NCBI GenBank assembly: GCA_046484885.1
Contig: JAWOIA010000075.1
Location: forward strand, 26,689-58,688
DNA length: 32,000 nucleotides
From: Desulfosarcina sp.
GTDB taxonomy: Bacteria; Desulfobacterota; Desulfobacteria; Desulfobacterales; Desulfosarcinaceae
Direction: 5' to 3'
This document shows positions 1 through 32,000 of this stretch, one piece after another. The notes beneath the pieces are model-generated. The model did not search any database. It worked only from the letters and a program-made list of their open reading frames with translations, and was not told the DNA's origin. Positions within the stretch are counted from its first letter, which is position 1. Every line of letters starts with the position of its first letter. The translations under genes and the position numbers were made by a program.

Positions 1-175
1 CATCCAGCGCTGTCATGGAAAAATCAAAGATGGCCCTGCTGCCGGTGCTCTGCGCCATCTGAGTGACTGGTGGGATCATCTCCTGCGGCCGCCAGACAAA
101 GCCAAAAATTGGAGCTCGATGTTCAGCCAAGGGGTTGTGACCTCCGTATCGCGGGAATACAAATGGTTGCGGTAA

Positions 176-1297
176 TTATAAAGTCTTGCTGAATACACGA
201 TACGTATTGCGCACGCGTGCGCCGGCCTCCTCTATCAGGAAGTTGACCGACTCGTTGTCCTCTAATGTCCAGCCCAGTTCCAGAGAGTGGTATTTTCCTT
301 TCTTGCGCACCACGTCATACAGATAGCGGAAGGCCAGCAGGGGAAGTCCCAGTTGCCGATACTTTTCCTTGATCCCGAAAGCCAGACACCGCAACCCGGT
401 GATCTCGTGTCGATAGAGCAGGACCTTTAGCGGTCCCAGCAGGCCGATACGCCCGTTGAGACGCTTGAGCAAAGGATTGATGTCGGGTAAAATCAAGCAG
501 ACCCCAGCGGGTTCATTCTCATGATAAATGAAGAACGCCAGGTCCGGGTCAGCGATTTTTGCCATGCCTTTTCCTATCTCGATGGTCTCATGATCGCTCA
601 GGGGAACGTAACCCCAGTTGCCGGACCAGGAGTCGTTGTAAATCTCCCTGACCAAAGCAAGCTCGGGAGTCGGATCCTTTAGCCGAAAGCCCCGGATGTG
701 GACACTTTTTTTGGCGGCCATCCGTTCGGCAAGACGATCCAGCCACTCGGGCAGTTGGTAAGGTCTTTGGATCAGGAATGAAAACAGGTCCTTCTCTTTC
801 GCAAAACCGCACGATTCGACCAGCCCTTCGTAGTAGGGCGGATTGTAAGGCATCATGATGGCAGGAGGATTATCAAAGCCGTCAATGAGCAGGCCCAGAT
901 CGTAATTGACGGATGGGTTGAGAGGACCTCTCAAGAAGGTCATCCCCTTGCCGCGAACCCAGATCTCCACGGAAGCGAAGAGGGATGCGGCGGCTTCCGG
1001 ATCGGGGGCACATTCAAAGAATCCCCATATGCCCATCGCTTCACTGTGAACATCGTTATGATGGTGATCGATGATTCCCGCGATCCTCCCCACCACCTCC
1101 AAGCCGCGTCTGGCCAGAAAGAGGATGCGCTCAGAGAATTCCCAGAAAGGGTGTATGCCGGGAGCCAGCATACGGCGAACCTCTTTTTTGAGGGGCGGGA
1201 CCCATTGGGGGTACCCGGCATAAATTTTCCAAGGCAGATTAATGAACGCGTTGAGTTCCGAGTTTTTCTCAACAGTTATGATCTCAATGTCGGGCAT
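176..1297 (-). CDS. Uncharacterised GNAT-like (acyl-CoA N-acyltransferase fold) protein, 373 aa
   Basis: Long uninterrupted ORF lying 46 nt downstream of the epimerase gene on the same strand. The C-terminal half (FFIYHENEPAGVCLILPD...LRCLAFGIKEKYRQLGLPLLA) looks like a GNAT acetyl-CoA-binding core. Function assigned by pattern recognition only. Confidence 0.5.
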   Translation of the reverse strand: MPDIEIITVEKNSELNAFINLPWKIYAGYPQWVPPLKKEVRRMLAPGIHPFWEFSERILFLARRGLEVVGRIAGIIDHHHNDVHSEAMGIWGFFECAPDPEAAASLFASVEIWVRGKGMTFLRGPLNPSVNYDLGLLIDGFDNPPAIMMPYNPPYYEGLVESCGFAKEKDLFSFLIQRPYQLPEWLDRLAERMAAKKSVHIRGFRLKDPTPELALVREIYNDSWSGNWGYVPLSDHETIEIGKGMAKIADPDLAFFIYHENEPAGVCLILPDINPLLKRLNGRIGLLGPLKVLLYRHEITGLRCLAFGIKEKYRQLGLPLLAFRYLYDVVRKKGKYHSLELGWTLEDNESVNFLIEEAGARVRNTYRVFSKTL

Positions 1298-1343
1298 GAT
1301 CGCTCTTTGGGAAAGTTGTCACAGAAACAGGGCATCCATATGG

Positions 1344-2324
1344 CTACAGCCAATTTTCTTTTTTGTACCAGTCAACGGTAGACTCAGCTCCCCGGGCAAG
1401 GGCTATCCGGGGATCGAAACCAAATGAAACCCGGGCCTTTGTAATATCGCAAAGCCAATTTTCCCGGATCATTTCATCAACCTTGCCTATGCTCAGGATG
1501 GAAGGCTTTCCGGATACCCGGGAGAAACATTCCGACAAAAAAGCCATACCAAACAGTACCTGCTTGGGAAAGCGGATCGGCGAGACGCTTATTCCCATCG
1601 CCTGCGCAAAAATATCACCAATCTCGTCCATCCGGTAGTCTTGACCATCGGACAGAAAAAATACCACCCCGTGCTCTGTCCAGGTCTCGGCCGCCAACAA
1701 GATCCCTTGAACAAGGTCCTGAACATGACACATGCTGATGTATTGGTCGTGGTGGGAGAAACAGGGTTTGATGCCCTTGGAGAGACACTTGCAGAGAGCA
1801 TAAAAGCCTTTATCCCTGGGACCATAGACGGCGCACGGCCGCAGGATCACAAGAGGGAGCTCAGGGCAGTGGGACAAGGCCAATGCCTCCCCCAGCAATT
1901 TGCTTTTCCCGTAGGGCGAAACCGGTTCGCAAGGATCGGATTCCTTCTTCTTGCCACCGCTCCGAAGCGGACCCGCTGCCGCCTGACTGGAGATATGGAC
2001 AAATTTTTGGATGCGCGTATTGTTTTCGATGCAGGCTCGCACAAGGTTGTCCGTACCCAGGGCATTTACTTCGAAAAACGTTTTTTCTTTGACCGCAGCG
2101 GTCACACCCGCAAGATGAAAGACCTGATCGACGTCTTTTACAACTTTTTTCAGGGAATCCTTCTCCTGGCAGATGCCTTCAACAAACTCTACGGGGGAGT
2201 CTTTGACCCACCCCAGCTCCCTTTTGTTGCGGACGAGGCATCTGACGTGGACTCCCCGCTCAACGAGAGCTTCCACCAGGTGGCTTCCGATAAATCCGGT
2301 CGCTCCGGTAACCAACGCCTTCAC
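1344..2324 (-). CDS. NAD-dependent epimerase/dehydratase (extended SDR family), 326 aa
   Basis: N-terminal Rossmann motif MKALVTGATGFIGSHLVEAL and catalytic YxxxK (SPYGKSK). Co-directional with both flanking genes. Confidence 0.8.
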   Translation of the reverse strand: MKALVTGATGFIGSHLVEALVERGVHVRCLVRNKRELGWVKDSPVEFVEGICQEKDSLKKVVKDVDQVFHLAGVTAAVKEKTFFEVNALGTDNLVRACIENNTRIQKFVHISSQAAAGPLRSGGKKKESDPCEPVSPYGKSKLLGEALALSHCPELPLVILRPCAVYGPRDKGFYALCKCLSKGIKPCFSHHDQYISMCHVQDLVQGILLAAETWTEHGVVFFLSDGQDYRMDEIGDIFAQAMGISVSPIRFPKQVLFGMAFLSECFSRVSGKPSILSIGKVDEMIRENWLCDITKARVSFGFDPRIALARGAESTVDWYKKENWL

Positions 2325-2398
2325 TCAATGTTTCCTCGATAGATCAAAAGGCATCGCTTTTCAGCCTAATTTTTCGTAAAACACTTCTTGTTCGGCCG

Positions 2399-3424
2399 TC
2401 AAGAAACCGTGACCGCTTTCACACCCCCAGGGGATCGCTGCGGCGAAGCAGCGTCGAGGGGGTGACAATCCGCTTCGATCAGGCGGCGGCAGACAGTGGC
2501 GATGTTCAACGCCGCCGAACCGTTCTGCAGCGGCATCAGATGCCGCAATCGTTCCATATCAAAGTCTGAATAGGTCTCTTTTCCGAGCGCAACACCGACG
2601 AAGGCCGTCGACGAAAATCGAGTGATCAGGACATCGCAGTTAGCGATCATTTCCTCCGCGCTCCCGGTCGTGAACACCATAGCCCCCGGCGCGTAGCGGT
2701 TGATTTCCTGGGTTGCGCGGGCGACATTTTCGATCGGGTGCAGCTTGAAGATAAGCGTCCGACCTGCGGCGATCGCCACCGCTTTTCTGATAAAGGCCGC
2801 GCGGTCTTCGCGCCGGTATACCTCCCTCAGGGCCGACGTGCAGGCCAGCACGTAGTTTTTGTAGGGAAAGTCATTGTTGAAATATCGCCGGCAGTTATCG
2901 AAATTGGGGATTCCCGTGACAACGATCTTTTCGGGGGGCGCACCTCTTTGAGTGAAGAAGTCGCGATACCCCTTGCTTGCAACACAAAACGCCAGATATG
3001 CGTCACTGGCCCCGGTCATGGCCGTGTCCGCCATCCATCCAGGAAGAAAGCGCAGGCGCTTGACGAGACGGAACATAATCGATTCCGGATCGATCATCCC
3101 CTCTTGAACCAGAACGATCCGGTTGTCGCGAATGTTCCTCTGCAGATATACGTCCGTGCAGGTGACCACCAGGTCGTAAGGCTGGTTTTTTCCGCGGTAG
3201 TCGACGCGAAGGCCATGATTCCGCAAATAGGTCCGACAGCGATCCACCGTTTGGTTACCCGCGATCGTGAATTCGATCAACCCAAGTTTTCGAAGAATCT
3301 CTTCAAACCCGTGGCAGTAGAAAGGTGAGAAGGAATGGTCACAGTCGGAAAGGTGCATGGCGATCTGGTGCATTTGGGTTGTCTGGTTCATTGAACCACA
3401 GATGAACAAAATCTTTTTTTTCAT
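2399..3424 (-). CDS. GT-B-like glycosyltransferase / polysaccharide-biosynthesis-type protein (function uncertain), 341 aa
   Basis: The ORF track extends to 3493. The internal ATG at 3424 (MKKKILFICGS...) is preceded by GGAGAG with a 5-nt spacer, so I prefer it. The two-Rossmann-like layout (KILFICGS... N-terminal, ...LIFKLHPIEN...VLITRFSSTAFVGVALGK C-terminal) resembles GT-B enzymes. Family not confidently identified. Confidence 0.4.
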   Translation of the reverse strand: MKKKILFICGSMNQTTQMHQIAMHLSDCDHSFSPFYCHGFEEILRKLGLIEFTIAGNQTVDRCRTYLRNHGLRVDYRGKNQPYDLVVTCTDVYLQRNIRDNRIVLVQEGMIDPESIMFRLVKRLRFLPGWMADTAMTGASDAYLAFCVASKGYRDFFTQRGAPPEKIVVTGIPNFDNCRRYFNNDFPYKNYVLACTSALREVYRREDRAAFIRKAVAIAAGRTLIFKLHPIENVARATQEINRYAPGAMVFTTGSAEEMIANCDVLITRFSSTAFVGVALGKETYSDFDMERLRHLMPLQNGSAALNIATVCRRLIEADCHPLDAASPQRSPGGVKAVTVS

Positions 3425-3689
3425 TAACGCTCTCCGCTGGTCCATATTTGCAACTTCTACTATAAAGTCAAATAGAAAGGAGCTCTGATGCACAATTTTT
3501 GGTTCTGATGCCGGTGGTGCGTAAGCGGTCCAAACGGCGATACACCAAGGATTCCGGTATCTTCAGGGTGCACAGAACCCGGATCGGGGGCAGGCGGCAC
3601 AGAAATTCACCACCAGGGTCTGTCCCAGGCGTTTGACCAGTTTTAACAGTCGTATCAGTGCGTTGGGATAAAAGCGCTGTGGTTTTATA

Positions 3690-3717
3690 TTGACTCTTTA
3701 GGCTTCAAATGTAATAC
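3690..3717 (+). promoter_or_regulatory. Candidate sigma70-type promoter for the mttB-like operon
   Basis: TTGACT (3690-3695), 16-nt spacer, TAATAC (3712-3717), about 50 nt upstream of ATG 3767. Motif match only. Confidence 0.25.
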
Positions 3718-3766
3718 AAAAACAATTTTCACCATCGGCACATCAATAATGAACAGGAGAAGACAA

Positions 3767-5218
3767 ATGGACTCCAAAGGTCTCAGCGGCGGCATTTACC
3801 AACCGTTGTCGCCGGCAGGCATCGAAACCATTCACGCCGCATCGCTGGCTATCCTCGAAAAGACCGGTATCACCTGGGAATCCGGTCTGGAGGAAACGGT
3901 GGATATGCTGGCGTCCGCCGGCGCGACCGTTGACCGGCAAGCCAGACGGATCCGTTTTGACCGGAAACTGGTCCTCGAACAGGTGGCCAAAGCGCCAGCG
4001 CGGGTGATTCTTTACGCACGCGATGGGAAAAACGACCTCGACCTGACCGAGGACAAGGTTCATTTAGGCACCGGGGGTGCTGCCGTCAAAATCCTCGATC
4101 TGGAAAGCGGGGCGCCCCGTCCTTCAACCCTCCGCGACCTCTATGACCTTGGCCGGCTGGTGGATCGGTTGGACCACATTCACTTTTTCCTGCGGCCTTG
4201 CATTCCCACGGATATCCCCAAAGCCGACTATGACATCAATATGTTCTACGCCTGCCTCAAAGCGACGGGAAAACATGTCATGAGCGGGGTCAATGACGAG
4301 ACGGGGCTGGAGAACGTGATTGAGATGTCAGCTTTGCTGGCCGGAAGCGCAGAACAGCTGCGAGCCAAACCCTTCATCTCGATCATCACCTCCTTTGCCA
4401 TCTCACCGCTGAAATTGTGCACCCAGTCCACACGGATCATGCAGGCCTGCAACCGCAAGGGAATCCCCGTGGTCCTCTCCGCCGCCCCCATGTCCGGCTC
4501 CACCAGTCCCATGACCATGGCCGGCACGCTGGCCCAGCTCCACGCCGAGCAGTTGTCCGGCATCACCATCTGCCAGCTGACCCGCCCCGGCGCACCACTG
4601 CTCTACGGCGGCATCCCGGGCATGGCCAACATGGCCACCATGGGCTATCTGGGCGGCGGCGTGGAGTGTGGCATGATGAATGCCGCGGTCCATCAACTGG
4701 CCGCCCACATCAAGGTGCCCAACTACAACTCCGCCGGGTTGACCGACTCCAAAATTCCCGATGCCCAGGCCGGCTGGGAGAAAGCCATGACCATCCTGCT
4801 GGCCGCCATGGGCGGTTCCAACTTCATGCACCACAGCGCGGGCATGCTGGAATCGATGCTGACGGTCGCCCCGGAGCAGTTTGTCATGGACGACGAGATC
4901 ATCGGCATGACCTGCAAGGTGCTCACGGGCATCGCGGTGGATGCCGACCACCTGGCCCTGGAAGTGATCGACGCCGTGGGGCCGGCCGGCAACTTCATGA
5001 TGGATGCCCATACCATGCAATACATGCGCAGCGAGTATTTTCAGGGCAACGGCGTCACCGATCGCAAAAGCCGCCACCATTGGGAACAGGCCGGAGCGAC
5101 GGATGCCCGCCAGCGCGCCAGGGAGATCGCCCGCAAGATTCTTGCGTCGCCGGAAACCCCCTACATTCCATCGGAAATTGATCAGGCCATCCGGAAACGG
5201 TTTGCCGTGCTGCTGTGA
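3767..5218 (+). CDS. MttB-superfamily (trimethylamine methyltransferase family) protein, non-pyrrolysine type, 483 aa
   Basis: Length and overall sequence pattern are typical of MttB-family proteins, e.g. the N-terminal LSPAGIETIHAASLAILEKTGI block. The frame has no internal TAG, so it is not a Pyl enzyme. Start moved from 3749 to ATG 3767 because AGGAGA lies 6 nt upstream. Confidence 0.75.
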   Translation: MDSKGLSGGIYQPLSPAGIETIHAASLAILEKTGITWESGLEETVDMLASAGATVDRQARRIRFDRKLVLEQVAKAPARVILYARDGKNDLDLTEDKVHLGTGGAAVKILDLESGAPRPSTLRDLYDLGRLVDRLDHIHFFLRPCIPTDIPKADYDINMFYACLKATGKHVMSGVNDETGLENVIEMSALLAGSAEQLRAKPFISIITSFAISPLKLCTQSTRIMQACNRKGIPVVLSAAPMSGSTSPMTMAGTLAQLHAEQLSGITICQLTRPGAPLLYGGIPGMANMATMGYLGGGVECGMMNAAVHQLAAHIKVPNYNSAGLTDSKIPDAQAGWEKAMTILLAAMGGSNFMHHSAGMLESMLTVAPEQFVMDDEIIGMTCKVLTGIAVDADHLALEVIDAVGPAGNFMMDAHTMQYMRSEYFQGNGVTDRKSRHHWEQAGATDARQRAREIARKILASPETPYIPSEIDQAIRKRFAVLL

Positions 5219-5231
5219 AAGGAATCCATCC

Positions 5232-6146
5232 ATGAAAGTTGGGGTTTATCAGACCGACCCGGTCCTGCTGGACGTCAAAGCCAACCTCGACGATACGATC
5301 GAGAAGATCGAAGCCGCCAAAAATGCGGGCGTCGACCTGGTCGTCTTTCCCGAACTGTCCCTGACGGGCTACTTTGTGCGGGAACGCTACCACGAAGCGG
5401 CCCTGCGCATGGATGCGCCGGAGATCGGGCGGATAGCCAGGGCGACCAAGGGCACCGCCGCGGTGGTGGGGTTCATCGAAGAGTCCCAGGCTATGAATTT
5501 CTACAATTCGGCGCTGGTGGCCGTTGACGGAGAGATCCTGTTCGCCTATCGCAAACTCAACCTGCCCAATTACGGGGTCTTTGAAGAGCGCAAGATTTTC
5601 TCCGGTGGCAAGCATGTGCGGGTGTTCAAACTCAAGGGGTTGACCATCGCCCCGTTTATCTGCAATGACCTCTGGCACCCCTCCTTGCCATACCTGGGGG
5701 TCACCCAGAAGGCGGACATCTTCATCACCCTGTTCAACTCCTCCAGGGGATCCATGGGCAATGAATTTTCGAATATCGAAAGCTGGAACATCATCAACCG
5801 CTTCTACTCCCGGGTCTTCGGCGTATACAACCTGTGCGCCAACCGGGTAGGCTGCGAAGTCTTCCAGGACCTCCGATCCTCGGAAACCGATCCCCAGGAC
5901 GCCGCCACCTGCGGGGTTGACGACAACCCGTTTCGCTTCTGGGGCGGCAGTGAGATTATCAACCCCTTCGGCCAGGCCATCATCACAGCGGCCCTGTACG
6001 ACCCCGATGCGATTTTTGCGGATATCTCCCGGGAGATCATCCGCAAAAAAAAGATTGTGCTGCCCTACCTGCGCAACGAAGATCCCTATTTCACTCACCG
6101 AGAGCTGGGGCGAATCCTCTACGGGAAAACGCTGCTAACGAAATGA
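5232..6146 (+). CDS. Carbon-nitrogen hydrolase (nitrilase/amidase superfamily), 304 aa
   Basis: E-K-C catalytic triad contexts are present: VVFPELSLTGY (Glu), FAYRKLNLPNY (Lys), APFICNDLWHP (Cys). ATG 5232 lies 13 nt after the mttB-like stop. The longer 5004 start in the track overlaps the preceding gene and is not needed. Confidence 0.8.
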   Translation: MKVGVYQTDPVLLDVKANLDDTIEKIEAAKNAGVDLVVFPELSLTGYFVRERYHEAALRMDAPEIGRIARATKGTAAVVGFIEESQAMNFYNSALVAVDGEILFAYRKLNLPNYGVFEERKIFSGGKHVRVFKLKGLTIAPFICNDLWHPSLPYLGVTQKADIFITLFNSSRGSMGNEFSNIESWNIINRFYSRVFGVYNLCANRVGCEVFQDLRSSETDPQDAATCGVDDNPFRFWGGSEIINPFGQAIITAALYDPDAIFADISREIIRKKKIVLPYLRNEDPYFTHRELGRILYGKTLLTK

Positions 6147-6154
6147 TTGATGAA

Positions 6155-6330
6155 CTCGTAAAAAGTCGAATTTTTCGCTTCGTGAGGGTTTCGGGGCGCG
6201 ATTTTGGTGACGGCTAAATTGCAAGAACTCGTCGCAAACTCCTCAAACAGCTTGCAATTTTTAACGCCTTCCCCAAAATCGCTTCTTCCCCCGAAGCCCT
6301 CAATGGCGCTCAAAATTGACTTTTTACGAG
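6155..6330. repeat. ~176-bp imperfect palindromic intergenic element (long hairpin; MITE/REP-like)
   Basis: Nested inverted-repeat arms: ctcgtaaaaagtcgaatttt (6155-) pairs with aaaattgactttttacgag (-6330). agggtttcgggg (6185-6196) pairs with ccccgaagccct (6289-6300). gcgattttgg pairs with ccaaaatcgc (6273-6282). taaattgcaag (6215-6225) pairs with cttgcaattt (6251-6260). The centre is near 6238. Confidence 0.6.
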
Positions 6331-6373
6331 GCCGTCAAATGATTATAGGTTAAGCAATGGGGCGCAACTGCAA

Positions 6374-7336
6374 ATGAATGCCAACCGACCCGAGCCCTTT
6401 CAGCGGCAGGCAGAGATGCTGGCCAACCGCGTAAAAAAAAGGTTCAATCACCTCTCCAGCCGCTTCAGCAAACGGAATATCGACATTTTCCGGCTCTACG
6501 ACTGGGACATACCGGAAATTCGCGCCGTGGTGGACTGGTATGGCGGTCACCTGGTGATCGGGGAGTACATGCGGCGCCAGTCGGCACCCCAATGGTTGCC
6601 CGTGATGGGCCGGGCCGTGGCCGAAGCCCTGAACGTACCGACGAACCAGCTTCACCTGAAACAACGCTGGGCCGGTGCACGGGACGGTCGACGCTACGAG
6701 CGCATCGACCACACCGATCGAAAAATCGTCCTCTCCGAGCGGGATCTGAAATTTCTGGTCAACCCCTGGGACTATGTCGACACCGGCCTGTTTGCCGACC
6801 ACCGCGAAACCCGGAAGATGGTCCGGGGAATTGCGGCCGGCAAGGATTTTCTCAACCTGTACGGCTACACGGGGTCCTTTTCATGCTATGCCGCCAGAGG
6901 CGGAGCCCGCACCACCGTTTCGGTGGACCGTTCGGAAGGCGCCACCCAATGGGCCCGGGAGAACCTGATTCTCAACGACCTCGATTTACAAACCAACACG
7001 TTGGTCCAGGCCCATGTTTTCGACTTTCTCAATCAAGCCCGCAGCACTGACCAGCGCTTTGACTTGGCTGTGGTGGATCCACCCTCCTACTCGAGCACCA
7101 AAACCCGCAACGTAACGTTCGACGTTGTCAGGGACCACCCCCGGCTCCTGGAAATGGTGATCGAACGGCTGCGACCGGGGGGAACCCTGTTTTTCTCGAC
7201 CAATCACCAGGATTTCGAGCTGCGAAGGGATGCATTTGCGGCTGCCGACGTTAAGGAGATCACGGCTGCCACCATCCCCGAAGATTATCGGAACCCTCGC
7301 AAAACCATCCACCGCTGCTGGCGGATCAACGTGTAG
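6374..7336 (+). CDS. Class I SAM-dependent RNA methyltransferase, RlmK-like (resembles the C-terminal m7G2069 module of E. coli RlmKL), 320 aa
   Basis: The N-terminal block ANRVKKRFNHLSSRFSKRNIDIFRLYDWDIPEIRAVVDWYGGHLVIGEY resembles the RlmK module as I recall it. SAM motif I is FLNLYGYTGSFS and motif IV is VVDPPSYS. Confidence 0.65.
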   Translation: MNANRPEPFQRQAEMLANRVKKRFNHLSSRFSKRNIDIFRLYDWDIPEIRAVVDWYGGHLVIGEYMRRQSAPQWLPVMGRAVAEALNVPTNQLHLKQRWAGARDGRRYERIDHTDRKIVLSERDLKFLVNPWDYVDTGLFADHRETRKMVRGIAAGKDFLNLYGYTGSFSCYAARGGARTTVSVDRSEGATQWARENLILNDLDLQTNTLVQAHVFDFLNQARSTDQRFDLAVVDPPSYSSTKTRNVTFDVVRDHPRLLEMVIERLRPGGTLFFSTNHQDFELRRDAFAAADVKEITAATIPEDYRNPRKTIHRCWRINV

Positions 7337-7447
7337 CCCGTCGGGCCGGCGACAAAAATTCCAGCCACGCCTTTAAACCCAGTCGCAATGGACCCATATT
7401 GGTTGGTATCGGCAATGCGCCGCAACCCATACCGAGGAGAAACCGCC

Positions 7448-7771
7448 ATGATCCAAACCGCAATCGCCATGGATTTGGTTAACTTGTTGGACTATCAGAA
7501 AGATGCGGTCGTGAGCAAAACCATCATCGATAAAAAGACAGGCACCGTAACTCTTTTTGCCTTTGATCAGGGGCAGGGACTGAGCGAACACACGGCGCCC
7601 TTTGATGCCATGGTACAGGTGCTGGACGGCCAGGTGGAAATCCGCATCGCCGGCAGTCCGCATCGACTGGGCACCGGCCAGGTTATCATTATGCCGGCCA
7701 ATCAACCCCACGCCTTGAAGGCGGTTAGGCCGTTCAAAATGTTGCTGACCATGATCCGATCGGGCGGTTAG
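7448..7771 (+). CDS. Cupin domain protein, 107 aa
   Basis: Cupin motifs GLSEHTAPFDAMVQVLDGQVEIRIAG and IIMPANQPHAL. ATG 7448 is preceded by GAGGAG; the 7388 start in the track has no RBS. Confidence 0.7.
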   Translation: MIQTAIAMDLVNLLDYQKDAVVSKTIIDKKTGTVTLFAFDQGQGLSEHTAPFDAMVQVLDGQVEIRIAGSPHRLGTGQVIIMPANQPHALKAVRPFKMLLTMIRSGG

Positions 7772-7875
7772 CCTGACGCAAAAGGACTTGTAAAAAGATT
7801 ATGCCCATTTTCAAGGGGCATGGAACCATTCAACCCCGCCTGTTTACAACCGCCACGATCACAGTCGCTGACGAG

Positions 7876-7894
7876 TGTCCGTCCAGAAACGAGC
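7876..7894 (+). repeat. Dispersed intergenic repeat, copy A (tgtccgtccagaaacgagc)
   Basis: Matches copies at 9890, 20685 and 20817 with 2-5 mismatches over 19 nt (hand alignment). Confidence 0.5.
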
Positions 7895-8017
7895 GGGGCG
7901 GCGCTTGCCGGTCGGCTTGGGTGCAAAAACCGGTTGACAAATTTGCCCCGATTAGATAGTCGTGCCAAAAGCGACTGAGCGTTCGCTCGGCTTTGTGACC
8001 CGTATCCCCTTTTTCGG

Positions 8018-8683
8018 ATGGGTGGGCCCACCGTGATGCTTCAGGAAAAAAACGCCGCCAACACCATTCCGACGCTGGTCAAAAACCAGGCCCTGGTGGG
8101 GCAGCGCCGGCGGCAGATTGTGGATGCGGCGGTGAACCTGTTCATCGACAAGGGGTTCCACAAGACCACCACCCGCCAGATTGCCCGAGCGGCCGGGATC
8201 TCCATCGGCTCACTCTACGAGTACATCGCCACCAAAGAGGATGTCCTCTATTTGGTATGCGATGCCATCCATGCCGAGATCGAACGCGGTGTCGCCGAAG
8301 CGCTTAAAAGAGCCAATAAGGGGAAAAACCCCTTGGCTGAAGTGATCCGTGAATATTTCATGGTCTGCCACCGCATGAACGACCACATCCTCCTGATCTA
8401 CCAAGAGACCCAGTCCCTGCCCGCCAAATGGCGGCGGATGGTACTGGAAAATGAAATCCGCATTACCGGGATTTTTACCGGCGTGCTGGCCGGGCTGATG
8501 GTCTCGGGGGCGCTGCCGCGGATATCGCCGCGCAAACTGGACCTGGTCGCCCATAACATCTCCGTATTGGGGCACATGTGGACCTTCCGGCGCTGGTTTC
8601 TGGCCAACCACTACACGGTCGAGGAGTATATTGATTTCCAGACCCACAACATCCTTGGCATGTGCCAAGAAAGTGCCGCTTGA
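8018..8683 (+). CDS. TetR/AcrR family transcriptional regulator
   Basis: N-terminal HTH QRRRQIVDAAVNLFIDKGFHKTTTRQIARAAGISIGSLYEYIATKEDVL. The start is ambiguous (ATG 8018 or ATG 8036) and neither has a clear RBS. Confidence 0.8.
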   Translation: MGGPTVMLQEKNAANTIPTLVKNQALVGQRRRQIVDAAVNLFIDKGFHKTTTRQIARAAGISIGSLYEYIATKEDVLYLVCDAIHAEIERGVAEALKRANKGKNPLAEVIREYFMVCHRMNDHILLIYQETQSLPAKWRRMVLENEIRITGIFTGVLAGLMVSGALPRISPRKLDLVAHNISVLGHMWTFRRWFLANHYTVEEYIDFQTHNILGMCQESAA

Positions 8684-8734
8684 AAAAAGCGGCACAGCCT
8701 TCACGACACCAATAACCAACGCAGGAGGGATGGA

Positions 8735-9889
8735 ATGGATTTTGAGCTTAACAAAACCCAGAAAGACATTCAAAAAGCAGTCAGGGACTTCGTCAAGGGG
8801 GAGTTTACCAAGGAACTGGCCTTCGAGTTGGAGCAAAAGCACGAGTTCCCCCGCAAAATCTGGAAAAAAGCCTGCGACCTGGGACTGATCGGGGTTCACT
8901 TTCCAGAAAAATATTCGGGCCAGGGTCTCGGCTCTCTGGAAGACATTCTGGTCATCGAAGAGCTTTGCCGCGGCGATTCCACCATCGGCAGCGCCGTGGC
9001 CCTGGCGCCCTTCGCTTCGGAAACCATTTTACATTACGGCACCGATGCACAAAAAGAGAAATACCTGCCGGCCGTGGCCGAAGGCGAAATGCTCTCCGCC
9101 GGCGCCTTCACCGAACCCGATCACGGGTCGGACATCACGTTCATGAACACCACCGCTGTTCGCGACGGCGACGAGTGGGTGGTCAACGGCGTCAAGACGT
9201 TCATCACCAACGGCGGGCTGGCGGGCTTTTACAGCGTATTGTGCCAGACCGACCCGGACGCCAAGCCCGGCTACCGCGGCCAGAGCCTGATCTTGGTGGA
9301 GGCCGATCGCGCAGGCCTCTCCACCGCTGACGTGGGCCCCAAAATGGGCATCCGCATGATGGCCACCGCCGAAGTGGTCTTCAAGGAGGTGCGCGTACCC
9401 CTGTCCAATCTCATCGGCGCGGAGAACAAGGGGTTTTACCACGTCCTGCACTTTTTCGATGAAAGCCGCATCCAGGTAGCCGCCCAGGCGCTGGGCACCG
9501 CCCAAGGAGCCTATGATCGGGCCCTGGCCTACGTCAAGCAGCGCGAACAGTTCGGCAAGAAAATCGCCCAGTTCCAGGTCACGCAGCACAAACTGGCCGA
9601 CATGGCCACCAAGATTGAGCTGGCCCGACTGATCACTTACAAAGCCGCCTGGAACTTCGACCAGGGGCGCATCGATCCCAAGCTGACCTCCATGGCCAAA
9701 ATGTACGCCGCCCGCACCGCTGTGGAAGTGGCCGACGAGGCGATCCAGCTTTTAGGCGGCTACGGCTACATGACCGAATATGAGGTGGAGCGCTTCTACC
9801 GCGATGCAAAAATAACCGAAATCTACGAGGGCACCAAAGAGATCCAGAAGAACACCATCGCCAGCGCCTTGATCGGCAAACTGAAATAG
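8735..9889 (+). CDS. Acyl-CoA dehydrogenase, 384 aa
   Basis: Full-length ACAD pattern with the C-terminal catalytic-Glu context [26 protein letters not shown] upstream of ATG 8735. Confidence 0.9.
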
Positions 9890-9918
9890 TTCCCATCCAG
9901 AAACGAGGAATTTTGGAT
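9890..9918 (+). repeat. Dispersed intergenic repeat, copy B (ttcccatccagaaacgaggaattttggat)
   Basis: Begins directly after the ACAD TAG stop (9887-9889). Shares about 28 nt with copy C at 20817. Confidence 0.5.
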
Positions 9919-10070
9919 GCTATTTGTTGATGCGGCAACCTGCGCCTTTCGACCGCCAGGAGAAGGGCCACCCCGGGGATCTCAAGCAAATACCCTTCGG
10001 AAGCGCCGGAGCGGAAAGATCACCCCCGTGGCGGCGCGCGACAGCACCAGGGCAGCCAACAGGAGGACCC

Positions 10071-13000
10071 ATGAACGATGAGATTCAGGCTTACCGACCC
10101 AAAAACAACGTCCGGGTCGTAACGGCGACATCCCTTTTCGACGGCCACGACGCCTCCATCAACATCTTCCGGCGCATTCTGCAGAGCACCGGGGTCGAGG
10201 TGATTCACCTGGGCCACAACCGCTCCGTGAAGGAAATCGTGGATGCCGCCATCGAAGAAGATGTCCAAGGGATCGCCATCTCCAGCTACCAGGGTGGCCA
10301 CATGGAATTTTTCAAGTACATGGTGGACCTGCTCAAGGACGGCGGAGCATCCCACATCAAGGTGTTCGGCGGCGGGGGCGGGGTGATCGTGCCCGAGGAG
10401 ATCAAGGAGCTGGAAGCTTACGGCGTGGCCAAGATCTATACGCCGGAGGACGGCACCCGCATGGGGCTCCAGGGGATCATCAACCACATGGCCCGGCTGA
10501 TCGACTATCCCCGGGCGGCGGAAGGCACGCTGAACCTTGCCGACCTGACCCCGAGCGACAAGCTGCGGGTCGCCAACCTGATCACTACCCTGGAGCAGGC
10601 CAAGGCCAGCCAAAATAGCCACCTGGCCAAATTCCGCCAAGCCCTCAAGACCACCATCGCCGAACGCACGGTGCCGGTGATCGGCATCACCGGCACCGGT
10701 GGTGCGGGCAAATCCTCCCTGACTGACGAACTGATCCTGCGCATGCTGCACGACCTGAAAGATATCCACATTGCCATCATCAGCGCCGACCCCTCCCGGC
10801 GCAAGACCGGGGGCGCCCTGCTGGGGGACCGAATCCGCATGAATGCCATCGGCAGCCCGCGGGTCTACATGCGATCCATCGCCACCCGGCAATCCCACAC
10901 GGAAATCCCCGAGGCCATGGAGGAGGTGCTGGATCTGGTCAAAGCCGCCGGTTACGATCTGATCATCGCCGAAACGGCCGGAATCGGCCAGGGAGACTCC
11001 CAGATCGCTGATCTGGTGGACCTTTCCATGTACGTCATGACCAGCGAATTCGGCGCCGCCTCGCAGTTGGAAAAGATCGACATGTTGGACTTTGCCGACC
11101 TGGTGGTGGTCAACAAATTTGAAAAGCGCGGCGGTGAAGACGCGGTGCGCGACGTCCGCAAACAGGTGCAACGCAACCGCAAAGCCTATGACTCCCCGTT
11201 GGAAGAGATGCCCGTTTTCGGTACGATCGCCTCGAAATTCAACGACGATGGCGTCACCGCCCTATACCACGCCCTGCTGGACACCATCAAAGCCAAGACC
11301 GGGGTGGCCTTCGAATCCAGCCTGCCCCGTTCCGCATCCAAACAGTCCTCTTCCAAGACCATCATCATCCCGCCTGAACGCATCCGCTATCTAGCCGAGA
11401 TCGCCGAAACGATCAGAGCCTATCACCGCAAAACCGAAAGCCAGGCCGATGCTATCCGCCGGGTCTGGCATCTTGAAAAGACGGCAGAAGTTCTTGCAGG
11501 CGAAAGTCTCGACGGCGACACGGCCGCTCTGACGGCTCGACTAAAAACTGAGATCGATCAGACCCGCCGATCCCTGGCGGATGAGACCGAAAAGCTGGTT
11601 CAGGGGTGGGAAAAGACCCGCGCCGACTTCTCGGGGGATGAACTGGTTTACACGGTACGCGGCAAGGAGATCCGCGTGCCGCTGTACACCCGATCCCTCT
11701 CCCATCAGAAAATCCCCAAAATCTCGCTGCCGCGGTTCAAGGACCCTGGTGAAATCTACAGCTGGCTGCGGCGCGAAAATCTGCCGGGCTTTTTTCCTTT
11801 CACCGCCGGTGTATTTCCCATGAAGCGGATGGGCGAGGATCCCACCCGCATGTTTGCCGGAGAGGGAGACCCGGCCCGCACCAACCGCCGCTTTAAACTG
11901 CTGTCGGCCAACAGCGCGGCCAAACGCCTCTCTACGGCCTTCGACTCAGTAACCCTCTACGGCTACGACCCGGACCGCCGCCCCGACATCTACGGCAAGG
12001 TGGGCACATCCGGGGTCAGTGTCTGCACCCTGGATGACGTCAAGGTGCTCTACGGCGACTTCGAACTGTGCGCCCCCAGCACCTCGGTCTCCATGACCAT
12101 CAACGGACCCGCGCCGATCATGCTGGCCATGTTTCTCAATACGGCCATCGACCAACAGCTGGACAAGTACGCCCAGGAGAAGGGCCGCCGACCGTCCAAA
12201 GCGGAATATGACCAAATCAAAGCCATGGTGCTGGAGAACGTCCGCGGAACGGTTCAGGCGGACATCCTCAAAGAGGACCAGGGCCAGAACACGTGCATCT
12301 TCTCCATCGATTTCGCCTTGAAAATGATGGGGGATATCCAAGCCTACTTCATCGAAAACAATGTGCGCAATTTCTACTCGGTCTCCATCTCCGGCTACCA
12401 CATCGCCGAGGCCGGGGCCAACCCCATTTCTCAACTGGCCTTTACCCTGGCCAACGGGTTCACCTACCTGGAGTACTACCTCTCCCGGGGGATGCCCCTG
12501 GACAGCTTCGCGCCCAATCTCTCCTTTTTCTTCTCAAACGGTATGGATCCCGAGTACACAGTCATCGGCCGGGTGGCCCGCCGCATCTGGGCCGTGGCCC
12601 TGAGGGAAAAATACGGGGCCTCGATGCGCAGCCAGATGCTCAAGTACCACATCCAGACCTCCGGCCGCAGTTTGCACAGCCAAGACATTCAGTTCAACGA
12701 CATCCGTACGACCCTGCAGGGTCTGTGCGCCATCTACGATAACTGCCAGAGCCTGCACACCAACGCCTTCGACGAAGCCATCACCACCCCCACCGAGGAG
12801 TCCGTGCGTCGGGCTTTGGCCATCCAGCTCATCATCAACCGCGAGTGGGGACTGGCCAAGAACGAGAACCCCTATCAGGGCAGCTTCATCGTTGAGGATC
12901 TCACCGACCTGGTCGAGGAGGCGGTATTGATGGAGTACGACCAGATCACCTCCCGCGGGGGCGTATTGGGTGCCATGGAAACCGGCTATCAACGCAGCAA

Positions 13001-13358
13001 GATCCAGGAAGAGTCCATGTACTACGAAATACTGAAGCACACCGGAGAGTACCCCATTGTGGGGGTCAACACATTCCGGGACCCCCATGCCGACGGGGCC
13101 GATCTCCTGGAAAGGGGATCGTGTATTGATCTGGCCCGCGCCACCATCGAAGAGAAGGAATCCCAACTCAGCCGGTTGGCCGATTTTCAATCCCGCAACG
13201 CAGGACGGGCCTCCGAGGCCCTAACACGGCTCCAGCAGGTGGCCCTCTCCGGGGACAACATCTTTGCCGAATTGATGGAAACGGTCAAAACCTGCAGCCT
13301 GGGACAAATTACGGCAGCCCTGTACGACGTGGGCGGACGCTACCGCCGGAATATGTAA
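10071..13358 (+). CDS. icmF: Fused isobutyryl-CoA mutase IcmF (B12-binding domain + MeaB-like G-protein chaperone + mutase catalytic domain), 1095 aa
   Basis: Domain order is as expected for IcmF. The N-terminal B12 domain contains [12 protein letters not shown]. The G-domain has the P-loop [17 protein letters not shown], plus ETAGIGQ and NKFE. The mutase domain carries the Icm-type specificity residues RMFAGEG (Phe instead of the MCM Tyr) and [13 protein letters not shown] (Gln instead of the MCM Arg). AGGAGG lies 4 nt before ATG 10071; the 9924 start in the track adds an Arg/Pro-rich non-homologous tail. Confidence 0.9.
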
Positions 13359-13453
13359 GTGAAGGGTTCAAGGGGCCGCGGAATCAAGTGAGGGGGCAGT
13401 CGGGTGGTTTGATTGGACGAAAATTTTGCATTTTCATATAAAGGAGATCGCAC

Positions 13454-14629
13454 ATGAAAGAAGCGGTAATCGTCAGCGCGGTGAGGACACCATTGGGCAA
13501 TTTCAACGGGTCCCTGGCCGGTATCGGTGCCACGGACCTGGGTGCCATCGTGATTGAGGAAGCCGTCAGACGCGCCGGTATTGAGAAAAGTACGGTAAAT
13601 GAGGTGCTCATGGGCCAGGTGCTTCCCTGCGGCTACGGGCAGAACCCGGCCAAGCAGGCAGCGGTCAAGGCCGGCATGCCCTGGGAGGTGGAAGCCATTA
13701 CGGTCAACAAGGTGTGCGGTTCCGCTCTCAAAACAGTGATGTTGGCCGCCCAGGCGATCCAGCTGGGTGATGCCGATGTGGTGGTGGCCGGCGGCATGGA
13801 GAACATGAGCATGGCGCCCTACTATCTCGAAAAAGCACGCTTCGGCTATCGCATGGGACCCGGCCGGCTCGAGGATTCCATGATCCACGACGGCCTGTGG
13901 GACATTGTCAACGATTTTCACATGGGGATCTCCAACGAACTTTGCTCCGAGCGGTATCAGGTCAGCCGCGAAGATCAGGATCGCTATGCCGCCGAATCCT
14001 ACCGCCGAACCTTGGAAACAATCGGTAGCGGCCGATTCGACTCTCAGATCGTGCGGGTGCCCATTCCCCAGCGCAAAGGTGAACCCAAATTTTTTGACAG
14101 AGACGAATGCGCCCGCGAAACCTCCTATGAAGCTCTGGCCAAGATGAAACCGGCATTCAAGAAGGACGGGTTCGGCACGGCGGGCAACGCCTCGATCATC
14201 AGCGACGGCGCCGCGGCCGTGGTGGTGATGTCCCGGGAAAAGGCCGACGCGCTTGGCTGCACGATCATGGCCACCATCGGCGCCCAGGCATCCTATGGCA
14301 TCGACATGCAATATGTGCTGGTAGCACCCATCTGGGCCATTCCCAAATGTTTGAAAAAAGAGGGCATCGGCATCGACGACGTCGACCTGTTCGAAGTCAA
14401 TGAAGCCTTTTCCGGCTCCACCGTCAGCGTCATGCGAGAACTTGGGCTTGCGCCCGAGAAAACCAACGTCAATGGCGGCAGCGTCGCCCTGGGACACCCC
14501 ATCGGCGCCAGCGGCTGCCGGGTACTGGTGACGCTGCTTTATGAGATGATGCGCCAGGACCTAAAAACCGGGCTGGCCTCACTCTGTCTGGGGGGTGGGG
14601 AGGCGGTGGCAATGGTGGTCAAACGATGA
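13454..14629 (+). CDS. Acetyl-CoA C-acetyltransferase (thiolase II), 391 aa
   Basis: Active-site Cys context VNKVCGSALK and the C-terminal NGGSVALGHPIGASGCR motif. RBS AAAGGAGA. Confidence 0.9.
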   Translation: MKEAVIVSAVRTPLGNFNGSLAGIGATDLGAIVIEEAVRRAGIEKSTVNEVLMGQVLPCGYGQNPAKQAAVKAGMPWEVEAITVNKVCGSALKTVMLAAQAIQLGDADVVVAGGMENMSMAPYYLEKARFGYRMGPGRLEDSMIHDGLWDIVNDFHMGISNELCSERYQVSREDQDRYAAESYRRTLETIGSGRFDSQIVRVPIPQRKGEPKFFDRDECARETSYEALAKMKPAFKKDGFGTAGNASIISDGAAAVVVMSREKADALGCTIMATIGAQASYGIDMQYVLVAPIWAIPKCLKKEGIGIDDVDLFEVNEAFSGSTVSVMRELGLAPEKTNVNGGSVALGHPIGASGCRVLVTLLYEMMRQDLKTGLASLCLGGGEAVAMVVKR

Positions 14630-14741
14630 TCGACGCTGGCCATCATCGCGAACGGCTCATGGCCTAGCGGAAAAAAATAGAATTCAGACCAAGCGCCTGC
14701 GGCCCAAACAGTTAAAAACCCACTATCAGAGGGAGGAAACC

Positions 14742-15590
14742 ATGCAGATCAACACCTTTGGCGTCATCGGCGCCGGCCAGATGGGAAACGGTATTGCCCA
14801 GGTGGCGGCTACGGCCGGCCTCAATGTTATCATGAGCGACATCAAGATCGAATTCGCCCAGAAAGGCCTGGCCAACGTTACCAAAATCCTTAGCAAAAAT
14901 GTCGATAAGGGCAAGATCAACGCTGAAGAAAAAGATGCCATTTTAGGCCGCATCAAGATCACCGCCGACCTCAAGGAGATGGCCGATGCCGATTTCGTGG
15001 TGGAAGCAGCCACTGAAAACGAGACCCTCAAGTTCAAGATTTTCAAGAACCTGGACGAAATCTGCCGGCCCGGTGTGATTCTCTCCACCAACACCTCTTC
15101 CATTCCCATCGGGCGCATCGCCGCCCAGACCGGGCGGCCGGACAAGGTCATCGGCATGCACTTCATGAACCCGGTTCCGGTGATGAAACTGGTAGAGGTG
15201 ATCCGCGGTCTGGCCACCTCCGACGAGACCTTCCAGACCACCTGGGACCTCTCCTTGAAATTTGGTAAAACGCCGGCCCAGGCCAGCGACTTCCCTGGCT
15301 TTATCGCCAACCGCATCCTGCTGCCTATGATCAACGAAGCCGTCTTCGCTCTCTACCATGGGGTGGGCAGCCGGGAAGACATCGACACGGTTATGAAACT
15401 GGGCATGAACCATCCCATGGGCCCCCTGGCCTTGGCGGATCTCATCGGTCTGGACACCTGCCTGGCCATCATGGAGACGTTGTACAACGGATTCAATGAC
15501 CCTAAATACCGCCCCTGCCCCCTGCTGCGCAAGTACGTGGAAGCCGGCTGGCTGGGCAGAAAGAGCGGTAGGGGGTTTTTCGAGTATTGA
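14742..15590 (+). CDS. 3-hydroxybutyryl-CoA dehydrogenase (3-hydroxyacyl-CoA dehydrogenase family), 282 aa
   Basis: Rossmann motif FGVIGAGQMGNGIAQV and a typical Hbd C-terminus (CPLLRKYVEAGWLGRKSGRGFFEY). GAGGGAGG precedes ATG 14742. The track start at 14595 overlaps the thiolase end. Confidence 0.85.
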   Translation: MQINTFGVIGAGQMGNGIAQVAATAGLNVIMSDIKIEFAQKGLANVTKILSKNVDKGKINAEEKDAILGRIKITADLKEMADADFVVEAATENETLKFKIFKNLDEICRPGVILSTNTSSIPIGRIAAQTGRPDKVIGMHFMNPVPVMKLVEVIRGLATSDETFQTTWDLSLKFGKTPAQASDFPGFIANRILLPMINEAVFALYHGVGSREDIDTVMKLGMNHPMGPLALADLIGLDTCLAIMETLYNGFNDPKYRPCPLLRKYVEAGWLGRKSGRGFFEY

Positions 15591-15653
15591 AAAGCAGGAT
15601 TCAATCTTTTTAATCCTCGGATCCCCGACCCTTTTTCCCCATAAGGAGGTATC

Positions 15654-16205
15654 ATGCCCCCCAGAAAAAGCACGCGTCTTACTCCCGTGGGCAAAAAGAT
15701 CAAAAAAGCCCGGTCCGACAAAAAAATGACCTACGAGGCCCTGGCCAACGAAACCGGGTTTTCCATCGACTACCTCAAACGGGTGGAGGCCGGCAAGGTC
15801 ACGCCGCCGGTGGGCTCTCTGCTGCAGATTTCCCGGGCTTTGGAAATCGACTCCGGGGATCTGCTCCGGGAAGAAGAGGGCCGCATGCAGGACCGCATCA
15901 AGGCCTACACCAAGCGGACCGGCAGCTATGCCTACACCACCCTCACGCCGGGGGCCGAGAACAAACACCTCAAGGCCTTCCGGGTCAAAATCGAAGCCAT
16001 GAAAGACCATGAAGGGGTCAGTTACAACCACGAGGGGGAAGAGTTTGTGTACGTGCTCGACGGCAGTATCGAAGTGACGGTCGGAGAACACGTCAACACG
16101 CTCGCACCCGGCGATTCCCTGCATTTCAACTCCGGCATCCGGCATCACCTCAAAAATACGGGGGAAACGGACGCCGAACTGATCGTGGTGATTTACAATC
16201 CCTAA
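15654..16205 (+). CDS. XRE-family HTH regulator with C-terminal cupin sensor domain, 183 aa
   Basis: HTH MTYEALANETGFSIDYLKRVEAGK. Cupin GEEFVYVLDGSIEVTVGEH...PGDSLHFNSGIRHHL. RBS AAGGAGG. Confidence 0.8.
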   Translation: MPPRKSTRLTPVGKKIKKARSDKKMTYEALANETGFSIDYLKRVEAGKVTPPVGSLLQISRALEIDSGDLLREEEGRMQDRIKAYTKRTGSYAYTTLTPGAENKHLKAFRVKIEAMKDHEGVSYNHEGEEFVYVLDGSIEVTVGEHVNTLAPGDSLHFNSGIRHHLKNTGETDAELIVVIYNP

Positions 16206-16234
16206 ACCGTTCCAGCGAGACAAGGGTTGATGCC

Positions 16235-17389
16235 ATGTCATTTAAGCTGACCGATGAACAACTGATGATTCAGTCCATGGTTCGCGAGTTCTCCCGCAAA
16301 GTGGTGGCGGAAACGGCAGCCGAACGCGACAAGACCAAAACGTTTCCCGCCGACAATCTGAAAAAAATGGCCGAATTGGGCCTATTGGGCATGATGGTAC
16401 CCTTCGACTACGACGGGTCGGGTTCCGACACGATTGGCTACGTCCTGGCTCTCTCCGAAATCGCCTACTCCTGTGCCTCCACGGCGGTGGTCATGTCGGT
16501 TCACAACTCCATCGTCTGCGAGAGCATTCTCAACTACGGCACCGAAGCCCAGAAACAGCACTATCTCAAAGAACTGGCTATTGGAAAGTATATCGGTGCG
16601 TTTGCCCTCACCGAACCCGATGCCGGCTCCGACCCGGTCAGCCAGCGCACCCGGGCCGTCAAGGACGGCGACCACTACATCATCAACGGCACCAAGCGCT
16701 TCATCACCACCGGCAAGAACGCCGGGCTGGTCATTGTTACAGCCAAGACCGACCCTGATGCCCGCCACAAGGGGATCAGCACGTTCATCGTCACCCGGGA
16801 CAACCCGGGTATGGTGGTTGGAAACCTGGAAGACAAGATGGGCCTGCGCGCCTCGGACACCACCGACCTGCACTTCCAGGATTGCCGGGTGCCGGCTTCG
16901 GACATGCTGGGCAAAGCGGGTGAAGGCTTCAAGATTGTGATGAAGGGCCTCGATGGCGGTCGCATCGGTATCGCCGCCCAGAGTATCGGCGTGGCCCAGG
17001 CGGCTCTGGATGCGGCCGTTAAGTATGCCAAGGAGCGTGAGCAGTTCGGCCAGAAAATCGCCAAGTTCCAAGGTCTGCGCTGGATTATTGCCGACATGGC
17101 CACGGAGATCGAAGCCGCCCGCCAGCTGACCCTCTCTGCCGCAGCCATGAAAGACCGCAAGGAGCGCTTCACCACCCAGGCCTCCATGGCCAAGCTCTTC
17201 GCATCCGAAATGGTGAACCGGGTTACGGCCCAGGCCCTTCAGATTCACGGCGGCTACGGGTTTACCACCGATTACCCCGTGGAGCGCTTTTGCCGCGACG
17301 CCCGGGTGTTTACCATCTACGAGGGCACCTCGGAAATCCAGCGCGTGGTGATCTCCAACAACATCATCAAGGATCGACGCAGTCCCTGA
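16235..17389 (+). CDS. Acyl-CoA dehydrogenase (short/branched-chain, butyryl-CoA dehydrogenase-like), 384 aa
   Basis: Full-length ACAD: GAFALTEPDAGSD, and the catalytic-Glu context FTIYEGTSEIQRVVIS. Confidence 0.9.
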   Translation: MSFKLTDEQLMIQSMVREFSRKVVAETAAERDKTKTFPADNLKKMAELGLLGMMVPFDYDGSGSDTIGYVLALSEIAYSCASTAVVMSVHNSIVCESILNYGTEAQKQHYLKELAIGKYIGAFALTEPDAGSDPVSQRTRAVKDGDHYIINGTKRFITTGKNAGLVIVTAKTDPDARHKGISTFIVTRDNPGMVVGNLEDKMGLRASDTTDLHFQDCRVPASDMLGKAGEGFKIVMKGLDGGRIGIAAQSIGVAQAALDAAVKYAKEREQFGQKIAKFQGLRWIIADMATEIEAARQLTLSAAAMKDRKERFTTQASMAKLFASEMVNRVTAQALQIHGGYGFTTDYPVERFCRDARVFTIYEGTSEIQRVVISNNIIKDRRSP

Positions 17390-17419
17390 AACGCCGACCA
17401 TCCACCGAGGAGGACAACC

Positions 17420-17923
17420 ATGGTCCGAACGGAAATCTCCCTATTTCTAAAAAACGCGCCCGGTGAGCTGGGCAAATTGGCTGCACTCATGAGCGAAGCC
17501 GGGATCAATATCGATGCCCTGACCATCCAGGACGCCTCGGCCTACGTGCTGGAGCTGTTCAGGGCCAGAGGTAAATCGCTCAAACGAATCGCCTCGGCGG
17601 CCAGCTACAACTCCATGCGAAAAGACTCGGCCCAGTTTGCCCTGATACGCCTGCTGGCCGAAGACGGCAAAACCAATGCGGCCATCGACCTGCTCTCCCG
17701 ACACGACTACACCTTCGACATCATGCCGGTTATCACCGTTCAGCTGGACAACCGGCCCGGCGAGCTGGCCCGGATGGCCACCAAATTCGGTGAAGCCGGT
17801 ATCAACATCAATTATGTTTATGGTTCGGTGGCCGGGCCGGACGCCAAGTGCCTGTTCGTTTTCTGCCCCGAAGACATCGAACTGGCGTCCAAGATCTTCG
17901 CCCAGGGCCAAGCGGGTCAATAG
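17420..17923 (+). CDS. Tandem ACT-domain protein, 167 aa
   Basis: Two ACT-like units: ISLFLKNAPGELGKLAALMSEAGINIDALTI and ITVQLDNRPGELARMATKFGEAGININYVYG. RBS GAGGAGG. Confidence 0.7.
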   Translation: MVRTEISLFLKNAPGELGKLAALMSEAGINIDALTIQDASAYVLELFRARGKSLKRIASAASYNSMRKDSAQFALIRLLAEDGKTNAAIDLLSRHDYTFDIMPVITVQLDNRPGELARMATKFGEAGININYVYGSVAGPDAKCLFVFCPEDIELASKIFAQGQAGQ

Positions 17924-18147
17924 TCGCCACGGGCCAGCGGATGGCGGCACCGTCTGCGCCCGACCCTGAGGTCGAAACGGGCCCACGCCGGCCTGACTGC
18001 CAACCGCGGTGGTCTTTTGCGTTATGACCGCCGGTGACCGCCCTCATTCTTTTGCATTGATATTTGGATTTTCGTTGTCATATTAGCCGGTATACGCTCA
18101 CGTACCTGCAACGAGCCCGCACAGCGTTTGCATAGAGGAGAGTCAGC

Positions 18148-18360
18148 ATGGACAAAGACGATTGCGTAAAAGAGAAATGGTCAAGCCGCACCATCGGTTT
18201 GATTATTCTTCCCCTGGCCTTGGCACTGGGATTTTTGGGTTTTCTGATCCTTCCAGTGGTGGGTCTTTTCTTTTCGATCCCGCTTTTTATCCTCGCTTTC
18301 TTCTTTATCCTGGCACCGGAAAGCAAGGTCTGCCGTCTGATACTGCGCAGAGACGGCTGA
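18148..18360 (+). CDS. Small hypothetical membrane protein, 70 aa, two predicted TM helices
   Basis: AGGAGA lies 7 nt before the ATG. Two hydrophobic stretches: IGLIILPLALALGFLGFLILPVV and FFSIPLFILAFFFIL. No family recognised. Confidence 0.45.
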   Translation: MDKDDCVKEKWSSRTIGLIILPLALALGFLGFLILPVVGLFFSIPLFILAFFFILAPESKVCRLILRRDG

Positions 18361-18576
18361 ACCGAACCGGATCCGGCGTCAGCGGCGTTCCAGGGGGGAC
18401 GGCGGCGGTTCGCCCCATTGGCCGGGACCTGAACCAGAAGCGTCGGCGGAACTGACTGGGGTGTTTTCGGTTTCAGGGTCGATACTTGTGCATCGGGTTG
18501 AAAACGATCGGCAATGATCGCCATTCGACCCGGATGTCTTTCAGCAACCGGGTTGCGGCCTTGGGGCCATGTTTAC

Positions 18577-19161
18577 TCAGGTCTCCCCCTTCAGACCGAT
18601 CTGCCCGGCCACCTCGCGCATGCCCATGATGGTATCAGTAATCAAATCGCCCAGCTCCGCCCCCAACATCCCGGCACCCTTCTCTATGATGGAGCGATCC
18701 ACACCGGCGGCAAAACGTTTGTCCTTCCACTTTTTTTTGACCGACTTGGCGTTCATGTCCATGACACTTTTGGTTGGCCGAACCAGAGCCGAGGTGGTCA
18801 CCAGGCCGGTTAATTCGTCGATGGCAAAAAGAACTTTTTCCATATTGCTTTTGGGCTCCACATCGGTGCAGATACCCCAGCCATGGCTGACCACGGCACG
18901 GATCAGCGCCTCGGGCCAGCTGTTTTCCCTCAATATGGCCGCGGTCTTTTTGCAGTGTTCATCAGGGAACTGTTCATAATCAAGGTCATGGATCAGGCCC
19001 ACAACACCCCAGGTATCCTCATCTTCACCGTATTTGCGGGCCATGTAACGCATGACCCCCTCGACAGCCAGGGCATGCTTGATCAGGCTTTCACTGCGAT
19101 TGTACCTTTTCAGAAGGGCAAGTGCCGCTTGTCGGTTGGGAATCGGGTCTGGCATCGTCAT
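18577..19161 (-). CDS. HD-domain metal-dependent phosphohydrolase, 194 aa
   Basis: H...HD...D pattern: IKHALAVEGVMRYMA and VVGLIHDLDYEQFPDEH. RBS CAGGAGA upstream of ATG 19161. Confidence 0.75.
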   Translation of the reverse strand: MTMPDPIPNRQAALALLKRYNRSESLIKHALAVEGVMRYMARKYGEDEDTWGVVGLIHDLDYEQFPDEHCKKTAAILRENSWPEALIRAVVSHGWGICTDVEPKSNMEKVLFAIDELTGLVTTSALVRPTKSVMDMNAKSVKKKWKDKRFAAGVDRSIIEKGAGMLGAELGDLITDTIMGMREVAGQIGLKGET

Positions 19162-19335
19162 CTCCTGTCGATCCGGGTTATCAAAGGCGGGCGGGCTGGC
19201 TTTTTATCCGTGCGCTTGGATTCGGGTTACGCTGGGGTGATACAGGCAATAACCGCATGGGTGCATGCGACCCCTTAGCACAGGCACGGCCGGTGGACAA
19301 CCCCTATGACATTGGCCAACCGGGTCAGCACCTGC

Positions 19336-19363
19336 CCCGATGCAAGATCGGGCCTATTTTCTT
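19336..19363 (+). terminator. Terminator-like hairpin with T-tract in a divergent intergenic region (orphan)
   Basis: cccgat-gcaag-atcggg (6-bp stem) followed by cctattttctt. No annotated plus-strand gene lies upstream. Confidence 0.25.
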
Positions 19364-19380
19364 GATGAAACCCTAAAAAG

Positions 19381-19408
19381 TTGCATTTTGGCGGCCGGCT
19401 GATATGAT
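19381..19408 (+). promoter_or_regulatory. Candidate sigma70-type promoter for surE-NUDIX
   Basis: TTGCAT (19381-19386), 16-nt spacer, TATGAT (19403-19408), 43 nt upstream of the surE TTG start. Confidence 0.3.
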
Positions 19409-19450
19409 CAGGCACTGGCGCAATCATCAGCCCCACCTACGGAGTTCCGA

Positions 19451-20134
19451 TTGAAGATCGTGGTTACCAATGATGACGGCTTTGACCAGCCGGGATTGGC
19501 TGCGTTGGTCAACGTGCTCGACCCCTTGGGCGAAGTCACCCTGGTCGCCCCGGCGTCCCAGCAGTCCAACGTGGGTCACCGGGTGACCATGAAGGCCCCC
19601 ATCCGCGTCGACCGCCTGGACCAGCGCAGCTACGTCGTGCATGGAACACCGGCGGACTGTAGCCGTTTGGCCGTCAAGGAGTTCGTTCCCGATGCCGACT
19701 GGGTCATCGCCGGCGTCAATCCAGGGGCCAATCTCGGCAGCGACATTCACCAGTCCGGCACCGTGGCTGCGGCCCGCGAAGCGGCTATCTTAGGGGTGCG
19801 GGCTGTGGCCGTTTCCCAGTACATCGCTCGAGACTGGATCGTTGACTGGTCAGCCGTGCAGGTGCAGACGTCACGGTGGCTGCCCGACCTGCTTAAAAGA
19901 TCGCTGAGGACGGGACAGTTCTGGAATATCAATCTGCCCAGCCCCCTGACCACCAGTTGCAAACTCGCCCAGCGCGTCTGCCCCTTGGACAAACATCCCC
20001 ACGACTACCGCTACACGTATGCAGACGGCACTTACCGTTACCGAGGGATCATTCACGACCGCCCCCGATCAGACGGCAGCGATGTGGCCGTCTGCTTCGG
20101 CGGCATGCTTGCCATGACCCTGTTGGAGATATGA
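19451..20134 (+). CDS. surE: 5'/3'-nucleotidase SurE, 227 aa (TTG start)
   Basis: N-terminal MKIVVTNDDGFDQPGL signature, GTPADC and SGTVAAAREAAILG blocks. The start codon in the DNA is TTG, with GGAG 8 nt upstream. Confidence 0.85.
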   Translation: MKIVVTNDDGFDQPGLAALVNVLDPLGEVTLVAPASQQSNVGHRVTMKAPIRVDRLDQRSYVVHGTPADCSRLAVKEFVPDADWVIAGVNPGANLGSDIHQSGTVAAAREAAILGVRAVAVSQYIARDWIVDWSAVQVQTSRWLPDLLKRSLRTGQFWNINLPSPLTTSCKLAQRVCPLDKHPHDYRYTYADGTYRYRGIIHDRPRSDGSDVAVCFGGMLAMTLLEI

Positions 20135-20138
20135 CCGT

Positions 20139-20684
20139 ATGAATTTCTGTTCCCAATGCGGCAGACCAGTGACACTCGTGGTCCCGGCCGACGATGACCG
20201 GCCGCGCCATGTCTGCCCGGACTGCGGCGTCATCCACTACCAGAATCCCAAACTCGTGGTGGGCTGCATCCCTGTCTGGGATGAGCGCATCCTCATGTGC
20301 CGCAGAAACATCGAACCCCGCAAAGGCTACTGGACCCTCCCCGCTGGTTTCCTGGAAAACGGCGAGACCGTCGCTGCTGGTGCCCGGCGGGAAACGCTGG
20401 AGGAGACGGGGGCAGTTGTTACCAGCCTGACCCCTTACCTGATGGTCGATATTGTTCACATTGGCCAAATTTACCTGATGTTCCGATCCCGCCTTCTGGC
20501 CCCGCAATTCCACCCCACCCGCGAAAGCGCCGAGGTGAAACTGCTGACCGAAGCGGACATCCCCTGGGACGACATCGCCTTCAAAGTGGTTGAAAAAACA
20601 TTGCGACACTACCTGCGGGATCGGCCCTCCGGCCGATTCACCTTTCAGACTGACCAGATTCAAGTCAAACCGGTCGACAAATAG
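20139..20684 (+). CDS. NUDIX hydrolase with N-terminal zinc-ribbon, 181 aa
   Basis: CSQCG...CPDCG zinc ribbon and Nudix box GFLENGETVAAGARRETLEETG. Starts 4 nt after the surE stop. Confidence 0.85.
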   Translation: MNFCSQCGRPVTLVVPADDDRPRHVCPDCGVIHYQNPKLVVGCIPVWDERILMCRRNIEPRKGYWTLPAGFLENGETVAAGARRETLEETGAVVTSLTPYLMVDIVHIGQIYLMFRSRLLAPQFHPTRESAEVKLLTEADIPWDDIAFKVVEKTLRHYLRDRPSGRFTFQTDQIQVKPVDK

Positions 20685-20703
20685 TGTCCATCCATAGACG
20701 GTG
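20685..20703 (+). repeat. Dispersed intergenic repeat, copy D (tgtccatccatagacggtg, degenerate)
   Basis: Begins directly after the NUDIX TAG stop (20682-20684). The first 10 nt are identical to copy C, which lies 132 nt downstream. Confidence 0.45.
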
Positions 20704-20816
20704 ATTGCGCCCACTATCGGCGTTGCGCGCTACCCTTCGTCAGCGCGGCGCACCGCCCGTTCGCTGCCTGCGGCACCCGCTTCCTATCGAAACCGCCGGC
20801 CCCGTCCGCTAACTGG

Positions 20817-20844
20817 TGTCCATCCAGAAACGAGGAAATTTGAT
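20817..20844 (+). repeat. Dispersed intergenic repeat, copy C (tgtccatccagaaacgaggaaatttgat)
   Basis: Near-identical to copy B (9890-9918) and related to copies A and D. Confidence 0.5.
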
Positions 20845-20911
20845 CGAGATCAAGGCATGCGAAAAATTTTACCACAGGCATATCGTTGATATTCCGAGGA
20901 TAAAATTTTGA

Positions 20912-20931
20912 GCCCGACGCAGACGTCGGGC
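20912..20931. other. Perfect 8-bp GC-rich hairpin (gcccgacg-caga-cgtcgggc)
   Basis: Seen directly in the sequence. An A/T tract (aaaattttga) lies only on the upstream plus-strand side, so as a terminator it would act on minus-strand transcripts. Role unclear. Confidence 0.3.
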
Positions 20932-20955
20932 GAAATAACCGCTTATGGCTGGGCA

Positions 20956-21009
20956 CTAACCGTATTTTAGCCGGATCCTAACACGCGCCTAACAGTGGCG
21001 GTCCATATT
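20956..21009 (+). promoter_or_regulatory. Candidate Pho-box-like promoter upstream of pstS
   Basis: CTAAC half-sites start at 20956, 20978 and 20989, in 11-bp register. The last two form CCTAACA-cgcg-CCTAACA (7+4+7, the geometry of PhoB boxes). CATATT (21004-21009) follows 9 nt downstream as a possible -10. Confidence 0.35.
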
Positions 21010-21073
21010 CCCTCCGCAACATGAGTCGAATACTGCGCATCGACAACCACGAACCAAACAAAAGGAGAACAAA

Positions 21074-22060
21074 ATGATGCGGAAATTAGTTGTGAAAAGA
21101 ACCCTGGTGACCGTGGCGGCCTTGCTGACCCTGTCGACGGCCTCCCAGGCCTCCGACCTGGTCGACCCCAACCTCAAACCCTATCAGCCGGTTTCGGGGG
21201 TGTCGGGCAACATCAAGAGCATCGGTTCCGACTCGATGAACAACACCATGACCCTCTGGGCCGAAGGCTTCCTGGGGCAGTATCCCAACGTTCAGATCGA
21301 GATCGAGGGCAAGGGCTCCGGCACCGCGCCGCCGGCCATGATCAGCGGCACCGCCCAATTCGGTCCCATGAGCCGACCCATGAAGGGCGAAGAGATCGAC
21401 AACTTCGAGAAAAGCTACGGCTACAAGCCCGTCGAGTTGGCGACCAGCATCGACATGCTGGCGGTGTATGTCCACAAGGACAACCCCATCGAGTGCCTGA
21501 GCCTGCAACAGGTGGACGCCATCTTCTCCAAAACCCGGCGCGGCGGTCATGACCAGAATATCCGGACCTGGGGCGATGTGGGCCTCACCGGCCAGTTCGC
21601 CAATATGCCCATCAGCCTCTACGGCCGCAATTCGGCTTCGGGAACCTACGGCTTTTTCAAGGACAACGCCCTGTTCGGCGGTGACTACAAGGACGAGGTC
21701 AAGGAGCAGCCGGGCAGTTCCTCGGTGGTTCAGGGTACCGCCAGTGAGTTGGGCGGGATCGGTTATTCCGGCATCGGTTATATGACCGCCGACGTGCGGG
21801 CCGTGCCCCTGGCTTCGACCCCCGACGGCAAGTGCGTATCGGCCACCCCGGATAACGCCTACACCGGGGAGTATCCTTTGGCCCGGTACCTGTATGTCTA
21901 TGTGAACCACAAGCCCGGCAGCACCATGGACCCCCTGCGCCGGGAATTCATCCGCTACGTCTTCAGCCGGGAAGGTCAGGAGGACGTGGTCCGCGACGGC
22001 TACTATCCGATCACCCAGGTAATCGCCGAGGAACAGATGTCCACGGTTGGCATCCGCTAA
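21074..22060 (+). CDS. pstS: Phosphate ABC transporter substrate-binding protein PstS, 328 aa
   Basis: Signal peptide MMRKLVVKRTLVTVAALLTLSTASQA. PstS-family blocks GSDSMNNTM, GKGSGTAPPAMISGTAQFGPMSRPMK and GIGYSGIGY. RBS AAAGGAGAA. Confidence 0.9.
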   Translation: MMRKLVVKRTLVTVAALLTLSTASQASDLVDPNLKPYQPVSGVSGNIKSIGSDSMNNTMTLWAEGFLGQYPNVQIEIEGKGSGTAPPAMISGTAQFGPMSRPMKGEEIDNFEKSYGYKPVELATSIDMLAVYVHKDNPIECLSLQQVDAIFSKTRRGGHDQNIRTWGDVGLTGQFANMPISLYGRNSASGTYGFFKDNALFGGDYKDEVKEQPGSSSVVQGTASELGGIGYSGIGYMTADVRAVPLASTPDGKCVSATPDNAYTGEYPLARYLYVYVNHKPGSTMDPLRREFIRYVFSREGQEDVVRDGYYPITQVIAEEQMSTVGIR

Positions 22061-22080
22061 GCAGCGTTCCGGACTTGCAG

Positions 22081-22131
22081 CTCCGGTGGCGCAGCAGTTG
22101 ATGTGCGTCCGCCACCGGAGCCCCTACTTTT
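22081..22131 (+). terminator. Intra-operon hairpin/attenuator between pstS and pstC
   Basis: Perfect 11-bp stem ctccggtggcg (22081-22091) / cgccaccggag (22110-22120) with an 18-nt loop, followed by cccctactttt. Confidence 0.45.
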
Positions 22132-22186
22132 AGTTCCCGCCATCGGGGCTGCGCTGTTTCAACACCTTGATCTTACGGCTGCAATA

Positions 22187-24802
22187 ATGAACACGCAAAA
22201 AAAATTCACCGGTGCCGGTCGCCGTTACACCACCAAAACCAGCGTTAAAATGATCGAGCACCTTACCAAAACGCTGATAACGTTGGGCGGGGTCGGGACC
22301 ATCATCGCGGTGGCTGGGGTGTTTGTTTACCTGACCAGCGTGGTGGTGCCATTGTTCGCCGGGGCCGACTGGAGCTTGCGCCACCAGGTGGCCGGAGTTG
22401 ATGCGGCCGCCAAGTCCGGTCAGCACCTGGTTGCTGACGAGTTTTTGCTTTCCGCCTGGGTTATCGAGGAGCAGGGGAGCCGGATTCGCTCCTTTCGCCT
22501 GGATACCGGTGAGACCCTGATCAGTGATGACCTTTTTGGCGGCGACACTCCCTTGGCTATTACATACGAGCCCAACTCGCAGATGATCGCCGCCACCTTC
22601 CCGGATGGCCGGATACAATTGAGCGCGGTGGCCATTAAAACCGAATTTCTCACCGATGAAAGCGTCCTGCCGGCCCGGCTCAACGCTTTGGAAATCGGCC
22701 AGATCGCCAATTATGAAGGTGGGGTGGTGCAGCGAACCCCGGTGGGTCAGCTCCGCCGCCTGCGGCTGGAAATCAACCACCAGCCGCCCATTGCCACGGA
22801 GATCGAAGCGCTGATGCTCATCGATGTGGCCGTGTTGACCACCGGGCCGGTCATCACCACCCTGGCCGCCGACGGCCGGTTGCGGGTGCAGAACATCGCC
22901 ATCCGCCGCAACATGCTCACCGGCCAGACCACCACTTCGGTCAGCGGCGGGGAGCTGGCGCTGGATCTGACCGCCCATGGCCTGCCCCGCCAGGTCGTGG
23001 TGTCCGGGCGGGGGGATACGGTGTACCTGATTTGGGAGGACGGCCACCTGGTCCGGGTGGACAGCCGCGATACCCGGCAACTGGTGGTGGCCGAAGAGGT
23101 GAATCTGCTGCCGAAAGGGGATGCCCGGGTAACCGCCGCCGTCGCCCTGATCGGAAAAACCACCCTTATTGTCGGCGACTCCCGGGGCCGGGTCCGGGCT
23201 TGGTTCCGCACCCGGCCAGAGGGGGCGGCCAGTTCCGACGGCGGCGCCTTGACCATGGTCCACGATCTGGGGCAGGGGCCGGCCGCGGTTGCCAGGCTCT
23301 CGGCCTCCATGCGGACCCGGCTGTTGGCAGCCGGTTTTACCGACGGCACCGTGCAGGTTTACCATGTTACCAGCAACCAGCTTCTGGTGGAGGAAACGGC
23401 CGGGGTCGGGCCGGTGGCGGCAGTGGCCCTGGCCCCCCGGGATAATCTCTTGGCCGTCCTGACCCCCGCCGGTTTCACCGCCTGGGAGATGGACCTCAAA
23501 CATCCCGCCGCCAACCTCCATACCATTTTCGGCAAGGTACATTACGAGGGGTTGAACGAGCCGCGCCATGTCTGGCAGTCCGCCAGCGGCACCGACGATT
23601 TCGAGCCCAAGTACAGCCTGACCCCGTTGATCTTCGGAACCCTCAAGGCCACCTTTTACTCCATGCTCTTCGGGGTGCCTTTAGCCCTGCTGGCGGCCGT
23701 TTACACCAGTGAGTTCATGGAAAGCGGCGGCCTGCGCACCAAAATCAAACCCCTGGTCGAGGTGATGGAAAGCCTGCCTACGGTGGTCCTGGGTTTTCTC
23801 GCCGCCCTGGTGTTCGCCACCTTTGTCGAAGGGGCGGTGGCCGGGGTGCTGGCGGCCTTCTTTACCGTGCCGCTCTGCTTTGTGCTGGCCGCCTATCTCT
23901 TTCAGTTGCTGCCGGTGGAAAAATTTGTCCGGATGTCCCAGTTTCGCTTCTACTTCCTGCTTTTTCTGGCCCTGCCGGCGGGCATTTTTCTGGCCGGCCA
24001 ATTTGGTCCCATTGTCGAATATCTCCTTTTTTCCGGTGACATCAAGGCCTGGCTCGACGGGCAGGTGGGCTCCGGGACCGGGGGCTGGTTCATCATGTTC
24101 CTGCCGCTTTCCCTGCTGGCCGTGGTTTTTCTCCTGGGCGGATGGATCAACCCCTGGCTGCGGGAACGGGTGGCCAATTGCTCCCGCTTCCGTACCGGCG
24201 TGGTGGAGGCAGGCAAGTTCGCCGTGGGTACGGTTGCAGTGCTGACCCTGGCCTGGCTGCTGGCCTCGCTGCTGACCCTGATCGGTTTCGACTCGCGGGG
24301 GGATTTCCCCCTCATCGGCCAGGTCATGGGCACCTACGTGCAGCGTAATTCCCTGGTGGTGGGTTTCGTCATGGGCTTTGCCATCATCCCTGCGGTGTAC
24401 ACCATCGCCGAGGACGCCCTTTCCAGTGTGCCGGAGCACCTGCGTTCAGGCTCCCTGGCCGCCGGGGCCACCCCCTGGCAAACGGCGACCCGAATCATCA
24501 TCCCCACCGCCGCCAGCGGTCTCTTTTCAGCGGTGATGCTAGGCCTGGGCCGAGCGGTGGGGGAGACCATGATCGTGCTGATGGCCACCGGCAACACCCC
24601 GGTGATGGAATGGAACATCTTCAACGGTTTCAGGACACTGTCGGCCAATATCGCGGTGGAACTGCCGGAATCAGTGATTTTCAGCACCCATTACCGGATT
24701 CTCTTCCTGGCCGCACTGACCCTGTTTTTGATGACCTTCGTGGTCAACACCCTGGCCGAAGTGGTGCGCCAGCGTTTCCGCAAGCGAGCTTACCAGCTAT
24801 AA
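22187..24802 (+). CDS. pstC: Phosphate ABC transporter permease PstC, long form with ~415-aa periplasmic beta-propeller-like insert, 871 aa
   Basis: The C-terminal ~370 aa is a canonical PstC core, with the EAA-type loop AEDALSSVPEHLRSGSLAAGATPWQTATRIIIP. The N-terminal region has one TM helix followed by WD40-like repeats. ATG 22187 is preferred because the 22103 start in the track would run through the pstS terminator hairpin. Confidence 0.85.
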   Translation: MNTQKKFTGAGRRYTTKTSVKMIEHLTKTLITLGGVGTIIAVAGVFVYLTSVVVPLFAGADWSLRHQVAGVDAAAKSGQHLVADEFLLSAWVIEEQGSRIRSFRLDTGETLISDDLFGGDTPLAITYEPNSQMIAATFPDGRIQLSAVAIKTEFLTDESVLPARLNALEIGQIANYEGGVVQRTPVGQLRRLRLEINHQPPIATEIEALMLIDVAVLTTGPVITTLAADGRLRVQNIAIRRNMLTGQTTTSVSGGELALDLTAHGLPRQVVVSGRGDTVYLIWEDGHLVRVDSRDTRQLVVAEEVNLLPKGDARVTAAVALIGKTTLIVGDSRGRVRAWFRTRPEGAASSDGGALTMVHDLGQGPAAVARLSASMRTRLLAAGFTDGTVQVYHVTSNQLLVEETAGVGPVAAVALAPRDNLLAVLTPAGFTAWEMDLKHPAANLHTIFGKVHYEGLNEPRHVWQSASGTDDFEPKYSLTPLIFGTLKATFYSMLFGVPLALLAAVYTSEFMESGGLRTKIKPLVEVMESLPTVVLGFLAALVFATFVEGAVAGVLAAFFTVPLCFVLAAYLFQLLPVEKFVRMSQFRFYFLLFLALPAGIFLAGQFGPIVEYLLFSGDIKAWLDGQVGSGTGGWFIMFLPLSLLAVVFLLGGWINPWLRERVANCSRFRTGVVEAGKFAVGTVAVLTLAWLLASLLTLIGFDSRGDFPLIGQVMGTYVQRNSLVVGFVMGFAIIPAVYTIAEDALSSVPEHLRSGSLAAGATPWQTATRIIIPTAASGLFSAVMLGLGRAVGETMIVLMATGNTPVMEWNIFNGFRTLSANIAVELPESVIFSTHYRILFLAALTLFLMTFVVNTLAEVVRQRFRKRAYQL

Positions 24803-24809
24803 TTTGAAA

Positions 24810-26684
24810 ATGAGCCGAAAAAAAGTGCGTCACACCAATTTTAAAGCCGATTTGAAGATGCCGGGGACCCCTGCGGCCCGGCAGGCGCCGGACTCCGGCG
24901 GCTCCCGTGCCCCTGCCCCGCAAGCCGGGCGGATCTGGCGCAAAGGCACGGGCCGGGGCGCCACCCTGGCCGCCCATGGTCAGCCCATGGTCTGGCTGGC
25001 CGGCGGTATGCTGGCCATCTGCGTAGTGATGATCATCGGCCTGATCCTGCTGGTTACGGTGCGAGGAGTGGCCACCTTCTGGCCCGGCCCTCTGGTCAGC
25101 TTCGTGCTGGCCGACGGCCAGGTGGTCAGCGGTGAGATCACCCGCACCGGCTCCTACGAGCCCCGGCCCGAACTGATCCTGGCCTTGCCGCCGGAACATC
25201 AAGCCAAGGCCGAGGCCCTGCTGGCGGAAAATGACGGCCGCTCCCATCGTGACCTGGTCCGGACCGGCAACTTCGAGCTGGATGGAAACCACTTCAACTG
25301 GGTCAGTGATTTCACGGTGGCCGAAAAACACCACCCCCAATGGGGACTGGTGATCGAGCGTCTGACCTGGGGCCGCTTCTACGGAGAACCCCGCGAATTC
25401 AGGGTTGACGGGCAAGTGGTGGCCGATACCCCTGAAGCCGCCTGGGCCCAGTTCAAAAAACATCACGGCGAGGCCCGGAAACGTTGGGGGGAGCGCCGCC
25501 GCCTGGAGAGCAAGGCCTTGGGCAGAATCAACCATGCCCAGGAAAAGGCGCGCCTGAAGGTGCGCGAGGCGGAGCTAGCGCTGCAACAGGCCCGGATTCA
25601 GCACGGCAGTAATTCGGCGGCCTATCGCATGGCCAGGGAGGACCTGGACCGGCGGCAGGAAGTTTTCAACCAGGACAACCAGGGGTTTGCCGCCCAATAC
25701 CAGCAAGTCCGCCAGCAGATCAATGCCCTGAACCGGGAAAACGACCGCTATCAGATGCGGTTGGTCACCTATGACGGCCACGAGAAAATGCTCGGGCTGG
25801 CCGAAGTGGTCCGGGCCTATCCCGCCAACCAGGTGGGCCTGCTCAATCGGATCGGCATCTATCTGGATCGCTGGCTGGAATTCCTGCGCGACGATCCCCG
25901 CGAAGCCAACAGTGAAGGCGGGGTGTTCCCAGCCATCTTCGGTACCGTGGTCATGACCCTGATCATGGTTGTCTGCGTAGTGCCCTTCGGCGTGCTGGCC
26001 GCCCTTTACCTGCGCGAATACGCCAAGGCCGGTCCCCTGATCAGCACCATCCGGATCGCGGTCAACAACCTGGCCGGGGTGCCCAGCATCGTTTACGGCG
26101 TCTTCGGCCTGGGCTTCTTCTGCTACCTGGTGGGCAGCAGTATTGATGACTTGTTTTTCACCGCCAAGCTGCCATCACCCACCTTCGGCACCGGCGGCAT
26201 TCTCTGGGCCAGCCTGACCCTGGCCCTGCTGACCCTGCCGGTAGTGATCGTGGCTACCGAGGAGGCCCTGGCGGCGGTGCCCGGCTCCATGCGGGAAGGC
26301 TCATACGCTTGCGGGGCCAGCAAGTGGCAGACCATCCAGCGCATCGTGCTGCCCCGGGCCCTGCCCGGAATCATGACCGGGATGATCCTGGCCATGGCGC
26401 GCGGAGCCGGCGAGGTGGCTCCCCTAATGCTGGTCGGAGCGGTGAAACTGGCGCCCGAGCTGCCCATTGACGGTTTTGCCCCCTTCGTCCACCTGGAGCG
26501 CAGCTTCATGCATTTGGGCTTCCATATTTACGATCTCGGTTTTCAGAGCCAGAACAGCGAAGCGGCCATTCCCATGGTCTTTACCACCACCTTGCTGCTG
26601 ATTCTGATCATTACCCTGCTTAATCTGGGGGCAATCTACACGCGGAACCGGTTGCGGCGAAAATTCATGGTCAGCGCAGTTTAA
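24810..26684 (+). CDS. pstA: Phosphate ABC transporter permease PstA, long form with ~280-aa periplasmic insert, ~624 aa
   Basis: Canonical PstA core at the C-terminus (TEEALAAVPGSMREGSYACGASKWQTIQRIVLP). N-terminal TM helix, then a large insert. The start is ATG 24810 or TTG 24804, immediately after the pstC stop. Confidence 0.85.
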   Translation: MSRKKVRHTNFKADLKMPGTPAARQAPDSGGSRAPAPQAGRIWRKGTGRGATLAAHGQPMVWLAGGMLAICVVMIIGLILLVTVRGVATFWPGPLVSFVLADGQVVSGEITRTGSYEPRPELILALPPEHQAKAEALLAENDGRSHRDLVRTGNFELDGNHFNWVSDFTVAEKHHPQWGLVIERLTWGRFYGEPREFRVDGQVVADTPEAAWAQFKKHHGEARKRWGERRRLESKALGRINHAQEKARLKVREAELALQQARIQHGSNSAAYRMAREDLDRRQEVFNQDNQGFAAQYQQVRQQINALNRENDRYQMRLVTYDGHEKMLGLAEVVRAYPANQVGLLNRIGIYLDRWLEFLRDDPREANSEGGVFPAIFGTVVMTLIMVVCVVPFGVLAALYLREYAKAGPLISTIRIAVNNLAGVPSIVYGVFGLGFFCYLVGSSIDDLFFTAKLPSPTFGTGGILWASLTLALLTLPVVIVATEEALAAVPGSMREGSYACGASKWQTIQRIVLPRALPGIMTGMILAMARGAGEVAPLMLVGAVKLAPELPIDGFAPFVHLERSFMHLGFHIYDLGFQSQNSEAAIPMVFTTTLLLILIITLLNLGAIYTRNRLRRKFMVSAV

Positions 26685-26708
26685 CTCAATAACCAGTGGT
26701 GTTTTCGA

Positions 26709-27614
26709 ATGGCCAATCAAGAAAAACGTCCCGATGTAATGACCCAACGGCAGGACAGGCCCATGCCGCTGATCGACAAACCGCCCCGCAAAAGTCGCCT
26801 TCAGGCCATTTCCGCCGGAAAATGGTTCCCGCCCGTGGTGGACCCGGCCCTGCGTCAGGAGGAGATCGTCCTGGCTATCAAAGATTTCTGCCTCTGGTAT
26901 GGGCTGGCCCAGGCTCTATTCGACGTCTCGTTGGACATTCCTTACGGCAAGGTCACCGCCATCATTGGACCCTCCGGTTGCGGCAAATCGACCCTGCTGC
27001 GCTCGGTCAACCGCCTCAATGATCTGGTCGATGCGGTGCGGATCAAAGGCGACATGCTGCTCAACGGTGATTCAATCTACGGCCGGGGGGTCGATGTCAT
27101 CGAGTTGCGCAAACGCATGGGCATGGTCGCCCAAAAACCCAACCCCTTTCCCATGACCATCTACGAAAATGTCGTCTACCCCCTGCGCATCGACGGCATC
27201 AATGACCGCCGGCTCCTTGACGAAGTGTGCGAAAAGTCAATTCGGGGAGCCGCCCTGTGGAACGAGGTCAAAGACCGCCTGCAACAAAGCGCCCTGGGCC
27301 TTTCCGGCGGACAGCAGCAGCGCCTGTGCGTGGCGCGGGCCATTGCCTCCGAACCGGAAATCCTGCTGATGGACGAACCCTGCTCGGCATTGGATCCCAT
27401 CGCCACCGGCAAGATCGAGGAGTTGATCGACCAGCTGCGCGGCGAATACACCATCCTGATTGTCACCCACAACATGCAGCAGGCGGCCCGGGTCAGCGAC
27501 TACACCGCTTTCATGTATCTGGGCCAACTGGTGGAATACGGTCCGACCCCGGCCTTCTTCCAGAAACCCAAACTGCAGGAGACCGAAGATTATATCACCG
27601 GACGCTTCGGTTGA
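26709..27614 (+). CDS. pstB: Phosphate ABC transporter ATP-binding protein PstB, 301 aa
   Basis: Walker [10 protein letters not shown], signature LSGGQQQRL, Walker B ILLMDEP, and the PstB-typical C-terminus [10 protein letters not shown]. The start is uncertain (ATG 26709, 26739 or 26763). Confidence 0.9.
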
Positions 27615-27700
27615 TATCGTTCCGCCAAAGCGGGTGGCAGGCTTTTTGGCCAGGTCAGGCATCCGCGAGACAGATAAAAACCAAAAAGGAGAATGCGATT

Positions 27701-28207
27701 ATGAAAAGAAGTATGGGTACCCTTGCGTTGGCCGTCGGTTTGAGCCTGTTTTTCAGCTGTGCCACCGGTACGGTAGCCGGCAACGTTTCCCCTGCACAAA
27801 ACGCCTCTTATGAGCGAGCCGGCTTCGAAACCAGGATTGACAAGGGCGGCCGGCTGTGGGTGTTTGAATCCGGCAGTAAGGCCCTGGCCGACTACGACGG
27901 CAAGGGCGCCCCGGCGAAGCACATCGTTCGACCCCTGGCCGGACCCGGCGGCATCACCCTGAAGGCGGCTGATGGCCACACCATCGACGCCTACCTCCTG
28001 GCCCGCCCCGGCTTCGTTACCCGCATCGACAAACGGGGCCATCTGTGGGTGTTTGAATCCGGCAGCCAGGCCCTGGCCGACTACGACAGCAAGGGCGCAC
28101 CGGCGAAGCACACCGTTCGACCATTGGCCGGACCCAAACAAATGACCATCAAGGCAGTTGACGGCGCAATCATTGACCAGTACCTGCAGGCTGCGCCCTA
28201 TCTCTAA
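27701..28207 (+). CDS. Exported (possibly lipo-) protein made of two tandem ~61-aa repeats, 168 aa, unknown family
   Basis: AAAGGAGAA RBS before ATG 27701. Signal peptide MKRSMGTLALAVGLSLFFSC. Repeat 1 is aa 41-101 (27821-28003) and repeat 2 is aa 104-164 (28010-28192), identical at 46/61 positions by hand alignment. Confidence 0.7.
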   Translation: MKRSMGTLALAVGLSLFFSCATGTVAGNVSPAQNASYERAGFETRIDKGGRLWVFESGSKALADYDGKGAPAKHIVRPLAGPGGITLKAADGHTIDAYLLARPGFVTRIDKRGHLWVFESGSQALADYDSKGAPAKHTVRPLAGPKQMTIKAVDGAIIDQYLQAAPYL

Positions 28208-28239
28208 TCAGGGTCCTTCATCCTTGACCATCGTTTGCG

Positions 28240-28277
28240 CAGCGACCGGTCCGGTTGATCAGCCGGGCCGGTCGCTG
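28240..28277. terminator. Strong GC-rich hairpin between convergent genes (likely bidirectional terminator)
   Basis: cagcgaccgg (28240-28249) pairs perfectly with ccggtcgctg (28268-28277). The inner tccgg/ccggg extends the stem to about 15 bp, with loop ttgatcag. There is no clean U-tract. Confidence 0.5.
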
Positions 28278-28305
28278 GTGTTCAAAACGTGGCCGCCATT
28301 TCAGG

Positions 28306-29004
28306 TTATTGAATGATCCCGGTTACATGGATCGGGATGGTGGGCCGCAGGGCGCTGTCGGTGTGCAGGTACACGGTATCGACATACCGCCCGGGCTCCT
28401 GCCGGGTGTTTTCGATGCGGATAGACCAGTCCCTCAACCCGTCGCCGCTGCGCTGGACCAATTCATAGGTGATGAACTCCCCGCGCCGGGCCTGGATTCG
28501 TTTGATCGTAAAGGGGTAATCCGCTCGAGGGACGATCGCCACCTCTACGGCCAGCAGGCTTCCGGCCGGGCCGGCCAGGCGCACCCGTTCCGGGCGGATG
28601 TCGGCGAACTTTTCCACTATTCCGGTTACGGCCACCTCAATCCAGGGCCGGTCGGGGTCGTCGGTCTGGATGCGCACCCGCTCCCGGATGGTCCGCCCCC
28701 CGTAGCCGCTGGTATTGAACTTGACCTGGATCGTTCCCTCCTGCCCGGGAGGGATCCGCCGCGTGCTCGAGGCGGTGGTGCACCCTCACCCGGATTTGAT
28801 GTTCAGGATATTCAAAATCTCGTCGCCCCGGTTGTGCAGAATGAAATCGTACAAAATCGGGACCCCCTCCACCACCGTTCCAAACTCAAAGAGACTTTCG
28901 GCAAGAAAGGCTTCCGGAGCAGGGCCGACAGGGTCAGCTGTGCTCAACGCCGGCGCGAGCAGGATACTCAAAATGATCCAACCGTACAGAGCCTTGCTGA
29001 ACAT
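28306..29004 (-). CDS. Exported DUF1573-domain protein with in-frame TGA (28786-28788) at the conserved C-G-C motif: candidate selenoprotein (232 codons); the alternative reading is a nonsense pseudogene
   Basis: Track ORFs 28786..29004 and 28306..28677 are in the same frame and are separated only by the TGA plus 36 open codons. The joined product is MFSKALYGWIILSILLAPALSTA...FEFGTVVEGVPILYDFILHNRGDEILNILNIKSG[TGA]GCTTASSTRRIPPGQEGTIQVKFNTSGYGGRTIRERVRIQTDDPDRPWIEV.... It matches the DUF1573 pattern with the TGA at the first Cys of SCGCT. AAGGAGA lies 5 nt before ATG 29004. Confidence 0.55.
28735..28794 (-). promoter_or_regulatory. Candidate bacterial SECIS-like hairpin embedding the TGA
   Basis: Hand-folded mRNA. 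The pairings are UCCGGG/CCCGGG (6 bp), G:C, GGGU/AUCC, CCGCC/GGCGG and CG/CG, closing an AGCA apical loop 19-22 nt after the UGA. A competing hairpin UCCCUCC-CGGGCA-GGAGGGA lies at 28735-28754. Confidence 0.35.
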
Positions 29005-29014
29005 GGTGTCTCCT

Positions 29015-29620
29015 TTACTCGTGTGAATCCGGACGGCTCGCTTCCAATTCCGCCATCAGCGCATCGACGCCGGTTGCAATGCTGCGGCCGCCGCTGTAGC
29101 GGGTCATCTCCTGGTCCGGTCGGGTCACGACACAGGTGGGGGTGCTTTTGACTTCAAAGCGGTTGATCAGTGCCACCCACTGGTCGAATAGGGGCTTGAC
29201 ATCCAGCAGCGCCAGCGGGATGTGGTTTTGCCTGAGCGCCTGGATCAGGTCGCCTTCTGAATGCACCGTTTTGGCCTTGGCGATATCAAACAAAACTTGT
29301 CGAATTCGTAAAATGTCGGCAAAGCTGCTGGACGCATTGGCCGCGTAAAGGAAATAGCGCGAAAAAACCGGTGTCAGCGCATAGATGGGCATATCCACAA
29401 AAGTGATTCTGGCGCCCATCTGGTGCAGTTTCACCAAAGCGTCGTCCAGGTAGGGCTCCACCGCCCGGCAGGGCGGGCAGAAATAATCCGTGAAAATAAG
29501 AACTTCGATCGGCCCGCAACCGTAAGAAAAAAGGCTGCGCGGCGCCTGACCCGCCGAAGCCGGCGCGCTTGCCAAAAACAAGCACACCATCAACAGAATC
29601 ATTGGGCCGGTTCGCGACAC
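29015..29620 (-). CDS. Exported DsbA-like thioredoxin-fold oxidoreductase (CPPC), 201 aa
   Basis: Signal peptide MSRTGPMILLMVCLFLASAPASAG. IEVLIFTDYFCPPCRAVEPYL active-site context and a C-terminal VKSTPTCVV cis-Pro-type loop. GTG start with AAGGAGG upstream. Its TAA stop overlaps the RBS of the DUF1573 gene. Confidence 0.75.
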   Translation of the reverse strand: MSRTGPMILLMVCLFLASAPASAGQAPRSLFSYGCGPIEVLIFTDYFCPPCRAVEPYLDDALVKLHQMGARITFVDMPIYALTPVFSRYFLYAANASSSFADILRIRQVLFDIAKAKTVHSEGDLIQALRQNHIPLALLDVKPLFDQWVALINRFEVKSTPTCVVTRPDQEMTRYSGGRSIATGVDALMAELEASRPDSHE

Positions 29621-29760
29621 ATTGCCTCCTTGATCGGTACGATGAGTTGTGTTGGCGTCATTTTTTTACCTGGGGCGCCCGCGGCAGCCATAACCACACC
29701 GGCCGTCATCCACTGGTTAACCCCGATAAAAAAGCTGATCAACCATCTCTCGAAAAACCC

Positions 29761-30747
29761 CTATTGGTGTTTTTGGTTCGCAATGCCGGAACCGCTTTGA
29801 TCTTTTGGTTCAACCCCAATCCGGGCGAGCTGTTTGAGGACCTCGGGTTCCGGGAAGAAACCCACGTTTCGAAACGTTTCCCGGCCCGTGGCATCGTAAA
29901 ACACCTGAACCGGGATGGACCGAACGCCATAGCGGGCCGCCAGGAGTTGGTCCTCCCCCACATGGACGAACACGACGTTCAACTGCTCCGCAAAGGTATG
30001 GCGCAGCTTCTCCAATATGGGTTGCATCATGTCGCAGGGAACGCAACCGGCGGCGCCAAACTCAACCAGAGTCGGCTTGTTGGAAAGACGGGCCTGATCC
30101 ACTGGATTGTCCAGGGCAAGACGGCTCTGGGATTCCACCCAGCTTGCATCAACGCGCAAATTCACCGATTCCGCCAATGCGGAGATGGTTGTCATGACGG
30201 CGTGCTGCTTTTTCTCTTGGAGCAGATAGTGCCGGATAGCGTCCTGGACCTCTTGGAACGACGCGGCACCGATCATTTCGCGGTTGGACTGGTAAAAGGC
30301 CATAAGCTCGCTTTCGGAAACGGAAACGTCAGCGAACTGGCGCTCGAACCATGTCTGGATGCGTTCATCATCGTCTCCGCTGTTCGGAATAGCGGCTTTG
30401 TCCGCCTCATTCACGAGCATCCGACGGGTGGCTTCCTGATCCAAGATAAAGAGCAGGTGCTTTTCGAGTTGTCCGCGCACTGCGGGCGCTTCCTGATTGA
30501 CGACCGCCATCAGTTCCGCACGCGTAATTTCAATGCCTTCGGCGACTAACAGGATCGATCCGTCCAACGGTTCCAATTTGGCGTAACTCAAAACTCCCAA
30601 GGCCAGCATCGGATATTTGGCCTTCACGGTCAGTTGTTGCGCGCCCTGAACCGTGGCGGCCGTGAGCGCCAAAAACGCACCCAAGAGAAGCCACAGGCCC
30701 AATAACCGGATGCTGCGATGTTTATTCAGTGGTCGGAAAACGTGCAT
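29761..30747 (-). CDS. Exported fusion protein: SurA-N/PpiD-like chaperone domain + C-terminal thioredoxin domain (CVPC), 328 aa
   Basis: Signal peptide ...LLGLWLLLGAFLALTAATVQGA. SurA_N-type block VSESELMAFYQSNREMIGAASFQEVQDAIRHYLLQEKKQ. Trx block PTLVEFGAAGCVPCDMMQPILEKL...YGVRSIPVQVFYD. Confidence 0.7.
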   Translation of the reverse strand: MHVFRPLNKHRSIRLLGLWLLLGAFLALTAATVQGAQQLTVKAKYPMLALGVLSYAKLEPLDGSILLVAEGIEITRAELMAVVNQEAPAVRGQLEKHLLFILDQEATRRMLVNEADKAAIPNSGDDDERIQTWFERQFADVSVSESELMAFYQSNREMIGAASFQEVQDAIRHYLLQEKKQHAVMTTISALAESVNLRVDASWVESQSRLALDNPVDQARLSNKPTLVEFGAAGCVPCDMMQPILEKLRHTFAEQLNVVFVHVGEDQLLAARYGVRSIPVQVFYDATGRETFRNVGFFPEPEVLKQLARIGVEPKDQSGSGIANQKHQ

Positions 30748-30841
30748 GATTACCCTTTCGGCCTTTACGGTGTCATCTTAAACGGGTGATTGTGTTGCTT
30801 TCCACCTTGCAATCGGATCCATCACACCGACAGCGGCGCTG

Positions 30842-31261
30842 TCAGCTCACGCCCAGCTTGGCAAGGTTCTCGACAATCCGTTTTTTGTCCATGAAACCGG
30901 TGTGCCGGTACACTTCCCGTCCGCTGACATCAAAGAAAATTTGGGTCGGAATGGCCCGGATGCCATATTTTTTGGCTTCGGACGGGTCCTTCCACACATC
31001 GATAAAGATGATATCGGCCCTTCCGGCATATTCCCTTTTAAGCTCTTCCAGAATAGGCGCCATCATTTTACAGGGAATGCACTCTGTGGCACCCAGGTCG
31101 ATCATGGTCACCCGGCCGGTGGTTGGTATCGTGGACAAGTCCGGGGCAATGGCCCCGTTCACCTCCGGCCCAAGGGACGCTGAGGGCGGCTGCATCATTT
31201 TGTAGAGCACCAAAAGGGCAACAACGGCCAGGGCTGCAACGAGTATTCGATTCAGCTTCAT
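30842..31261 (-). CDS. Membrane-anchored periplasmic thioredoxin-like protein (CIPC), 139 aa
   Basis: N-terminal TM helix ILVAALAVVALLVLY. Trx fold VTMIDLGATECIPCKMMAPILEEL...YGIRAIPTQIFFD. Confidence 0.8.
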   Translation of the reverse strand: MKLNRILVAALAVVALLVLYKMMQPPSASLGPEVNGAIAPDLSTIPTTGRVTMIDLGATECIPCKMMAPILEELKREYAGRADIIFIDVWKDPSEAKKYGIRAIPTQIFFDVSGREVYRHTGFMDKKRIVENLAKLGVS

Positions 31262-31264
31262 GGT

Positions 31265-31522
31265 TTAAACCTCATCCGCAGAACCAGCCCCCGCGTTGAT
31301 CCAAGCGAGCACCTCTTCTTTCTTGGGTATCTTGCCCACCGACTTGACTTCGCCGTCGATTACCACCGCAGGCGTGCCGAACACCCCGTACCCCGCGATT
31401 TTCATCACGTCGGTGACTTTTTCCACATCCACCGCTACACCGGCCTCGGCAACCGCCTCCCGGACCACGGTTTCCGCCTGTTGGCATCTGGGGCAGCCAG
31501 GTCCCAAAACTTTGATTTCCAT
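31265..31522 (-). CDS. Small thioredoxin-family protein (Thioredoxin_3 / redox-active disulfide protein 2 type, CPRC), 85 aa
   Basis: MEIKVLGPGCPRCQQAETVV...VEKVTDVMKIAGYGVFGTPAVVIDGEV is the typical pattern of this family. AAGGAG RBS. No signal peptide. Confidence 0.8.
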   Translation of the reverse strand: MEIKVLGPGCPRCQQAETVVREAVAEAGVAVDVEKVTDVMKIAGYGVFGTPAVVIDGEVKSVGKIPKKEEVLAWINAGAGSADEV

Positions 31523-31568
31523 AATAAAACTCCTTTAAGTGGTGGTTTTGGTCGGTCAAGCCCAATCG

Positions 31569-31928
31569 TCAGCGCCGGCAAATGGATTCACGATGAAAAT
31601 CGGACAGTCGGGCCAGCAGGACCGCCACCTCGGCGTCCTCCTCCAGCCAGTGACGCAGACTTCCCAACAAGGCACTCGCATAGGGATTGCAGACGCCTTC
31701 TGCCAGCCGATAGTTGACCCACAGCCCCTCTTTGGAAGCGGTGATCAAGCCGGCCTCTTCTAAAACCTTGAGGTGCTTGCTGGTGGTCGACTGCGCCAGA
31801 CCCAAGGCCTCTTGGATTTCACACACGCAAAATTCCCTGCGCTGGAGCAGTTTGACCATCTTGACCCGGTTGGTCTCAGACAGGGCTTTCATGACTTTGA
31901 TAAATTCACGCATATCCCCCCCCGTCAT
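31569..31928 (-). CDS. ArsR/SmtB-family metalloregulatory repressor
   Basis: wHTH with a CVC motif: VKLLQRREFCVCEIQEALGLAQSTTSKHLKVLEEAGLI. The alternative start ATG 31913 (MREF...) is preceded by a G-rich tract. Confidence 0.85.
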   Translation of the reverse strand: MTGGDMREFIKVMKALSETNRVKMVKLLQRREFCVCEIQEALGLAQSTTSKHLKVLEEAGLITASKEGLWVNYRLAEGVCNPYASALLGSLRHWLEEDAEVAVLLARLSDFHRESICRR

Positions 31929-31940
31929 ATCGCTACATGC

Positions 31941-31969
31941 AAATTTATAGATTTACTTCGTTTTGTCAA
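31941..31969 (-). promoter_or_regulatory. Candidate promoter and operator of the arsR-trx cluster
   Basis: On the minus strand: TTGACA (31964-31969), 16-nt spacer, TAAATT (31942-31947). An imperfect 14-bp palindrome AAATTTATAGATTT (31941-31954, 12/14 self-complementary) overlaps the -10. Confidence 0.3.
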
Positions 31970-32000
31970 GAAAAAAAAGGGGCCGCCAACTCATATCGAT

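Follow-up and report, generated by a model that had tools for sequence, protein, structure and literature searches.

A UGA-interrupted gene and its neighbourhood

The window, i.e. the whole 32,000-nucleotide stretch of Desulfosarcina sp. DNA analysed here, carries on its minus strand a complete gene of the OS_HP2/DUF1573 family with one in-frame UGA, preceded by a series of genes for thioredoxin-like proteins and an ArsR-family regulator (Table 1). As the original prediction had pointed out, the ORF list splits this locus into 28786..29004 (72 aa, ATG start) and 28306..28677 (123 aa, GTG start). Re-translation of the minus strand shows that the TGA (context SG-TGA-GCT) is the only internal stop in the frame, and that it is followed by 36 open codons, GCTTASSTRRIPPGQEGTIQVKFNTSGYGGRTIRER, which run in the same frame into the GTG of the second ORF. 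This GTG is an internal Val codon, as proposed, and no separate start is conserved for the downstream piece. The part of the gene downstream of the UGA amounts to 159 codons. The spacing of 10 nt to the upstream thioredoxin-like gene was also correctly predicted, the ribosome-binding site lying within this spacer (AGGAGACACC), between the TAA (29015-29017) and the ATG (29004).

Table 1 Features of the OS_HP2 locus, in window coordinates.
Feature	Position	Strand	Basis or remark
OS_HP2-family gene (putative selenoprotein), complete	28306..29004	minus	232 codons + TAA stop, one in-frame UGA
Signal peptide, predicted Sec-type, residues 1 to ~23 (MFSKALYGWIILSILLAPALSTA)	28936..29004	minus	hydrophobic core, then small residues
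N-terminal Ig-like DUF1573/OS_HP2 domain, residues 35-131, bears U-G-C	28612..28902	minus	profile matches and homolog model
C-terminal second Ig-like beta-sandwich domain, residues 132-232	28309..28611	minus	homolog model
UGA codon 73, putatively read as selenocysteine, first position of U-G-C	28786..28788	minus	column conservation, independent assemblies
Cys75 codon (TGC), likely resolving partner in U-G-C	28780..28782	minus	invariant in all orthologs
Hairpin A, best SECIS candidate, CCGCC-U-CG-AGCA-CG-C-GGCGG	28756..28775	minus	nt +14 to +33 from U of UGA
Hairpin B, UCCCUCC-CGGGCA-GGAGGGA	28735..28754	minus	nt +35 to +54, over IPPGQEG codons
Ribosome-binding site AGGAG	29010..29014	minus	5 nt 5' of ATG, directly 3' of upstream gene's TAA; read from sequence
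Strong stem-loop 3' of gene (CAGCGACCGG...CCGGUCGCUG)	28240..28277	minus	between convergent genes
Exported thioredoxin-fold protein (CPPC), closely spaced upstream gene, 'DsbA-like' in the original prediction	29015..29620	minus	weak Thioredoxin matches
Exported 328-aa protein, C-terminal thioredoxin domain (CVPC)	29761..30747	minus	PF00085, E = 6.9e-11
Thioredoxin (CIPC), 139 aa, membrane-anchored or exported	30842..31261	minus	PF00085, E = 6.7e-14
Small MTH895/ArsE-family thioredoxin-like protein (CPRC)	31265..31522	minus	TIGR00412, 97.7 bits vs cutoff 62
ArsR-family regulator, first gene of putative operon	31569..31928	minus	PF01022, E = 5e-16
Sigma-70-like promoter match TTGACA-16-TAAATT	31942..31969	minus	just 5' of arsR; 10/12 positions

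The stem-loop that follows the gene is strong (81-nt fold of -39 kcal/mol, z = -4.5, a stability that none of 200 shuffles attains). It lacks a U tract, and the consensus terminator scan made no call on it; termination or RNA stabilisation is a possible role. At the other end of the putative operon, the sigma-70-like site is a match to the consensus only, and the total number of such sites found is not above shuffle expectation.

Homologs of the gene for the CPPC thioredoxin-fold protein adjoin OS_HP2 in 9-10 related loci, those of the 328-aa CVPC protein and of the 139-aa CIPC thioredoxin occur in 23 related loci each, and ArsR homologs in 17. The conserved neighbourhood of OS_HP2 in the related loci comprises Trx, CcdA/DsbD_TM, MauE, rhodanese and ArsR genes, often together with an Acr3/SBF-like transporter, and OS_HP2 is usually the last gene of the cluster. 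The window locus differs from its relatives in having no CcdA, MauE or rhodanese genes nearby. Among the neighbouring genes for Trx, rhodanese, MauE and DsbD, no Sec version turned up in the related loci.

Family membership and conservation of the TGA codon

The joined protein, with U replaced by C, was used as query for the profile searches. It matches the NCBIfam model NF041425, "OS_HP2 family (seleno)protein", with 119.9 bits (cutoff 100), residues 35-131 covering model positions 2-98 of 98, and Pfam DUF1573 (PF07610) with 59 bits (cutoff 26.1). OS_HP2 corresponds to pfam07610 and was described by Zhang & Gladyshev in 2007 (PMC1976440) and 2008 (PMC2398784) as a selenoprotein family with a UxC/UGC motif; it is also listed in reviews of 2022 and 2026 (PMC9312934, PMC13188914). 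The original view of DUF1573 as an undescribed selenoprotein family must therefore be dropped, and the window gene is a member of the already known OS_HP2/DUF1573 "U-G-C" selenoprotein family, which makes the finding correct but ordinary.

We compared the window gene with 73 related loci, at 40-84% identity. The TGA had been predicted to replace the first Cys of the C-G-C motif, and this is indeed the column it occupies, the alignment showing SICGCT for the Cys homolog L003 and SCGCT for the Bacteroidales locus L001. At this column, 72 of the 73 loci have TGA, and L003, a close relative and the one close Cys-form comparator found, has TGC. Such recurrence in a single column is far beyond chance, in line with the argument that the placement is not random. 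All related loci are in frame on both sides of the TGA. Conservation downstream of it is as strong as upstream, and the 50 invariant columns of a 10-sequence alignment are spread across both halves of the protein. The residue corresponding to Cys75 is invariant in all orthologs, being encoded by either TGC or TGT. Going by these sequences, the two-domain OS_HP2 subfamily would consist almost entirely of Sec forms.

The exact N-terminal product ending at the TGA recurs on 7 contigs, which come from at least 6 samples and include a strain variant differing by 15 substitutions, and the identical TGA codon is present in 6 independent assemblies. Since this product recurs in at least six independent samples, the TGA is neither a sequencing error nor the mark of a pseudogene. 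In the public entries (P0001 and P0003-P0016) the gene is either split into a 72-aa and a ~125-150-aa "hypothetical protein" or has its TGA translated as Trp. The locus is thus an annotation error that has been flagged rather than a discovery, and the correct call would be a single OS_HP2-family selenoprotein.

Elsewhere in the window TGA is an ordinary stop, ending 12 of the 24 well-supported genes, Trp is encoded by TGG, and none of the remaining genes has an in-frame TGA. Genome-wide recoding of TGA (translation tables 4 and 25) was rejected on these grounds. When ORF pairs bridged by a TGA were sought as further selenoprotein genes in the window, only the OS_HP2 locus was credible. None of selA, selB, selC (tRNA-Sec) and selD was found in the 32-kb window or in 40 related loci, the flanks of which are short and therefore uninformative in this respect.

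RNA hairpins 3' of the UGA and the decoding of codon 73

Two hairpins follow the UGA within the coding sequence. Hairpin A of the window (MFE -11.4 kcal/mol) has a stem that begins 10 nt and a loop that begins 18 nt downstream of the UGA, with a G in the apical loop (AGCA). Almost every Sec form has this hairpin, in register 47, 44 or 42/48 and built from many different stem sequences, the apex being located at nt 20-26 whatever the register; it is absent in the Cys form L003. As the register shifts between clades, a single fixed column-wise structure across all orthologs was rejected. In the genes compared, the hairpin A segment folds with an MFE of -9.6 kcal/mol, whereas the value for their other windows is -3.5 kcal/mol, and when windows are ranked gene by gene its median position is in the top 2.3%. 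Compensatory changes amount to 14-15 double-changed cells against about 5 in shuffles, a count reached by 0 of 500 shuffles; these counts and the slid-partner controls are more reliable than the percentage of paired positions, which is biased upward because the two main registers were tested separately. Two clades have apical loops with no G, of the L047 type (CUCCAC, CCCCAC) and of the L064 type (UUACAC). The bSECISearch criteria reportedly place the apical loop ~16-37 nt downstream of the UGA, and the position of hairpin A agrees with these distances.

Hairpin B has an MFE of -12.9 kcal/mol and a median rank in the top 1.4% of windows within its own gene. It is nearly invariant, with 96.5% pairing in alignment A5 and pair 38-51 occurring as CG, UA and UG. 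Synonymous codons are biased inside both hairpins: the Ser codon in the loop of hairpin A is AGY in 36 of 40 cases (background 46%), while in hairpin B the codons CCT (31/38) and CCC (37/42) are used above their backgrounds of 21% and 27%, respectively. Since hairpin B persists in the Cys form L003, its role in Sec insertion is uncertain, and the conservation at the RNA level is, at least in part, not specific to Sec. Folding of the single sequence against shuffles gave z = -2.4 for hairpin A, -1.9 for hairpin B, -1.4 for the 57-nt region and -0.4 for 81 nt, values that are too weak by themselves in a GC-rich context, so that the SECIS argument rests on the comparative data. An Rfam scan at a permissive E-value returned no SECIS-like family; its sole hit, CRISPR-DR23, was sub-threshold (E = 0.065) and was dismissed as chance.

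There is strong support for the original proposal that the TGA encodes selenocysteine in a DUF1573 protein with a U-G-C motif: dozens of divergent orthologs retain the codon between flanks that are both under selection, one homolog has the Cys form, a downstream hairpin covaries, TGA is a normal stop elsewhere in the window, and the protein matches a curated (seleno)protein model above its cutoff. The gene thus very probably encodes an exported two-domain Ig-like OS_HP2/DUF1573 selenoprotein, with the UGA at codon 73 decoded as Sec. Were the TGA instead a genuine stop, arising by nonsense mutation, pseudogenisation or sequencing error, the product would be limited to the 72-aa fragment, the rest of the frame being a decaying relic. 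Standard ORF and gene callers do break the gene at this point, both in the window and in the majority of public records, but this reading is effectively refuted by the same TGA in nearly all related loci despite their divergence, by its presence in six independent assemblies, by the in-frame conservation of the 159 downstream codons, and by a downstream piece whose only apparent start is an internal Val codon.

It is highly unlikely that the full-length protein is made outside the Sec pathway, with near-cognate read-through or a dedicated suppressor inserting Trp, Cys or Gly. Such decoding would be in keeping with Sec machinery being unseen in the window and related loci, with the G-less hairpin loops of some clades and with the Trp that public gene callers give at the TGA codon in P0001 and P0003. 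This Trp is, however, a code-table artefact on a TGA, the codon is a normal stop in half of the well-supported window genes and in-frame in no other, and the homologs align Cys, the classic partner of Sec, at this column. Moreover, a position-specific conserved hairpin is a requirement of SelB-dependent decoding, and curators class OS_HP2 among the selenoprotein families. In bacteria, Sec insertion and termination by RF2 are generally in competition, and the UGA could in principle act as a selenium-sensing switch, the default product being a functional exported 72-aa peptide and the full-length selenoprotein appearing only when selenium is plentiful. The short product would keep the signal peptide and about half an Ig domain. 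Against this, half a beta-sandwich would be unlikely to fold, conservation is equal on both sides of the TGA and the existing Cys form can make the full-length protein only, which leaves very little probability for a switch.

Fold, proposed function and relation to known systems

The structure was considered through a model of the natural Cys homolog P0002, standing in for the window protein. The model (pLDDT 87.9) consists of two Ig-like sandwiches and is all-beta with no helix; the CGC motif is located between two strands of the first domain, and the equivalents of residues 1-21 are disordered. The C-terminal domain has a pLDDT above 90 in this model and is conserved in all orthologs; a Pfam search gave no match for it (residues 132-232). 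The window copy differs from its relatives in having lost the Cys pair of this domain. The best Foldseek matches are ASH/HYDIN Ig-like domains (PF22544) and PDB entry 2qsv, with E-values of 2e-10 to 8e-8, and the Pfam model PF22544 is matched with 32.2 bits (cutoff 25.5); a sequence search of the PDB gave no match. A thioredoxin-fold oxidoreductase of the CxxC/CxxU type was rejected, the homolog model being all-beta and the motif UxC rather than UxxC. The window protein may still belong to a thiol-redox pathway, though outside the thioredoxin-fold family.

In the proposed mechanism, hairpin A would act as a bacterial SECIS, possibly assisted by the adjacent hairpin B. It would bring SelB-GTP-Sec-tRNA(Sec) to the ribosome and let translation run on to the end of the gene. 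In the first domain of the mature protein, U73-G-C75 would occupy a loop flanked by two beta-strands, where it most likely cycles between selenolate/thiol and selenenylsulfide, or chelates a soft metal or metalloid. The protein is probably periplasmic, partnered with the thioredoxin-fold proteins encoded directly upstream and controlled by an ArsR-type regulator. The signal peptide and the Ig-like fold, taken with the conserved Trx, CcdA, MauE and rhodanese genes around OS_HP2, would point to selenol-thiol redox chemistry or metalloid binding in the periplasm. The idea of the C-G-C as a catalytic redox centre, also put forward in the original prediction, would fit the thiol-redox neighbourhood; metal or metalloid binding by this motif is equally possible.

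A broader picture, possible rather than probable, starts from the conserved cluster working as one unit: in that case a periplasmic reductive pathway would end in OS_HP2 as its selenol-bearing acceptor or sensor. Two-domain OS_HP2 would be almost obligately Sec and the only selenoprotein of a cluster of ArsR, several exported thioredoxins, CcdA/DsbD_TM, rhodanese, MauE and often an Acr3/SBF-like transporter, the pathway would be an undescribed one acting on metalloid or sulfur/selenium species, and Sec insertion would proceed via unusual tandem hairpins, one of them inside the invariant PPGQEG-coding segment. The near-exclusive use of Sec and the tight linkage to genes for periplasmic thioredoxin, CcdA, MauE and rhodanese make for a testable functional hypothesis.

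Redox centres of the CXC or Sec-Cys type include the CGC peptides used as PDI mimics, the CPC of Mia40 and the C-terminal GCUG of thioredoxin reductase. The U-G-C of the window protein is likewise a chalcogen pair one residue apart, which could form a strained selenenylsulfide ring, and its gene sits among thiol-disulfide oxidoreductases. Its scaffold is, however, an Ig-like beta-sandwich instead of a thioredoxin or flavoprotein fold, and its activity is putative. The closest structures, ASH/HYDIN-type domains and 2qsv (a P. gingivalis protein), show only 7-16% sequence identity, and these proteins are structural or scaffold modules without a known redox motif, unlike the U-G-C protein of the window.

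The SECIS of the E. coli fdhF type is a SelB-binding hairpin with its apical part at least ~11 nt after the UGA and an essential G/U in the loop. Hairpin A, the SECIS candidate of the window, is similarly placed in the coding region, 10 nt after the UGA, and has a G in its loop; in OS_HP2 its structure is conserved while its sequence is not. It differs from the fdhF type in its shifting register and in the two clades with no loop G, and in being followed by a second conserved hairpin that is shared with the Cys form.

Cys-containing DUF1573 (PF07610) proteins such as L001 and L003 belong to the same fold family and carry C-G-C in the same column, with Cys (TGC) where the window gene would have Sec and, for L003, with no hairpin A. 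A genome-collection scan for close relatives yielded a single DUF1573 locus, a distant one from Bacteroidales. L001, a generic DUF1573 member, shares only ~32% identity with the window protein, and this within the first domain. Like the published OS_HP2 family, the window gene combines this domain with a U-G-C motif headed by Sec, and its source is similar in both organism and habitat (metagenomes of sediments and anoxic sites, with a Desulfobacterota-like gene content); nothing essential is different. What is added to the OS_HP2 papers cited above is the near-exclusive use of Sec in the two-domain subfamily (72/73 loci), the two conserved hairpins 3' of the UGA and the conserved synteny with Trx, CcdA, MauE and rhodanese, an incremental advance inside a known family.

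The in-frame TGA and its conservation

Translation of the minus strand gives the OS_HP2 gene as one 232-codon frame, in which the TGA at codon 73 (...NILNIKSG-TGA-GCTTASSTRRIPPGQEG...) is the sole internal stop. The ORF list divides the locus into a 72-aa and a 123-aa product, and 10 nt carrying the RBS (AGGAGACACC) separate the stop of the upstream gene from the ATG. The ORF split, TGA position, RBS and 10-nt gap described in the original prediction are all borne out by this re-translation. The N-terminus (MFSKALYGWIILSILLAPALSTA) resembles a Sec-type signal peptide, which the protein is accordingly predicted to carry.

Features of the window discussed in the text
Feature	Position	Strand	Description
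OS_HP2 gene	28306-29004	-	DUF1573-family protein, ATG at 29004
In-frame TGA	28786-28788	-	codon 73
N-terminal ORF	28786..29004	-	72 aa
C-terminal ORF	28306..28677	-	123 aa, start is an internal GTG
Stop of upstream gene	29015-29017	-	TAA
Hairpin A	28756-28775	-	nt +14 to +33; CCGCC-U-CG-AGCA-CG-C-GGCGG; -11.4 kcal/mol
Hairpin B	28735-28754	-	nt +35 to +54; UCCCUCC-CGGGCA-GGAGGGA; -12.9 kcal/mol
Residues S186, W193	28447-28449, 28426-28428	-	sites of the ortholog Cys pair
arsR	31569-31928	-	first gene of the run ending in OS_HP2
Stem-loop	28240-28277		3' of OS_HP2
Convergent neighbour	27701-28207	+	putative lipoprotein
MttB-superfamily gene	3749-5218	+	methyltransferase
PstC-like gene	22103-24802	+	phosphate ABC permease, 899 aa
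PstA-like gene	24804-26684	+	phosphate ABC permease, 626 aa
CRISPR-DR23 match	28940-28965	+	judged chance

A protein search returned 17 homologs, one of which (P0002) is a full-length Cys form with the motif SICGCT. Two entries presented as full-length have W at the critical column, and the others are fragments of about 130-155 aa starting just past it. The DNA of the loci was fetched, and each fragment gene was found to have an ORF of 71-73 aa directly before it; in the W entries and in all of the split genes TGA stands exactly at the critical column, with the frame intact. A metagenome scan contributed 65 further loci, and 73 loci were readable at the TGA column, with 50 distinct downstream sequences sharing 40-84% identity with the window protein. 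The original prediction had asked whether homologs carry Cys or TGA at this column: the codon is TGA in all 73 except L003, a close Cys-form locus, where it is TGC. Invariant residues flank the TGA on both sides in the ortholog alignment. An N-terminal product identical to the 72 aa of the window occurs on 7 contigs drawn from 6 or more independent samples; TGA is present in all those examined, one of which is a strain variant with 15 substitutions farther downstream. This variant (L084, 826-1524) matches the window gene exactly up to nt 288, a stretch that takes in the TGA and both hairpins; the substitutions lie from nt 289 on and the C-terminal part is like the L015/P0004 type, which points to a recombinant or mosaic allele.

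The recurrence of the TGA across loci and samples and its intact, conserved flanks exclude three explanations of the internal stop: sequencing error, random nonsense mutation and pseudogene formation. Genome-wide recoding of TGA is likewise excluded, since the codon terminates 12 of the 24 well-supported window genes, no in-frame TGA was found in any other window gene and Trp is encoded by TGG. The comparison across loci strongly supports the reading of this TGA as, very probably, a selenocysteine (Sec) codon. Gene and tRNA scans found none of selA, selB, selD and tRNA-Sec in the 32-kb window or in 40 related loci.

Family assignment and predicted fold

With Cys substituted for Sec, the joined product scores 59 bits against Pfam DUF1573 (PF07610, cutoff 26.1), matches the related HYDIN/VesB Ig-like Pfam model, and reaches 119.9 bits over all 98 positions of NCBIfam NF041425, "OS_HP2 family (seleno)protein" (curated cutoff 100). 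The name stands for "Olavius symbiont hypothetical protein 2"; PMC1976440 (Table 2) presented it in 2007 as a new selenoprotein family, and the 2008 Global Ocean Sampling survey (PMC2398784) has an entry "OS_HP2, pfam07610, UxC" that counts 2 Sec sequences beside 354 Cys homologs. Selenocysteine in DUF1573 is therefore not new, and while the biological reading of the original prediction holds, its claim to novelty does not. The window gene is a typical member of this family, known since 2007-2008 and carried by name in a current NCBI annotation model. The residual value lies in putting right a gene call that is split or mistranslated, together with the comparative detail added to OS_HP2, namely a subfamily nearly all in Sec form, two post-UGA hairpins and conserved synteny. 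Public protein predictions for the homologs are systematically wrong (P0001 and P0003-P0016; L002, 415-1074; L004, 401-1078): two entries read the Sec TGA as Trp, apparently through a TGA=Trp code table, and at least 13 are C-terminal fragments, each with a separate 71-73-aa "gene" before it.

P0002, a natural Cys homolog with 52% identity, was modelled confidently (pLDDT 87.9, pTM 0.72) as a disordered leader followed by two all-beta Ig-like domains, with the C-G-C between two strands of domain 1. The best structural matches to this model are ASH/HYDIN-type Ig domains and 2qsv from P. gingivalis (function unknown). Judged from the predicted all-beta fold and these matches, a thioredoxin fold would be ruled out for OS_HP2. 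In the second Ig-like domain, most orthologs carry a pair of Cys residues (consensus ERCxDGxxRC). Both are gone from the window copy (QRSGDGLRDWS) and likewise from L003 and L005, while L015 and L016, the closest relatives of the window copy, retain them. The pair looks like a dispensable structural disulfide that is lost as a pair. In a periplasmic role, U73 and its motif partner C75 would act as a selenenylsulfide/selenol-thiol couple or, alternatively, as a soft-metal or metalloid site, serviced in either case by exported thioredoxins, and we regard redox and binding roles as about equally probable.

Gene neighbourhood

OS_HP2 is the last gene of a same-strand run comprising, in order, ArsR, a small MTH895/ArsE-type thioredoxin, an anchored thioredoxin, a 328-aa exported thioredoxin fusion, a CPPC thioredoxin-like protein and OS_HP2, with a promoter-like match upstream of arsR. 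Among 76 loci compared by tblastn, with labels from Pfam, its neighbours include MauE/DoxX (38 loci), DsbD_TM/CcdA (36), rhodanese (27), the two thioredoxins (23 each), ArsR (17), an SBF/Acr3-like transporter (12) and the CPPC thioredoxin-like protein (9-10); no Sec forms of these neighbours were found in the related loci. The window cluster (29621-29760 and 31929-32000) is without DsbD_TM/CcdA, rhodanese and MauE, genes that roughly half the related loci possess, and the sister contig L085 (174-2543) has TauE/SafE-family and MscS-type genes upstream of arsR instead. In several loci (L047 2783, L050 459, L051/L052 2783, L055 673, L057 771, L058 1697, L059 592, L066 1885) a conserved C-G-C (LDINCGCFSTGS) is also present in the membrane protein of MauE type whose gene immediately precedes OS_HP2; this second CGC protein of the cluster may be a redox partner or share the motif by coincidence.

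The stem-loop between OS_HP2 and its convergent neighbour is very stable (81-nt fold, -39 kcal/mol, z = -4.5) and was not called by the consensus terminator scan (no U tract). The neighbour's product (MKRSMGTLALAVGLSLFFSC...) has no Pfam match and consists of two tandem units of about 75 aa (RIDKxGxLWVFESGSxALADYDxKGAPAKHxVRPLAGP...). Elsewhere in the window, the MttB-superfamily protein (PF06253, E = 2e-112) is encoded by an unbroken 489-aa ORF with no in-frame TAG and is therefore a non-pyrrolysine member, sitting in a genome read as using another recoded amino acid, Sec. The PstC- and PstA-like permeases are unusually long, and the large extensions at their N-termini match no domain clearly, save for a faint beta-propeller hit.

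Hairpins 3' of the UGA

The window sequence alone only modestly beats shuffles (z = -2.4 for hairpin A and -1.9 for B; positions count the U of UGA as +1), so the case for the hairpins is comparative. Almost all Sec forms carry a hairpin of 5-9 bp whose apex falls at nt 20-26; its stems are diverse (CCGCC/GGCGG, CUGCUGUAU/AUACAGCAG, CUGUCUC/GAGACAG, CAGCCUC/GAGGCUG, GCAUCCA/UGGAUGC) and the pairing register moves between clades. The A window averages -9.6 kcal/mol, against -3.5 for codon-phased windows of 27 nt elsewhere in the same genes, with 2.3% of background windows as stable at the median; for B the mean is -10.5 kcal/mol and the corresponding share 1.4%. Helix A is paired at 92% and 89% in the two main register groups, figures inflated by the choice of groups by register, against 39-57% with the 3' partner slid. 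The compensatory changes are unaffected by this choice: column-wise counts give 3 pairs changed on both sides per register group, and doubly changed cells number 14-15 against about 5 in shuffles, with 0 of 500 shuffles reaching that figure. Synonymous sites within the hairpins also depart strongly from own-gene codon usage, at p-values that are inexact because the sequences are related: the Ser codon +7 in the A loop is AGY in 36 of 40 (background 46%), Pro +12 is CCT in 31 of 38 (21%), Pro +13 is CCC in 37 of 42 (27%) and Gly +14 is GGG in 30 of 48 (21%).

Hairpin B may have an accessory or stacking function, or may partly be a by-product of coding for the invariant PPGQEG, with another RNA-level role. 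In the single Cys-form comparator, L003, B is kept (2078-2140), one of its C-G pairs having become U-A through compensatory changes (CCU to CUU with GAG to GAA), and A is gone (-3.7 kcal/mol, 31% of background windows being as stable). Either the role of B is unrelated to Sec insertion, or L003 is a recent Sec-to-Cys conversion.

The Rfam scan gave no SECIS-like match. A sub-threshold CRISPR-DR23 match from Rfam (22.9 bits, gathering score 45, E = 0.065), which falls within the stretch coding for the signal peptide but on the other strand, was judged to be chance. Bacterial SECIS elements of the fdhF type have a characteristic distance from the UGA and a characteristic loop. Hairpin A is like them in distance and, in the window, in its loop; in two clades the A loops lack a G. 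Because distance and loop appear to fit this paradigm, we read hairpin A as the candidate SECIS proper.

Follow-up and report, generated by a model that had tools for sequence, protein, structure and literature searches.

An ArsR-headed cluster of thioredoxin-fold genes that ends in an OS_HP2-family selenoprotein gene in Desulfosarcina sp.: a possible envelope thiol/selenol redox module

Why would the gene for an ArsR repressor be followed by a run of genes for thioredoxin-like proteins and an exported selenoprotein? This question is raised by positions 28306-31969 of a 32,000-nt stretch of contig JAWOIA010000075.1 of Desulfosarcina sp. (hereafter the window), where six genes encode one ArsR repressor, four thioredoxin (Trx)-like proteins and an exported selenoprotein. 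All window features described below are on the minus strand. The co-directional arrangement of the six genes, the intergenic gaps of 46, 3, 94, 140 and 10 nt (ORF coordinates) and the CxxC motifs were confirmed as originally predicted. Four consecutive genes for Trx-fold proteins exceed what chance would produce, and independent genomes also contain all six gene families together, with amino-acid identities of 40-80%. The order of the genes varies among these relatives, so the expected conservation of gene order was only partly borne out. [quoted passage not shown]

The last gene (28306..29004) forms a single reading frame of 233 codons that contains one in-frame TGA, in the context IKSG-U-GCTT. 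Its product is a member of the OS_HP2 family (NF041425, 119.9 bits versus a cut-off of 100; DUF1573, 59 bits versus 26.1) with a signal peptide, a DUF1573 beta-sandwich that carries Sec-Gly-Cys and a second beta-sandwich. Two beta-sandwich domains were also found in the AF2 model of P0002, a Cys-form homolog (pLDDT 90.7). The OS_HP2 of the window lacks the C-x6-C pair of domain 2 that is present in most homologs. This DUF1573/UGC family of selenoproteins has been on record since 2007 (Zhang and Gladyshev; PMC1976440), and the OS_HP2 family also appears in two other reports (PMC9312934; PMC13188914). The window gene shares with this family the DUF1573 domain, the U-G-C motif, the Cys homologs and the stem-loop after the UGA. 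The original prediction regarded the architecture of the module as undescribed; this did not hold for the Sec/DUF1573 protein, which is the known OS_HP2, but it did hold for the context, as neither gene context nor function of OS_HP2 was found in the searchable literature, where the family is given as a hypothetical protein.

Could this gene be a pseudogene created by a nonsense mutation, such that the module would end at the DsbA-like gene? The single in-frame TGA would fit, and gene callers cut the gene into pieces of 72 and 123 to 155 amino acids. However, the TGA (28786..28788) has a counterpart at exactly the homologous codon in all 31 of the 31 related loci; the sequence on either side is under purifying conservation, with in-frame flanks that read SG-U-GCT[AV][AV]S, and Cys (CGC) occupies the same position in other members of the family, such as P0002, while the gene itself passed the curated (seleno)protein model. 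Among the top 149 family representatives, 40 had CGC, three had WGC and 64 were truncated just after the motif. Conserved hairpins also follow the TGA codon. A candidate bacterial SECIS (28735..28775), located 10-52 nt downstream of the UGA, comprises two hairpins, both of which are present in nearly all 31 homologs: hairpin 1 (28756-28775) is kept in two registers with compensating stems, and hairpin 2 (28735-28754; UCCCUCC-CGGGCA-GGAGGGA) is 92.6% paired and shows CG-to-UA double changes. Folding of the window sequence alone at this candidate was no better than that of shuffled sequences (z -0.38). The comparative data thus refute the pseudogene that the original prediction had allowed for and leave it hardly credible; they indicate that the last gene of the module truly decodes Sec and belongs to a Sec/Cys family, with the UGA read as selenocysteine.

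The first gene (31569..31928) encodes a 119-aa repressor of the ArsR/SmtB family (HTH_5, E 5e-16; NF033788, 89.1 bits versus a cut-off of 55) with an alpha3-type CVC site (FCVCEI), and the ArsRs at the heads of related clusters keep LCVCE[IL]Q. The predicted induction by metal(loid)s fits this As(III)-type CVC site and the Acr3, ArsP, ArsC and CDF genes in the islands of relatives. The inducers of ArsR-family proteins cannot be read from their sequences, which counts against the assignment to As(III), and the window ArsR scored 55.5 bits on the curated ArsR-arsenical subfamily model, below the cut-off of 97. The second gene (31265..31522) encodes an 85-aa cytoplasmic Trx-like protein of the MTH895/ArsE family with a CPRC motif (Thioredoxin_3, E 3.4e-29; TIGR00412, 97.7 bits versus a cut-off of 62) and no visible signal peptide. 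The pairing of ArsR with a small Thioredoxin_3 protein, recognized in the original prediction, matches that of ArsR-ArsP-ArsE operons.

The remaining three Trx-fold proteins are predicted to work outside the cytoplasm. The anchored Trx (30842..31261; 139 aa, CIPC; Thioredoxin PF00085, E 6.7e-14) has an N-terminal hydrophobic anchor (MKLNRILVAALAVVALLVLY) and is predicted to face the periplasm; in many loci its homologs are encoded directly upstream of CcdA. The next protein (29761..30747; 328 aa, CVPC) has a signal peptide, an N-domain of about 180 residues that is mostly helical and a C-terminal Thioredoxin domain (residues 222-307, E 6.9e-11); its AF2 model had a pLDDT of 90.2, and its 673 homologs are about 313 aa each. 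The N-domain had been labeled SurA-N-like, which was not demonstrated: a Pfam search returned nothing at E<=10, and the collinear matches to SurA (2pv3, E 1.2) and Cj1289 (3rgc, E 4.2) were sub-significant, such that the domain is possibly a chaperone core of the SurA/PrsA type. The label DsbA-like given to the exported 201-aa thiol:disulfide oxidoreductase (29015..29620; CPPC, conserved cis-Pro TP loop; Thioredoxin, E 1.2e-5) is, in contrast, supported by the matches of its family profile (A5) to DsbA (3dvw, E 2.5e-7) over the full length and to ScsC (4gxz, E 2.2e-5). PF13462 and PF01323 were found in its homologs, and C48, P50, C51, T160 and P161 are invariant in the family.

In metagenome-assembled genomes (MAGs) of Desulfobacterales, OS_HP2 and the other families of the window recur in a variable, co-directional island. 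Its parts are ArsR (CVC), ArsP and one or two ArsE/Thioredoxin_3 genes; the membrane-anchored Trx and/or the N-domain-Trx fusion; CcdA, a membrane rhodanese and MauE/DoxX with an invariant CGC; and OS_HP2 and/or the DsbA-like protein, often with Acr3, a CDF transporter or ArsC. Relatives keep ArsP between ArsR and Thioredoxin_3, often with DGC, Acr3 and ArsC. The 24 genome OS_HP2 loci with at least 3 kb of upstream sequence had as neighbors CcdA (16), the anchored Trx (15), MauE (14), rhodanese (13), ArsR (12), Thioredoxin_3 (10), ArsP (9), Acr3 (8) and the N-domain-Trx fusion (7), all in the same direction and mostly tightly spaced. The DsbA-like gene is seldom found near OS_HP2 (2 of 24), but it is regularly encountered as an end-member of these islands: it is adjacent to OS_HP2 in metagenome loci L053 and L055-L057, occurs in the order ArsR, N-domain-Trx, DsbA-like, rhodanese in metagenome locus L063, and is accompanied by ArsC, Acr3 and DGC genes in L040, L041 and L045. 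The Cys form P0002 lies in a Trx-CcdA-OS_HP2-Thioredoxin_3 arrangement. The window, which is devoid of CcdA, rhodanese, MauE and ArsP, is a compact variant, i.e., a trimmed permutation of this larger island rather than its canonical layout. Recurrence of the island next to arsenic/metal efflux genes provides a first functional context for the known OS_HP2 selenoprotein.

The statement that no membrane electron conduit lies inside the window was borne out by a homolog search of all 32,000 nt, which found no CcdA, DsbD, MauE or rhodanese. The possibility of CcdA/DsbD-like genes beyond position 32000 was followed on a metagenome contig that runs past the window end and encodes an identical 328-aa protein and other module proteins at 99-100% identity; upstream of arsR it carries MscS and TauE genes instead, with no membrane conduit in the 2.2 kb beyond the window. 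The supply of electrons to the module in this organism is thus an assumption. Given the frequency of CcdA at the informative loci, and the presence there of MauE/DoxX and rhodanese, the missing conduit is CcdA in relatives.

Several known systems resemble parts of the island. The Scs system consists of ScsB (DsbD-like), ScsC (DsbA-like) and ScsD (a membrane-tethered Trx), and a metal-stress link, a membrane conduit, an anchored Trx and a DsbA-like periplasmic protein would be common to both, a likeness of parts that extends to the matches of the DsbA-like profile to the ScsC-type structures 4gxz, 6mhh and 6nen. Unlike Scs, the window has an ArsR-type regulator with CVC and a Desulfobacterales host; its ArsE-like cytoplasmic Trx, N-domain-Trx fusion and selenoprotein are additional to the parts of Scs, and the conduit, absent from the window, is in relatives a short CcdA rather than ScsB. 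Relatives also show the classical donor-acceptor layout of CcdA with ResA, CcmG or TlpA, in which a 236-aa DsbD_TM protein directly follows signal-anchor or signal-peptide Trx proteins with C[IV]PC motifs. In contrast to those pathways, genes for cytochrome c maturation or Cu-center assembly are not found near the islands of relatives, where ars and CDF efflux genes, rhodanese, MauE and the selenoprotein are the neighbors, and the window itself has no CcdA. An ArsR-ArsP-ArsE(PF13192)-DGC operon is induced by arsenic in P. mercurii ND132, a related sulfate reducer (bioRxiv 10.1101/2022.10.17.512643). The first two genes of the window match such operons, but ArsP and any efflux or reductase gene are missing and four exported redox proteins follow. 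The "three selenoprotein operon" Tso, with the ArsR-type regulator TsoR, the rhodanese/DsbD fusion selenoprotein TsoB and TsoX (PMC13188914), is similar at the domain level (ArsR-type regulator, DsbD-type membrane domain, rhodanese, Trx folds and selenoproteins). The module is not the Tso system, because all matches to the Tso models were far below the cut-offs (TsoR, 40.6 versus 115; TsoB, 20-49 versus 805; TsoX, 17.5 versus 52).

By analogy with the Scs or CcdA-Trx systems, the module is best read as an envelope redox module that would be induced by metal(loid) stress, and there is about an even chance that the six genes form one ArsR-controlled unit for such thiol/selenol redox work as a compact variant of the Desulfobacterales island. 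Binding of a thiophilic metalloid, with As(III) as the likeliest candidate, to the CVC site of ArsR would derepress the unit, which would then supply the cytoplasmic ArsE-family protein, two periplasm-facing Trx proteins (anchored CIPC and secreted N-domain plus CVPC), the secreted DsbA/ScsC-like CPPC oxidoreductase and secreted OS_HP2, whose Sec-Gly-Cys may serve as the terminal redox-active or metalloid-reactive site. In relatives, CcdA, encoded beside the periplasmic Trx proteins, would transfer electrons across the membrane from the cytoplasmic Trx system; the genome studied here would have to encode CcdA elsewhere. Under metal(loid) stress, this relay, modeled on the copper-stress Scs system and the CcdA-ResA/TlpA pathways, would ensure, by maintenance or recycling, that exposed cysteines of the envelope and the selenol/thiol pair of OS_HP2 have the correct redox state, and it may be dedicated to a specific client.

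The islands could also be mosaics of separate functions, in which metal(loid)-resistance genes and redox genes have gathered in one variable region and are neighbors for no other reason. ArsR and the ArsE-like Trx would then be the remnant of an organoarsenical-resistance operon that lost ArsP, the periplasmic Trx and DsbA-like proteins would have a general task in disulfide homeostasis or would act in cytochrome c maturation, and the role of OS_HP2 would be unrelated to the other genes. Such an origin is consistent with the wide differences in order and content from locus to locus, which count against a single function, with the absence here of ArsP from its normal place between ArsR and Thioredoxin_3, with the gaps of 94 and 140 nt, and with D. 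suflitae, in which about 7 kb separate the N-domain-Trx gene from CcdA-DUF1573, with the two on opposite strands. Furthermore, a diverged OS_HP2 subgroup (L031-L034; 39-46% identity) is flanked by priA and HAD/polA genes, a housekeeping context devoid of redox neighbors. Yet across many MAGs the same families remain co-directional and tightly packed although their proteins share only 40-60% identity. OS_HP2, whether as the Sec or the Cys form, adjoins CcdA, Trx or MauE much more frequently than would be expected of a random exported protein, and cytochrome c maturation genes were not seen in the loci examined. The mosaic is rather unlikely as an explanation of the whole set.

We regard as less probable still that OS_HP2 is a periplasmic carrier of persulfide, selenide or thio-arsenic species on its Sec-Gly-Cys, similar to the beta-sandwich carriage by SoxY, with the membrane rhodanese and MauE/DoxX loading OS_HP2 and the Trx proteins unloading or resetting it. 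DoxX of M. tuberculosis is a partner of the sulfurtransferase SseA. A membrane-anchored rhodanese (YCDGE[ST]C) and MauE (invariant CGC) are encoded immediately before OS_HP2 in 13-14 of the 24 loci, and OS_HP2 is modeled as a tandem beta-sandwich protein, both of which would suit a carrier. The carrier role is, however, a pure analogy; the window retains the OS_HP2, Trx and DsbA-like genes without rhodanese or MauE, and the sulfur-oxidation or selenium-metabolism genes sox, dsr, selD and selA were not seen in the loci.

For the ArsR control proposed in the redox-module reading, a promoter-like site is present upstream of arsR (31942..31969; TTGACA, 16 nt, TAAATT). With 10 of 12 consensus matches, it is a candidate arsR promoter by consensus match only. 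The same promoter-like sequence is found at 2143-2170 of locus L001, and the AT-rich imperfect palindrome pointed out in the original prediction overlaps the site in the window.

The original prediction of six minus-strand open reading frames between 28306 and 31969 of the window was correct for every gene, and the domain calls were upheld by both Pfam and NCBIfam. In order of transcription, the module consists of genes for an ArsR regulator (31569-31928), an 85-aa Thioredoxin_3 protein with a CPRC motif (31265-31522), a 139-aa thioredoxin with an N-terminal hydrophobic anchor and a CIPC motif (30842-31261), a 328-aa protein with a signal peptide, an N-domain of ~180 aa and a C-terminal thioredoxin domain with a CVPC motif (29761-30747), an exported 201-aa thioredoxin-fold protein with a CPPC motif (29015-29620) and a DUF1573 protein of 233 codons (28306-29004), all on the minus strand and separated by gaps of 46, 3, 94, 140, and 10 nt. 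The module is an ArsR-headed co-directional set that encodes one cytoplasmic and three exported thioredoxin-fold proteins together with an exported Sec-Gly-Cys protein. A consensus match to a sigma-70-like promoter (TTGACA, 16 nt, TAAATT) is found ahead of arsR at 31969-31942, and the module region has no excess of terminator-like sites over shuffled sequence. No Rfam RNA family was detected in the module at the gathering threshold and no tRNA-Sec was detected in the window.

The terminal gene encodes a genuine, previously known selenoprotein. With Sec entered as Cys for HMM scoring, its product scored 119.9 bits against NF041425, the NCBIfam model of the selenoprotein OS_HP2 (cut-off 100 bits; E = 4.4e-35; residues 35-131), and 59 bits against the DUF1573 domain model (cut-off 26.1 bits). 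The sole in-frame interruption of the gene is the TGA at 28786-28788 (minus strand), which reads ...IKSG-U-GCTT.... OS_HP2 was first defined from the metagenome of an Olavius symbiont (PMC1976440) and is catalogued in later reviews as "DUF1573 domain-containing protein, UGC" (PMC9312934; PMC13188914). A scan of one genome per species identified 33 OS_HP2 loci, almost all of them in metagenome-assembled genomes (MAGs) of Desulfobacterales, and TGA was found at the homologous codon in all 31 loci that span the site, in the peptide context SG-U-GCT[AV][AV]S. In gene calls, the OS_HP2 proteins are either split or have the TGA translated as Trp (e.g., the homologs P0001 and P0003), and Cys replaces Sec in one close homolog, P0002; the Cys forms carry CGC at the motif. 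A profile search at E ≤ 1e-10 returned 809 clusters at 50% identity, and among the best 149 of these 809 clusters, 40 had CGC, 3 had WGC and 64 began directly after the motif, the pattern left when a Sec form is truncated at its UGA. The invariant TGA and the Cys forms found among the homologs rule out the reading of this codon as a mark of a pseudogene, and the Sec-bearing gene that had been claimed from the window alone is upheld.

Comparison of 31 sequences revealed two hairpins 3' of the UGA in essentially all the OS_HP2 homologs. Hairpin 1 is kept in two registers with differing stems. Hairpin 2 (28735-28754 in the window) is 92.6% paired over the 31 sequences and shows four double-sided changes, which include CG-to-UA double changes, one of them a Pro-to-Leu replacement offset by a synonymous change; it coincides with the codons of the conserved peptide IPPGQEG. 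Given that the window sequence by itself folds 3' of the UGA no better than its shuffles (z = -0.38), the support for this candidate SECIS element is purely comparative.

The AF2 model of the Cys form P0002 consists of two beta-sandwich domains (pLDDT 90.7). Foldseek searches with the OS_HP2 model returned only generic hydin/ASH and Ig-like sandwiches and an uncharacterised protein of P. gingivalis (2qsv). This fold comparison gave no functional lead, and the OS_HP2 profile had no match among PDB sequences. In domain 2, most homologs possess a C-x6-C pair (e.g., KRCTDGHDRCVLR), at the position of which the window protein has QRSGDGLRDWSIR (28306-28600, minus strand); P0002 also lacks the pair. 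It should be noted that a stand-alone 103-aa ORF at 8565-8876 of the related locus L041 corresponds to the C-terminal beta-sandwich of OS_HP2 only, with 55% identity to residues 130-232. This ORF begins 4 nt past a DsbA-like gene, and the Sec-bearing DUF1573 domain is absent from it.

The window ArsR matched PF01022 (HTH_5; E = 5e-16) and NF033788 (89.1 bits vs. a cut-off of 55 bits). As(III)-responsive ArsRs of the E. coli R773 type have a CVC site in helix alpha3 with the sequence ELCVCDL. FCVCEI in the window ArsR and LCVCE[IL]Q, the form shared by the ArsRs at the cluster head in 14 related loci, show, judged by sequence, the alpha3 CVC arrangement of the As(III)-responsive regulators, although the R773 site has a third Cys that is missing here. 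The window ArsR scored 55.5 bits against the arsenical-repressor subfamily model NF007528, below its cut-off of 97 bits. In Pseudodesulfovibrio mercurii ND132, an operon of ArsR, ArsP, ArsE (PF13192) and DGC genes is up-regulated by arsenic (bioRxiv 10.1101/2022.10.17.512643), and the related locus L045 contains the same four genes in the same order.

The 85-aa protein of the window belongs to the same MTH895/ArsE family (TIGR00412, 97.7 bits vs. a cut-off of 62 bits; PF13192, 101.1 bits), with its CxxC motif near the N-terminus as GPGCPRC (residues 7-13). The 201-aa protein by itself scored 13.3 bits against the Pfam DSBA model, for which the cut-off is 25.6 bits. A profile built from 30 of its homologs, A5, matched the DsbA structure 3dvw (E = 2.5e-7) over positions 28-191 of 196 and 4k2d at E = 1.9e-6, as well as the ScsC-type "suppression of copper sensitivity / metal resistance" proteins 4gxz, 6mhh, and 6nen. 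Further analyses revealed that C48, P50, C51, T160, and P161 (i.e., the CxxC motif and the cis-Pro TP loop) are invariant in the family and that PF13462 and PF01323 are present in homologs. The label "DsbA-like" holds, on the match of profile A5 to DsbA structures and the invariant CxxC and cis-Pro residues. Look-up of the window ArsR and of P0139, a DsbA-like protein with 81% identity, returned no database record.

At least 673 proteins of ~313 aa make up the family of the 328-aa protein, which has an AF2 model with a pLDDT of 90.2. Its N-domain had been described as SurA-N-like. The N-domain profile A6 matched SurA 2pv3 in its N-terminal part (E = 1.2) and Cj1289 3rgc in its C-terminal helix (E = 4.2), matches that are collinear but not significant, and the AF2 topology of the N-domain (beta-hairpin, helices, long helix, and beta-strand) is compatible with SurA-like chaperones. 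No Pfam match to SurA_N, SurA_N_2, or SurA_N_3 was found in residues 1-221, even at E ≤ 10, and the top 50 Foldseek matches were all thioredoxins. Because of the missing Pfam match, the sub-significant profile matches and the saturation of Foldseek by thioredoxins, the SurA-N-like label is reasonable but unproven.

No membrane electron conduit had been recognised in the window, and tblastn searches of the whole window with CcdA, MauE, rhodanese, ArsP, and Acr3 returned no match. The sequence past the window end had been suggested as the place to look for a CcdA/DsbD gene. The metagenome contig L001, which encodes an identical 328-aa protein and other module proteins with 99-100% identity, reaches 2.2 kb beyond the window; CcdA/DsbD genes were found neither in the window nor in these 2.2 kb upstream of arsR, where co-directional genes for an MscS-type channel and a TauE/SafE-family membrane protein are located instead (174-2076 of L001). 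TauE and DsbD belong to the same broad transporter superfamily, and a 72%-identical TauE is encoded ~3.3 kb downstream of OS_HP2 in the related locus L014. TauE was rejected as the conduit because it recurs near OS_HP2 in just 1 of 32 loci.

When the window proteins and the proteins that recur beside them were placed on the 33 genome loci by tblastn, with identities assigned from Pfam and NCBIfam, a clearly recurrent co-directional island of variable content emerged. ArsR, the permease ArsP and either one or two Thioredoxin_3 proteins are encoded in it, in some cases with a Fe-S protein of the PF04060 family and with "c14", a Cys-rich protein. It further comprises genes for the N-domain-Trx protein (the 328-aa type) and/or the anchored Trx, for CcdA (DsbD_TM, 236 aa), for a membrane-anchored rhodanese, for MauE/DoxX (in some cases as a fusion with a CDF transporter) and for OS_HP2; Acr3 preceded by a second ArsR is also frequent. 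In the 24 loci that extend for 3 kb or more upstream of OS_HP2, the neighbours were CcdA in 16 (DsbD_TM is found in 16 of 53 DsbA-like loci), anchored Trx in 15, MauE in 14, rhodanese in 13, ArsR in 12, the Fe-S protein in 11, Thioredoxin_3 in 10, ArsP in 9, and Acr3 in 8. As to the co-occurrence around DUF1573 proteins that the original prediction proposed to check, N-domain-Trx is near OS_HP2 in 7 of the 24 loci and DsbA-like proteins in 2.

The same islands were recovered when the DsbA-like protein was used as the starting point. Its closest relatives stand at the end of TMTrx-CcdA-(Acr3)-rhodanese-MauE strings, and some of them adjoin OS_HP2 (L053 and L055-L057); in more distant relatives, a CDF gene is found at a distance of 1.5-2.5 kb. 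Other arrangements include Trx-CcdA-OS_HP2-Thioredoxin_3 around the Cys form P0002, ArsR, N-domain-Trx, DsbA-like, and rhodanese in L063, and another DsbA-like gene close to the OS_HP2 homolog P0007, while L040 and L045 contain extra genes for LMW-PTP ArsC, methyltransferases, a DGC protein, and a molybdopterin/NrfD complex. In L031-L034, a diverged OS_HP2 subgroup is encoded between priA and HAD/polA genes and has no redox neighbours. The window copy of the island is an incomplete version; by its gene content, it is a compact permutation from which ArsP, CcdA, rhodanese, and MauE have been lost.

The protein "c14" (~130-160 aa) is regularly encoded ahead of the N-domain-Trx gene (L009 1039-1512, L008 5495-5923, and at least six further loci), is absent from the window and had no match in Pfam or NCBIfam. 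In Desulfoferrobacter suflitae (SCVX01000035.1, 12112-14696, minus strand), the genes after CcdA are DUF1573 and DUF166, each called in two pieces (87 and 254 aa, and 101 and 82 aa, respectively). Because DUF166 is likewise listed among the selenoprotein families, this cultured species may have a cluster with two selenoproteins.

These gene contexts suggest a relay that a metal(loid), probably As(III), would switch on by releasing ArsR. CcdA, which would have to be encoded elsewhere in this genome, would bring electrons to the periplasmic thioredoxins, and these, with the DsbA/ScsC-like protein, would determine the redox state of both OS_HP2 and the cysteines of the envelope. Scs, the copper-stress system, and the CcdA-ResA/TlpA pathways act in the same kind of way. 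We give the proposed thiol/selenol relay about an even chance of being correct. Its main rival, which we consider rather unlikely, is that the island is a mosaic in which independent functions are gathered together. It is quite improbable that OS_HP2 is a sulfur or selenium carrier loaded by the rhodanese and MauE; this reading fits the window poorly because both genes are missing there. The Tso selenoprotein operon was also considered and rejected, since all the Tso model scores were far under their cut-offs (TsoR, 40.6 vs. 115; TsoB, 20-49 vs. 805; TsoX, 17.5 vs. 52).

A further possibility arises from the MauE homologs in related loci, in which D[IV]xCGCF is present in 32 of 32 (e.g., L017 3277-3843; also L008, L009, and L016) and whose gene is directly upstream of OS_HP2; YCDGE[ST]C is found in the membrane-anchored rhodanese encoded next to it. 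DsbB exchanges a disulfide with DsbA, and the C-x-C spacing that MauE shares with the U-G-C of OS_HP2 suggests a DsbB/DsbA-like pair based on CXC motifs. OS_HP2 could then be the periplasmic partner in an unrecognised CXC redox pair, in which disulfide or selenenylsulfide exchange would take place between its U-G-C and the CGC of MauE. The pair would form an arsenite-induced envelope system for repairing cysteines or shielding them from thiophilic metalloids, or for capturing these metalloids on selenium, with the DsbA-like protein replacing MauE in the window, a proposal by analogy that we regard as unlikely. If it were true, beta-sandwich thiol oxidoreductases would gain a new class in the large DUF1573 family with CGC.

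The selenoprotein, the ArsR-ArsE pairing and the CcdA-Trx relays are each already known by themselves, and neither the combined island nor any context of OS_HP2 was found described in the literature searched, which was not exhaustive. OS_HP2/DUF1573 has been catalogued as a selenoprotein since 2007 without a function, and the CGC-type DUF1573 proteins form a large orphan domain family. Both the Sec and the Cys forms of OS_HP2 are persistently encoded with CcdA, periplasmic thioredoxins, CGC-bearing MauE/DoxX, rhodanese, and DsbA/ScsC-like proteins, and the OS_HP2-containing islands have CVC-type ArsR regulators and lie next to Acr3, ArsP, and CDF efflux genes. The module may be described as a putative metal-stress periplasmic thiol-redox module with a selenoprotein end-member, and the gene context provides a testable hypothesis, in which sulfate-reducing Desulfobacterales, drivers of sedimentary arsenic, mercury, and selenium cycling, would have an envelope thiol/selenol redox system for metal(loid) stress. 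If true, the Scs/DsbD paradigm would come to include anaerobes and a selenoprotein as end-point. Current understanding is not overturned, and the individual parts are all of known kinds.

Elsewhere in the window, the Rfam family PYLIS_3 (mttB pyrrolysine insertion sequence) matched 4739-4841 on the plus strand (64.6 bits; E = 3.4e-11) within the MttB-family ORF 3749-5218 (PF06253; E = 2.4e-112). This ORF has no in-frame TAG, with ...NSAGLTDSK... at the matching place, which indicates a non-Pyl MttB homolog; the PYLIS_3 match probably reflects coding-sequence homology. Convergent with the redox module, the plus-strand genes at 21074-27614 encode a pstS-like binding protein (PBP_like_2, Pfam), permease ORFs of 899 and 626 aa and an ATPase ORF of 301 aa, which, judged from their translations, resemble an ABC transporter for phosphate (Pst). 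A lipoprotein-like ORF (MKRSMGTLALAVGLSLFFSCATG...; 27700-28207, plus strand), located between pstB and the selenoprotein gene, contains two near-identical segments of ~65 aa each (...RIDKGGRLWVFESGSKALADYDGKGAPAKH... and ...RIDKRGHLWVFESGSQALADYDSKGAPAKH...).
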